From Pecten maximus (taxonomy: Eukaryota): DNA of 64,000 bases. This document shows positions 1-64,000 of this stretch, in pieces. Where the stretch lies: assembly GCF_902652985.1 (NCBI RefSeq), contig NC_047016.1, positions 24,180,001 to 24,244,000 on the forward strand. The letters run 5' to 3'. Numbering within the stretch: position 1 is the stretch's first letter; the number at the start of each line of letters is the position of its first letter. The translations under genes were made by a program, and so were the position numbers. The notes under the pieces were generated by a model, which worked only from the letters and a program-made list of their open reading frames with translations, was not told the origin of the DNA and did no database searches.

Positions 1-1199
1 TTTATACTATCATTATCAATTATATCGTTGATAAAAATTAACCTGGACTCAATCCAGGTCTTAAAAATTAGCGACCTTCCGTTAAGTTTGATGTGTTTAT
101 TTCCCCAAATGATCTCTTGACAAATATCTGTAAAGTTATAATCAACGATCGGCGCGTTATTTTCTCTAAGTTTCAACCATGATTGTAGGATGTTAATATA
201 AAAATATGGTACATCGTTTTTTGGAAGGTTGCGTATGTGTCCTGGGGACATACGAAACAACACAGTGGCGCCACCAAGCTTTTCCAAATAATAATTTGGA
301 ATCACCTTCCAACAGGCGTCTACAGGAGATACTAACCTTTGTATCCAGGCTACATTTAAAACATCAATATGGGATTCAACATCCCGTATTAATAAACCGC
401 CTTCCGATTTATCACTTATCATAACACTACGTTTAACACGCTCCGGCCCATTGTTCCAGATAAAACAATATATTTTCCTTTCAAGCTCCTTTATTTGTTC
501 TTTACTTACGTATTGGACACTTGCTAAGTAGGTTATCTGTGGTCAATTTTCTTTTTTTCCAGTTTTTGATTAGTTCATCAATGCTTTCTTTCTGTACTAG
601 ATTTTGTAAAACGTATAACCTTTGCCTTTGAACACGAATTTTATGTAGTTTCGCAATATATTCTAATAGGATATCTAATCATTTTGAGAAGTTGCTATTC
701 ATTCATTACTTTTGGCTGTCGTTGTATACCTCGGCATTCATCAAACACAACTTGTCGATAGACATCTGTTTAGCAAGTTGATTAAATTGACGATGCATGC
801 CTTATTGTTTAATAAGTTCGATAATGTTCATCATTGACGTACAATCAATATAAGTATACCTGTCGAATCTCCAGTTCAAAGTTTGGTTTGGAACCAGCAG
901 ATATTCTCATGTAATTTTGTTTTGACAGAGTACATTCCACTACACATGGTTGTAATAAAATGATACACACAAAACAAAACAAAACAAAATAAATGTCAGA
1001 TGCAAGTTGGATTTTCAACTAATAAAATGCAAAAGGAACGGTAGTTCTACTTCCGTATGGATGATATTCTGAGGCCTTTACTTCACCACTTCTTAGCTGG
1101 TTACAAAATGTCCCTGAAAATTGTACAAAAGACACACGATAGAAGCAACTAAGAATTGGGAGTTAGGGTTAGGTACAGGAAAGCCAAATGACTATGGTA

Positions 1200-2310
1200 T
1201 GATTTTATTTGTGCAATATATAATGTAAAATCTGTTATTAATCAAAGAACACCTTAGAACGACAGACAAATTCAACAGTGTTTAATCGAACTACAAAATT
1301 AGGCCGATGAAAGAGGCTTGACATTTCTCAAATCCAAAATTGTGTGCATGCATTTCTGCAAAAAACAAAAAACGCACACAACGACCCAAATCTTTCACTT
1401 TATTGCACCGAAATTCCTGTTGTCGAACAGACAAAATGTATTGGCCTCATTTCCGATTCAAAACTGTCCTTCATTCCACACATAAAACATCTAAGGGATA
1501 AGTGTTCCGCGGCGTTGAAAACTATACGAGTCCTTTCTCATACTATAGGGGAGCGGACTGTGAAATGCTTTTGCGCATTTCTAGATCACTTCTTCGAACA
1601 GAACTAGACTACCTTTGTATAGTATACGAGTCGGCACGCAGTTCTTATATGCAAATGCTAGACCCAATCAATAACAAGGGGATTCGTCTAGTCCTAGGAA
1701 CCTTTCGAACAACACCTGTTAGAAGCCTTCACGTGGAAGCTAATAACAACCTCTTTATGACAGAAATAAAATTTACATTACAGTTTGCAGTTCAACTTAA
1801 ATCATCCCCCTAAATAGCATGCGCTTGACCCAGTATTCAACAAAAAATACCAAAACATTTATGCAAAGCCCAAAACTACTGCCAACATTTGGTATCCGAT
1901 TTAAAATCTCCTGCAAGAACTCAACATAAAAATTGACCGACATAGCTGAATTTAAGATATCTGATGTTACCTAATGGAACATACAAACATATTATTCTAA
2001 TGGTACGTTACATGAGCGAGGTAAATCCAGTATAATGCCCGAAAAACATAAATCCTTCTTTCGGGAATGCATTTCGAATACCCCTTCTCATACAAAACTT
2101 TACACAGGTGATTCCAAAGAAGGTGAGAAAGAGACTGTAGCCTGCTGTACTGCTAATTTCTGCACAGACGGCATCTCAATATTTTCCGCCGAAGCATGTG
2201 CCTTCGGTTTAGCCCTCGGCCATATCGATGAACATCGTATTAAAAAGGTAAACATGTGTTCCGACTCTGTCTGTCGTTCAAATCTTACAGTTACGAGATC
2301 TTAAAAATAC
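1200..2310 (+). mobile_element. Degraded non-LTR retrotransposon (I/Nimb-group LINE): RT C-terminus plus RNase H remnant
   Basis: Frameshifted ORFs 1344-1607, 1502-1813 and 2035-2304. They encode GLISDSKLSFIPHIKHL, ELDYLCIVYESAR and GIRLVLGTFRTTPVRSLHVEAN (RT thumb region), then LYTGDSK...SIFSAEACA...SDS (RNase H motifs). Confidence 0.8.
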
Positions 2311-3592
2311 ACTCGTTTTTTTTTTTACCTGTATTTGTCTCCGCTACACCCTTGTTTATAGTAAGATAATGAATTTTAACACCATGGGCCTAACTAAATA
2401 AAAACACAATGCTTTATAGAAATGTGAATTTATTATGAAATAGCACGGTGTACAACCGACAACGATCGCTACAATTATTGTATATTAATATATGATGCAA
2501 ATATGTTTCTTTCTCTATGCAATGTATTGTGAACGAGAATAAAACAAAAGTTGAATGCAGGCAAAGAAGAAAGACGTGATGAAGTTTCATAAGTAAAACA
2601 GCTAGACCATGTACACTAGAATGAGTTTGTCACATATAGTAATCACCATTGAGGTATTATGCCATTCCTTACGAGAATTTGTCTAACTGAATAAAGAACG
2701 CGATTAATTTGGATAGACCTCTACACAGCCCATAGTGATAGCCGATTCATACAGACAGGGCCTGTCAAGAACACTGAGCATTAGAGGGTGGTAAGATTTT
2801 ACCAGTGTGCCAAAGATACCTTTACACATTGAGACTGGTTTCCCATCATGTGACATATCCACATCAAACAGTTATGTTAGATTGGTCATGTACTATGATC
2901 TGGAAGAATTCGTGTTTTGTCTGGGAATCTATAGTCGCATACCACGAGTAACATGTACTCAGTGCTAGACCTTTCTACACACATCGCAAAGGTCCCTCGG
3001 CTACTACGAAATCTTCCTACTACAGATGAAGAAACATATTAAAGAGAAAATATTAGAGCGAGCTCTAAACACATTGAACAATGTCCCTGTTATGTGTTTT
3101 CCAATTAGTTCTATCGTCGGCTTAAAATTCAACCTCGAACCTGTTTCATAAACGTTCCTTAAGAAAATTAGATAACGTAGAACATTTTAGTCAAGGCATT
3201 CTCCTCACACTCTGTAATATTTTCCGGTGGCAAGGTTAAAATTAAGGTAAAAGTAAACTTTGGAGTTAAAGTCAAAGCATGGCCTTAAGTTAAGGAGGCA
3301 TGGTAGACTGAGTACGTTGTGATATCATTTGATTTGAAAAATAACATATACTGTATCTTCCTTGAGCTTAAATTCGCCAATATCAGATACGCCAATCATT
3401 CCAATGGCGTACAATTCAAATTTCATCAGTAATTACATTCATTTGGACTGTTACACAATCCTAGTTACTTCCTTCATCTCATATTTATCTACATCACATG
3501 TTTCTTCTATTTCCCTCATTTTGTTTTTGTCTCATTCTCTCCTGTTTCCATCATATTTTTCTCTGTTTTTCCAGTTCGTCTTTGCCTGCTGC

Positions 3593-6500
3593 TCAGAATT
3601 TCCCGCGCATTAAAACAGACACGCCCATTGATACGACAGTGAGCCAGCCGATGCCGAACATGGATGCACGCGCAGGTTGAGGAATAGCAAATAGGTAAGC
3701 TATTGTGTGACAAATCCTACATCCAGTAAATAACCGGAAGTGGAAGGCAGCCCACCATGGATCGGGACCTGTCAGTACGTACAGCACGCCCACCAGGATA
3801 AACGGAATAACATTCTCTACGTCATTCTGATGGCATCTGAAGAAAATGAAAGGCCACGAGGCAAATTAAAAATGGATATTTGTGAACATGCAAATTTTTC
3901 ATCCAAGCAATAAAAATGTAAGCAGAGGAACCATTCTGAGATGCATTTTTTAGTTGTTAATGGCGTCCAACCAATTACTGAATAAAAAGTTAATTGATGA
4001 AAACGTTAAAGGCAACACATCATCACCATCATCATCGATGGATAGGTCATTTTCATATTACATGTTTCTGCCCAAAACGACGGTATAGTGATCCTTTGTC
4101 AATTCATCCGATAATAAGAGAAAGGTGAAACGTATCATACATACGTCCGAGAACAAAAACAAACAAACGAAAGCATGCGATCGTGGAAGCCAATATCCAC
4201 ATGGAATCTCATGTAATGTAATATCATTTCATCACAGCAGACAGCCCAATGAGAGATTTGATAACATATAGAAATTTTATTGGACAACAATGGAATTTCA
4301 CATGGAAAAGAATTAGACATTGACCAAGAAATTGTACCTTCTTGTTCGTTCTACGACGACGTCATTAAAGATGGTTGTTTGACCCTTGACAAGCCTGTCC
4401 TCCATGTTGGCGACCACCTGTAATATAACTGCGGCATTCAATCACTGGGCGATTCGTCCCTCCGGAGAGTTCAGAAAGAGGTTTGGTGCGATTACGTCAT
4501 CAAATATGGCACTCACTTACATTTAATGCCAGTTAGATCAATGTCAATATGGTGAGCGTTGGCAACACATAATCTTCACTGCTTTAAGAAATTAGCTCCA
4601 CTTTGAGTCCCAAAGGGCCTGTATCGCTCACCTGCGTCCAATGCAAGTTTGAAGTTGATCCAAGTCATTTATACAGACACTAACCTGATAATCACTTGTT
4701 AGAAATATAAGAGTAAGCTATGTTTATTCATTTAAACTTATGTTGTAGCTCTTCATTCCAGCACACTACTCATTCAATGCCAGTTATCCGAGTCTTTTTC
4801 AAAGATATTACCATATTTGACCCATGTGACCTTGAATGAGGGACAAGGTCCTTGATCCCTGCTTGATACATGTACCTGCCTAATATCAGCTCTCTTTGTC
4901 GTTTGGTCAAGATTTTAGTATATTTGACCCCCGTTCATTTAAAATAAACGTGGTAGCCCTCCACTGATTGATATGTTATGAGCCTCATATTGAAGGATTT
5001 GAATTTTGCCGGACATATTGCATTTTCAACATAATCCCCTTCAGTATCTACACAATTTTTGCCACTTTTATAGAACTCCTTTTCTTGGCTGTTCAGAAAG
5101 TCATCCACTGCATGCATGACGTACTCATCGGACTGAAAGTGGGTGCCTGAAATAGCTGTTTTCAGTTTTGAAAATAGAGTAAAGTCTGATGTAGCGAGAT
5201 CATGTGAATAAGGAGGCGGATGCTCAATCAATTTAAAGCCACAATCGTGAATGGCAGCCATGGCAATGACAGACTTGTGAACAGGAGCATTGTCCTGATG
5301 GAATAACACACCTTTAGTGAGGCTTTGTCGGCCGCGCTTAACTTCCGCCACCCACCTTTTCACTGTAACATATGAAGTGGCATCTTTCCCTATTGTTGCT
5401 ACCATATCAGTATGGATATCCCTAGGTGTTAAATCCTTTTTATGAAAATATTGGATCACTATTCTTTCACCGATTTTGTCAATTTTGCAAAAGCCGCTTG
5501 TCTTGTTTACTTTAGAGCGCTACCTCGTCGATATAAACTATTAAATGAGACCAGTCGTTGGGTACACCGCCCCATATTGTCAGAGAAAAATAAGACTTAA
5601 ATGGAACATCCTTGAATACCTCCTTCAATACGAGGCTCGTAACAACCTACCTGAGAAATATCCTGACCAGGGCTTATTGGTTATATAGACTTCAATATCT
5701 TTTACCCTTGTAATCTTTAAAGTGTTTAGGTCATTAATAAAGACACACTTGGTAGCCCTTCACACCGGCAAGCTACAGACCAAATATCAAGTCTTTGTGT
5801 CTCTCGATTATTACAGAGAAGTCGTTTAAAACGATTAGCATATTTGACACCTGCGATCTTGAATGTAGGTCAAGGTCGTTCATATAAACCAACTTTCATT
5901 TCTCTCTGTGCCTTTTGCTTAATTAGAAGTCGTTTGAAGATTTTACCATATTTGATTCATGTGGCCTTGAATGAACGGACGGACGACGGACCCCGCACCA
6001 AGGCACGAGAGGTAAAATCTGAGGAAATTGTTCTTGAATTTGATAAGTCAATAATAAAACTCTGGTTGCAAATTTTTCCTTTTTTCCCCCCTCATATTGT
6101 CTTTGACCTTGAACTTTTGATACCTCAAATAGATTCAATTCATGATAATATTTTGACACAAAAGTGTCTACCCCGTAATCTGAATTATATTCCTTGTGTT
6201 GTGTATCACCATTTTTTTTTTTTATAAATGTCTTTTATATGATCAAGTTAGAGAGGTATATCAGGATAAAATGAAATTAGATATAATTAGATATGTCAGA
6301 AGATGAAAACCTTATTCCTATTTTGTCAGCTAATAACATTGCGATTTGTTGCTTGTTAATTTCGACAAAACATGCCTAAAATGTAGGTTTCGAATACAGA
6401 AAATACATGTCGATCACATATTTTGTACAAAATAGCCATGACAAAACAGGTAATATTTCTTTAAACGGGGTTTGATTTTAAAATGTATAAACATTAATTA

Positions 6501-7519
6501 ATTCTCCTTTGACCTCGAAATGCACGGCCGTGAAAAATCTCACACACAAATATGGCATATAGGGAGGCATTTCAATCATGAAAAATGCTTTTAGACACCT
6601 AAAGAAATCTTAACGTAGAAAGAAATCTGTTTTCAGGAAAACTAGTTCAAACGCAGAGTTTGAGGTAAAATATACAGATTTTTGAAAATAGCCCGCAGTT
6701 AACTATTTGTCTTAAAAGCATTCCTCTTAAGGCTCTTACAGTTATGTATCACAACGATTTTTCTGGTTGTTGCGATGTTTTTGTCGAATGAATATATAAT
6801 CCAAGATGGTCAGGTATGGTCCAAAATATAGTATTTATTAAAGGAATGAGTCGGCAGGCGATTTCCGGAATATCCGTAAATCGACCCGTGCAGTCCGAAC
6901 TCTGGGTTCTAATTGATTTTTACAGCATATAGTACATGGTATTTAACGTAAAGTTATAAAAGTGATTGACAGCCTTGACAGGTATCAGTTAATTATATAT
7001 GATTGCTCAGCTGGTCATATGTCGGACAGGTGAGATATTCACATCATATTTAGCAACCTTGGCTAGCGAAGTTGTGTTAGCCCATGATACATATTAACAA
7101 TCGATCAAGTTACATGTTCCATTTCACCAGAGTATTGATATACAGGCTTTAAAAAATAATACCGTATACTAATCCGATTCGCTATGTCCATGAACCTCAC
7201 ACACGGGCGTCTACTGTACATGGGAGATAACCCGTGTCGTTTAAACCTCATTTAATAGTACTTTCAAGTATACGTTGACATACATGTAGTTGTTGTGAGA
7301 AGTTATTGGAGCATAAATGTGTATACAGTATATATATGGACACTTGTATAACGCGCATCCAGATCATTTCTAAGATATCCCAGGTAAATTCCCTACCTTC
7401 CTACTCAGACGCTGTTTTATCGTGATCAGGCTCATAACCATCGTCTTGAACACACATACAGTTCCATAAAATGCGAATTGTGCGAACACAGGATTGTCAA
7501 AAGTGAGTGTGGACGCCAT
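3593..7519 (-). CDS. MGST1: Microsomal glutathione S-transferase 1-like (MAPEG), paralogue A, 148 aa, 3 coding exons
   Basis: Exons 7519-7397, 4417-4338 and 3836-3593 (123+80+244=447 nt), all GT-AG with matching phases. Protein: MASTLTFDNPVFAQFAFY...VVANMED...VERTRRCHQNDVENVIPF...FTGCRICHTIAY...PQPARA, which carries the MAPEG/MGST1 signature motifs. Confidence 0.92.
4600..6050. repeat. Interspersed TGACC-rich non-autonomous repeat (Helentron/HINE-like family) interrupted by the mariner relic
   Basis: Terminal-type motif gggcctgtatcgctcacctg at ~4613-4633. Recurrent tgacc..tgaccttgaa..ggtcaaggtc and tggtagccct(c/t)cac subunits lie on both sides of the mariner. Boundaries are approximate. Confidence 0.45.
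4965..5650 (-). mobile_element. Internally deleted mariner (Tc1/mariner, DD34D) element in intron 1 of MGST1-A
   Basis: ORF 4935-5459 has an HTH segment (SYVTVKRW..KRGRQSL) fused to FHQDNAPVH...PPYSHDLATSDF...EGDYVE. Inverted repeats at 4974-4997 and 5621-5644 match at 22/24. Confidence 0.88.
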
Positions 7520-8857
7520 GTTGTTGGTGGTCTCGGCTCACTTCACGTCCGTATGTGTGTAGTGTATGTGTTGTCGGATATTAACACTTTAAGTTATATC
7601 CTTGTTGAAAATGTACGTATACATTTATAATAACTTACTGGATAATTACATGTGTTACACCAACATATTGTTTTACCGATATGTGTGTACACGTACGCGT
7701 GCTACACCAAAATAAATGCATGCATTACGCCGGTGGGTTACCGTAACATAAAAGTACATTATGTGTGTGAAATGCACACACGTACGAGTCCACCTGAACA
7801 CGTACGAAGTGCTGTGAATTTCAGCAATTATTTATGAATACGCTGAGCTGACAAATGTTCTGGTCGAGATACGCCAGCCTTCGTCAGTATATGTGTGTTA
7901 GAGAAATAATTAGATAGCCTAAACGGCCTGGTTAACATGTCCTGGTATGGTTTGTTTGCTGGTGTTGGTTCATTCTCACTTAATCAACATTCTGAAATTT
8001 ACCTGTATTACCTTGTCAACAAGTGATTTTTACACCTGAGCGAGTTTCAGCTATATATAGTCTGTTTTTACTATCCACGATAGAAACCAATATAAATGAC
8101 AAGTTGAGTCATGATGACTATTTATAAGTTAAAGATTCAAATGAATTTATGAAGGCAATTTATCATAAAAGATCTTACATGTATGTTTGCGATAAATACT
8201 TAAAATATATTCAGTTTGATTAAATCTACATCATTATCGACCTATAGGTTGTGATGTTGACAGTGACAAACTTGTCATCATATCATCAGCCATCCATCGT
8301 ACGGTTGAGAAAAAAAATCAGCTCAGTTACGTCTGTAAACAAACACAGCAGCACTGAGTGTCATTTGTAAGCCATCTACTTGTTAGGTAAATGGGTGCCG
8401 TTCCTCCTCCCTAAAAATACCTACAATGAATCGGTGATTCTTACTAGTTTCGTATCTGTATCTTTGGCTGTTGTCGGGTTTGTCTGACAAGAAAACGTTT
8501 CGTTATATGCAATACCAGTTATAGTTACAATAAGTTATGAAAAAAATCATGTCATTTTTTAAATATTATTCAAGCACAATTTATAGTGCTATATCTTGTT
8601 TGATGGAAAGCACAAAACATGTACAATACTTTCACATAAGAAATGGATGTTGATAATCAAGGATGACTCACATGGCTTAAAGTGTCTAATGATAACGTGT
8701 TATTCATGTTATTGGAATTAGAAGCAGGCTGGCTGGTGGACGCATCAGAATCGATTAATAACAAATGAAATACATGTCATTGCCCTAGTGGATACAAAAA
8801 TAATTTGTTTATACAAATATAGTTCGATTATCTATTCTGCCAACATTATGTATGCAT

Positions 8858-11007
8858 TCAGAAGGTGGCCTTGCGGATGACATCAACTGCCATCAACATG
8901 GACACAACCAATCCCCCGCCAAACATGAGCGCCCGCGATGGCTGAGGAATTTGACCTAGGTAAGCAACAGTGTGCATGAGACGACATCCGGTGAAGATCC
9001 GGAAGTACATCGCAGCTGTTGTCGGATCTGGCCCGCTGGCGACGTACAGCAATCCCACCAAAACAAATGTGACCACGTTTTCTAGATCGTTAAGATGGCA
9101 CCTAAAACAAAGAAAACAGATATAGTCTATACAATGTATTGTATTATATCGGTGTGAAGTGACTGATTTTATGTCAATAGAAAGACAACCGTTTAACATC
9201 AATTAACCTAGACAATAGCAATTGATGTTCTGTATCTACAGATATTTCAGATTAAAATTAAAACATATTAAATAAGATACTTGTGAATGAAAACCTGCGA
9301 TCATTTACCGCGAAAATATATCTTCACCTATGGTCACATCCTTAATGAAGATGTCAAGATATTCAGGTTTCTTCTTCATATACAACCCGTAGGTGACACG
9401 CCCCTTCAACCGTGAAGCTGAACCACCACAGTCAATGTGGCAAGTAAAATTATTTTTCCGTGTAGAAATCAATGTAGAAATTCAACTCCGATTCCGTCTA
9501 TAATCGCCTTATCTCTCGCAGATACACTTTACTGTTTTATTCCTTCCCATTTTGCTTCATGAGACAGAGTACATTTTTAATAAACTCTGCGTTGAAGCGG
9601 TACATCTAGAAAATTTGGAAAATAACTCGAAATAAAAAAATAGCGGTAAACTTATAATAGTTGACCTAAGAGGCAAAACCGAAAAAAGAAGGAAACATCC
9701 GTCTTTGAGACGTCACAGAGACGATGAAATCTTAGTGCGGGTTTTAGACAAATTCTCCGACATGGCTCACCTTCTGATGCGCTCCACGGTGGGATCAGTC
9801 AATGTCGGCTTACATTCCTTGTTCATGGCCTTCCCTAGTGCACAGTCCTCGGGGTTAGCGAACACCTGGCAACATACAAGAAAATAACGTTTTTAGTCAC
9901 GCATGAAATAATACTTTGGTTAATAAATATTCAAAAACAATGAGCCACAAGCCTGTTCCGCGCTACCTGCGATAACATAGCTCTGGACGACGGACGGACA
10001 ATTTCTGACAGATGGTCGTTTGCCGAAGAGCAGTATAGTTCTAGTTCCGCGCGTTTCATTCGCCCTTAGGTCATGGCTGCTCCAACTGCACGTATTCCTG
10101 TAATCTCCATGAACTTTTCTTACAGGAAGTCCTGTCTGAGTTTTGCCCGTGTGTTTCCAACGCTTCCACACAAAAACGACGTCTCCTTCGCCCAAACATC
10201 AGGTGTTACACTGTTCGTTACCTTCGAAGAGGATATTGCCAAGAATCGATTCCTGATGAAAGCGGCTCGGTTTATCGTCCAATTTACGTGCTAAAATCCA
10301 TTTCGAATTTAGCGTACAATTTCGGAACGCGAAATGAGTAACATGCTTTGCCGTGCTTCTTTGTTTCTCTCTAAGTTCGTGTAAAATGAACTGTTCTCAC
10401 TGTTCATTCTTATTTTTCCTTCTATCGATTTCATTTTGCTTCACTAATCTCCTTCAGAGGAAATAAAGTTTGATGATGTAGACTGTAACAAATTCTCAAG
10501 TCCCTGTGCCTACCACCAGCCCCGATAATTTAACAAGCGGCCAGTTATTTGTTATTGTGCAACGATTTCAACTAACGCGTAGAAAATATTTTTGCAAAGC
10601 CAAATTCTTAAAACGTTGACTACACAAATGCAAGCCAAATTCTTAAAACGTTGACTACACAAATGCAAGCCAAATTCTTAAAACGTTGACTACACAAATG
10701 CAGGTGAAAGGTAACATCGGGGACAGACGGGCTAGTGCAAATCACGGTTTGGGTTACTCCTATAATATTACAGGTTAACACGACAGACTACACACCTGAC
10801 GTATGTTACACACATGAACCTACATTACCATAGTAACAGTCCGACACACACCTGACGTATGTTACAAACATGAACCTACATTGCTATAGTAACAGTCCGA
10901 CACACACATGAACCTACATTGCTATAGTAACAGTCCGACACACACCTGACGTATGTTAAACACATGAACCTACATTGCTATAGTAACAGTCCAACTTCAC
11001 ACCTGAC

Positions 11008-11044
<37 letters not shown>

Positions 11045-11273
11045 AGCCACATGAACCTACATTGCTATAGTAACAGTCCGACACACACCTGACGTATGTT
11101 AAACACATGAACCTACATTGCTATAGTAACAGTCCAACTTCACACCTGACGTATATATATATATGTTAGCCACATGAATCTACATTGCTATAGTAACAGT
11201 CCGACACACACCTGACGTATGTTACACACATGAACCTACATTGCTATAGTAACAGTCCAACTTCACACCTGAC

Positions 11274-11320
<47 letters not shown>

Positions 11321-13397
11321 AGCCACATGAACCTACATTGCCCAATTGACCGACGAGGCCAGACTACACAACAGACGTGTATAAAAAGAACCCACAGAAA
11401 AGGTGTGTCACGTGTAACCTGATCCATCTATTCCACCGACACATTAGTAAAGAAAATGTATACTTCTATTAAAAACGTCTGAGTCAGTCTCTGTGTGTTA
11501 CATTTACGTGGACAATTTCACAAAGACCATAACGTCAGTAAGGGTTGAGGCAAATTACGTTTTGGGAATCTACACTATGGCCGACAAGAGCATGACAAAG
11601 ATATCAAATTTCATATCTCTGTGTAACATGTTACAATAATTACAAGAGTTAGCCTATTTATTTTTAATTCGATATTATTTGTTAATGCGTTGCCCCCTTG
11701 TCCCCTACGGATTCATCGGCGTTTCAACTGATTTGGAGTTGGTTTCATTTGACAAGTCGAAGCTACTAGAGCATACTTTACTGTACGTGTAATTAGGAGA
11801 CGAAATGTAAATATATCAAAGGTTTTCAAACTATGGTAAGTAGGATTAGTTTAGTATTGTTCATTGATGGCTGCGCTATATTCGTGCTGATGCCGATATC
11901 ACCTCATGATCACTGAAGCGTACCGCCGAAGATACCCGACAGACACACCACCCGGTCACATGCTGGGATTGGTATTGTGTCGTTGAGACTCTCAAACAAA
12001 AGAGTAATACTTTTATTATTCCATAAACCGTACTAGCGCGATAAACAACTTATTCTGTGTATTCCATAAACCGTACTAGCGCGATAAACAACTTATTCTG
12101 TGTATTCCATAAACCGTACTAGCGCGATAAACAACTTATTCTGTGCATTCCATAAACCGTACTAGCGCGATAAACAACTTATTCTGTGCATTCCATAAAC
12201 CGTACTAGCGCGATAAACAACTTATTCTGTGTATTCCATAAACCGTACTAGCGCGATAAACAACTTATTATGTGTATTCAATAAACCGTACTAGCGCGAT
12301 AAACAACTTATTCTGTGTATTCCATAAACCGTACTAGCGCGATAAACAACTTATTATGTGTATTCAATAAACCGTACTAGCGCGATAAACAACTTATTCT
12401 GTGTATTCCATAAACCGTACTAGCGCGATAAACAACTTATTCTGTGTATTCCATAAACCGTACTAGCGCGATAAACAACTTATTCTGTGTATTCCATAAA
12501 CCGTACTAGCGCGATAAACCGTACTAGCGCGATAAACAACTTATTCTGTGTATTCCATAAACCGTACTAGCGCGATAAACAACTTATTCTGTGTATTCCA
12601 TAAACCGTACTAGCGCGATAAACAACTTATTCTGTGTATTCCTTAAACCGTACTAGCGCGATAAACCGTACTAGCGCGATACACAACTCATTCGGTTTTG
12701 TATTAACTTAAGGCGATAATACAGAGAAGAGGGTTTTCCTATCTTACCATGTGAAAATGTACAAAAAAAAAAGGGGGAAAAGGAAATTCCACATAATTTT
12801 GTTAGGACACCAGTGAGTCATCGTACTTGTTTATACACATGAGTGTATTTATGCTCTGACGAAATTAAAGAACCACGATCGAAAGCGAAGATTTTCAAAT
12901 AGATTTTGAACGTTCCATCATCAACCAGATCACCTGATCCAAATGATATGGTTTTAACTTCACATGCCAATTATATATATGCAATTAATATTGATAATCC
13001 ATTAAAGCAGATATATAGGTCTGGGCTTGCTGGCAGAAATTTCTCCCTCGACAGTGCTCCTGTGTCGGTGTTTAGTTCAACCTGAAGCCTTGCGACTCAT
13101 AAGTAGGCATATTTATATATAGATACATTCGAGATAATCAAATTCAGTTGAGCATCTACATGTAGTTTATCTATGCCAGTGTTTACGATACACGTTAACA
13201 TTCGAGAGGATTGAATAGTGCCTACGTGATCGGTACCAGAACAGGCACGTGATGTCACATCCTGTACTTACCGACTTTCTAATCCGATTAAATGCCGTCA
13301 GCGCACTCATCGACATTGTCTTTACTATGACAACGCCACTGTAAAATGCAAACTGCTTAAACAGTGGATTGTCAAAACTTAGTCCTTGGTCAGCCAT
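8858..13397 (-). CDS. MGST1: Microsomal glutathione S-transferase 1-like (MAPEG), paralogue B, 154 aa, 3 coding exons
   Basis: Exons 13397-13272, 9865-9771 and 9101-8858 (126+95+244=465 nt), GT-AG with matching phases. Motifs VFANPEDC, VERIRRCHLNDLENV, FTGCRLMHTVAY and PQPSRA. Confidence 0.94.
10595..10702. repeat. 35-bp tandem repeat x3
   Basis: gcaagccaaattcttaaaacgttgactacacaaat recurs with a 35-nt period. Confidence 0.9.
10789..11340. repeat. ~56-bp minisatellite with embedded (TA)n microsatellites
   Basis: Unit cacacctgacgtatgtta..acatgaacctacattgctatagtaacagtcc. (TA)n runs at ~11009-11041, ~11152-11164 and ~11274-11317. Confidence 0.9.
12017..12686. repeat. 43-bp minisatellite, ~15 copies
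   Basis: Unit tattccataaaccgtactagcgcgataaacaacttattctgtg; highly homogeneous, with two truncated units. Confidence 0.95.
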
Positions 13398-13639
13398 AAT
13401 TGTGCAGCTTTTGTGGCGAGTAAAATCTCCGAGCTCTAGGTCACGGGTAATACAGGTACACAAGGTGGAACGCCGAACAGTAGCAAATCTATGGCGGCCT
13501 ATACCAGTCGGACAGTTAAACTGACTACGTGTATCGCGCTACAAAGGCACAAAACATTGACATACAAACTGGTCGGTGGTAGCCTACATAGCCTGACGCA
13601 ACACTCTTCGGTTGTATTTTTTTTTTTATTTCTATCAAA

Positions 13640-14120
13640 ATATATCTAATATTGTCAGATCTCAAAGCATTTGTCTGTTTTACGAAAGTTGAAATTTACT
13701 ATTAAAAAAGAAATTTTGTCTAAATTACATATTGTATTCATTAGACCTATTTTAGAATATGCTTGTGAAGTGTGGGATGGTTGTACCATTGTAGATATTG
13801 ATAAGATAGAAAAACTACAACTGGAAGCGGCCAGAATAGTAACATGTTTGTCTTTATTTGCTAGTAGACAGTCCTTGTATGATGAAACTGGTTGGGGATA
13901 AACTCGAAGACAGACGAAAACAGAAAAAGTTATTGTTGTACAAAATGCATAATAAGCTAGCTCCTTCTTATTTAAATGACATTTTACCCAAACAGAGTAA
14001 ATGACAATAGTAGATATAATCTAAGAAATGGCCAAGATTTTGTACTACCCAAGTGTTGATATGTATTGTATGAAATTTTTTTTATGTCCAGTACTCTGAA
14101 AATGTGGAATTCGCTAGATA
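13640..14120 (+). mobile_element. CR1/L2-group LINE 3' fragment (RT C-terminus) just upstream of MGST1-B
   Basis: ORF 13671-13901: LRKLKF...FIRPILEYACEVWDGC...IEKLQLEAARIVT...LYDETGW. It is followed by frameshifted RR..KL..LYKMHNKLAPSYL and RYNLRN-like sequence. Confidence 0.8.
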
Positions 14121-17100
14121 TATCCACAAGCTAACGCACATTATGTTGTTTGCTTGCAAAGCTCTGGCATTCAAATAGATCATAAATACCATACAAAAAC
14201 AGTTCAACGCTTAAGTATCTCATTTCAAATGAACACGGAAGTATAAACACGAGACAAGGTCCAGTGTCCTGCCTGTATGGGCTCTCGTACAATACTATTG
14301 ACACAAGTTTTTAAAGCCTGAACAACCTATGGAACTGAAGGACGTATAAATACATCATTCTTCAATAAATAAAAAAATAGGTTTCCCTCCTAACACGCAT
14401 GTCCGCCATATTATCGCCGGGTAAAGGAAAACATAGTGTCTGGCACAAATAACTTGAATGTTTATACATCTATCTTCAACGATGGAATGTGAATGTATAG
14501 GTTTATATGTTCATACTTAATACAATAAACTGCAAAATGTGACTTCGGGGATTGTCATGTATAATATGTATATAACTTATATAATACTCTAAACATGTAT
14601 AGATCTCTATAAAGAGTGACATATAAGAACAGATTAATAATGCTTTTCTGTACAAATATTATATAATGACCTGTGAAAGGCAAGTCGGTTTTATGCATAA
14701 TATGTGTTTTTTAGTATCTCGTAAGTCTGATAAGGCTGGACATTTTAATGTATTATATGTAGGTGATTTATGTACTTTTATGTATTTAAAATGTGTGACA
14801 CTTAAATGAAATATATCTGATCTTATTCAACATAGCCACGGTAACAGTCTTTATCGTAACCAGAGTTCACTGTATATTGCCATTGTAGTTAATTAGCCAG
14901 ACGATCACTATTCCAACAGCAAGTCGGGTGGTGAAGTGGTAACTCACTTGCCTTTGAACTAATCTAAATGTAATGGTTATGGAGTTTTTTCAGGTCCCAA
15001 TACTGCAAAAACATTTTATCTGGTCCAATACTACGAGCCAATTCCATGTGTATGGGTAAAGGAACTACTGCAGAACCATTTCCATAGGTTATGAAATGAT
15101 ATAATTCAAACTAGGTCTGTAGATGTAACAATTCAAGCAAAGATAGTGATAATTGCCTTTAATTTGTTACGATAATTGTTGATTTTACAGGAACTGTGTA
15201 CATGTAGCTCAATTGCTCCTATTACTCCATTGCCCCATCCTGTTTTCCAAGGAAAAAAACATGTTCTCTATTTCACTTCCAGTCCAGATACAGCTCCGTG
15301 ATATTGTAATGCTCTCTGGTTTGTTAATGGTATCATTTAATACCTATTGGCCATACCTGAAAATCTTTAGTGAAATATTGAGGAATACCGAAAAGCTTTG
15401 TCTACAGATAATAAAAGTCCTTATTTAATACATTGTGTTGTACTTTTTGTTTTATATTTTGTTCTCGTTCTGTTGTCTGTACACAGTCACTGCTGAAAGG
15501 GTCTGTTGTTGTCAGCACTATGTGGGCTCACTGAAGTCTCTGGTTTACTTTAATGATAACTCACATTTCGCCCCAACTATCTTTCTTTATTTCGATCAGT
15601 TTAGAAAATCTAACACACAGCCTACGGAGGCGGTTAATGAAAAGTTGTAATTTAGAAACTGTGAGGTTTTTTTTATCTAGAAACAACTGGTTGACCAGAT
15701 AGTACGTTAAATAATGGGTACTTGATGAGTAAAGTTTATACCTACACTGTACTTAAATATAATATGTCAATCCGAAGGTTTACCTGTATCAGGAAATGGG
15801 TCAATATCGATATACCTCCCCAGCGTTGTAACAATCCTATGCTATTTATGCAAAGGATATAATAACAATCTATCTGTTCAGATTCAGATTCTTTTAAAAT
15901 TAATTTCTTGTTTTATAAGACACCTCGGATAGTAGACACATACATATACAATAATAAAATAAAACAGATAGTGTTGTTCAATCATACCATTGTATCAATC
16001 AATAAGGTACAGATATACATATCTTTCTGCAGAAGGATGCATTGCATGATATATCATTACATAATTCCAGAATGCAATGCATTTACTTAAATAATATAAT
16101 TCATATAAAATGATAATTATCACAGTGTGTATGCACTGATACTATATATTCAATTCAGAACAAGTCATAAGAAATGCATCATACATATCCTCGTTATACA
16201 TATTGTATCATATTAGCTTAGTAATGACTAATGATACTTTAAGTTATATACATGTCTTTAGACTTATATAGGATTAAAATGAAAGTACAGATCTGGTGTA
16301 TTTGTTTTAACGTATCTTAAGGCAAAACTATATTTAATTACTTCGGCGATTGAAACACAAAGACATGTATTTTCTTATTGAATTCTCCAATATTCCGGAT
16401 AAACATATATCAATTTAAGAAGACTGGGACGTCTGTGATAATATGGCTTAATATACCTTTGCCTTAAATCAGCATAATAGTTGCATCTCAGTAGAAAATG
16501 AAATTCATCCTCAATGCCATTAGCATTACATACTTCACATAACCTATGATCTATCTGACGTTTTCTATACCTTCCTTGTTCAATATATGAATAAGTCTCT
16601 CAATGTCTCTCAATGGATCAATATCAAACATAAAATATTTGTTCCTGTTGTCAAATATGTACCGGTCTTCTCAAATATATTTATAGCACAATGACAATGG
16701 CTTGTAATTATAACGGTGACCATTACATATGCTGTTTATCTACTCAACTGTCTCCACAGCCATGGGCGATAGAACGTTCATAAGTGTAATTATCTCATGT
16801 AAATCTATACACTATTTGAACCAAATGTGCCCATATTCAGACGTCTACCTACAATAAGAGGCCAGGAAGTGGCGCCCGTTTTTATTGATACAGGAGCGTA
16901 TGATACGAGCGTGTTTTAGTCCCTTATGGCCCCTATATAACAAACATTCGATACTGTTGCTATTTCAAAGATAACATTTCTTATTATCGTATTATTGACA
17001 TAATGATGTCTAAGTTATAAATTATGACATTTGTGTTTGGTTTTTATACTCGACCAACATCGCTTGCTTACTTTAAACAAAAGTAGCCAACGTGGCTGTT

Positions 17101-19549
17101 GTTGATAAATTTTATTGTCATTTTTACAACGTGTAATTTGAAATAGCACAACATAATTGGGCAAGTCTGTCGAAACCATTTTCAGTAAAAACCTGATATC
17201 GTACAGTTTTGTCTGAAGAGTAAAAAAGCGCTCCACAACTCTAAACATCAACGGAATGCCCACACACTTCGGTATCTAAACATATTAACACAATAAGGAA
17301 TATCTGCTCTAATGATGGTGGACCCCCTTCCCTCCAAAAAAGAAAGAAAGAAAAAAAATAATAACAATTTAAAAAAACAAAACAAAAAAACAAAAAACAA
17401 ACAAACAAAAAACCCCAGAAAAACTTGATTTATCGTTATGATATATAGACGTTCGATGTGACAGACGCTAAAATAAGATAACCGCTGAAATGTGTACATT
17501 AACAGTAACTGACGAGTATTTGAAGGGGCGTGTTATGGTGTTAATTTCTGTACAAATATATAGAGTAACAGGTAAAATGCATGTATACACATTGTTCAAA
17601 TAGCAGGATTTGTCGTTTTTAGTATTCAGGCAAAAATGGTCAGCATGATTTCTACTTACAAAGAATGCTATAATAGTTTAACTAATCAATTCCAAACTTA
17701 CCTGTTGTGGACATTTTCTAACCTTGTTTTGTGCTATCTTTATAGGCAAGATAAAAACATGATACATTGTATTCAAGTTTATAATTCCTATGTTGATGAC
17801 ACCTATTCATACATTTTAACACGTGATACCAGTAGTCCTCCAAGTGAATTTTCATTTGTTAAAGCTAGTTTATACGCAGAGAATGTCACATACATTCCAT
17901 GTAAGGAAGCGATCTTTGATTCAACGGTATTGTTCCAAATAAATGTAAAAAGATTAATTTCAATCGCCCGTAGATTCAATTTAATATACTTTTCTCATAA
18001 AATAGCATCTTAAACGTTCATCAAAAATTGAAATTTTCCGTCGGATACAACTGCTATTAATTATATCATCTATGGGTACTAAGTCATTCGGTCGACATCG
18101 TTCGTGAATTTCCGTGATTGTCTCGCAGGAAGACCTGGACGATTTAACATTGATAGCCTACCTAATGGGTATCATACCCAATCGTTAATATGTTTAAATA
18201 TATGATTATATGTATCTTGGATTTGATGCTATTTATCAATTAAATACACCTTTTTGATTATCACAATACGAATGTTCGCTGTCAATTGCTTTGAAGCGCT
18301 AGATAACTAGAAAAAAAGAGGATTACGATACGTTGAAAATGATTACCATACCTAAAATGAAGTCATACTTCAATGAAGTCAGGGTATTATCCTGACATAT
18401 TGGTGCCTAATTGTGTATTAAATCCGAGCTCTGAATTACTAGATCCTCCTATATGTCGTACCCTTTGTTATAGATGAACCTAACACTAGTTTACACCATT
18501 GAGTCGCGTGTAGGTCAGTCTAGTCACCCCCCGATATCCGTTATCGACCCACCCAGGTATTGTTTCAGATTGATCCACAGTCTTATATTGGGACCAAAAA
18601 GCTCCCAAGCGGATATTAACCGGTGGTTTAACACGGCGGGCACAGGCCGACGTATGTTAAAAGGCATGCAGAGATACCGTCTTATGTTAACGTTCAAAAA
18701 AAGATTTAAGTAACTGGTCCAAAATTTGTATTTAAATATCAACAATAGAAAGAGATTGAGTCGATAATCCGCGTCAATACTGAGGTATTTCGGCCGTATA
18801 ACAAATCAATATATATATGTTTATTTTAACTGCGTTTGAAACAAATATCATATCATAGGAAACGCTCATTACTGAGGGAAAATTAATCTAAGTTAATTAA
18901 GTATATTCCAGATGTAATGATGTTTCACAGGTGGAAGAGGATAATACATGTTGACGGAATAACTGGTGAGTTACCGATAACTAACTGCACTTAGCAACTG
19001 CATGCCTATTGTTGTATGTTTTATTATGTTGATTCTGTTGTTTCTAAAGGTTTGTATTTTGTTTTTGCCATGTTTTAGAATAAATAAATGAATTGATAAA
19101 TGAACTATCAAAAGGGTAAACAAATATATAACTCGCGTCAGTAGAGCTGACTATTCACATAGCTTTTATTACTCACGTACTTAGTAGAAAATAGATTAAA
19201 CAGATTCTGAGTAATTACCTAATACATTTACACTCTGTAAAACCCAAAAGGAATTTTAAACATTATATTTGTTATAAAGGTACTGCCACTCTTTTTCTAC
19301 GATTTTATGTAGTGCCTTAGTGATGAATTGACGATAGTAATACCAGTGTTATGATCAAACATGGAGATAAAGGATTCGATATACAATGCACATATCTTAT
19401 TTCAAGTATTTTACTTCTGTATGTGTGGTCTTGACGCTTTTCTAATTTGGAAGGGTAAATAGTTACTTAATTGAGACAGTCTGGGGTGTGTACCTAATTA
19501 TGGAACATTGTAGATGAAGATTGTTTTAATGGAGGAACTTGGGTATGTA

Positions 19550-21420
19550 AAGTTACGCATTGAAGAATTTAGGTTTGAAAAATTATTTATTGAAGAGAGT
19601 TCGATTAAAAGAGTTCTTATTGGAAAACATTATACAGATAGAGTTATTTAGAGAAAGTCAGTTAGAATATATTTATTGAATAATGTTAGATTTGCAGAGT
19701 TACATAAACTTATTCGGGAATGTTCGGTTTGTAGTGACCTATTCACAAACGTTCTTGTAGGTAAAATAACTTATTCACGAATGCTAGGCTTGTATAGCTA
19801 CTTATTCACGAATGTTCAGAAAGGTAAAGAAGCTTTTTTTTTTTTTTAAATATTAAGTTTATAGAATAACTTATTCGTTAATATCAGTCTTTAATAGTTA
19901 CTTCTTGGTGAATGGTAGGATAGGCAATGTGTATTCGAGAATGTTAGACTTGTAGAGTAACTTATTCGTCAATGTTAACATAGGTAATGTGACTTATTCG
20001 GGAATGTTAGGATAGGTAAAGTAACTTATTCGAGAATTTAAGGATAGGTAAAATAACTTATTCGTTAATGTTAACATAGGTAATGTGACTTATTCGGGAA
20101 TGTTAGGATAGGTAAAGTAACTTATTCGAGAATTTAAGGATATGTAAAATAACTTATTCGTCAATGTTAACAAAGGTAATGTGACTTATTCGAAAAGTTA
20201 GAATTGTAGAGTAACTTATTCGTTAATGTTAAGTGACTTTTTGGTGAAAGTTGGGTTTTGTTTAATTACTAATTTGAGAATGTAAGGTTTGGATAGTATC
20301 ATTGTAGATAAATTCAGGCTTATAGAGAGCTAATTATACAGGAATATTGGATTTGTTCAGCAACGTATCCTGGAATATTAGGTTTGGAGAGTTACTTATT
20401 AAGGAATATTAGGTTTGGAGAGTCACTTATTAAGGAATATTAGGTTAGTAGAGTCACTTATTAAGGAATTTTAGGTTTGTAGAGTCACTTATTAAGGAAT
20501 TTTAGGTTTGTAGAGTCACTTATTAAGGAATATTAGGTTAGTAGAGTCACTTATTAAGGAATATTAGGTTAGTAGAGTCACTTATTAAGGAATTTTAGGT
20601 TTGTAGAGTCACTTATTAAGGAATTTTAGGTTTGTAGAGTCACTTATTAAGGAATATTAGGTTAGTAGAGTCACTTATTAAGGAATTTTAGGTTAGTAGA
20701 GTCACTTATTAAGGAATTTTAGGTTTGGAGAGTCACTTCTTAAGGGATATTAGTTTTGTAGAGTCACTTATTAAGGAATATTAGGTTTGTAGAGTCACTT
20801 ATTAAGGAATATTATGTTTGGAGAGTCACTTATTAAGGAGTATAAGGTTTGCATAGTCACTTATTAAGGAATATTAGGTTTGTAGAGTCACTTATTAAGG
20901 AATATTAGGTTTGGTGAGTCACTTATTAAGGAATATTAGGTTTGTATAGTCACTTAAGGAATTTTAGGTTTGTAGAGTCACTTATTAAGGAATATTAGGT
21001 TTGTAGAGTCACTTATTAAGGAATTTTAGGTTTGGAGAGTCACTTATTAAGGAGTATTAGGTTTTTAGAGTCACTTATTAAGGGATATTAGTTTTGTAGA
21101 GTCACTTAATGAGGAATATTAGGTTTGTAGAGTCACTTATTAAGGAATATTAGGTTGGGAGAGTCACTTATTAAGGAATATTAGGTTTGGAGAGTCACTT
21201 ATTAAGGAATATTAGGTTTGGAGAGTCACTTATTAAGGAATATTAGGTTTGGAGAGTCACTTATTAAGGAATATTAGGTTTGGAGAGTCACTTATTAAGG
21301 AATATTAGGTTTGGAGAGATACTAGTTAAGGAAAATGAGGTTTTAGAGTCATTTTTAATTCTTTTTATTAGGTTTGGAGAGTCACTTATTAAAGAATATT
21401 AGGTTTGAAGAGTCACTTGT
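19550..21420. repeat. 31-bp satellite-like array (homogeneous 20375-21420, degenerate 19550-20375)
   Basis: Unit aaggaatattaggtttgtagagtcacttatt with a 31-nt period. Diverged acttattc..aatgttagg copies lie on the left. Confidence 0.9.
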
Positions 21421-22919
21421 TCTGGAAAGTTACAGGAATAGTTATAGTCTCTATAAATCAATAAATCAGTACACAATAATTACCCCGTGTAATATATTAT
21501 ACATAAAATAATGAAATAAAAAGAAACCACATTTAAAATAGTCTACTGTATTCCATTAAAACAAAGACTGACATTATACATTGTACCGCCGATATGTCAA
21601 TCATAAATGATCGGTGTGTATATTGGGTATATTACTGCTTGTAATACGAGTTATGATCGCTGTATCCGATCTGTCCTGTAGGACTGTGTATTGCACACGC
21701 CAGGTGATATACAGACGAAACACCTCCGTAAACATGTTACTAAACAGTGACTTGCAAAAACAAGTACTCCCAATAAAAACCGCCAATTTAAGAAAGTTTT
21801 ATCGCTGATAACAGAACTGTAGAATCATGTACAAACACATAACAAAAATGCGCTAATAAGGTAGAAAAAATAATTCTGTTAAAAAGAATGCATTCATATA
21901 CTTCAATGTTCAAAATGCCTATATAGATATGCTTAAGATTTATAGCACGTGCATAGGTTTCATTTATCATAGGAAAACGTGATATGATTAACTAAACGAC
22001 CTGCCAAACAAAGTGACAATTAATTATCATGTCCCCGGCTCAACGCATTGATAAAATATGTGCATGAAGTAATTAGTCTTTGTTAATACTACATACGTAT
22101 AATGTGTATCAATTCAAACAGTGCACTCGCACAATACACTTAATTAGTTTATTCACCAATTAATTACCTACCAAGGTCTTTTTATCTCGAGGTGTTATTT
22201 CCTGATAATTGGTGATATGTTAGAACACTAGACTTTAATATTTAGACATACCAACAAAGAGTGTCCTTCTAGAATGGGAACATCTTGTAGACGATTATAC
22301 GGAATGTCACCACACTAGCGACGCCTTGGTAAACCTATTCGAGTCCATCTAAACGTTTCGTAACATTTAGTGGTACCTCGGACATCCGTGTCCGGTGAAA
22401 AAACGTGATATCACTTGTGGAGATATGCAAACTTACATAAAACCCCAAATATATGAAAAGAAAAGAAATCAAGTTGTTGCTTAGAAAAAGCCATACCATC
22501 CAGTCGCAACAAAGTTTTGGATTACAAAAGAAATATTGTTTGATCTAAAATTGGCTGAAAATATCTCTATCTTCATATGTAGCATGCAAATAAACCAGCC
22601 ACACTTATTTATAGGCTTGTTTAAGTTTTCATATTTGGTGTGAAATGCATTGCTTAATTTGAAAACCTCAACGGATGACATTAGACATTAGTCTCTGGAT
22701 TGAACATAATATATAAGTCTTTATATTGAATATAACAAATTAAATGTTAGTCTATATATTGAATATTACAAATTATTACTGAATATTGCTTATAATATAT
22801 TATTCTCCATTTTGAAAATTACTAATTGCATATAAATAATCTTATCAAGCCACCTTAATATTTCGTTCTCGACAGCGTAGGATTGTGACATAACTGGGAC
22901 GGAAGCAGTTTGAAGGATC

Positions 22920-25608
22920 ATGCTGGAAGATGAGGATGATGATGTCATTATCGAGGAAGTGGAGGGCGCTGATGGTACGCCCACCCGACCCCTAACGCTT
23001 GGAGACTTCATCACCGGAGTTCTCAATGAAAAGATATCTATAGGGGAACTCGAGAGCCGGCGGGAAAACTCGTTTGGGATAGCCATGGGCCTCGCCGCCA
23101 GGGTTGTAAACACTGCCTACGGGATTCATCCTTTGTATCCTAAGTACATCTCAACACGAGGAGGCAAGCCCGAACTGGAAAATCTTCGAGCAATCGATGT
23201 CAACAAATTCCAATGCTTTATACCTATTAAGAGACCTGCAAAACCCGATACATTCACGGTGATTATGGCGATTTTGTTGTGACTTTCTATCAAACCTGTG
23301 TAACATGAAAATTTACAAAATGTAAAATATTTACAGAATCCCATTCATTGCCAACTAAATTGATGTTTTTTTTTCTACATGGCATAACAGGTATGACATT
23401 AAATCTCCTTCAATAACGTAACCTTCCCAATGACCATTTCGTACTCATTTGTGTATCATTTGGAAGTTAAAGATTTGATCTGGATCTTATTTTTCAGATG
23501 GTGTACAAAACTCCCAGTGAGTACCCTAACCATAGGATTCTTTTAAGTGTCAACGAGAGCCTGTTTTCTGTGGACAAAATGCAGATCTCCAAAGAGTGGG
23601 GTCATTGTGTGGACACAAACGGCTTTCTTAGACCGGATTTTATCCTTCACTGGTTCAATGACGGTATGTATTGCGTATCAATGTTTCAGTGGTATGTTTC
23701 TATGTGATCAGTCGCAGTTTTTGACATGAGAGGATCTGTATGATTATTAAGGATTTTACATTCTTGAAACAGCTAAGGACATATACAGTCAGTGCTGTTA
23801 GATATAGGGCCACTGACGGACGTTTTGTTCCGTCATCGAACTGAAACGTCGTGTCTCCAAACGGTGACACGACAACAATCGGGTCACATTATATTGTCAA
23901 CGGCGACACAGTATTTTACAACCAACTCATTTCAATGCAAAATGTTTTAAGTGAAAATGGAGACGTCCTCTAATCTTGATTTCTGTCTGCAGGTCTCGCA
24001 GCAGCTGTAGACTTTCTAAGAGAAGCCCGACCCCATAAAGCCAAGAAACACCACACCATGGATATAACACATTCTGCTAAAAAAGACGGAACCTTCTTGG
24101 TCAACTTCTACACAAACCAGTCCATCCAACCACATCTCTTCTTCACCCTCAACATCGTCCCCTGTATTCAAATCGCAGAAGTCCCCAAACAAAGTCGTCT
24201 GCAAGTTCCTATAGCGAGCAGACGACCGTACTACGAATTCCACACAGACTTCAAAAAGCAAATCAAGGACACACTGACACAGGGAGAGAAAATGTTTTAT
24301 CTTGAGGCCACCGTGATGCCATGGACGAACAGTTGTGGATATGATGGCAGTATTGTCTGCTCTTGGGGTCTCAACATAGGCTGTTTAGAGGACAGGGCTC
24401 TTCATTACATATGCCAGATGGCAACTGGGAAGTTTTTCAGAGACGTCATTATGTTGATTGAGAGAATCAAAGACACGCATGCAGTTTGCCTGCATACGCT
24501 TACGAATCGTATCATACAAAATGCCATTTTTTATCAGCACAAGAAAAGTATGGGGGTGGTGAAGTCGCGGTCACGTTGGTTCATTAAAGTGATGGAACGC
24601 ATCTCGTCCCACATGAAGTCAGGGGTATTCCCGGCGTTCTTCCAGAGTAAATACAATTTGCTGTGCGATTTCAAGCCAGATGTTCTGTCCGGCACGGCTG
24701 CAGAATTGGACAACATGCTTGAAAGCTTGAACGATATCCCAGAGAATATATATGTATACACTGGTCTGGAAAGTGAATTGGAAGAAATCGACGAAACCAA
24801 ACCGTACAGAGATGATCCACCTAAGGTAAAAACTGTAGAGGAACAAACACACGCGTCAAGAGGGGAGGTCGAGGAGGATTCGTTGTTTGATAGGACAATA
24901 ACGACTATGATGAGTGAAACGACAGATCGTTCATACGATGACACGTTCTGTGATGAAAGCGACGATGAACCAATTTTCATCACCGGGCCAGTGAGATACG
25001 GGTATAAAAGGCACGAAATACGCCCAGAGTCGAAGATGTCGGGGCAAACGAACTCCCGTTCCTCATCAAAAATGTCGGGCAAAGTGTCGGCTAGTAAAGG
25101 ATCTACGAATTCTAGCTCGTTATCCAGCAAGTTTGGACAGTCAGCAAGATCAGTGGATAAGGTTTCGGTAAACGGTTCAATCAAGTCAATCGATACTACT
25201 TCAAGAAATGGTTCCATCAGATCCTCTGATGTTGTGTCTGGGAAACTGTCCAACAAACCATTTTCGAGATTATCACGGAATAGTTCATTATTATCAATAG
25301 CTACTGTGAGTTCCGCATCTAACGTGTCTGTCAATGGATTGAACTGTTCAGTCGGTAAAGCTTCCGAAAATATCTCTAAAGGTTCAGTAGGGAAGGTTTC
25401 TGGGCCTGAATCGTTAAATACGACATCAAAAAGCGCTGGACACGTACACAGTTCTACCCCTTCACAATCCAAAACGTCGCTTCAGTCCTCAACTCATTCT
25501 TTAAACACGGTCCCAAGGCCGGCCGTAACTCTCCCGTCACTAAAAGGTCCCGGGGAGACCAAACAAGACATCGTATCCAGAAATCTGTCGCCAATTTCAA
25601 AGAAATAA
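22920..25608 (+). CDS. Mab-21 / cGAS-like receptor (cGLR) family protein, 706 aa, apparently catalytically degenerate, with a Ser-rich C-terminal tail
   Basis: Exons 22920-23258, 23498-23663 and 23993-25608 (339+166+1616=2121 nt), GT-AG, intron phases 0 and 1, with an in-frame TGA upstream of the ATG. Mab-21-fold motifs occur in order: ENLRAIDVNKFQCFI, GFLRP..ILHWF, TLNIVPCI, SWGLNIGCLED, RDVIMLIERIKD, LTNRIIQNAIFY, FPAFFQSKYNLL. Confidence 0.8.
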
Positions 25609-28600
25609 TGATCTACGAATTCTAGGTCGATTATGTGATTATGTGTTGATTAACTTAACTTGGATGTGAATGTGTTTTCAGTATTATCCGTGTTTGGTTC
25701 AGATAAGTTCGTCAATATGTCTAGTGTAGGATGTGGGATTAAAGTTTCAACTGCTAGAAGTAAGGAATGCCTGCAAGTTTTAAAAGTTTGTCATTTACTT
25801 GCGAGTATAAGTTATCTTCATATCGATTTCATCAAAGTCATTTAATATACATTAAGTTTTAGCGAGCGGTGGTAGTATCACAAAAGGTGACCATACACAT
25901 CATGCAGAGGTCACTGTATCTTTGTGATAAATTTAACTTTTATTTTAATTGACAACTTCCTCTTAGAGAGGGTTCCTAACATCGATCACCAATAGTTAGA
26001 CATTCAGCGAATATTTTGTATGCTGTTAGATTAAATGAGTAATATCAAAGGGCAATCTAAGCAAATATTGTCACCTGCATGTTCACACGGGATTTCTCTT
26101 ATCCTAATGTATCCTTACTTCCTGAAACTGAAAACATAGTCATCACAATAGCTAGGTAAGAGTTTTGATTACTTACAAGGATTATGTATTAAGAGGTGAC
26201 CATGGCTTCAACACCATTTTCTTCAACATTGCCATAAAAAGCTAGAGTCAGTAGGGAACTTTTTAGGGGCCTAATGAAATATTGGTCTATAATGTTGGTG
26301 CTTGATTTGATGGGGCCAAACCCACATAACATTTAATACACTGTGGACTTTGCAAATTTCATTCAAGCTTGAATTGTTCAAATTTTACATGAGAATGTAA
26401 GACTTAATTGAAGCAACACTGTAGTAAGTACTGTTGTTTTAAACAACCTTTTCTAGCAAGTCAAATTTTATTTTTTTAGTTTTTAAGGCGTGGCCAATAC
26501 TAATGACAGTAATGAGCTGATGAGAAATGACAACAATATTTGGTGTAATGACTGAAATTTATTGATACTCAAACACTTTCAACAAAACATGTACAATTAT
26601 ATATGTGTATGTATCACATAGGTTTTGTACAATAATAACAATGTGAACAGTTTTTTTCAGATTTTTGCGGAGAACGCAAGACAGATTAACATTTCTGTTC
26701 AATAATTATTGTAACTTTCTCATACCAAATGGTAACTTTTACTTACACAAGTCATTTTGAATATCTTTCCAATATTCTATGTCTGAAAAATTATTAGGCA
26801 TTAAAAATTGGAAGTTATTGATCAGAAGTGCTAAATATTACTAAGTTGTTGTTCACATACTGATGTGATACGATAGATACTTAACATATAACCACCATGA
26901 TTTTAACATCCTATACCCATTTTAGGGTAAAAAATTAATTAATTGAAAACAATATCATCTATCGTCATTTACAAATAATATTCTCAAATTAATCAAAAAA
27001 ATTATAATAATATATTCATAAATAAAAAATTACAATTTAACTTTTTTAAATTACACTGTTTTTTTTAAACAATAATATTTCAGAAGCTAACTTTAATACA
27101 GAGTAATGCCGGATTAAAAAAAAAAAGGAAAATTATTCCAACATTTTGACAGTATGAGCCTTTCATATGAATGTTTTAAATAACATGCTTATGATGCTTC
27201 ATTAGTCTGTTAAGTATTTTATCAAATCAAAATGTTATATTAAAGCACTATTACACATTTCAACAAATGTACATGTTAGAAGTACATACATACAGAACTT
27301 AGTTTAACTTTGTGACATATACCCTGTAAAAGAGTACATAGTAGACATCTATATTGTGGAAGATATCCTAGTGTAGAATAATTCTCATCATCACTGTGAC
27401 TAGATGGAATCTTTTTACAATTGATGGAAGTCAGGTCATATTTTTTTTTTTAAAGAATGGATGGTTGTTATCATTACCCCCCTTTTCAAAATATTTCCTA
27501 CTGTGTAGCACTAGAACTAAGGCTCCATATGGAAATGGTATGACATTCCAAAAATAACATATACATATCTGAGCAATGATTTCGATATGCAAATATTTTG
27601 TACAAAACTGTTGCCCTTGAAAAGGAAATTAAAAATGTCTTTAGTTTTGACATTTAAGAAATTAAGAAATTATCCTGATATCCTGTTAGACAATTTTTAT
27701 CAAAACAATACTTGAAAAATTTGACTGTTTCATCAAAACTGACTGGGATGAATTTTAATGAGATCCTGTGACATATATGATAAATCAGGTAGTGGTTGAT
27801 GTCATAACTCATAGAATTAATATTCTTATTCATCAATCTTTAATATTAATCAACCTTTTAATTAAGCAAAATATGAATAATTATATCTTTTGTTTTAATT
27901 ACACACTGTACCATACATGCATGCACCTGGATTCTACAAGTTGCGGAATACTTCCTCGATCCTTCAGGGATTTATCAGCATCAATATCTTATTCTATTTT
28001 TGTAACTTTAAATTTTATTACATTATCAAATTTTAAAATATCTGTATAATGAGGAGTTGATGCACCACAAAAAATGCCATGGAAATTATATACAGTAGAT
28101 CTATCATGACAAATAGGTGTAATACCTATATCTGGTAATGTATATTATGGTGTAAATTAAAATCCACAGATTTCGATCCCATTTACTTCTACTTACATCC
28201 AACACATTTTTACGGACAAAATATTTTTATTTTGAATTTGATTTTTGCTAAAAAGCAACTTCTTGGTTTGTCATTGAAAATACTTGTACCTGTAATATAT
28301 TTTAGTAAGTCTAGTCTCATATTCAAATTAGAAACTGGTGTCAAATTAAAATAGGGGTTTCTGCTGTCACATAAACATTTCAATACCCTAGTATCTGAAC
28401 AAAATGGCTGTATTCCTAGACACAATGTCACATATAGATTTTGAAAGACCTTGATGACAGAAACTTCTCCTGAAGGACATTTCTGATGATTAAAAAAATT
28501 GTATATATGCTTGAAAATAGACTTATCAAAGACTTTGCGATCATTTTATCTTTGTACATGTATATATTCATTGTATCAACATTTAGGGGATGTTGGACAA

Positions 28601-29348
28601 GTTAGTCTTTTAGAAATACTTTAAAATCCTATAACCAAATTCAGATCTCGAAATTCAGATACTATTCCCTCAAGTTTAGTGGAATTTGTTTAACTTTTTA
28701 CAGAAAGTACAATTAGCCAAGTACTTCTGTAGCACACTGTTGTTAGTGAAGGAAGAGTTAAATGAACTAAGATATGTAAGTTTATAGTGTTTTGTCAGCT
28801 GTTGCACCTGTATGTCCGGAATATGTAAAACGATTGTACCTGTTTATCAATGTTGTCAATAAATAATTTGACATATTATACAACATAGTTTTTTTTCTCT
28901 CATAAATACACTTAACTATCAAACTATTGAAATTTATTATTTACTTATTTCATTAATTTGCTATTGAAACCTATTTGAAACACTAACTCTAATAGAATTC
29001 CCCCTTCACAGTGGCAACAGCCTTGTACCATGATTTCCTTTATGAATTACTGGGTAATGTTTCCCTGGGGGATGAGGGATGGGGTAGGGGTGGTGTGGAT
29101 GGTGCAGGGGAGAAATCCTGATCTTTAATTAAACCTAGGCGAATAAAATATTGAGGAAAACACAAAGTCCAAAACACTTATCTATACCTCAGTCCCAGGG
29201 ATAGATTCCTTTTCACTATGAAGTGATGACTTGATAATCAGGATCCTGTTGGGAAGATAGAGATGTTCCAGCACAATGGGACACTCCAGTCTGACAGGTA
29301 TGGAAATCTTCTGTAGAGCATCAAAAGCTAAATGCTCCGGACTAATAG

Positions 29349-32300
29349 TTATGGTAATGCTGTTAGGATGATTTGTGAAATATGCTGGTCAACTGTTGTG
29401 GGAGACTCGCCAAGGTGGTGGAGTAGAATATCAAAGTAACGTACAGCACTCTCCTCCTTAAAGGAATCTGCTATATGATGATGTCTTCTTGCTAAACTGG
29501 AAAAAAAAATGTATTCAGAGCAAGATCAGTATTATTCACTGAAAGTTTAGTACAAAAGCATAATAAATCTTTGTAAAAGTCTAAATTGCAATCCAAATAT
29601 AAACCTGAACAGTCAGTACATGAGGCTCTTTTGAGGCTGAATTTAAGTTACTTGAGTGAAAGGCAAGTGTAAATTATCTTGTTTTATGATGCTACCAATT
29701 CAGTTCAATAATACCACTGTATTTTAACTTTGGGGCAAGTTATTTTGAACATTAATTTGATGACCAGAAATGCTGAAATTTTACTCCTTGCCCTGCCTTA
29801 AAATCAGCTACCCAGTATATCTGAGTGGTGAATCCTATAAAGTCAGATTACTTAATAGTGGTGATATTTCAAACTAAATTTGATTAGTAGTCATGATACA
29901 AATGGAAATATGTGCATCTGTTTCAGACATTGGATACATAACTTTTACATCATTGTAAATGGCAGAATGCACTGACTTTGGTCTGGTTTATTTTGTTTAA
30001 CGTCCTACTAACAACCAGGGTCATTTAAGGACGTGCGAAGCTTTGGAGGCAGAGGAAAGCTGGAGTGCCCGGCCCATGGTCAGTACCAGGCAACTGCCCC
30101 ACATGGGTTTCAAACTTGCAACTTGGAGGTTGAGGGCTAGTGATAAAGTGTCGTGACACCTTAACCTCTCGGCCACCACGACCCCTTAAAGATGCACTGA
30201 CAAATGGACATTGGATTTACTTACATTTTGATGAGGATGAGACAGACCAAAGTCCACTCAGCTGGTCTAAACAAGATGTTCTGATTACTGAGGCTGCAAA
30301 ACCAAAACAAAGTCAATTATCAGTGATGCTTCATGAGTTTTGATAGAAATATTCATGTACCCTATATATTGATTACAGATTGTCTGACGAAAATATCTTA
30401 AACTGGAATTTTGTTTTTATATATATACTTGGTGTTGAAGTAGTGTTTGGCCCTCAAATTATTAAGAATTTTTTTCTGAGACTGGTATCAATAAATCATA
30501 ACAGTAACAAAGGAGTATGTTACTCCACAGATCAATTTAGCAGTTTAAATTTACAGAGAGATATAACATTGAAACAGTCGATCCTAGAAGCATTGCGAAA
30601 TTTACAAATGGATTGGCTAATTTGTTATTTAAGTAGTTGCTAATTTGTTATTTAATTGGTGGCTAATTGTTATTTAAGTAGTTGCTAATTTGTTATTTAA
30701 TTGGTGGCTAATTGTTATTTAAGTGGATGGCAATGTACTGACCAGTGTTATACTTAAACACCTGCCACCATTAGATGTGGAGTACTTTACCTGAATGTTA
30801 ACACCAGTTGCCTTACTTCTGAAAACACCTCCTGCATCGACAGCTTCAATGGAACCAGAAGTTCAGGCATTCTGTTACAGAAGATTTAAAACTAGAGAAT
30901 GTGTATACACCATAATTATATGCCCCACCCTGACGAAATGTGGATGTCCTCAACCTGATGGAATGTGTGTATCCTCAACCTGGTGGAATGTGTATGTCCC
31001 CAATCTGATGGAATGTATACACTGTATCCCCACCCTGATGGAATGTGTACGTCCCCAATCTGATGGAATGTGTATGTCCCCACCCTGATGGAATGTGTGT
31101 ATCCTCACTCTGGTGGAATGTGTACGTCCCCACCCTGATGGAATATGTGTACGTCCTCACCCTGGTGGAATGTGTATGTCCCCAACCTGATGGAATGTGT
31201 ATGTCCTCACCCTAGTGGAATGTGTACGTCCCCACCCTGATGGAATGTGTATGTCCCCACCCTGATGGAATGTGTACGTTCCCAACCTGGTGGAATGTGT
31301 ATATCCCAACCCTGATGGAATGTGTATGTCCCCACCCTGATGGAATGTGTATATCCCCACCCTGATGGAATGTGTATGTCCCCACCCTGGTGGAATGTGT
31401 ATATCCCCACCCTGATGGAATGTGTATGTCCCCACCCTGATGGAATGTGTATGTCCCCAACCTGATGGAATGTGTATATCCCCACCCTGATGGAATGTGT
31501 GTATCCTCACCCTGATGGAATATGTATATCCCTACCCTGATGGTGAGGTGTATATCCCCACCCTGATGGAATGTGTATATCCCAACCCTGATGGAATGTG
31601 TACGTCCCCACCCTGATGGAATGTGTATGTCCCCACCCTGATGGAATATGTATATCCCCACCCTGATGGAATGTGTATACACTGTATCCCCACCCTGATG
31701 GAATGTGTATATCCCCACCCTGATGGAATGTGTATGTCCCCACCCTGAAGGAATGTGTATACACTGTATCCCCACCCTGATGGAATGTGTATATCCCCAA
31801 CCTTATGTAATGTGTATGTCCAAACCTTGATGGAATGTGCATATCCCCACCCTGATGGAATGTGTATATCCCCACCCTGATGGAATGTGTATATCCCCAC
31901 CCTGATGGAATGTGTATATCCCCACCCTGATGGAATGTGTATACACTGTATCCCCACCCTGATGGAATGTGTATATCCCCACCCTGATGGAATGTGTATA
32001 TACCCACCCTGATGGAATGTGCATATCCCCACCCTGATGGAATGTGTATATCCCCACCCTGATGGAATGTGTATATCCCCACCCTGATGGAATGTGTATA
32101 TACCCACCCTGATGGAATGTGTATATCCCCACCCTGATGGAATGTGTATACACTGTATCCCCACCCTGATGGAATGTGTATGTCCCCACCCTGATGGAAT
32201 GTGTATACACTGTATCCCCACCCTGATGGAACATGTACAGGCATGCTCCTATCACAGGTAATAGTTGAGGAGTTTAACTTCAGCCTGTAGATTTATGAGA

Positions 32301-35300
32301 CAAGATAACAGTTAAATTACTCACGAGTGATTTAGTTTTTCCATAACAATTTTCTTTCTGATCAACATCTGATCATGACTGTCCACTGTAGGAAGGTGGA
32401 CTTCTGACTGTTTCTCTGCTGCCTGGTGTAAAACAAATATAGGTACCTAAAATTCATTCTTATATTTCAATGAATTGCATCCACACTTAAATTGAGAATT
32501 CATACTTATATTTCAATGAACTGCATCCACACTTAAATTGAGAATATACTCCTCCTTCAGACTTAATCTAAGAGGAACATACATATGAAATTTGAAAAGA
32601 TCTAAGCGATGAGAAATGGTGATAACAAACTTCAATTGTCAAAATCAATTAATTTTTCTGATCAGTTTCAAAATAACCATGTATAATGAGGGACCAAAGG
32701 ACACCTAAACATGACAAGAGGCCCATGGGCCTTAAGGGTAACCTGAGATTTGGGGACCAAATAATTCACAAGTTTGGTTGACCTTTAACCATAGAAGCTT
32801 CCTTTCATTGAATTTGGTTTAGCGGTTTTGAAAAAGAAGAAGTTGGAAAATGTAAATTGTTTACAGACGCACGACAACAGACAAAAGGCGATTAGATAGA
32901 ATAGGTCACTTGAGACTTCGTCAGATCTGTGTTGTTTACCAGGTGCAGGGCCCTAAGTTTTTACCTACCACTTCATTGATCATTCCTGTCACATTTGTCT
33001 TGCCCTGTAGGTACTGTGCCACCCTTTGACCAAACTCTTCTGTTTCCTCTTTCAGTATGCTGTAATTAGGAACTGGTTTCTCTGGAAACGATGAATCCTC
33101 AATCCTTGATTCTCCTACAAGGTCATCAAGGTCATTTTCCCTGGCATCAATTCGCTGACAAAGTTTAGTATATTTTAACTGAAATTCTGTCTCGTCAATT
33201 CCGTCATGTGGAGTATCTGATTCCTGTGGTGATATAAGCTCAATAGTTTCCTTGGTAACCCACTGTTTCAATGTTTGACACAGAATCTTTATCACAGACT
33301 TGGAAAGTGCCTTAGGGGTTTTATCAGGAGGTTTTAATCTTGGTGCTTGTAAATGTGGAGTGGAATGAGATATCTGTGTGTGACTTTCTGATGGTTTGTT
33401 TAGGACAGGACTTGTTCTAATGTCACCCTGTAATTCTGAATCCTGACAATCATCCGAATCTGAAGCAGAATTCACATTAACGTTTCCTGACTCAGAACAA
33501 GGAGTTTTATAGGACTCTTTTGTAGGATTTTTATTTCCATGGTGATCAGCTCCTGATGCAGAATCTTCATCATCATCTGAATCTTTTGAGAGTTTCATTG
33601 GCTGGATATCTGCCATTTTACCAAGTAAATGTTTTCGTTTACTCAACAAAAGCTCAAGATATTTCATCTTTGATTCTGTTGTCATAGCATCACCAGACTC
33701 TTTTTTTACTTGGGAATCATCATTATTGTTAATTTTGGAGGAGTCGTCTTTGTTTCCAACTTTTTTTTCATCAATTGCCACAGAAATGTTTTCCTGGTGA
33801 GTACTGGGTACACTTGAATTTTTGTTTTTGTTGGAAGAAAGAGTGTTATCACTTATCCTCAGGGACTGTAGATTTATTTGATCTGGATCATTGGGACTCT
33901 TGTTTGCAGGTTTATCTTTACTTTTTGTCTCGTATTTCTCCAGCCTTTCCAGTGACTGTACTTCTTTTCTTATCTCTGGTGTGACTGAAATTACTTCATC
34001 TCCTTCCAACCCACTGGAAATATGAAGCAGAGTGAACAAGACATTAAGATAATTTCTCAAAAACAATGATTAACCTGAGGCTAGAGATGGCCTAATTTCT
34101 TTCATGCATACATCTAAAACAAGCATATGCTTAATCTGCTATGAAAATTATAAACTGATTCAATATTAAGGAGCATCCGTTGGTTGATTAAGCCATATAC
34201 ATTGTAGCATGCATGCTGTCGCTACAAAACATCTGCTCATCAACAATGCAAGGGAGATAATCACTCCAGATTTTATCATGAGTCGATTCACCATTTGTGA
34301 AACAATTTAATGAAAAACTTATGCCAATTTGTGAAATTTCATCTTGACTCCTCATTATCAATGTATTCTCAAATCTTAACGTATGTTTGGTGAAATTTTA
34401 TAACTACTTGGTGGCTGAAATTTAACCTTTACCATTTTAAGTTGTCTAATGCAAGAATTTTTACATTACTCAATTTCAGGTCTGGATAAGATAACATTAT
34501 CACCTAGAGATGAAATAATTTATCAAAATATTGGCAAATAAAAATTGTTTACAGACAATCAACAATAGTCATCTCCTGCTGTAACAATGAAATGCACAAT
34601 GCAGAGGTGTAAAAATCTAAAAATAAACAGATATAAAATAGCATATTGAGTCATCAATATTGTTGATGATGGCTCCTGTGCATATGGTGTCAATGTTGAA
34701 AATGGAATTCATTTTTTCTTTCAATGTCTACTTTATTTGAATATTCGACATCACATCATAACAGTTTATAACCTTCTAGGATATGTTAATCTACATGTTT
34801 TATTACATGGTGCCACTGACTTGCCTACTGATATAATAGAATCATTCTTATTAACTCTAGTTCTTATCTATAAAAAAGTAAACACTTTCAAATTTATAAA
34901 TAATAATGTCTATACATTCATTTATTTACATGTATATGAAAGTTCTGTCAATTGAGAATACATCATGAATAGATGGTAGTGAGTAAGAATGTGTTTTCTT
35001 TGATTATATATAATACCAAAACTTCTATAATTTTCCTACTGCATAATACTTGAGCTATATCCATATGCTCATAAAACTGGAAATCTACAGGGAAGGACTA
35101 ATATAGGCTGAGCCTGTTGTCCAATCCCTTTTGCCAATACTAAATATTGATAATTTTCTATGTAAGAATACTTTGTTTTATATTTGTTGTGTTGACAATA
35201 AAGTATTTTGAAATTGAAATCAATGTTTTTGATAGTTTTAAAGTGTCACGTTAGTGCTAATTTGTCTTGCACTTACTACAGAGATCCCAGTGGCAGGAGT

Positions 35301-38300
35301 TTAATGTTTATTTTTAGACAAGTGTCGCCCCTTGATATAAGACTTACCTCGTGGCTCCCAGTGACAGGAGTTTAATGTTTATTTTTAGACAAGTGTCGCC
35401 CCTTGATATAAGACTTACCTCGTGGCTCCCAGTGACAGGAGTTTAATGTTTATTTTTAGACAAGTGTCGCCCCTTGATATAAGACTTACCTCGTGGCTCC
35501 CAGTGACAGGAGTTTAAATCCTTTGTTAGGCATATGTTCCCGGGTCCAGAGAGGAGCGGTCAACAGTTGTCGCCTGAAGTACTGAGATGCTGTGAAGCAC
35601 TGGTTACTGCAAAAATTCTGAGAAACCACAAAACAGATGTACATAGTGATACATGTATGTTACTTATCTTATGTTTTACTCAAACTTTAAACATTCGAAA
35701 CATTTTATCTTATTCTCTAGCATGATTTTTTTAATACAAATACTTGTTCATTTCATTGTTCTGTTATAAAAAAATTGAAAGACTACAATACTGGTAATGA
35801 ATATTGAAAGACTGCAATACTGGTAATGAATATTGAAAGACTGCCATACTGGTAATGAACATTAAAAGACTGCAATACTGGTAATGAATATTGAAAGACT
35901 GCAATACTGGTAATGAATATTGAAAGACTGCAATACTGGTAATGAATATTGAAAGACTGCAATACTGGTAATGAACATTGAAAGACTGCAATACTGGTAA
36001 TGAATATTGAAAGACTGCAATACTGGTAATGAATATTGAAAGACTGCAATACTGGTAATGAATATTGAAAGACTGCAATACTGGTAATGAATATTGAAAG
36101 ACTGCAATACTGGTAATGAATATTGAAAGACTGCCATACTGGTAATGAACATTGAAAGACTGCAATACTGGTAATGAATATTGAAAGACTGCAATACTGG
36201 TAATGAATATTGAAAGACTACAATATTGGTAATGAACACTGAGTTTATACCTTAAATAAACTTTGAATGAAACTTATTTAAAAGCATAGTTTGATAAATA
36301 TACCCTTTCTATTTATCTAAGGATCGAGGGAGTTAAGAAATAGGTTTATTTGGAATAAAAACCGAAATGCATTCGGATAAACCAGGAAGTGGTTTGTGCA
36401 CTTCACTTTTCAGTCTAATCAGCAGACTGATTTATTAGTTCTTTCAATCTTAATAGCTTACCAGTAATTTTAAAACTTGAAAGGAACAATTTACAATTTG
36501 ATTACGACAAAAATCATGCTGTGTTTTTCATGTGCCATTCACTATTAAGAAGCTCATTTCAAACATGTTTCCAATAATTAATTATGCTGTTCGATATTAA
36601 ACAGCAAACAACATGTGGCAATATCAGGTCACAATATCTGTGTAAGATATTGTCCGAAAAGTTTTTTTACAAAAAAAATGAGTTGTTTGTGTATGACATT
36701 ATCAAAACATGATTCAATTTTTTTGTCAAACACTTAACAGAATAAATAATAAACCAATTAAAAAATTGTGTTACAACCAAAACTAAATATTACATGGTAG
36801 GGTTGAATTGAAGATATAACAACTACAAAATGTAAGTGATTAATATAAGAATGAGGTGGCTCAATACCTTCCTGGCTGTAATGTCGTACACTTTGTTACT
36901 CCTGGTAGAAATATGGTACTTTTGCTTTGGAATCTGCAAACATAAGAAACCTCAAATATTTATTTATTTTTTTGACATACCAGCTACATGTATACATCAA
37001 TTTGTTTCACATCAGGGATTGATTTAATTATTCTATTTGAAAACTACAAGTAGAATCACACACAATTCGAAAATCATTAATTCTTTTTCTACCAAATGAC
37101 AAGAAATGATTATAAATACAATTTGTGCACAGGATACAATTTAAAAATTATATCTTCTGAGTATATATATATCATATTTGTACCTATACACAACAGGTAT
37201 ACATATATATAGAAGGTTGGACTAACCCTGGTACACCACTCCTGTAGACAAACCTAACCCTGGTACACCACTCCTGTAGACAAACCTAACCCTGGTACAC
37301 CACTCCTGTAGACAAACCTAACCCTGGTACACCACTCCTGTAGACAAACCTAACCCTGGTACACCACTCCTGTAGACAAACGTTACCCTGGTACACCACT
37401 CCTGTAGACAAACCTTACCCTGGTACACCACTCCTGTAGACAAACGTTACCCTGGTACACCACTCCTGTAGACAAACGTTACCCTGGTACACCACTCCTG
37501 TAGACAAACCTAACCCTGGTACACCACTCCTGTAAACAAACCTGGTACACCACTCCTGTAGACAAACCTAACCCTGGTACATCACTCCTGTAGACAAACA
37601 TTACCCTGGTACACCACTCCTGTAGACAAACCTAACCCTGGTACACCACTCCTGTAGACAAACCTAACCCTGGTACACCACTCCTGTAGACAAACCTAAC
37701 CCTGGTACACCACTCCTGTAGACAAACTTAACCCTGGTACACCACTCCTGTAGACAACCTAACCCTGGTACACCACTCTGTAGACAAACCTAACCCTGGT
37801 ACACCACTCCTGTAGACAAACCTAACCCTGGTACACCACTCCTGTAGAAACCTAACCTGGTACACCACTCCTGTAGACAAACCTAACCCTGGTACACTAC
37901 TCCTGTAGACAAACCTAACCCTGGTACACCACTCCTGTAGACAAACCTAACCCTGGTACACCACTCCTGTAGACAAACCTAACCCTGGTACACCACTCCT
38001 GTAGACAAACCTAACCCTGGTACACCACTCTGTAGACAAACCTAACCCTGGTACACCACTCCTGTAGACAAACCTAACCCTGGTACACCACTCCTGTAGA
38101 CAAACCTAACCCTGGTACACCACTCCTGTAGACAAACCTAACCCTGGTACACCACTCCTGTAGACAAACCTAACCCTGGTACACCACTCTGTAGACAAAC
38201 CTAACCCTGGTACACCACTCCTGTAGACAAACCTAACCCTGGTACACCACTCCTGTAGACAAACCTAACCCTGGTACACCACTCCTGTAGACAAACCTAA

Positions 38301-41300
38301 CCCTGGGACACCACTCCTGTAGACAAACTTTACCCTGATACACCACTCCTGTAGACACATAGTCCTAAATCATACTTACTTGTCCTAATGGGTTTTGACA
38401 GATGGGATAGCCACACAGTTTAGCTATCGCTCGCTCCTCTATTATATCATCGTAGTGATTCGGACATATATGGAGAGCCTGGAATTAGGAGATGATTACA
38501 CATGTACATAGTCTTCAATGCATATTAAGTATTATTATAGAGTGTATAACTCCATATGGATAGTTTAATATAAAGTTTCAGTAAGTTATGGACTTGGGGG
38601 GAATAACACTACTGCTGGGTGTATAGTTTGAGGTATAATCCATCCATTTATCAAGACACAAGTACTTACAGTTACATAAGTTTAGTAGATAGGCCTATTG
38701 TAATTAGTTAGAAAACATCTTAAGTGGTGTACAGATGGTATGAATAAATAGCCTAATAAAAGGTTAACCTGGTAAAAAGAAACAGTGTAGATTGAAGTGA
38801 TGTGATGGCAGTGTGTGTATACCCATATAGTAGTCAAAACTATATACACTGATAGTTGAAGCAGGAATATGTAGGAAAATAATATGTGAAAGAACAGGGA
38901 AAATCACATTCCTGCTTAGCGCCCCTTTGGCCTTTGGAACCGTAAATAAATAATTCCAAGCAAGCACTTGTGGTAATGAAAACATACATGAAAGTAGAGT
39001 TTGATTGGCCAACCGTAACTTGAGTTATAACAACGAAACAATTTTTTTAAATGTTATTAACAGATTTTTTATTAATAGTAATAGATTTTCTATCTATTGT
39101 AACAGTGACCTTGACCTTTGACCTTTTGACCAGTAAAAACAATGCAATGCAAGCATTTGAAGTAAAGAAAAACTGCACGAAAATAGAGTTTGATGGCCAA
39201 AAAGAAATTGAGTTATCACAAGAAAACAAATTTATATTTTCAGTAACACAGACCTTGACCTTCAACCTTCGAACCTGAAAAGCACCTGCAAGCAGGCATT
39301 TTCGGTAAGGAAGATCTGCATGAAGTTTGAGTTTCTCTGCCCAAAAGAACTTGAATTATCACAAGGAAACAAATTTTCTATTTTAGTAACAATGACCTGA
39401 CCTGAATGTAGGGCAAGATTATTCATTTGAACAAACTTGGAAGCCCTTCAAACCAGCATGCTACAGACCCACTTGCATTTTTGGCCAGTGAGCTTAAAGT
39501 TGAATTGAAAACAAGGCACATATTTTGAACCTATAATAGGATAACATGACACTTACATCTTGCAGCAGAGAAGTTTCAGCAACAGGGCCATCTAACATTT
39601 TTTCAACAATGTGAAAAGCTCTTTTCTCACATTCTTGTCGTCTTCGGAGATCATGCTCCACTTTCTTTCTCCGTTCTGCTTCAATATCACTGTTAAAACA
39701 TAAAAAATGACACTTTTTTTTAAAAAAGAAGCATGGCCAAAATTTGAAATGCAATAAACCCAAATCATGAATTATGGAAGATTGGATTATAGAGCAGATG
39801 TTAAGCCTTACTATAGTAGCTTGGTATATATGTCAGTCAGAGATATCACAAACACATTGGCCACATGTAAATCGATCTCTATAATAATTATAAGGTGACC
39901 ATGACAGTACCCACATCAGATCACCAAACAAGCATTTTAATTTGTTCATTTGTTGAAAATCTAGAAGATGATATACATGTAGCTATAGATCAATTGAGGG
40001 ATTACTTATATCAAAAAAAGAATATCGAAAGGTGTAAATTATCACCTGAAGTACATGTGACTATTTTTAGAATACTCAGAAATCATCAATTAGCACTTTC
40101 GGTTTTTTTCAAATGATGGTACTCAAAATGGATCACAGACTGAATTTTTCAATATTGTACATTTCAAATGATCTTTGGAATTTGTATTTAGTAGTAGTGT
40201 TGGGAATCGGTTGAAATTCTCTGATCAATCATCACTTGTGTGTAACCAATCGATGATTGATTAAAATCAATTAATTTCCAAATGTATTTTTTGTATTCAT
40301 GTCTCAATATTTTGTGAAATGCTTTCAACAACAATTTCAGTAACTAATAAACTGTTATACCTACAGCTACATGTATACCATCTTCCTGTGTGTTTATTGA
40401 ATTATTACACAGAAAAAATGAACCAAAATTGTCAAGTTTTAAAAAAATTGATTCAACACAGAAAAAACAACAAAAGGATTGTTCATTGGAGTATTAAGCT
40501 AACTGGAAATTTTGGCAGTCTATTATATATACTTTGAAAACGAAAGTAGAACTGTGACTTACCATTGAAGGAATATGACTTTCTGTACATTTTACAAATA
40601 GTTTTCGTCATATCTAAAGTATCTCTACTTAAAGGACCTTCTGCTTCTAGTTTTCATTAAAAACCAAAATGTTTTCATACAATAGACCCTGCCCGTTTAC
40701 CGGGAAGATCGTATACGTTAACGTTGCTTCCATGGCTAGTGGCTTATGATCTTACAAACAAAATCTTAGTCATCGGTACGTTTACATTCCTCCTTGTATT
40801 ACAACACTGTACCACTTATTGCGACGCATGATTTTGTATGATACAAGCATAACCGTTTCCCGTAATCGACTGTGTTGTAGACACTGTCAAGCTTAATTTG
40901 CGTATTCTTATCTGCAACCTGGCTAATATATTTTCATAAAACATGATGTAGGGCACATCCGATAAAACTCGATTACAGATTTCTTACTTGATTAATTGAT
41001 CAAATGTCTCAAACAAGTGATCGACCTCAATTAATCGGAACATCATGATCACTAGTATTTAGAAAAGAATTTTTATCATCAAGATTTTTTTCTTTCGGTT
41101 GAAAATAAACACAATCATTGTCGTACACAAATCATTAATTAACAACGTTAACAATATAACAGAAGTCAAGACTTTAAAATATTTATTCTGGTGTCAATAA
41201 ACTTTGTTTGTATATGCAAACCCTAGAGTTTATTTAAAATTGCTTGGTATTGGATTTAACAACACAAAACTTTGGTTTGGTTTAATTTGGTTTGTTTTGT

Positions 41301-42473
41301 TTAACGTCCTATTAACAGCCAGGGTCATTTAAGGACGAGCCAGGTTATGGAGGTGGAGGAAAGGAGTTAAGCTGGAGTACTGATCCAATTTGGGTTCTTT
41401 AATAGATATATACAATTTGTATATCACTATAAGAGCTCTAAATGGCTGGACGCTCTAACCATTTGAGCCACCTGGCCTATAACATTTAGCCCAGTCTAAT
41501 TCTGCTACATTCGTCCATCCTTCAACAAAGTCTTCGACAATGAAGACACACATGAGACCCTATATCACCTCCATAGGTATTTATAGTTGGGCTCCAAATT
41601 AAATGTAACAGGAGAGGAAAAATACAACAACCAGACTGGGACTCAAAACTCCAGACGAAGGCTCTAACCTTTGAGCTACCTGGTCATCGGCATTCAGCCC
41701 AGTGCAGTTCCTCTTCATCTGTACTAAACTGACTTGACATTGTCTTGGATAAAAAATATAGTCTTTTATGTTACAAATGCATTATACAACTTTGTGTTTC
41801 TATTTCAAATTATCCTGCATTTTAGCAATGTATTTATCGCTCAAAGTGGTACTGTTACTCAAATGCAGGACTATTACTCATATGCGGGGTTGTGCCTTGC
41901 AGGGCCCAGCTGTTCAAATGGTGATCATTAGCGTAATCACTTAATAAATGAAAGTCTAATTTCTCTTTTACCACAAAACCTGGGTGCGTGCTTTAATTAT
42001 AGGCAGGTAGGAACTTCAGGAAGACTGATTAAAGTGATATAGTCTCATAAAACTTTATCAAGTTAGGCCTAGTTTTATCAGAAATCATTTTATCATGATT
42101 TAAAAACTGTTATAAACTGTGATTAGCTGAACCACCTTTGGGACATCTAAGCCCTTATGTTATCATGATTACAGCACAGGTACTTAGGGTAAGAAATTAC
42201 ATTTGTATATATATACTATATAGCCTCGTATTACTATATAAAATATAGAGCTCTATTTTATATAGTAATACGAGGCTATATAGTATATATATACAAATGT
42301 AATTTCTTACCCCAAGTACCTATGGATTACAGGTAACAGGTAGGCAGTTAGTTACCATCACAGTAGAATTGTTTGATTCACACGTAAAACTTTTGAGTTT
42401 TAGAGACATACCTTCGTTCTTTGGAACCGCCACTAAGCTTCGACTTAGTTTCCTCCGCACGGAATATAGACAT
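29349..42473 (-). CDS. RPAP2: RNA polymerase II CTD phosphatase / RNAP II-associated protein 2 (Rtr1 family), 642 aa, 10 coding exons
   Basis: Exons 42473-42412, 39689-39557, 38478-38380, 36933-36868, 35617-35490, 34013-32969, 32422-32325, 30871-30791, 30293-30225 and 29496-29349 (1929 nt), GT-AG with consistent phases. RTR1-type Zn finger [20 protein letters not shown]...[26 protein letters not shown]-terminal motifs [17 protein letters not shown] and [11 protein letters not shown]. Confidence 0.93.
29978..30185 (-). mobile_element. tRNA-derived V-domain SINE copy (internally deleted)
   Basis: Homologous to the copy at 48462-48682: tttgtttaacgtccta..aca.ccagggtcatttaaggacgtg...ggtcagtacc.ggcaactg...gacaccttaacc.ctc.gccacc. 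Confidence 0.75.
30921..32232. repeat. 25-bp minisatellite, ~50 copies, in an RPAP2 intron
   Basis: Unit ccccaccctgatggaatgtgtat(a/g)t. It explains the repetitive ORFs with 25-aa periodicity in several frames. Confidence 0.95.
32711..32926 (-). mobile_element. Short non-autonomous Helentron/HINE-like repeat
   Basis: One end is acaagaggcccatgggcc...acctgag (with a palindrome) and the other is ggtcacttgagacttcgtcag. Related termini occur at ~57445-57468 (ccaggtgagcgagacaggtccccttgtt) and ~4613. Confidence 0.5.
35286..35516. repeat. 71-bp tandem repeat (~3.2 copies) overlapping an RPAP2 exon/intron boundary
   Basis: gacttacctcgtggctcccagtgacaggag starts at 35341, 35412 and 35483. Confidence 0.95.
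35774..36237. repeat. 29-bp minisatellite, ~16 copies
   Basis: Unit attgaaagactgcaatactggtaatgaat. Confidence 0.95.
37222..38356. repeat. 32-bp minisatellite, ~35 copies
   Basis: Unit accctggtacaccactcctgtagacaaaccta. Confidence 0.95.
41270..41380 (-). mobile_element. 5'-truncated V-SINE fragment (3' tail)
   Basis: ttttgtttaacgtcctattaacagccagggtcatttaaggacg is identical to the tail of the 48462 copy. Confidence 0.7.
42178..42321. repeat. ~144-bp near-perfect palindrome (fold-back/MITE-like)
   Basis: Arms aggtactt(a/g)gggtaagaaattacatttgtatatatatactatatagcctcgtattactatataaaa.. centred on gagctc (42248-42253). Confidence 0.92.
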
Positions 42474-42726
42474 TTCGACAATGTTGGCAATGTCAGCGAA
42501 ATATCACGTTTTGTAGGGCGCCGCCATCTTTTTTGTAGTCTCTAAACCAAATTAATTGTTTACAAATACATCAATATTCTGATTAACAAGTTGTCTTGAT
42601 TACGCTTAGTCATTACAAAAAAATATAATATTGTTACATACTATGTAATATAAGTTATATGTTCCAAAGTTACTATGAAATCAACATGATTATATTCATT
42701 TTGAGAGTAACAAAACATCAACAAAT
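42474..42726. promoter_or_regulatory. Putative bidirectional promoter shared by RPAP2 and GTF3C5, containing a YY1/TISU-type motif
   Basis: The divergent ATGs are only 253 bp apart. ccgccatctt (AAGATGGCGG on the minus strand) is at 42521-42530. Confidence 0.7.
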
Positions 42727-45700
42727 ATGGCCGAACCGCCAGGTTCAACTGACGAAGTGTGGTCGGATGGAGAGAGTTTGACAAATGTCCCGTTTGTAAA
42801 AGATGTCAAACTCGTGTCCGTTGAACATCCAGCTATTGTTAACAATGTTGATAAGGCATTGGCAACTCTTGGAGGATGTAAAGAATTGTCCAAGGTATCG
42901 CCTCGCAAATAAACCACTAACAACGTTAACGTTAGTAACATGCAATAACCCATTTATCACTTAGCTGGAAAAGTAAATGGCCTAGCTAGTCAAAAATGAG
43001 AAATGCTTTCCCGATGCAACAGTAGTTAATCTACCGCTATGTGGGTTATCGATATAATCATGAGTTATCAGATGGCTGTTTTTTTTCGAGGTTTAAATAC
43101 TAGAGGAAAAAAGAAGCGCAAGTTTATTTTCCCTAGTTATTATTTTACATAATTTTTCATTTTTATGATTATTGCATCATTACTGATGAGATTCTCGATT
43201 AAATCATCATTACTGCATACATTTTTATGAATTTTGTTGTTCTATCACAGAAGGTGTTTGCGTGAATTCTGTTAAAATAAGGGTACCCTTATAATTATGC
43301 CATTTCCTGATCCAAATGAGTATTGTTTGTGCACCTGCCCACCTTTGGCATCAATTAGTTCTCTTTCTCTTTTTAACATTGACCATATCGAGGTGGATAT
43401 GATTTCACTCCTGAATAAGGGCCTGTGTGAGTTGAGCGAAATTATATATAACGTTGAGCGCTTCCTAACCCTCCTGTCTAGCTGCAGTCCTCCCACAAAT
43501 GCTCGATCAGGGACGGCATCTAGACTGTATGGTGGCCAGTCAAGAACAGTAACGTTGTCTAGATCCAGAAAGTCACGACAAACCCTAGCACTAGCAACAT
43601 TGGCCCTCACGTAGTGTGAATTTTCTGACGATCTTACTCCGTAGTAATTCCACATTTCATATAGTAGTGCGCTCTGGCCCTACACCAGACATAGTGTCAG
43701 GGTCAGAGGAAACTTAGCTACACGTTGTCCTGCTGCAATTTCAGGTTATGTTTCTGGATGAGAAGAACATGTAGTTTCAAGACCTAATCCTGATATCTTA
43801 CTGCTTAGTGATTACCATCGATAACCACAAGAGGTGTTTAATTTTTACTCCTTGATCATGAGATATCCCTGTCCATACCATTACAGACCCTCCCCTGCAT
43901 CTGCCGCTTTCAGTTACACAAGCTTCAAAATATCGCTCATCACGACGTCTATAGTCATCCATCTGACCTGTAAAGCTTAAAGTGATACTGGTCAATGAAC
44001 AATAGGTGTGACTGTCTCCAATGGTCAAAACGAAACCAATTAGGTACATGTACAAGCAGCCACTGCATTCAGCAATGGCGCCGCCTCTTTGTAATAGGCG
44101 GCCCAGCATGGGGATCTTTTCGCCTTAAGAGTTAATTGAATTTATACTGCGTGTATAAAAGATCCAAATTAGGAAAACTGACTTGTGTTTCTTTTTTCTG
44201 CAAGTACAGGTCCTTCAGATCAGAGATTAAATCATAAAGTCATATATATGCACAGATTGTAATAGCAAGGACAATGTTCATTGTAAGTGTATTGAAAAAT
44301 ATGCTGCCAGTCGTGAGGTTCAAATGTTAGACCTCTCACTCTCCGAAAAGACATCCTACCACAAGGCTAAAAGGGAAACTCCCACTAGTCTGAGTTAGTC
44401 TGATGACCTACATATACTGCTGCGCCTGGACCTTGTATTAGCAATGTTAACAAAACTACAGAAGTAGCCCAAGTTCCCTCTGGTCCTGACACTATCTGGT
44501 GTAGGGCCAGAGCACTTTATTATATGAAAACATGTAATTCTCCGACTCTTGGTGTTGCTAAAATTTTGGTGCAGACAAATTAAAAGTAAATATGGCATAA
44601 CACCTATTTACAACGTAGAAACAAAGGACATGCATGTCCTACACCTTCATGTAGGATTTCTTAGAATTAAGAATCTGGTAGAATTTGATTAATAATATTT
44701 ACTATTTTGCTTTGGATATTGGTATGTTGAAGGCAATTTCAATTCATTTATTTTATTTGTTCCAACTTTTTTCAGTCCTTTAGCAACAGTAACAAACGGA
44801 TTGCCTTGCGTTGGCGACCACAGGACATCTACTGTAAGTCTGTGTATGGAGAACGATACCCAACCACTAACTTGTTGATGAAGGTGAAGAGAAGATGGAA
44901 GAAAGATAAGCCAGAAGAATCTCAATACCACATTGAGGTCCTCGGGGTTATTGATAACACTTATAAATTCCAAGGTAAGGGTTGTCATCATCTTGGATAT
45001 CAAATCTAAGATGTTTGAAAGAAAATCATTAAAATCATTACAGATTAAACTTCTGTGGGTCCCTGGTTATTATTTTATCAAATAAATTTGTAATTCTTTT
45101 TTTGTCAAATGAAATTTAGAATTCGTTAAAATAGTGATTAGTTATATACACTGAAAATAGTTTGATATTAACTTACAAAACATTATCCAAGAATTGAACT
45201 GAGTGACTATTCATACTAGTTTCTGATAGTTTCTCCTTTCTGTATCCTCACCTACCAAGCCTTGGTAGACTACCAGTATCTGCCAGTGATTCGACAGCCA
45301 GACAACAGTTACACTAGCCTGACTGACAAGCTGGTCCTAAACACGTTGTGTGATCGACGGGAGTTTCTGGACAATGGTTGCCCACTCTTCCTACCACCTA
45401 GCAGTTTCTCTAGGATGGACTATCCAGATAAGAGTTACCTCCTCCGAAAAGACATTGAACACAGACCTGGCTATGTCAACCCTGACCACAACCGTCCTCA
45501 AAACCTCATTGGAACAGGTAATTAAGGTTAAATCTATGCACAGACTAGAATTTATTTACACCAAGACTTCTATCTCATACTAACATTTTAATGAGTACTT
45601 TTCATATGAATTATTTTTCAATGTTGAAATATTTGTGTTGGCATGGGTTTTACTTATGCATTCTGGTGGTATTTAAGTCTAAGGCCCAAGTTAAATTTGT

Positions 45701-48700
45701 GAGCAAAGGGAGACAACTTAACTCAGAAAAATTTTTTTTTGAAAGAAGGTAGAACTTTCCTAAGATATTTAGTTTTTCTAGAAAACACAAGATTCTTACT
45801 GCAGGTACCAAGTACATTAAAAAGAATTAGTGTACACCATTGAATGGACTCCTATTGAAATTTATTACTTTTATATAATTTATTAGAACTTATTACATAA
45901 AAATTGCAAAAACAAAAACAAAACAAAACAAAACAAACCTGGATAACAATCTCTAGTTGTTATTTAAACCATCAGTGTTGTAATTGTAGTATGAGTTTAA
46001 CATGGTATTACTTAGGTCTGTGGAAAGTCATTACATTGATATGTTTTTTTCTACATGTGTGTATAATTATGACTGCTCTATATGAATTAAGGTTTATACA
46101 TGTAAAAGTATAGAGCAATCTTAGAGTAAATCGGTGCATAATTTATGAAATAGAAAATAATTTTTTCATTTCCATTAGATTTTGATAAAATATGTACAAC
46201 ACAACTCGGTTTCCATATTTGTATTATTTTCTGTAAGTTGATGAGGTGAAAAGTTAAGTTGATGCTGAGGTGAGGAGTTAAGTTGATGAGGTGATAAGTT
46301 AAGTTGATGAGGTGAGGAGTTAAGTTGATGAGGTGAGAAGTAAAGCTGAAAAGTGAGGAGCTAAGTTGATGAGATAAGGAGTTGAGTTTATGAGGTGATA
46401 AGTTAAGTTGATGCTGAGGTGAGGAGCTAAGTTGATGAGGTGAGGAGCTAAGTTGATGAGATAAGGAGTTGAGTTTATGAGGTGAAGGATGAAGTTGATG
46501 AGGTGAAGAGTTAAATTGATTAGGTGAGGAGTAAAGTTGAAGGGGTAAGTAGTTTAGTTGATGAGGTGAGAAGTCAAGTTGGGCAAGTTGAGGAGTTAAG
46601 CTGATGAGGTAAGAAGTTAAGTTGATGATGTGAGAAGTTAAGTTGATGAGGTGAGTTAAGCTGATGAGGTGAGGAGTTAAGTTTATGAGATGAGAAGTTA
46701 AGTGAGAAGTTAAGTTGGTGAGGTGAGAAGTTAAGTTGATGAGGTGAGAAGGTAAGTTGATGAGGTGAGAAGTTCATTTGATGAGCTTAAAAGTAATTAG
46801 TATTGTAAAAAAATGATTCACAGTACATAACAGCCGTTATATCAGCAAAACAATGGGAATTATATGTTTTTTTAAAAATTTATTTCCACATTTTTGTTTT
46901 GGCCAAAAAATAGATTATGCCATCATGGGAATTAAGGTTTTCCTTGAGTAGTTTTGTATAACTGATGTCACACTGGAAAAAATTGTATTGCTTAATCTTG
47001 TTTTGTAATACATAGTGCGCCAGAAAAGGACAATTTATACACAGTTCTGTAGTTTTGGAGATCCAGTACCGGACGGTGTATCGGAGAACGTCAAGACTTA
47101 TCTGAGATCCAAGTATAACAATCCAGAGGCTGAACAAAAACTCAAACAGGTACAACAAGATTTCCCTGTGGCATTTTATGAATGGCATAAACCAACAAGA
47201 ACAGACGAGTACCAGAGTTTATTTAATTTTTTAATAGGGGCCACAATAGGTCAGTTGGTTAGAGTGGTGGCCACGTAACCTCAGGTGAAGACAGAGGTGC
47301 TTGGTTCGATGCTTTCTCCCATGTCGGTTTGCGTTTCTCCGGGAGCTGAGAAACGGGCTAGTCTGTGCTGTTGTAGGTGTGTTCTTGGGCAAGACACTTT
47401 ATCCTAATTGAATATGGCAGTTTACTCCTACCAGTTTGAACAAGTTACACCGTATGCTTGTGTATAAACTTTTGCACAGGCTTTCTCTTGATGAAACTTG
47501 AAGTAAATGTCTTTGTAATCTAGATCTGCTCACATTTCCACATTTAAGAAGACTTATTGTTCATCAGTCTTTTCTCGTATCAAAGTTTTTCAGGAGTATA
47601 ACTTTCTTAATATTTCATAAATTGTAGACTTTTCACTCACCAATTGTGTTGATGAGTGCATGTAGTAGTGTCCTCATAAATATTCATATATTGTATGTTT
47701 GTAACCAGTGTATCAAAGAAACCTTTCTTCTTTTCACAAACAATCTCCATGGTCATGTACTGTTACTGAAGTAAGCAGTTAGTGTAATCTAAAGTGGCCT
47801 GGAACTACAGGTATTCCCTAACACGCCTGTAGAAAATGTGGGTAATGAAACTAGTAGAACTCAAATATGTCTGAGCTTTCTGTATAAAACAGACACGATT
47901 ATTTTCTGCTTTAAAGTGGATTTCTGCTTTTTGTAAAATTTGGGGAGGTCCCTTTTTCCTCTCTGTGCAGTCATGTCTGGCAACAAGAAACAACAAATTA
48001 AACATTCTTTTTCATTTACTGAATGTTGTAGCATTTCCTGAAATATATTTTTATGGATCCTGTTTTATGTAGAAATTCTGAAAATTAGGGAGAGTGGTTA
48101 TTTAGTTTTGGACAGACACACCTTAAATCTGCCATACAGGAATATTCTTTTGCCTTTTTCAGCTTTTTGAGGAGCGCCCTGTTTGGTCGAGAATGGCATT
48201 GATTCCACACTTCCCTAAACACAAACAGAAACTGAAGTATCTGCTGCCTCTCACTGGATTCTACTTTTTGAGTGGTCCCTGGAGATGCTTGTGGTGCAAG
48301 TTTGGGTTTGACCCTTTGAAAACCACTGAGTCAAAGATGTTTCAAACAGTGGATTTCAGGAAACGACAAGGTGCGCAGTCTTCATTGTCCTGTGAAAGTT
48401 ATAATCATATAATAAGTTATAAGTAATAGGCTCTATTGAGTAATAGGCTCTGTAGAGTAATTTGGTTTTGTTTGATTTTGTTTAACGTCCTATTAACAGC
48501 CAGGGTCATTTAAGGACGTGCCAGGTTTTGGAGGTGGAGGAAACCGGAGTACCCGGAGAAAAACCACCGGCCTACGGTCAGTACCTGGCAACTGCTCCAC
48601 GTAGGTTTCGAACTCACATTCCAGTGGTGGAGGGCTAGTGCTAAAGTGTCGGGACACCTTAACCACTCAGCCACCGCGACTTCCTGTTGTGTAATTGGCT

Positions 48701-51700
48701 CTGTCCAGTAATAGGCGCTGTCCAACTGTCCATCTGGTCAAATATTGTGACGTCATTCAATCACTCGTCCTTAGCAGGTGGAGCATGCTTCTTCATACTG
48801 CCATGGATTTTCACACCACGAATTGCATGCTTTAGTGACTCAAATATACATGTATATCAGATTAAAAAGTTTCATCTATATGTAGGTTAAAACAAATCCC
48901 CAATAAGAGGTTGGAAAACCATTTGCCATGTAGTAAAAAATTGATATGGAATACACAGTTAACCTTCGGTTAGTTGGAATATGTGGATAGTTCATATACA
49001 CATTTTTTTTCTAGAAAAAACAATGATTTTTTAGCTATAATAGGTCGAACATGGTTGTTTATAACTGACTATTTCTAATAGTTCAAACTTGTCAAATGAA
49101 GAATGTATAAGATTTCATTTCGGCAAACTCCAATGAAAGCTCGCGACAACCGACCAAGTAAAAATGACAAGACTTAAATTTGATCAACTTTTATTTCATT
49201 TATTTATTTAAGGGTTTTACGTCTGCTAAGACAGCCTAACGGCCTTTCAGCTGACGAGAACAGATAGGAAATTGAGTAGAGTGGGTACAATATGATGTAA
49301 GAGGAAAGAGTAGGAAAGAAGAGAGGGGAGTCGTTTGGATAACTTATGGGTAATTTTTGAGACGACTCCCTGAGTCCGAATGAATCCTAACCTGGCACTG
49401 TTTAGTAGCAGCTACGCCAACCCTATCGAAGATGAGTGGAAAAGAGAGAAGACCCTACCCTATAAATTTGTTTTAACAAAGTTTTTGACGTCCGTCTTAA
49501 TACCTGTTAAATAATATTAAAAAACAAAACATTGGCCTAAAAAACCCTATCCTCTGGGGCGGTGTTATCTCACCTACTCTTCAACGAAAGACCACAGAGG
49601 GATCTTTATTGTGCAAGTTGGACATTCTTACACGGACACCGTTTTAAATCCCATCCGACGGACTAGGTGTTAGTGGTTAGTGGTTTTGAAGTGCTGGTGT
49701 CTTATTTTTGGTGACCTCGCTTGTAAGCTTCCTCCGATGTTTCTCTGCCATAATATGTACTGTCCTCTTTACCAAACGTCCATACTTTCCTTATAGCCAC
49801 ACAATTCTGACATTACTAGTCTGTACACATTCCGATGTTTTACTATAATTATAGTTGTGATATGTAGAGTGTGGGTTTAGTACTGTGGAGGGAAAGAGGA
49901 AGTGAGGGATGCAGGGTGATTATGATAAAAAACATGTTATCAGGGTTTGTTGCAGGTCGAATGGTGCTGGGAACAATTTGGTATATGGGTTTTGTGGACA
50001 GGTGGTTGGAGGGTATAGTTAGTGGTAGGGTAGTGAGAAGAAAAGAGTGAGGGCTGGGGCGGGGTCCAATATCCCTGGGGGTTGGTTGGGACGTGTATGT
50101 GTATTTTGTTTGTGGGTGGTGATGGGTTTCTGTTCCTAGAGTGTTTTCCTATTTGTGAATGTTTGTTGTATGTTAGGTTTATGTGATAAGACAGTGCTCA
50201 CTTAGGATGTTATTAAAGTACCCCAACAATGAGGACGCGACTGTAAATTACACACAGGACTTTTGCATCCTACAGTGTTTTTGGCAGTTTTCAATGTTTT
50301 AATTTATGAGATATAGTACAGCAACATCAAATAATATTAGCTTTGGGTATAGTTTAACAAGAAACGGCAAGTTAAGCATAAGAATTCTACTTTCACTTTG
50401 TCACTGCATTCTTGATGGAAGCCGGGATCGACTGCCATGGCAACAATGAAGGCCATGGTTTTAGCAAATTATTAAACATACAAACTTGTACATATAACTT
50501 AAAATGTTCCATATAATACAGTATGTCTTTGAAAATTATTTGCAAATAATACATTTAACTGATTATGCTTTGTTACGTTCGTGTAGTGATGTTTGTTTGT
50601 TTCTATGCCACCTTTCTACACTAAAAACACAGAAGAGTTCCACTATCAGGACATGAATATTAATATCAATCGTAGTTTTTCCAAAAGTGCAACCTTGTAT
50701 CAAACTTTTAAAAGATATGAAAAGAGACTTTATGGATAAGAAATTAGCTCATTGATGTAGATTATGATGTGCACCTGAATGGTTTTCGTGAAAAATAGGG
50801 GAAATGTTTGATTATAAAGCCAAAAATGCCATAGTTGAGCCTTTCCCCGACAATAAATCAACATTTTTTAAAGGAATCGTGGGCCTTTCCCCAACAAAAA
50901 ATTGACATTTTTTGAAGGGAATTGTTAAAATCAATCAGATGCATAGGAGTTTTCAGATGCATATTGATACACCCTTTCCATTGATGCAAGAAAAAAACCA
51001 TATTAATTAGGAATGCTTTTATTTCAGGTTCAGTTGGAGAAAGAGTTGGCATCAAATTGAAGAGGAAAGAGAACCTTCTACAGTACCAGGCCTTAAGGAG
51101 GAATGTTGCCAGTGACACTGTTATTAACATCCGGGATATCGTCATGGAAGAGGAGGAATCTGTGAAGCAGCCCAAATCATCAAAGGAAGCAGATACAGAA
51201 ACACTCACCAAAGAAGTTTGTACATCCATTACTTTTGTAAAATGGAAAAAAAATACTGTCTTAACTTAATTAGATGGTGGTTCAAATCCCGCTTCTTCCT
51301 TTGTCTGTCCATATTTAAACTTCTTTTCATCACTTTTTTCCTCAGGGGTACTCAATTGATCTATTTTTCAATTTCATATGCAGGATCTCCTGTTGTGGCT
51401 AGTTGTACATATTAAATCCTGAGACTGATAGGAAAAATAATATTGAGGACAGGCAGCCATCTTGGATATCAAAATAAATTGTTGTCTCCATTTGTCTAAA
51501 CGTACTAGTGGGGTGACACCTAAAGGAGTGTCACAGAAAGAATGAAGTGTAGTTAGGGAAGATAACTCTGGATGAGCACGAAAGACAGAAAAAAAAAAAA
51601 TGCTGAGGGTGATACAGAAATGTCCGTCTTGAGTTCAGAGGTTCCATGCACGAGTCCTGGTTTATATCAAAATCGTTCAATGTCAATATTTCGACCAATA

Positions 51701-54700
51701 AGAAGCATCAGCGTGGTTATATGGCAATAAATCCCATGTGGTTGAATTCGAATTCCGCTATTTACAAAAATATACCATTTTGCATCCAAATCCATTGTCT
51801 AAACTTCGACCAATCGGAAGCCTTGGCAATGATACCGATACAATGGAATTTGCAGTCCCCTAATACCAATATATACCATATACCAATGGTAATCGAAAAC
51901 AAAGAATATCTAAATTTTCACCAGGCAGAGGCAAATAAGTCTGCGGCGGCCATCTTGGCTGACCGATCGGAAAATAAAAGATCAGTTGCAAACCCCATGA
52001 CCTTGAAGAACATTTGTGTCATTTTTTTAAGTGGGACACTAAATAGATTATTGGTTATCTTATAACACTGGTAACCCCAAAAACCTTTATTTCCTTTCCT
52101 TTAGCATAAATACCTTCACTTGCTCTTAATTTCCTCACTTTCACTTAATTTTCTCACCTGCACTTAATTTATTCGCGCGACATTTAAAACTCTCAAATAC
52201 GTTTAAATATTAATACTGGCAAGAGGAAATTGAAGGTTTAGGGGTTACCACTGTAATAATTTTCATAATTCTTCAGTTTTCTGGAATATGACACATTAAT
52301 TGATTATGAGACATCAATTGGCATCTATGCAAGCATACGTTAGAGTCTCTCATGTGTTGTTGTTCAGTGAGGTAGTCACCCCACTACTATAAGGAGACCC
52401 AGCCTCAAAACGATCCTGATTGCAATATATACACGTGGTGATAAAACAACCAAACAATCAACCCTAAGTTCATCTTAGTAACAGATGTACTCGCGGTATT
52501 CTAATCGATAAATAATTACATATACGATCAAAGATAAAAACAAATGTCATGCATATCATTATGATGTCAAAATCAGGGCTTCTAGGGACCACAGAACAAA
52601 ATCAAAAATAGATTGTGGGTTTTTCCCATTTGGGCAGAAGATTTAATAGGAAGGTGAATGCATCCGGGCCTACTGATTGGATATTAAGTTGGCTGGTGAC
52701 GAAACATCCGCCACCTCTCGATAAAATACGACCCTTTTTCAAAACCCTATTGTGGCCGTTCTATGAAAGATATAGAAAAACTAAAGATACGCTTTTCTTC
52801 AGAACTATCTCTTCTTGTTATGTTTGGAGTTTCAAATTTTTGGATTGAATCGCTGATTTTTAAGGACCGGTTAAACAGAAGCTACCGGTCAAAGTGACGA
52901 TTTTGGCATGTTTGACCCAAAATATCTCATAAATACGAATTTCCACAGGGATACCAGATACATCCAGACCTAGATCGAGCCGAGTTTTACAATGGTTCAA
53001 AACCCTATCAAAATTGTATGTGTCATTTTTTCCACCCCCAAATCGCTACAATAGCCGGCAAAAATCGCGAATTAGCTCATACTATCATTACGTTCCGTAA
53101 GGAACGATAACGAGTTATCGTCCCTTACTACACTTCATTCTTTACAAGTTTGAATAAATTCAAAAATAAATTAAAAATAAATTTTTAAATTTTTAAAATA
53201 AATTCAAATAAATCTGTGTTTAACGTTGGCGTTGACTGGTGTGCATTTAACACTGGTCTTGACTGGAAAGCATTTAAAAAATTATAAATACATTTGAAAT
53301 AAATTTTAAAAAATATGTAAATCGATTCAAATAAATCTGAATTTAATACTGGCGTTGACTGGTGTGCGTTTAACACTGGCGTTGACCGGTATACATTAAA
53401 CACTAGCATTGACCGGTATACATTAAACACTAGCGTTGACCGGTATACATATAACACTAGCGTTGACCGGTATACATTTAATACTAGCGTTGACCGGTAT
53501 ACATTAAACACTAGCGTTGACCGGTATACATTAAACACTAGCGTTGACCGGTATACATATAACACTAGCGTTGACCGGTATACATTTAATACTAGCGTTG
53601 ACCGGTATACATTTAACATTACCGTTGACTGGTATACATTTAACACTACCGTTGACCGGTATACATTTAGCATTACCGTTGACCGGTATACATTTAACAT
53701 TACCGTTGACTGGTATACATATAACATTACCGTTGACCGGTATACATTTAACACTACCGTTGACCGGTATACATTTAACACTACCGTTGACCGGTATACA
53801 TTTAACACTACCGTTGACCGGTATACATTTAACACTACCGTTGACCGGTAAACATTTAACACCACCGTTGACCGGTAAGTGTTAAATGGACACCGGTCAA
53901 CGCCTGTGTTAAATGGACACTAGTCAACGCCTGTGTTAAATGTATACCGGTCAACGCTAGTATTAAATGTATACCGGTCAACGGTAGTGTTAAATGTATA
54001 CCGGTCAACGCTAGTGTTTAATGTATACCGGTCAATGCTAGTATTAAATGTGTACCGGTCAACGCTAGTGTTTAATGTATACCGGTCAACGCTAGTATTA
54101 AATGTATACCGGTCAACGCTAGTGTTAAATGTATACCGATCAACGCTAGTGTTTAATGTATACCGGTCAACGCTAGTATTAAATGTATACCGGTCAACGG
54201 TAGTGTTAAATGTATACCGGTCAACGCTAGCGTTAAATGTATACCGGTCAACGCTAGTATTAAATGTATACCGGTCAACGGTAGTGTTAATTGTATACCG
54301 GTCAACGCCAGCGTTAAATGTATACCGGTCAACGCTAGTGTTTAATGTATACCGGTCAACGCTAGTATTAAATGTGTATCGGTCAACGCTAGTGTTTAAT
54401 GTATACCGGTCAACGCTAGTATTAAATGTATACCGGTCAACGCTAGTGTTAAATGTATACTGGTCAACGCTAGCGTTAAATGTATACCGGTCAACGCCAG
54501 TGTAAATTGTTTACTGGTCAACGCCAATGTTAAATACATATCCCGTTTTTGCCACTCACTGCACTTAAGCTGGTTCGGAATTTCAATTTCCGGATTTCTT
54601 GAAATTTTGCTTAACAACTCATCATACATTAAACATTAGCATTGACCGGTATACATTAAACACTAGCGTTGACCGGTATACATATAACACTAGCGTTGAC

Positions 54701-57700
54701 CGGTATACATTTAATACTAGCGTTGACCGGTATACATTAAACACTAGCGTTGACCGGTATACATTAAACACTAGCGTTGACCGGTATACATATAACACTA
54801 GCGTTGACCGGTATACATTTAATACTAGCGTTGACCGGTATACATTTAACATTACGGTTCCGGAATTTCAATTTCCGGAGTTATCGTCCCTTACTACACT
54901 TCATTCTTAAAAAATTGACATTTTTTGAAGGGAATTGTTAAAATCAATCAGATGCATAGGAGTTTTCAGATGCATATTGATACACCCTTTCCATTGATGC
55001 AAGAAAAAAACCATATTAATTAGGAATGCTTTTATTTCAGGTTCAGTTGGAGAAAGAGTTGGCATCAAATTGAAGAGGAAAGAGAACCTTCTACAGTACC
55101 AGGCCTTAAGGAGGAATGTTGCCAGTGACACTGTTATTAACATCCGGGATATCGTCATGGAAGAGGAGGAATCTGTGAAGCAGCCCAAATCATCAAAGGA
55201 AGCAGATACAGAAACACTCACCAAAGAAGTTTGTACATCCATTACTTTTGTAAAATGGAAAAAAAATACTGTCTTAACTTAATTAGATGGTGGTTCAAAT
55301 CCCGCTTCTTCCTTTGTCTGTCCATATTTAAACTTCTTTTCATCACTTTTTTCCTCAGGGGTACTCAATTGATCTATTTTTCAATTTCATATGCAGGATC
55401 TCCTGTTGTGGCCAGTTGTACATATTAAATCCTGAGACTGATAGGAAAAATAATATTGAGGACAGGCAGCCATCTTGGATATCAAAATAAATTGTTGTCT
55501 CCATTTGTCTAAACGTATTGGATAGATCTTTCCCTGATTCCATGACTGTGTAGATTTACCTTGTTCCCTAGTTAGTCAGGGCGATTTTATAGTGTGTAAG
55601 TAATTATTTGTCATCATACGGGTTGTTTCCTGTTGTTTTGTAGGAGGAGCAGTATATCTACACACCGACCAGCATTCCACCCTGTCGACAGATGTTTTAC
55701 CAGCTCTGTGACATCCGAGCTCCCAGGATACAACACATTATACACAAGAATGACGGAAAGGTAAACAATGTGCTATTGGCGAATTGGTATGCCCCCGGCA
55801 ATTGCAAGAGCGATTTATAAAAGTTGATATAACTTGTTTCACAATTGTTTTAAAATAAATTTAAAAGAAAATCTAATTTAGTGTTAGGATGATATCCATT
55901 GCAAGTACTGAATTAATCAGTTGACAGGCTCATCCAAAACTCAGTGTCATTTTCAGTGCAAAATACTGTAGACTGCAAAAAATAGTTTGTTTTAGTACTT
56001 TCAAATTGTTAAATATATATGTAGTTATCTCCCCTAGACCATAAACTTTAAGTCAGAATTGAATGATAGAAATACAAAGTTTGTCACAAGACCATAGGTA
56101 AATGAGGTAATTTGTTACTATTAATATCTTTTAAGTGCCATAAAGAGTTTCTTTGTTAGAGGAAACTTTTCCTGTGTACCAAACTTTCACAGTTTTTGCT
56201 CATTAGTAGATATCCATACAGCGAAAAACAACTGGCTTATGATTAAAATAATCTGTAAATATTCATTACTGGTCATGAAAGAATGTATCATTTTCAAAGT
56301 TGATACGTAAAAGTAAAACAGTGAGAAAAAGCATGTTTCCATATCCTGATAGTGATTATCCATATCCTGATAGTGATTATCCATATCCTGCTAGTGATTA
56401 TAGATATCCTGAATGTGATTATAGATATCCTGATATTGATTATAGATATCCTGATATTGATTATAGATATCTTGATTGTGATTATAGATATCATGATAGT
56501 GATTATACATATATCCTGATAGTGATTATAGATATCCTGATTCCCTTTTTGGAAGGAGAACAGATTTTGCATAAATGGTGATGAGGCTAGAGGGGCAGGG
56601 CCCGATAAGGGCTGCTCTGCAGATGAGAATTGTACCTGCAGCCCCCATCGCAACCTTCTTCTTTCTAATGTCTCTCTTGACACTGCCTCACATTTGGCCT
56701 TTAGTTGAGCGTTTGCCCCTGTGAGGAAGGCTTTGGGTTATGTCCCTTGGCAGAGGCATACCAGAGTCTATGAAAATGGTAGTTACTACTCCTGCTTAGA
56801 GCTCAGACTTATGGGAGTGTGAGAACTGATTCACCCATTGTCAGTATAATGTGACCGGGTGGGGTGTCCTGCTGTTTTTTTTTTTAGCAGTATGCTATCA
56901 GTGAGGTAGCACTTTTTAAGTCGGCATCAGTTCCGTACTATCACAAAAAGGACAAACACAAACATACCACATCCTTTCAAAACCCACACTTACACTAGGC
57001 CTCACGCATGCATCTCACACACAGAAGAGGCCGTCCTTAAATGACTTTAGCTGTTGTGGTATGTTGGACAACACTAAACCAATCAAACCGGATATAGAGG
57101 AAATAAAAGTAAGTCTTTTAAATCGCCACTAGTCATAAAGTACTGAATTGATTGGACCAAATTTGGTCAGAAGCTTCCTTTGTGAAAGAAGAAAAAAAAC
57201 ATGCATAAATGGTGACTATGCACCCCAATGGTCCAGAGGGGCGGGGTCCAATAGGGGAAATAGAAGTAAATCCATGAAATCACTATTTGTCATAATGGAC
57301 ATAATAGATTTGATCCATATTTGGTCGGAAGCACCCAGACTTGGGTGTAGTGGAACTATTTTGAAGAGTCTGACCCCCAGGGGCCTGAGGGGAGGAGCCA
57401 ATAGGGCAGATTTTGCTAATTATTCTAAATCACTGCAATATCCAGGTGAGCGAGACAGGTCCCCTTGTTTATATATATGCTTTGATTTGTAATTTTTACC
57501 TTAAGAGTTGACTATGATAACACTGTATCTATATTGTATGTAAAGGATTTCGTTTTCTACACCATTAGACTTAATACAAGTTTTTCTATAGTGTGACTAG
57601 ATTCTAATGTAATAAACAGTAAAGCCCAACTCCTGTCAGTACATCATTGGTGTCCTCACTGGCTCCCAGTACATCATTGGTGTCCTCACTGGCTCCCAGT

Positions 57701-60700
57701 ACATCATTGGTGTCCTCACTGGCTCCCAGTACATCATTGGTGTCCTCACTGGCTCCCAGTACATCATTGGTGTCCTCACTGGCTCCCAGTACAGCATTGG
57801 TGTCCTCACTGGCTCCCAGTACAGCATTGGTGTCCTCACTGGCTCCCAGTACAGCATTGGTGTCCTCACTGGCTCCAAGTACAGCAGTGGTGTCCTCACT
57901 GGCTCCCAGTACATCATTGGTGTCCTCACTGGCTCCCAGTACATCATTGGTGTCCTCACTAGCTCCCAGGATCAAACCATCATAAAAACTACAAATGTTG
58001 TAAATCATTTTCCCCTGTTTTGTTAACATTTACAATTCTGCGGTTTTATTCCAGTGATAGTGTCTGATGTCCAGACATAACATAAAGGTTTTATCAATCA
58101 TCTGTCTCCTTAATGCTCTTTAATGAATGGTTTTACATCAACATAAAGGTTTTATCAATTATCTGTCTCCTTAATGCTCTTTAATTAATGGTTTTACATA
58201 GACATGATTACAGTAATTTCACACTACATTAACACTATTATAAATAAAATAGTAAAATGATGTCTACTGTGGGAACACTTCTCACTCTGTATTATCACCT
58301 TGTTGACTTTATTTTGTCCGACTGGTTGTTGGATATTTCAAAGGATTTTTATATATTTTTTTTTCATTAAATCATACTATTTGTGATCTATGAATTTTCT
58401 TTGTGTCAGTATTTTGCTTTATTTTACTCCCTTTTTTCCCAATCTTAAACTTAAATCACATCTGTGACTAGACTGTAGTCATGTAAACGAATAACAAAAA
58501 ATTTACAGCCTAAGGGATTAAAAATGATATGATGTTTGTGGTAAACACTGTGTTTAAAAGTTTGTGTGAAGAATGTTATTCAAGAAATATGTTTGGGAGT
58601 GTACATGTGTGACCAAACAATATGAAATATTCACATTGATTTCTATGTATCATATACAGTATTAAAAAGTATAGTAAAGAAAACCAACGTGCCAAATTGT
58701 TAACAAATTTACTTTTGTAGGATGTAATTTAGATAGTTGTGTACAATCCAGTCACATGGCTGTTGGTTGTTATGAGATTGAGAAGTGGCAGTATCACAAG
58801 ATGATGACTTTGACAAAATATCGGTCAGAAATCAGTGAAGCAAGGACAGGCAGACATAAATTACGAGGAAAGGGAAAGTTTTTAATAGCAACCAACAGTA
58901 ACAATATGTACACTGTATTAGCATGATGGTTGCTATAAAATGAGAGGAGTATACTGGTCGGAATTTTTTTTTTCACATGACAAATTATGGGAAACACTGT
59001 AGACACTTTGTGAAAAATTAATATATATATATAAACACAAAGACTGTTAAAGTGCAAATATGCTTTCATCAGGTTTGCGTATCACAGTGCTGAATTCATT
59101 TATTTCATTTAAAACTTTTTTTTTATGTTTTAAGTGAATAATTTTAGATCTAAAATCTTTAGAATACTTAAGTTTTGTTCATGTTTAAATATTGCATTAG
59201 TTTTGATTGCACTAATTACAACATACCGTGCTGATGACATCATGATAGGTACCTTAATATTCATCAGTAGTCAGATCAGTAGATTGTTAAAATCTTATCG
59301 TTATAGTTATACACTGTAACCTGAGTACACCAGTATAGATATGCATGTATACACCATAAAATAGGATCTATCTTAAATCAATCTTCAAGTAAAATTACTC
59401 ACTAAAAATATTAATTTGATTGTAAACAAACACTAATTGTCGGACAAAAAAAAATTGTGATTTTTTTTCACATTTTACCATTTTGTGGACTTAATTGTTT
59501 TTGCACCAAAACTCATTTTAAAGTTTTGGGGGTAAGTCCAAAAAAATACACCTATCACCCTTCTAATTTGGTTATACATTCATTAAAAATCCAGGAGTGA
59601 TGCTGTGGCAAATCATGCAGAAAAAAATTGGCATTTTGGCATTTTGCTATTTAGTGGACTTACTTTTTTTGACACAAAAACTCACTTGAAAGATTTTGGG
59701 GGTTAGTTTTGAAAAGCTTGTAAGTCCACAACCTTCTTATTTGGTTTATACATCCATTAGAGGTCTAGGAGCGATATTATGTGACTTACAATTTCAAAAT
59801 GACATGCTTATACATAGATAAAAAATGAATGCATTGTGTGATTGATGCCGCCGGTGAGCTTTTGCAATCATTGATTGCACTTGTTTCCCTTATTTTAAAG
59901 CAGTTTATATGAAAATAGATAATGAATGGTTTGAAAAATCAAAAAAAAATTCGTGTCCTCATCTGTTTTTTACCTTATCAAATGATCAAAAAACAAATTA
60001 ACACTCTCCCTAATCTGTTTTTAGAAAAAACAGCCGGAGAACCAAGTACATAGTTGTAATTAATTTTCAGATTCACACAGACAACAAGCTTAGGCCAAAT
60101 CACTCTAGCACCAACAGATTCACACTGATAATTAATACTAAATTAAAAGAACAGCAATATTTTGACCTTGACAATAAGCCAATATTAATCGGGAAACATT
60201 TAGTTTAAAATATGTTAATTGTTGTGGTGACTTGATATGTTTATAGCAGGACATGTGTCGTGTTATACAGTAAGGATGTAATTTGAAAATATACCCGTAT
60301 GTATCAGGAACTAGGTTGTTGCATTTATTTTTGAGTATTCAGTAGTTTTTTGGCTGAATCATCAACATATTCCTGAATAGATATTTTAATGACATTCCAG
60401 GGTTGTAAACATTCATTTCATGGATGATAAATTTATGAGCTTGTTTACAAATATTTAGTCGCTGTACACATTTCACACGTGGAATTTTCTGTAAATGCTA
60501 CCTGTATGGTTTGAGTGTAGCTGCAACTCTATGTTCAGCAAGACAGAAATTTAATGTGGTTTCATTCAAACACAGTTTACTGGAAGATAATCAAAGGAAA
60601 TTCTGTCACATGTGATTACATCCTGGTATGGTGTGCCCAGCTCTTCATTACAGGGCCTGTGTATACTTAAATGGGATGTAAAGTTTCATCACTGAAAACC

Positions 60701-62941
60701 ACATATAGGTACCCTTTACAGTGAAATAGATACATATATGTATAGCCAAGCAGACCAGTGTCAACTTACGCATGAAAAACATCAGAATTCAACTGATAAA
60801 TAAAGTAGAAACCATGAAGACACCCAAAACCACACTCCAACTATAATCATATTTCAGATTAGCCTCCTACACACGGTCTCTATCTCCACCTCGACCTATT
60901 AGCTAACGTGATTGCACGGTATGAATTAGGCTTTGTATGGAGCTTGCCTTCATTATGATTTTTTATTTATACAGTGTACATGTGATTCATTTAAAGTATC
61001 TATACCGCACCTCAGAATTTGTTATCAAGATTTTGAGAGTTTTGTATCGGTATCAAGTTGGATTGTACGTAATATATTCTATTGTTATAAAATGTGATAT
61101 GCTGTTGACCTTCAGCGTGTCATTATAAAGCTGCTTATTGTATATTCATGTAGATTTCCATGTGTTAGTTGATCATAAGCATTGTATTGATTCAACACCT
61201 AAAATGTTATGGATTTTTTTTGTTACCAAACATTGAATAAGAAAATTCCTTGTTAGGCAATTTATCTACAAGATAGAGCTGATTGTCTGATCTTTCTATA
61301 CATAAACGGGGTTAAAATTTCTTATCACTTCAACTTTTTTTTTATTTTGAAAACTCAACATTCTGAAAACTGATACTTAGTTTCAATAGCTATGTCAGGC
61401 TCAGAATGACACGTGAAACTTAAATGTTATGCAGTGTAAAGAAAATAGTCCAGAGGTCTGCTATTGGTTACACTAGGCAGTAGCATTACTGAGCTTTAAA
61501 AGGTGTAGAGTTACATTGGGATACTTAAAAATTCAAAGCCTTAATTTGCATGTTTTTCAAATTTAAAAATTAAATACACCACATGCTCTACATAATTTTC
61601 TTTCCTGTTCTTAATGATATCTTCTCTCTTAAACATTAAAGATTATTGGCATAATAATGAAGCATTCCTTTAATTTCTGCTCACAAAAGGAAGGGGGTGG
61701 GAAGGGTGGGTCCATCTTCCTTCTCACAAAAGGGTGGAGTTGGGAAGGGATGGGTTCATCTCCCTGCTTACAAAAGAAAGGGGAAGGGAAAGGGGGGGGG
61801 GGGGCTCCACCTTCCTGCTCACAAAAGAGTGAGGGGGGTGGGGAGGACGAGTGGGTCCATCTTCTTGCTTACAAAAGGAGGGGGATGGAAAGGGGTGGGT
61901 CCATCTTCCTGCTTACAGAAGGGGGGGGGGGGGGGGGGAAGGGGGGGGGGTCCATCTTCCTGCTTACAGAAGGAGGGGGGGGGGGGGGGCGTCTTCCTGC
62001 TAAAAAAAGGGGATGGGAATGGGTGGGTCCATCTTCCTGCTAACAAAAAGAGGGGGGTGGAAAGGGGTAGGTCCATCTTCCTGCCTACAAAAGGAGGGGG
62101 TGAGAAGGGATAGATGATCTTACTGGTCACAAAAGAGTTAAGGTAAGAAGGAGTAGGTTAATCTTCCTGCTCACAAAAGGGTGGAGTTGGGATGGGATGA
62201 GTCCATCCTCCTTCTCACAAAAGGAGGGGGAAGTGGAGGGGTTGGTCTATCTTTCAGCTCACAAAAGGTGGAGTTGGGATGAGTTCATCTTCCGGCTCAC
62301 AAAAGGGTGGAGTGGGAAGGGACGGATTCATTTTCCTGCTCACAAAAGGGTGTGGAAAGGAAGGGATGAGTCCATCCTCCTTCTCACAAAAGGAGGAGAA
62401 AGTGGAGGGGTTGGTCTATCTTTCAGCTCACAAAAGGTGGAGTTGGGATGAGTTCATCTTCCGGCTCACAAAAGGGTGGAGTGGGAAGGGACGGATTCAT
62501 TTTCCTGCTCACAAAAGAAGGGGGAAGGGGAGGGTTGTGTCCACCTTCCTGGTCAAAAAAGGACGGGGTGGGAAGGGATGGGTTCATCTTCCTGCTCACA
62601 ACAGAGTAACGGTGGGAAGGGATGGGTTCATCTTCCTGCTCACAAAAGGAGGGGGAAGGGAAGGGGTGGATCCACCTTCCTGCTCACAAAAGGATGGGAA
62701 AGGTTGGGTCCATCTTCCTGCTTACAAATTAGAGTGGGGGTGGGAAGGGGTGGGTTCATCTTTGGCAAATGTTTTGACCACTTATATGTATATTTACAGG
62801 AAAAAACATGCACAGAAAAAGATGGATGGTGTGAGCCGATGGCAATCGACAAATGTCGAGACCTCATGTCATATTACACAATGAAGATATTGAGTAACGA
62901 AGAGGAACAGCAGGTTTCAATGGTAGACTACATAGCAAGGC
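42727..62941 (+). CDS. GTF3C5: General transcription factor IIIC subunit 5 (TFIIIC63/Tfc1/tau95), 3'-incomplete
   Basis: Exons 42727-42894, 44776-44974, 45260-45517, 47016-47149, 48163-48370, [51028-51215 or its duplicate 55041-55228], 55644-55760 and 62800-62941, GT-AG with consistent phases (~471 codons in window). Motifs VEHPAIVNNVDKALATLGG, LRWRPQDIYC, DYQYLP, FLPPSSFSRMDYP, LFEERPVWSR, YFLSGPWRCLWCKFGFDP, FQTVDFR, PPCRQMFYQLCDI and CTEKDGW. Confidence 0.93.
43270..44110 (-). mobile_element. Degraded Tc1-family (DD34E) transposase relic in GTF3C5 intron 1
   Basis: YRRRDERYFEACVTE..GGSVMVWTGIS and ARVCRDFL...VLDWPPYSLD..(frameshift)..QLDRRVR. Confidence 0.82.
46236..46785. repeat. Degenerate ~21-bp tandem repeat
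   Basis: Unit approximately aagttgatgaggtgagaagtt. Confidence 0.85.
47237..47410 (+). mobile_element. tRNA-derived SINE, CORE-like
   Basis: A-box-like taggtcagttggttagag, B-box-like ggttcgatgc, and CORE-like gtgttcttgggcaagacactttatcct. Confidence 0.6.
48462..48682 (-). mobile_element. Near full-length tRNA-derived V-domain SINE
   Basis: On the minus strand: A-box gtggctgagtggttaagg, B-box gagttcgaaacc, V-domain-like ggtttttctccgggtactccggtttcctccac, and an (aaaac)n-type tail. Three copies occur in the window. Confidence 0.82.
49190..49670 (-). mobile_element. Probable SINE/retroposon relic (Deu/Nin-like segment)
   Basis: Simple-repeat tail at ~49190 and the segment ggggatctttattgtgca...cacggacaccgttttaaatcccatccgacggact, which resembles invertebrate SINE central domains (from memory, not searched). 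Confidence 0.35.
50896..51504 (+). repeat. 609-bp direct duplication, copy 1 (contains GTF3C5 exon 6)
   Basis: Matches 54909-55517 at offset 4013. Only one substitution was seen (ggctagtt vs ggccagtt). Confidence 0.95.
52066..52253. mobile_element. Small MITE nested in the Helitron-like element
   Basis: Imperfect ~30-bp TIRs: cactggtaaccccaaaaacctttatttcct and aggaaattgaaggtttaggggttaccactg. Confidence 0.6.
53340..54853. repeat. 27-bp minisatellite in three blocks of alternating orientation
   Basis: Unit aacactagcgttgaccggtatacattt is forward at ~53340-53878, inverted at ~53880-54540 and forward again at ~54622-54853. Confidence 0.95.
54909..55517 (+). repeat. 609-bp direct duplication, copy 2 (contains second copy of GTF3C5 exon 6)
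   Basis: Matches 50896-51504. The ORF track shows identical peptides at 51057/55070 and 51218/55231. Confidence 0.95.
56335..56540. repeat. 21-bp tandem repeat
   Basis: Unit approximately gattatagatatcctgatagt. Confidence 0.88.
56690..57090 (+). mobile_element. tRNA-derived Meta-domain-like SINE
   Basis: Degenerate tRNA head, then aaaatggtagttactactcctgcttag...gtcagtataatgtgaccgggtgg. The tail gtccttaaatgac...ctgtt...aaaccaatcaaacc resembles the V-SINE tail. A related fragment lies at ~11870-11962 on the minus strand. Confidence 0.6.
57637..57969. repeat. 30-bp minisatellite x11
   Basis: Unit cagtacatcattggtgtcctcactggctcc. Confidence 0.95.
61675..62762. repeat. G-rich degenerate ~41-bp tandem repeat
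   Basis: Recurrent ccatcttcctgctcacaaaag + G-tracts + gggaaggg..gggt. Confidence 0.88.
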
Positions 62942-63838
62942 GTAAGTTTGTTTCATTTACGCAAGAATACACAATACAGTTTGTACTGTGAAACCTGTGG
63001 TATCAGAAACTTCAAGGATATGTAGGGCTTATATTGAATATATCAGATTATGTCAGAATATACAGGTTCTTACATGGAATATATATTGTGTTTTACAACA
63101 CAGGTTTTTTTTATAAACCGTTTCAGGATGTGTTGAAACACGCAGGTTTTTACTGTATATTTATGGTAGGAAAGATCAATTTCTTAATCAGCACAAGGAA
63201 GACATGCCATATAGAAGTAGATCAATATAATCAGTTAATCTGATTTTTTTTTCTTACAAGGAAAGATTGATTTTATCCAGTGTCCATTCTATCAAGTCAT
63301 GGGGAAAATCTTTTTGAGTATCCAATAAAAGAAAAGAAAAGCCCTGTGACTGGAATCATCATCTTAAACAGTGGAAACACACAACACAATTGTACCTATA
63401 GAGGCCAATCAGTTCCGCCTCTCAATATTGATGCAATGTTGCACCTCAATGGCTTTGAAGTCACCACAAAAACTTCACTTAAATTATGTTTCAAAATTGT
63501 CCAGGTTTCATCATGTAGTTGTAGCATTACACAGCCAGTGACCGTGTAATACATATCAAATCAACATTCAGGCGAAAGTATTCATACCTAAACCAGTTAG
63601 ACAAGTACCATATACGGAAGCCTCTCATGAGTCATTACATATTCCATTTCAACAAATTATGCATAAATCCTTAGTCATCTAGTATACTATATCCTGCCTG
63701 TATGTTCTATCAGCGGTATTATCTGTTGATAGGAGAGGATCCTATCAGGAGAAAATTGAAGTAAAAAAAAAAATGTTTACTGAACAAATTCATTTTTTCC
63801 CCAAGTCTTTATGAGCTTGACCTTGTTGTACTTGATGA

Positions 63839-63974
63839 TTTAAATATCACTGTCAGGGAGCTACTACTGGAGAATCCCGATTTAGATATCACTGTCAGGG
63901 AGCTACTACTGGAGAATCCCGAGTAGTTTAAATATCACTGTCAGGGAGCTACTACTGGAGAATCCCGAGTAGTT
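63839..63974. repeat. 42-46-bp tandem repeat x3
   Basis: atatcactgtcagggagctactactggagaatcccga at 63844, 63886 and 63932. Confidence 0.9.
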
Positions 63975-64000
63975 TGCAGGAAGAATGTCGAAGAATGATT

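What the first reader, a model, noticed from the sequence alone, without database searches (positions are those of the whole stretch)
22920..25608. cGAS-like (Mab-21) pseudo-enzyme: all three catalytic acidic residues appear replaced
Seen: an intact 706-aa spliced ORF with the Mab-21 motif order. Aligned by eye to human cGAS, GSYYEHVKISAPNEFDVMF corresponds to GKPELENLRAIDVNKFQCFI (E225 to K, D227 to Q, GS loop altered). SVDITLAL corresponds to TLNIVPCI (D319 to N), WRLSFSHIE to WGLNIGCLE, SSYHVKTAFF to TNRIIQNAIF (conserved Y and K lost), and ENYFIPEFNLF to PAFFQSKYNLL. Known: cGLRs need the E/D-x-D...D metal triad to make cyclic dinucleotides, and the family is greatly expanded in bivalves. 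Inactive NTase-fold members such as MiD49/51 act as adaptors. Inference: this is a maintained, catalytically dead cGLR that may serve as a decoy, regulator or scaffold in invertebrate cGLR-STING signalling, or has been repurposed.
Basis: partly seen in the sequence, partly recalled or inferred. Interest (0 to 1): 0.7.

Follow-up and report, generated by a model that had tools for sequence, protein, structure and literature searches.

The report
Ancient catalytically dead bivalve Mab-21 protein
This intact single-copy scallop gene encodes a protein predicted to have the fold of the immune enzyme cGAS but lacking all three of its catalytic acidic residues, a loss largely shared by its relatives across bivalves and a brachiopod, so it likely works as a protein-binding adaptor rather than an enzyme.

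Summary
The three-exon gene gives a 706-aa protein identical to Pecten maximus LOC117321580. Residues ~25-428 are predicted to adopt the Mab-21/cGAS fold (best match human MAB21L1, Z 31, rmsd 2.7 A over 332 residues); the rest is a predicted disordered acidic and Ser-rich tail. The triad reads K96/Q98/N222; the GS loop and the lobe-2 Y/K are also gone. It is not a decayed or recent copy from the bivalve cGLR expansion: one copy was found in the genome, and it belongs to a separate clade (99/99) spanning scallops, oysters, pearl oyster, unionids, a clam and Lingula. Acids 1 and 3 are absent in 14 of 14 members examined; acid 2 survives in 5, so loss was probably stepwise. K and Q are not conserved; N mostly is. 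By the published definition it is not a cGLR. Dead Mab-21-fold adaptors are known (MiD51, shrimp Mab21-IKKe), but my searches found no paper on this subfamily. Best reading: a soluble non-catalytic adaptor, partner unknown; a cGLR-STING decoy role has no direct support. The scan earlier noted a similar but different worm case (third acid only).

The parts
22920..23258 (+). Coding exon 1 (aa 1-113): acidic N-terminus, predicted spine helix 38-69, degenerate GS loop, triad sites 1 and 2
   Evidence: scallop orthologues start at the same Met
23166..23171 (+). K83-P84 at the position of the G[SG] activation-loop motif
   Evidence: no G[SG] in any of the 13 of 14 members with residues there
23205..23207 (+). 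K96, at cGAS E225 / MAB21L1 E73
   Evidence: acidic in 0 of 14 members
23211..23213 (+). Q98, at cGAS D227 / MAB21L1 E75
   Evidence: acidic in 5 of 14 members
23229..23997 (+). Best-conserved block of the subfamily, aa 104-170 (spans exons 1-3); aa 123-170 map to MAB21L1 95-136, the lobe-1 protrusion
   Evidence: mean column conservation 0.55 against 0.43 (aa 77-99) and 0.44 (aa 171-427) in 9 divergent members
23498..23663 (+). Coding exon 2 (aa 114-169)
   Evidence: matched by Mactra and Pinctada relatives
23993..25608 (+). Coding exon 3 (aa 169-706 and stop)
24085..24087 (+). D200 of the DGT turn; acidic in 14 of 14 members, not a triad position
24151..24153 (+). N222, at cGAS D319 / MAB21L1 Q169
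   Evidence: N in 12 and S in 2 of 14 members
24439..24705 (+). Mab-21_C helical lobe (aa 318-406); R341 and Q344 replace the conserved Y and K
24769..24987 (+). Acidic segment aa 428-500 (24 D/E), mostly low pLDDT; relatives also carry acidic tails
24988..25605 (+). Ser-rich basic tail aa 501-706, predicted disordered; seen in this form only in the scallop sequences

Best explanation
The gene encodes a protein predicted to have the Mab-21/cGAS fold that lacks the three metal-binding acids and the GS loop, so it is likely catalytically dead and likely acts as a soluble adaptor that binds a conserved partner protein through its lobe-1 protrusion (about aa 104-170). Shown: intact gene, loss of the motifs, one copy found, a distinct clade across bivalves and Lingula, no strongly hydrophobic segment. 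Inferred: no two-metal catalysis; probably weak or no NTP binding, as the lobe-2 Y/K are lost too; acids 1 and 3 lost early and acid 2 later on the pteriomorph branch; partner binding through the protrusion; tail as a regulatory or low-affinity binding region. The partner and pathway are not identified.
For: Fold: pLDDT at or above 50 over aa 17-434, mostly 70-96; Foldseek E 2.7e-14 to MAB21L1; VIA Z 31.0, rmsd 2.7 A, 332 aligned, against Z 27.2, rmsd 3.4 A, 328 aligned for the best human cGAS. Triad: 9 of 14 members have no acid and 5 of 14 have one; by contrast 25 of 30 other Mab-21 loci examined in this genome have G[SG] plus three acids. Maintenance: domain 89-91% identical to Ylistrum and Argopecten against 76-80% for the tail; oyster comparisons 38-46 differences in 401 domain sites against 21-29 in 114 tail sites. 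Whole proteins of relatives lie on 2-3 kb Logan contigs, which suggests spliced transcripts. Clade 99/99 with Lingula outside, unionid plus clam on one side and scallop plus oysters on the other, as expected from the bivalve species tree (recalled). Precedent for the surface: MAB21L1 G96-Q138 is an oligomer interface and the MiD51 equivalent recruits Drp1 (PMC4897736 passages; PMC3926961 passages). Highest 19-residue hydropathy 1.12.
Against: No binding or activity data. The extra conservation of aa 104-170 is modest (0.55 against 0.44), and part of it (W..CV...G.L) is shared with other family members, so it may be structural. Identity to oysters and pearl oyster is 33-39% and to Mactra, Potamilus and Lingula 20-25%, far below the conservation of the MAB21L orthologue, so the partner surface is not tightly frozen. 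Invariant acids at 121, 139 and 200 could not be placed in 3D. No dN/dS could be computed. Lingula sits on a long branch.
Confidence: 0.62

Rival explanations
1. It is an innate-immune regulator: a decoy or co-receptor for active cGLRs or STING, or a direct activator of TBK1/IKKe as reported for shrimp Mab21 proteins. This is a specific form of the adaptor model.
For: Shrimp Mab21 proteins made no cGAMP in the assays used and bound and activated IKKe (PMC12928593 passages). The genome holds at least 87 PF03281 and 121 PF20266 matches. Divergence between orders is fast for a single-copy gene.
Against: One copy found, while active cGLRs expanded; grouping with four expanded cGLRs rejected (p-AU 0.002). 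Neighbours are MAPEG, RPAP2 and Tau95 genes, not immune genes. No expression or induction data.
Confidence: 0.22
2. It is a non-catalytic ligand binder: it holds a nucleotide, dinucleotide or RNA (as MiD51 binds ADP/GDP and MAB21L1 binds CTP and ssRNA) and acts as a sensor or buffer.
For: N at the third site in 12 of 14, a basic residue (R) at position 90 in most members and an invariant acid at 200 suggest constraint near the cleft; the domain is net basic, pI 8.9. Precedents.
Against: The lobe-2 Y and K and the GS loop are lost and variable. No electrostatic or pocket analysis was possible.
Confidence: 0.15
3. It is still an enzyme, with a rearranged site or unusual chemistry.
For: Invariant acids at 121, 139 and 200 in 14 of 14 members.
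Against: These lie outside the triad strands by alignment; a Lys occupies the first metal site; E200Q/D202N alone inactivates pig cGAS (passage); the sites drift freely (K, I, T, V, H, S).
Confidence: 0.05
4. It is a decaying duplicate of a cGLR.
For: No PF03281 hit; 11-14% identity to solved relatives.
Against: Intact frame in scallops, oysters, unionids, clam and Lingula; domain more conserved than tail.
Confidence: 0.02

Closest known systems
MAB21L1/MAB21L2 (Mab-21 cell-fate proteins; PDB 5eog, 5eom)
   Same: Best structural match (Z 31.0, rmsd 2.7 A, 332 residues); no canonical GS loop; amide at the third site (Q169 against N222); no NTase activity seen for MAB21L1. Sister grouping with the scallop MAB21L is not rejected (p-AU 0.064) but not shown.
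   Different: MAB21L1 keeps E73/E75 and the lobe-2 Y/K and is extremely conserved; the genome has its own true orthologue (L002). This protein is about 13% identical, has three coding exons and a 280-aa tail.
cGAS and cGLRs (human cGAS, Sp-cGLR1 8gjy, Cv-cGLR1 8gjw, Tc-cGLR 7lt2)
   Same: Two-lobed caged NTase fold and motif order; profile hit to 8gjy E 2.5e-7; Z 25-28.
   Different: No G[SG] loop and no triad, so it fails criterion 1 of Li et al.; outside the cGLR groups sampled from this genome.
MiD49/MiD51 (MIEF2/MIEF1)
   Same: Dead Mab-21-fold adaptor with at most one acid left; binds its partner through the lobe-1 protrusion; Z 25.9, rmsd 3.4 A, 317 aligned.
   Different: MiD51 has a transmembrane anchor and binds ADP/GDP; here no hydrophobic segment and no MID51-like_C hit.
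Shrimp LvMab21-1/2/3
   Same: Invertebrate Mab21 proteins reported to lack essential NTase residues and to act by protein binding (IKKe).
   Different: Reported to cluster with human cGAS; relationship to this subfamily not tested, as their sequences were not fetched.
TMEM102, ITPRIP, ITPRIPL1/2, C2orf54/MAB21L4
   Same: Listed as Mab-21 group members, a group in which many likely lack enzymatic function (PMC2794190 passages); a TMEM102 cluster is a lower-ranked ESM Atlas neighbour.
   Different: No orthology shown; several are membrane-associated (recalled).

Membership tests
Mab-21/cGAS-fold superfamily | N-terminal NTase lobe plus C-terminal helical lobe in the caged architecture | tested here: met
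   AlphaFold2 model and fold searches cover aa 26-428; Z 31.0, rmsd 2.7 A, 332 aligned to MAB21L1
Mab-21/cGAS-fold superfamily | Pfam Mab-21_C (PF20266) | tested here: inconclusive
   23.4 bits against cut-off 24.1, E 7e-5, whole protein; 25.7 bits for the fragment; 15 of 17 relatives match at E up to 0.1, best 1.9e-11
Mab-21/cGAS-fold superfamily | Pfam Mab-21 NTase domain (PF03281) | tested here: not met
   No hit; ESM Atlas feature neighbours do carry it (score 0.96)
cGLR (Li et al. definition) | h[QT]GS / G[SG] activation-loop motif | tested here: not met
   K83-P84; absent in all members with residues there
cGLR (Li et al. definition) | [DE]h[DE]...h[DE]h catalytic triad | tested here: not met
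   K96/Q98/N222
cGLR (Li et al. definition) | Homology over both lobes and structural homology to cGAS | tested here: met
cGLR (Li et al. definition) | Ligand-activated cyclic dinucleotide synthesis | not testable with these tools
   needs biochemistry
MAB21L1/2 orthologue | Very high identity to human MAB21L1 with E73/E75 | tested here: not met
   12-14% identity; the true orthologue is L002
MiD49/51 | N-terminal transmembrane anchor | tested here: not met
   highest 19-residue Kyte-Doolittle mean 1.12
MiD49/51 | ADP/GDP binding and Drp1 recruitment | not testable with these tools
   needs experiments

The most novel reading that the evidence does not exclude
A roughly 500-million-year-old, mostly single-copy pseudo-cGLR lineage of bivalves and brachiopods that became a dedicated non-catalytic control point (co-receptor, brake or direct TBK1/IKKe activator) for the hundred-plus active cGLRs of these animals, invisible to surveys that filter on an intact active site.
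Probability: 0.2. Interest if true: 0.75.

Novelty: new variant of a known kind. Interest (0 to 1): 0.45.

Why it matters
The main cGLR survey kept only proteins with complete active sites, and neither Pfam scan of the genome lists this gene, so old dead branches of the family are likely undercounted. This one offers a natural series (one acid left in Lingula, clam and unionids; none in scallops and oysters) for asking how a cGAS-fold enzyme becomes an adaptor. As a single-copy gene in farmed bivalves it is easy to knock down, unlike the expanded cGLRs. Dead Mab-21-fold proteins are a known kind, so the concept itself is not surprising.

Tried and rejected
Single-sequence search of exon 3 against PDB gave only chance hits to uL18m; the four-scallop profile likewise. 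The word-based search with the 17-sequence profile returned only 8 proteins, the named ones all oyster or pearl oyster, and the Lingula query returned only itself; these searches are insensitive, so absence from gastropods, cephalopods, annelids or vertebrates is not shown. Two metagenome scans for orthologue DNA found nothing, so no dN/dS and no synteny test. Sequencing runs: no RNA holder listed; 4 of 24 listed runs, one study, guessed RNA, hold part of the stretch. Their contigs cover parts of exon 3 and downstream DNA with no splice joint; strand is unknown and the convergent RPAP2 gene could contribute, so this is not used as evidence. Three read differences in the CDS all lie in the tail (two missense, one silent): too few to use. 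Nesting in an intron of RPAP2 was considered and rejected: the RPAP2-like exons end near 29.35 kb (the last exons are identified from recall, not by Pfam). Literature: no paper held any of six locus identifiers; searches listed no paper on this subfamily. The library lacks most subscription journals, and I did not open any supplements, including Table S1 of Li et al. Look-ups of earlier findings by sequence and by genome returned nothing.

Full report
Gene model. The + strand has three coding exons, 22920-23258, 23498-23663 and 23993-25608, with canonical GT/AG ends; joined they give 706 aa and a single stop. A 706-aa database protein matches 100% over the searched region and is named LOC117321580 of Pecten maximus (P0001); its full sequence reads as the translation. 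Two of the three scallop relatives start at the same Met and all three end identically; a member of the P0002 cluster is named Argopecten irradians. The flanks are MAPEG-family genes on the left, and an RPAP2 gene (minus strand, convergent) and a Tau95 gene on the right.

Fold. Pfam gives only a borderline Mab-21_C match and no PF03281 match. A 17-sequence profile finds Sp-cGLR1 (E 2.5e-7), MAB21L1 (1.2e-5), beetle cGLR, MB21D2, cGAS and MiD51 in the PDB. AlphaFold2 on a 37-sequence alignment gives a confident domain over about aa 17-434 and a disordered tail. Foldseek ranks MAB21L1 first (E 2.7e-14). VIA-align gives MAB21L1 Z 31.0 (rmsd 2.7 A, 332 aligned), Sp-cGLR1 27.9 (3.4 A, 325), human cGAS 27.2 (3.4 A, 328) and MiD51 25.9 (3.4 A, 317). 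The ESM Atlas agrees for this protein and for the Lingula relative (TM 0.71/0.85 to a MAB21L2 cluster).

Active site. I used proteins from the same genome as bridges. L003 aligns to human cGAS across GSY...EFD and the third Asp; L002 is the MAB21L1/2 orthologue (E 4e-199). In the joint alignment K83-P84 sit on GS, K96/Q98/N222 on E/D/D, and R341/Q344 on the Y and K of SYHxK. By L002 numbering these are MAB21L1 E73, E75 and Q169, which PMC4897736 (passages read) equates with the cGAS triad; it also notes that an E-to-Q/D-to-N double mutant of pig cGAS is inactive. hhalign gives the same register, and K96/Q98 and N222 lie on predicted strands 96-103 and 217-229. I could not inspect coordinates, so whether the invariant acids E121, D139 or D200 approach the cleft is open.

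Evolution. A full HMMER scan with exon 3 gave 27 proteins at E up to 0.001. Those I could name are from Pinctada (three paralogues), Crassostrea, Saccostrea, Ostrea, Potamilus, Sinanodonta, Mactra and Lingula; many others are unnamed fragments. Exon 3 and the Mactra and Pinctada relatives find only this locus in the genome; the Lingula protein finds it first and two generic Mab-21 loci after it. The genome otherwise has at least 87 PF03281 and 121 PF20266 matches, neither list including this gene. Of the 30 best PF03281 loci (30 of 87 examined, a sample biased to canonical members), 25 have G[SG] and three acids, one is the E/E/Q MAB21L orthologue, and four could not be called. In a tree of 8 subfamily members and 13 own-genome Mab-21 proteins, the subfamily is one side of a branch at 99/99, with Lingula outermost, unionid plus clam on one side and scallop plus oysters on the other (a quick tree of 33 rows under a mixture model agrees). 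The tree is midpoint-rooted, has long branches and contains no vertebrate sequences. Holding the subfamily with four expanded cGLRs is rejected (p-AU 0.002); holding it with MAB21L is not (0.064).

Pattern of loss. Among 14 near-full-length members (chosen for covering the N-lobe; fragments and most allelic variants left out), site 1 is acidic in 0, site 2 in 5 (Lingula, Mactra, one unnamed relative of it, two unionids) and site 3 in 0 (N 12, S 2). All 9 members on the scallop-oyster side have no acid. Site 1 drifts (K, I, T, V, H, S). The simplest reading is early loss of acids 1 and 3 and later loss of acid 2. The protein is kept: the domain is 91% and 89% identical to Argopecten and Ylistrum against 80% and 76% for the tail, with the same contrast among oysters. 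Between orders identity falls to 33-39%, and to 20-25% for Mactra, Potamilus and Lingula. No orthologue DNA could be fetched, so there is no dN/dS.

Mechanism. Without metal ligands, GS loop or lobe-2 Y/K, nucleotidyl transfer is very unlikely (inference from established NTase chemistry). The best-conserved block is aa 104-170 (0.55 against 0.43-0.44). It maps onto MAB21L1 residues 95-136; PMC4897736 describes G96-Q138 as the inter-ring interface and notes that the matching MiD51 region is needed to recruit Drp1, and PMC3926961 (passages) places Drp1 recruitment in this lobe-1 protrusion, independent of nucleotide binding. I therefore favour a soluble adaptor (no hydrophobic anchor) using this surface, at about 0.6. 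The margin is modest and part of the block is a family-wide structural motif. An immune role is possible: shrimp Mab21 proteins that made no cGAMP activate IKKe by binding (PMC12928593, passages). But single-copy status, separation from the expanded cGLRs and housekeeping neighbours give it no direct support (about 0.2).

Novelty. Non-catalytic Mab-21 members were predicted in 2009 (PMC2794190, passages) and shown for MiD51. The cGLR survey (PMC9980059, passages) required a complete active site, so this protein fails membership and would have been left out. Seven literature searches listed nothing on this subfamily or its locus identifiers; supplements and subscription journals were not covered. 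Verdict: real, correctly observed, an apparently undescribed old subfamily of a known kind of pseudoenzyme; interest 0.45.

Noticed in passing
window 3596-3865, 8861-9202 and 13170-13538 (minus strand): At least two MAPEG-domain exons (Pfam PF01124) and an MGST1-like first exon (recalled, no Pfam hit): probably a small tandem set of microsomal glutathione transferase genes.
   Followed up: partly
window 29352-42541 (minus) and 42679-48423 onward (plus): An RPAP2/Rtr1 gene (PF04181) lies head to head with a TFIIIC Tau95 (GTF3C5-like) gene, within a few hundred bases; RPAP2 is convergent with the Mab-21 gene.
   Followed up: partly
window 50896-51504 and 54909-55517: A 609-bp direct duplicate at 99.8% identity, flanking a tandem array at 53.3-54.5 kb whose unit matches its own reverse complement; a recent exon duplication or an assembly artefact.
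   Followed up: no
window 4938-5519 (minus): Mariner/Mos1-like transposase remnant (HTH_48 and weak DDE_3).
   Followed up: no
L002 (G000:C6:21241780-21245328): Single-exon MAB21L1/2 orthologue, very close to human MAB21L1 (E 4e-199), with E/E/Q at the triad.
   Followed up: partly
L003, L004, L007, L008 (G000:C3:37.48-37.51 Mb): Cluster of four compact 375-380-aa cGAS-like ORFs with full GS motif and triad, closest to Sp-cGLR1: good candidates for active scallop cGLRs.
   Followed up: partly
P0009, P0012, P0014: Pinctada imbricata has three paralogues of the dead subfamily, all with the same longest-contig length, suggesting local duplication; the only expansion seen.
   Followed up: no
P0028 (unnamed ENA cluster of 8): A distant relative (21% identity, E 5e-4) with S at the third site; may mark a wider range for the subfamily.
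   Followed up: no
window 25613-25660: Contigs from two runs carry deletions of about 22-24 bases just after the stop codon: an allelic indel in the presumed 3' UTR.
   Followed up: no

What the first reader, a model, noticed from the sequence alone, without database searches (positions are those of the whole stretch)
50896..55517. Helitron/Helentron-like insertion flanked by a 609-bp direct duplication that copies a whole GTF3C5 coding exon
Seen: the structure is X-D-E-D-Y. D (50896-51504 = 54909-55517, one substitution seen) contains exon 6 with its acceptor and donor. E (3404 bp) abuts both copies exactly at its termini. The left junction is cgtA|CTAG plus hairpin (minus-strand 3' end CTAG|T; the empty site in copy 2 reads cgtA|Ttgg). 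The right junction is the 31-bp terminal inverted repeat joined to an A6 run (T6 on the element strand). Known: Helitrons end in hairpin+CTRR and insert at A|T, Helentrons have asymmetric subTIRs and prefer T-runs, and neither normally makes target duplications. Inference: a very recent rolling-circle insertion whose two ends were resolved 609 bp apart, giving a giant TSD. This would be a route to tandem exon duplication in an essential gene, and the element combines both terminal types.
Basis: partly seen in the sequence, partly recalled or inferred. Interest (0 to 1): 0.78.

Follow-up and report, generated by a model that had tools for sequence, protein, structure and literature searches.

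The report
Scallop transposon flanked by duplicated exon
A common rolling-circle-type mobile element sits in an intron of the king scallop GTF3C5 gene between two near-identical 609-base copies of host DNA that each hold one exon. The duplication may be a real by-product of transposition, or an assembly error made by joining two parental haplotypes, and I could not tell which.

Summary
Window 50896-51504 and 54909-55517 are 609-bp direct copies with one mismatch. They abut a 3404-bp insert exactly at its two ends. Each copy carries a 188-nt exon of a Tau95/GTF3C5 gene.

The insert is a non-autonomous Helentron/Helitron2-type element (HINE). It has a 31-nt 5' TIR, a 29/31 matching 3' subTIR, then a 7-bp hairpin and a CTAG end. 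The family is young and abundant in the genome, which is Pecten maximus xPecMax1.1 by exact size. The 3' end motif has 302 exact copies.

The family norm is a TA on both flanks (26/28 and 29/30). Three other complete copies have no flanking duplication. Here the 3' junction is canonical. The 5' junction is not: the exact TIR end is joined to an A6 run inside an older high-copy repeat.

I see two readings.
- About 0.5: a false heterotype duplication. A contig of the insertion haplotype was joined to a contig of the empty haplotype, and the gap was closed with reads.
- About 0.4: a real aberrant transposition or template-switch event.

The "giant TSD made at insertion" version is disfavoured. 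The scan also noted this same stretch from another window (s1-783150).

The parts
50896..51504 (+). D1, first 609-bp copy (continuous with upstream X)
   Evidence: X|D1 lies inside an older dispersed repeat R whose other copies run uninterrupted across this point.
54909..55517 (+). D2, second 609-bp copy (continuous with downstream Y); one mismatch at 55413
   Evidence: A ~155-bp repeat family aligns continuously across D2|Y (window 55361-55574).
51028..51215 (+). 188-nt GTF3C5 coding exon, copy 1 (acceptor ...tttcag|G, donor AAG|gtttgt)
   Evidence: frame 2 is open and the phases fit the neighbouring exons.
55041..55228 (+). 188-nt exon, copy 2 (identical)
48127..48370 (+). preceding exon (Tau95 HTH domain), ends in phase 1, donor GT at 48371
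   Evidence: Pfam PF09734 E=2.7e-24; human GTF3C5 269-342; sequence
55644..55760 (+). next exon (EEQYIYTP...RQMFYQLCD...), starts in phase 0; its end is approximate
   Evidence: human GTF3C5 406-447, E=5.7e-10
51505..54908 (-). E, a composite non-autonomous Helentron/Helitron2-type element (element strand = window minus)
51505..51537 (-). 3' terminus: CTAG end, 8 nt, then hairpin (7-bp stem 51513-51519/51528-51534, 8-nt loop)
   Evidence: fold -6.8 kcal/mol, z = -2.65; conserved in 302 exact copies
51538..51568 (+). 3' subterminal inverted repeat, 29/31 match to the 5' TIR
53112..53142 (-). inner 5' TIR; 51505-53142 is the canonical 1638-bp family unit, followed by TA
53341..54535 (.). 27-bp satellite in two inverted arrays (forward 53341-53877, reverse 53878-54535), forming a ~535-bp-arm imperfect palindrome
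   Evidence: the same layout occurs in three other composites
54624..54855 (+). 232-bp recent internal copy of 53391-53622 (1 mismatch)
54856..54879 (+). 24-mer copied from the segment at 54574-54598; its join to the TIR was found in no other copy (top 40 genome hits, 34 sampled TIRs)
54878..54908 (-). outer 5' TIR (31/31 identical to the inner one); it ends exactly at junction J2 with D2 and has no TA
55516..55517 (.). TA of the target site (empty-site form ACG-TA-TTGG; fits the family flank consensus TA-Y-T)
50300..50991 (.). older dispersed repeat R that contains the X|D1 point, so D2's left edge falls inside a high-copy repeat
   Evidence: 763 candidates; copies span query 1-692

Best explanation
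Shown: E is an ordinary member (a structurally unique composite variant) of a young, abundant non-autonomous Helentron/Helitron2-type family of Pecten maximus. Its 3' end is inserted canonically at a TA in the intron downstream of a 188-nt GTF3C5 exon. Inferred, and most likely in my view: the second 609-bp copy is not in the animal's chromosome. I read it as a false 'heterotype' duplication made during assembly. The sequenced scallop would be heterozygous for the insertion. A contig of the filled haplotype (X-D-E...) ended in this repeat-rich, palindrome-bearing element. A contig of the empty haplotype (D-Y) started 609 bp upstream of the insertion site, inside the high-copy repeat R. Scaffolding placed the two contigs end to end, and the gap was closed with long reads of the filled haplotype. 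Those reads run ...TIR-TA-TTGG. An aligner places their TA-TTGG on the TA-TTGG at the end of D2, so the filled-in sequence stops exactly at the last base of the TIR and D2 stays in place. That path gives X-D-E-D-Y with the observed joint.
For: The family norm is TA on both flanks (26/28 left, 29/30 right). There is no flanking duplication in 3 of 3 other complete copies. Under this reading the copy is canonical as well. J2 is the exact TIR end without TA, and D2 ends in the target TA, which is what the alignment logic predicts. D2's left edge lies inside a repeat with 763 candidate copies, next to a homopolymer run, a typical place for a contig to end. Including both 188-nt exons gives a frameshift and a stop after 10 codons in a single-copy gene that I take to be essential. 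The assembly is wtdbg2 on PacBio CLR reads of an animal with 1.71% heterozygosity. Gaps were filled by Arrow after Scaff10X and Hi-C scaffolding, and I found no haplotig-purging step in the passages I read (PMC7191990). False heterotype duplications, including false exon gains and 'incorrect gap filling', are documented for such pipelines (PMC9516828). The nearest family copy is 98% identical to the E core while D1/D2 are 99.84% identical. That fits an older insertion plus two alleles of D.
Against: D1 and D2 differ at only 1 of 609 positions. For two random haplotypes at about 1.7% heterozygosity I estimate P(<=1 difference) at about 0.17-0.2 (my calculation, geometric model). The window has no N and the joint is clean. 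The assembly holds no haplotig with either the canonical filled allele or the empty allele. A second very recent local copy (232 bp, 1 mismatch) lies 55 bp from J2, which hints at a real local template-switching event. No read-level evidence was obtained.
Confidence: 0.5

Rival explanations
1. The duplication is real and transposase-made. A canonical insertion already existed, heterozygous with an empty homolog. In a later, aberrant round the RepHel enzyme cut at the exact 5' end of the element, and that end was joined to a T-run (element strand ...TTTTTT|) 609 bp beyond the element's 3' end. This could happen by one-ended 5' strand transfer into the homolog, resolved by homology. It could also happen by read-through of the 3' hairpin terminator to a cryptic stop, giving an [E+D] circle whose head-to-tail joint is J2 and which then recombined through D into the empty allele. 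Either route yields X-D-E-D-Y, with J1 inherited and J2 new.
For: J2 is the exact last base of the TIR, as expected for an enzyme-made end. The 3' junction is canonical. Helitron transposases bypass the 3' hairpin in about 12% of events, transduce flanking DNA and form circles with joined ends (PMC4778049). Head-to-tail arrays of this family exist, for example 4.63-kb spacing at C8:31613593-31629255 and element-TA-element joins. The genome holds many Helitron-like Rep matches inside 2800-3200-aa open frames, so the machinery may be active. D1/D2 differ by 1/609 while the E core is 2% from its nearest relative, which fits a two-step history. DDE transposons give the same X-D-TE-D-Y layout by alternative transposition (PMC3744419).
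Against: The T-run is not this family's target: TA follows the TIR in 29 of 30 other copies. It needs an empty homolog or sister as partner, plus a rare event. None of 3 other complete copies shows a flanking duplication. The product breaks the reading frame of an essential gene if both exons are spliced in. No reads confirm that J2 exists.
Confidence: 0.25
2. The duplication is real and comes from replication-based serial template switching (FoSTeS/MMBIR-like), triggered by the ~535-bp-arm inverted satellite inside the element or by a nick at its 5' end. The right end of E is a chain of short, very recent local copies: segment A, 3 nt (ATC), 232 bp from the forward array, a 24-mer from segment A, the 31-nt TIR, and finally 609 bp of D copied from the homolog or sister.
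For: 54624-54855 equals 53391-53622 with 1 mismatch, while other satellite registers differ at 16-20 positions. The 24-mer+TIR join was found in no other copy. Junctions have 0-3 nt of microhomology or filler. All sources lie within 4 kb and in direct orientation. A long imperfect palindrome lies next to them.
Against: The TIR piece starts and ends exactly at the TIR boundaries, and D2 ends exactly at the insertion site. These are coincidences for random switching unless a transposase nick and an empty-allele template are added. The internal patchwork could equally have arisen earlier in a master copy. Satellite regions of CLR assemblies are error-prone.
Confidence: 0.15
3. One reading: a single de novo rolling-circle insertion whose 3' end was joined at the TA and whose 5' end was joined 609 bp away, giving a giant target-site duplication at the moment of insertion.
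For: Both element ends are intact to the base, and D flanks them directly.
Against: On one strand the two joins would make a circle, not a duplication, so two chromatids are needed (my reasoning). The E core is only 98% identical to its nearest relative while D1/D2 are 99.84% identical. P(<=1 difference in 609 bp at 2% divergence) is about 7e-5 if that relative were the parent, although the parent may be missing from the assembly. The 5' target is non-canonical.
Confidence: 0.05

Closest known systems
HINEs: non-autonomous Helentrons (DINE-1 of Drosophila, HINE-Mo of mites, Cg_HINE of the Pacific oyster; PMC4067079, PMC7492417)
   Same: 5' (sub)terminal inverted repeat paired with a 3' subterminal repeat, followed by a short palindrome near the 3' end. 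A short IR complementary to the 5' TIR in the core. Central satellite-like tandem repeats in the composite form. High copy number. No coding capacity.
   Different: The TIR is 31 nt (11-15 nt in the described families). Flanks are TA on both sides rather than TT/T-rich. The 3' end is CTAG as in canonical Helitrons. The satellite sits between two 5' TIRs and forms inverted arrays.
Canonical Helitrons, e.g. Helraiser (PMC4778049)
   Same: Hairpin 8 nt from a 3' CTRR (CTAG) end. Host A before the 5' end and host T after the 3' end in all 58 sampled flanks. Tandem head-to-tail arrays. 3' read-through/transduction is a documented route to carrying flanking host DNA.
   Different: No 5' TC. Long asymmetric TIRs. 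No flanking duplication is known for Helitrons.
False heterotype duplications and false exon gains in long-read assemblies (PMC9516828)
   Same: Two near-identical adjacent copies in a heterozygous region, an exon gained inside a gene, a repeat-rich context, and a pipeline with read-based gap filling.
   Different: No N gap remains between the copies.
Tandem direct duplications with a transposon at the joint, from alternative transposition of maize Ac (PMC3744419)
   Same: The X-D-TE-D-Y layout, with one old and one new TE junction.
   Different: DDE cut-and-paste chemistry with 8-bp TSDs at the new site and two TE copies involved. Here the element is an HUH/rolling-circle type and the new joint is at a non-canonical site.

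Membership tests
Helentron/Helitron2 non-autonomous element (HINE) | 5' (sub)TIR complementary to a 3' subterminal repeat | tested here: met
   31-nt TIR at 53112-53142 and 54878-54908; 29/31 match at 51538-51568; 0 expected by chance
Helentron/Helitron2 non-autonomous element (HINE) | short palindrome/stem-loop between the 3' subTIR and the 3' end | tested here: met
   7-bp stem, 8-nt loop, 3 nt after the subTIR and 8 nt before the end; conserved in 302 exact copies
Helentron/Helitron2 non-autonomous element (HINE) | central tandem repeats in some members | tested here: met
   27-bp satellite arrays in this copy and in three other composites
Helentron/Helitron2 non-autonomous element (HINE) | insertion into TT/T-rich sites without target-site duplication | tested here: inconclusive
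   Flanks are TA|element|TA (26/28 and 29/30), not TT. No empty site of a canonical copy could be recovered, so TA duplication and A^T insertion cannot be told apart. The window's own empty site is ACG-TA-TTGG.
Helentron/Helitron2 non-autonomous element (HINE) | autonomous partner encoding Rep-helicase(-endonuclease) with the same termini | tested here: inconclusive
   92 PF14214 matches, many in 2800-3200-aa open frames. None lies within 15 kb of the 100 listed 3' ends on C1-C11. Letters could no longer be fetched.
Canonical Helitron | 5' TC ... 3' CTRR with a hairpin about 10 nt from the 3' end | tested here: not met
   3' CTAG and the hairpin are met. The 5' end reads AAGAATG (or TAAAGAATG), not TC.
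Canonical Helitron | host A 5' and host T 3' of the element, no TSD | tested here: inconclusive
   A...T holds in 58/58 sampled flanks. Absence of a TSD is not testable without empty sites.
False heterotype duplication (assembly error) | haploid read depth on both copies, haplotype-specific k-mers, discordant or absent spanning reads, gap or depth-gap between the copies | not testable with these tools
All runs are held as contigs only. No N in the window.
GTF3C5 / TFIIIC subunit 5 (host gene) | Tau95_N triple barrel and Tau95 HTH domains | tested here: met
   PF17682 E=9.7e-14 at 44731-45006; PF09734 E=2.7e-24 at 48127-48423; matches to human GTF3C5 chains

The most novel reading that the evidence does not exclude
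The X-D-E-D-Y structure is real: a Helentron-type rolling-circle element, through an enzyme-made 5' end joined off-site (read-through circle, one-ended transfer, or nick-triggered template switching with the empty homolog), produced a 609-bp tandem duplication of its 3' flank that includes a whole coding exon. This would be a caught-in-the-act case of rolling-circle transposons making tandem exon duplications in situ, not only capturing fragments.
Probability: 0.4. Interest if true: 0.75.

Novelty: new member of a known kind. Interest (0 to 1): 0.35.

Why it matters
If the duplication is real, it documents a mechanism not described for Helitron/Helentron elements: a long flanking duplication with the element at the joint. 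That would link rolling-circle transposition directly to tandem exon duplication, and to a likely hypomorphic or recessive-lethal allele of an essential Pol III factor in a species known for high genetic load. If it is an artefact, it is a useful warning. In polished, gap-closed long-read assemblies, a heterozygous transposon insertion can leave a seamless false exon duplication whose joint coincides with the transposon's last base and so mimics a giant target-site duplication. Either way, the element family is characterised here: 31-nt TIR, CTAG end, TA flanks, and satellite-bearing composites with two 5' ends.

Tried and rejected
- **Read-level test.** The look-up of sequencing runs listed 24 runs; 20 hold at least part of the stretch, and all are kept as contigs. 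Queries stopped at 53142 or started at 54536 or beyond. My own offline scripts read the whole window file: searches covered those places unmasked (one search used the window as a BLAST subject), and only the self-BLAST masked them.
- **Joint-specific ORF.** I looked for J2 in independent assemblies through an ORF whose stop codon is created by the joint (window 54910-55242, minus strand). There was no exact record and no word-search hit. The control ORF across the ancestral X|D1 point is also absent, so this route says nothing.
- **More family copies.** Only 3 other copies could therefore be checked on both flanks.
- **Empty sites of canonical copies.** BLAST of 58 flanks against all held loci found only nested or tandem family members and paralogous filled sites. 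The TSD question stays open.
- **Autonomous partner.** Rep ORFs exist, but none is near a listed 3' end.
- **Considered and rejected.** Insertion into the joint of a pre-existing tandem duplication needs a hit at 1 position in about 600 and predicts TA after the TIR. Unequal crossing-over between two independent insertions would need a second insertion at a non-TA site. A PacBio missed-adapter palindrome does not fit, because the satellite arms are only 90% complementary and the same layout occurs in three other loci.
- **Spliced protein.** I did not build a joined spliced GTF3C5 protein. Exons were searched one by one by reference.
Full report
**Observation**

The two 609-bp stretches 50896-51504 (D1) and 54909-55517 (D2) are identical except for 51400 T / 55413 C. 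Identity ends abruptly on both sides. Between them lies E, 51505-54908 (3404 bp). No other long near-identical non-satellite duplication exists in the window. D occurs only at these two places in the assembly.

The junctions read as follows:
- X|D1: ...CCCCAAC|AAAAAATTG
- D1|E (J1): ...ACGTA|CTAGTGGG
- E|D2 (J2): ...CACTTCATTCTT|AAAAAATTG
- D2|Y: ...ACGTA|TTGG

Two older repeats show which joints are ancestral. A dispersed repeat R (window 50300-50991, 763 candidates) runs uninterrupted across the X|D1 point in its other copies. A ~155-bp repeat aligns continuously across D2|Y. So X-D1 and D2-Y are ancestral continuity, and J1 and J2 are the two new joints. D2's left edge falls in the middle of R.

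**Host gene**

The plus strand carries a TFIIIC subunit 5 (GTF3C5, Tau95) gene.
- Pfam Tau95_N matches at 44731-45006 and Tau95 HTH at 48127-48423.
- The exon at 48127-48370 aligns to human GTF3C5 residues 269-342.
- The exon starting at 55644 aligns to residues 406-447.
- The upstream exon ends at 48370 in phase 1, with donor GT at 48371.
- The 188-nt exon 51028-51215 has a tttcag|G acceptor and an AAG|gtttgt donor and is open in the frame that needs two leading bases.
- The downstream exon starts in phase 0.

Exactly one copy of the 188-nt exon keeps the frame. With both copies included, the second is read as VQLEKELASN-stop. The exon's peptide has no PDB homolog. Its coding status rests on position (it fills the 63-residue gap between the two aligned human segments), splice signals and phase.

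**The element**

On the window's minus strand E reads: 5' TIR (31 nt, AAGAATG...AACTC), body, 3' subTIR (29/31), TCT, hairpin (7-bp stem, 8-nt loop), CCCACTAG-3'. This is the architecture described for Helentrons and their non-autonomous HINE/DINE-1 derivatives (PMC4067079; PMC7492417), with the CTAG end of canonical Helitrons.

The family is abundant in the same genome:
- 644 candidates for the 3' end and 2641 for the core.
- 302 exact copies of a 24-mer spanning the hairpin/subTIR, against 0 for the control.
- The best core matches are 98% identical.

The canonical unit is about 1636 bp, which corresponds to 51505-53142 here.

E is a composite. The unit is followed by TA, an AT-rich stretch, a 27-bp satellite in a forward and then a reverse array (a ~535-bp-arm imperfect palindrome), and a second, identical 5' TIR. 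Three other loci have the same kind of composite. In those, the reverse array is followed by about 1.1 kb plus the last 450 bp of the core before the outer TIR, and the outer TIR is followed by TA.

Head-to-tail joins (element-TA-element) and a 4.63-kb-spaced tandem array occur elsewhere, as expected for rolling-circle elements. The genome has 92 Helitron-like Rep matches, many inside 2800-3200-aa open frames. I could not link any of them to these termini.

**What is normal for the family, and what is not normal here**

In 28 distinct left flanks the element is preceded by TA in 26 (A in 28). In 30 right flanks the TIR is followed by TA in 29, then Y (29/30) and T (19/30).

The window's site ACG-TA-TTGG fits this consensus, and J1 is canonical. 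J2 is not: the TIR is followed directly by AAAAAA. Three other copies for which I held both flanks have no flanking duplication.

I could not decide whether TA is duplicated or the element inserts at A^T without duplication, because no empty site of a canonical copy was recovered.

**A further peculiarity near J2**

All 34 other sampled 5' TIRs, including the outer TIRs of other composites, are preceded by the canonical core tail. The window's outer TIR alone is preceded by a 24-mer that is a copy of a piece 280 bp upstream. The genome search found no other copy with this join.

Just before the 24-mer, 54624-54855 is a copy of 53391-53622 with one mismatch, while other satellite registers differ at 16-20 positions.

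The right end of E is therefore a chain of recent local copies: segment A, ATC, 232 bp, 24-mer, TIR, then D2.

**Identity of the assembly**

The genome has 918,306,378 bases in 3983 records with 19 large ones. These are exactly the figures published for Pecten maximus xPecMax1.1 (PMC7191990).

**Explanations**

*(a) Assembly artefact, about 0.5.*
- The animal is heterozygous for a canonical insertion.
- A filled-haplotype contig ends in E.
- An empty-haplotype contig begins inside repeat R, 609 bp upstream of the site.
- Scaffolding abuts the two contigs, and reads of the filled haplotype close the gap.
- Those reads end ...TIR-TA-TTGG, and D2 ends ...TA followed by TTGG. The aligner therefore anchors TA-TTGG at the end of D2, and the inserted consensus stops at the last TIR base.

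This reproduces every detail: the exact TIR end, the missing TA, the edge in a high-copy repeat, the intact X-D1 and D2-Y continuity, and a frame-breaking exon copy in an essential gene. It also makes this copy canonical like its relatives. Such false heterotype duplications, false exon gains and incorrect gap fills are documented (PMC9516828).

Four points weigh against it.
- D1 and D2 differ at only 1 of 609 positions. I estimate P(<=1 difference) at about 0.17-0.2 for two haplotypes at theta of about 8-10 per 609 bp.
- No gap remains.
- The assembly holds no haplotig of either allele.
- A second recent local copy lies next to J2.

*(b) Real, transposase-made, about 0.25.* After a canonical insertion, the exact 5' end was joined to a T-run 609 bp beyond the 3' end. 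Two routes are possible: one-ended transfer into the empty homolog, or read-through of the hairpin terminator giving an [E+D] circle whose head-to-tail joint is J2, followed by recombination through D into the empty allele. Helraiser shows terminator bypass, transduction and circles (PMC4778049). Ac alternative transposition gives the same layout for a DDE element (PMC3744419).

*(c) Real, serial template switching near the palindromic satellite, about 0.15.* The chain of local copies and the 0-3-nt junctions suggest this.

The core is 2% from its nearest relative while D1/D2 differ by 0.16%.

**What could not be done**

I then worked beside those places in all search tools. Only my offline scripts read the window file. 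Of these, searches covered those places unmasked, and only the self-BLAST masked them.

A look-up of a J2-specific ORF found nothing, but neither did the control ORF, so that test is void.

**Verdict**

The element is a known kind (Helentron/Helitron2-type HINE) with some family-specific traits: a 31-nt TIR, a CTAG end, TA flanks, and two-headed satellite composites.

The giant-TSD interpretation is not established and is disfavoured in its single-step form. Whether the 609-bp exon-bearing duplication exists in the animal is an open question, and a simple long-read alignment would settle it.

Two earlier AI notes from the scan touch on this. One flags the same duplicated 188-nt exon (s1-783150). 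The other classifies abundant king-scallop elements as Helitron2/Helentron (s1-787187). Both agree with what I tested here.

Noticed in passing
window 54624-54855 vs 53391-53622: 232-bp recent internal duplication inside the element's satellite (1 mismatch; other registers 16-20 mismatches). It is followed by a 24-mer copied from 54574-54598 and then the TIR. No other copy with this arrangement was found (top 40 genome hits, 34 sampled TIRs).
   Followed up: yes
window 53341-54535: 27-bp satellite in a forward array of ~20 units directly abutting a reverse array of ~24 units (arms ~535 nt, ~90% complementary). The same inverted layout occurs in composites on C4, C13 and C8.
   Followed up: partly
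window 50300-50991: Older dispersed repeat R (763 first-look candidates, 75-89% identity) with a 44-bp internal tandem duplication in this copy. D starts inside it.
   Followed up: partly
window 55361-55574: One monomer-like stretch of a ~155-bp repeat that forms tandem arrays elsewhere (e.g. C7:18996664-18997341, C1:38363462-38364914, C3135).
   Followed up: no
G000:C8:31613593-31629255: Five same-strand copies of the element's 3' end spaced 4677, 4629, 4631 and 1702 bp apart: a head-to-tail array of composite units.
   Followed up: no
G000, e.g. C16:2786527, C17:18567700, C6:31999867, C14:6891821: Helitron-like Rep domains inside uninterrupted 2800-3200-aa open frames, suggesting intact autonomous rolling-circle elements in this genome.
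   Followed up: no
window 56341-56541, 57616-58023, 61633-62988: Tandem repeats downstream of the finding: a 21-bp array; a 30-bp array open in several frames; and a long G-rich repeat region that translates to reiterated KGWSWEG-like units.
   Followed up: no
window 23980-25605: 542-codon open frame on the plus strand. Another note of the scan (s1-783140) reads it as a cGAS-like Mab-21 protein. Not examined here.
   Followed up: no
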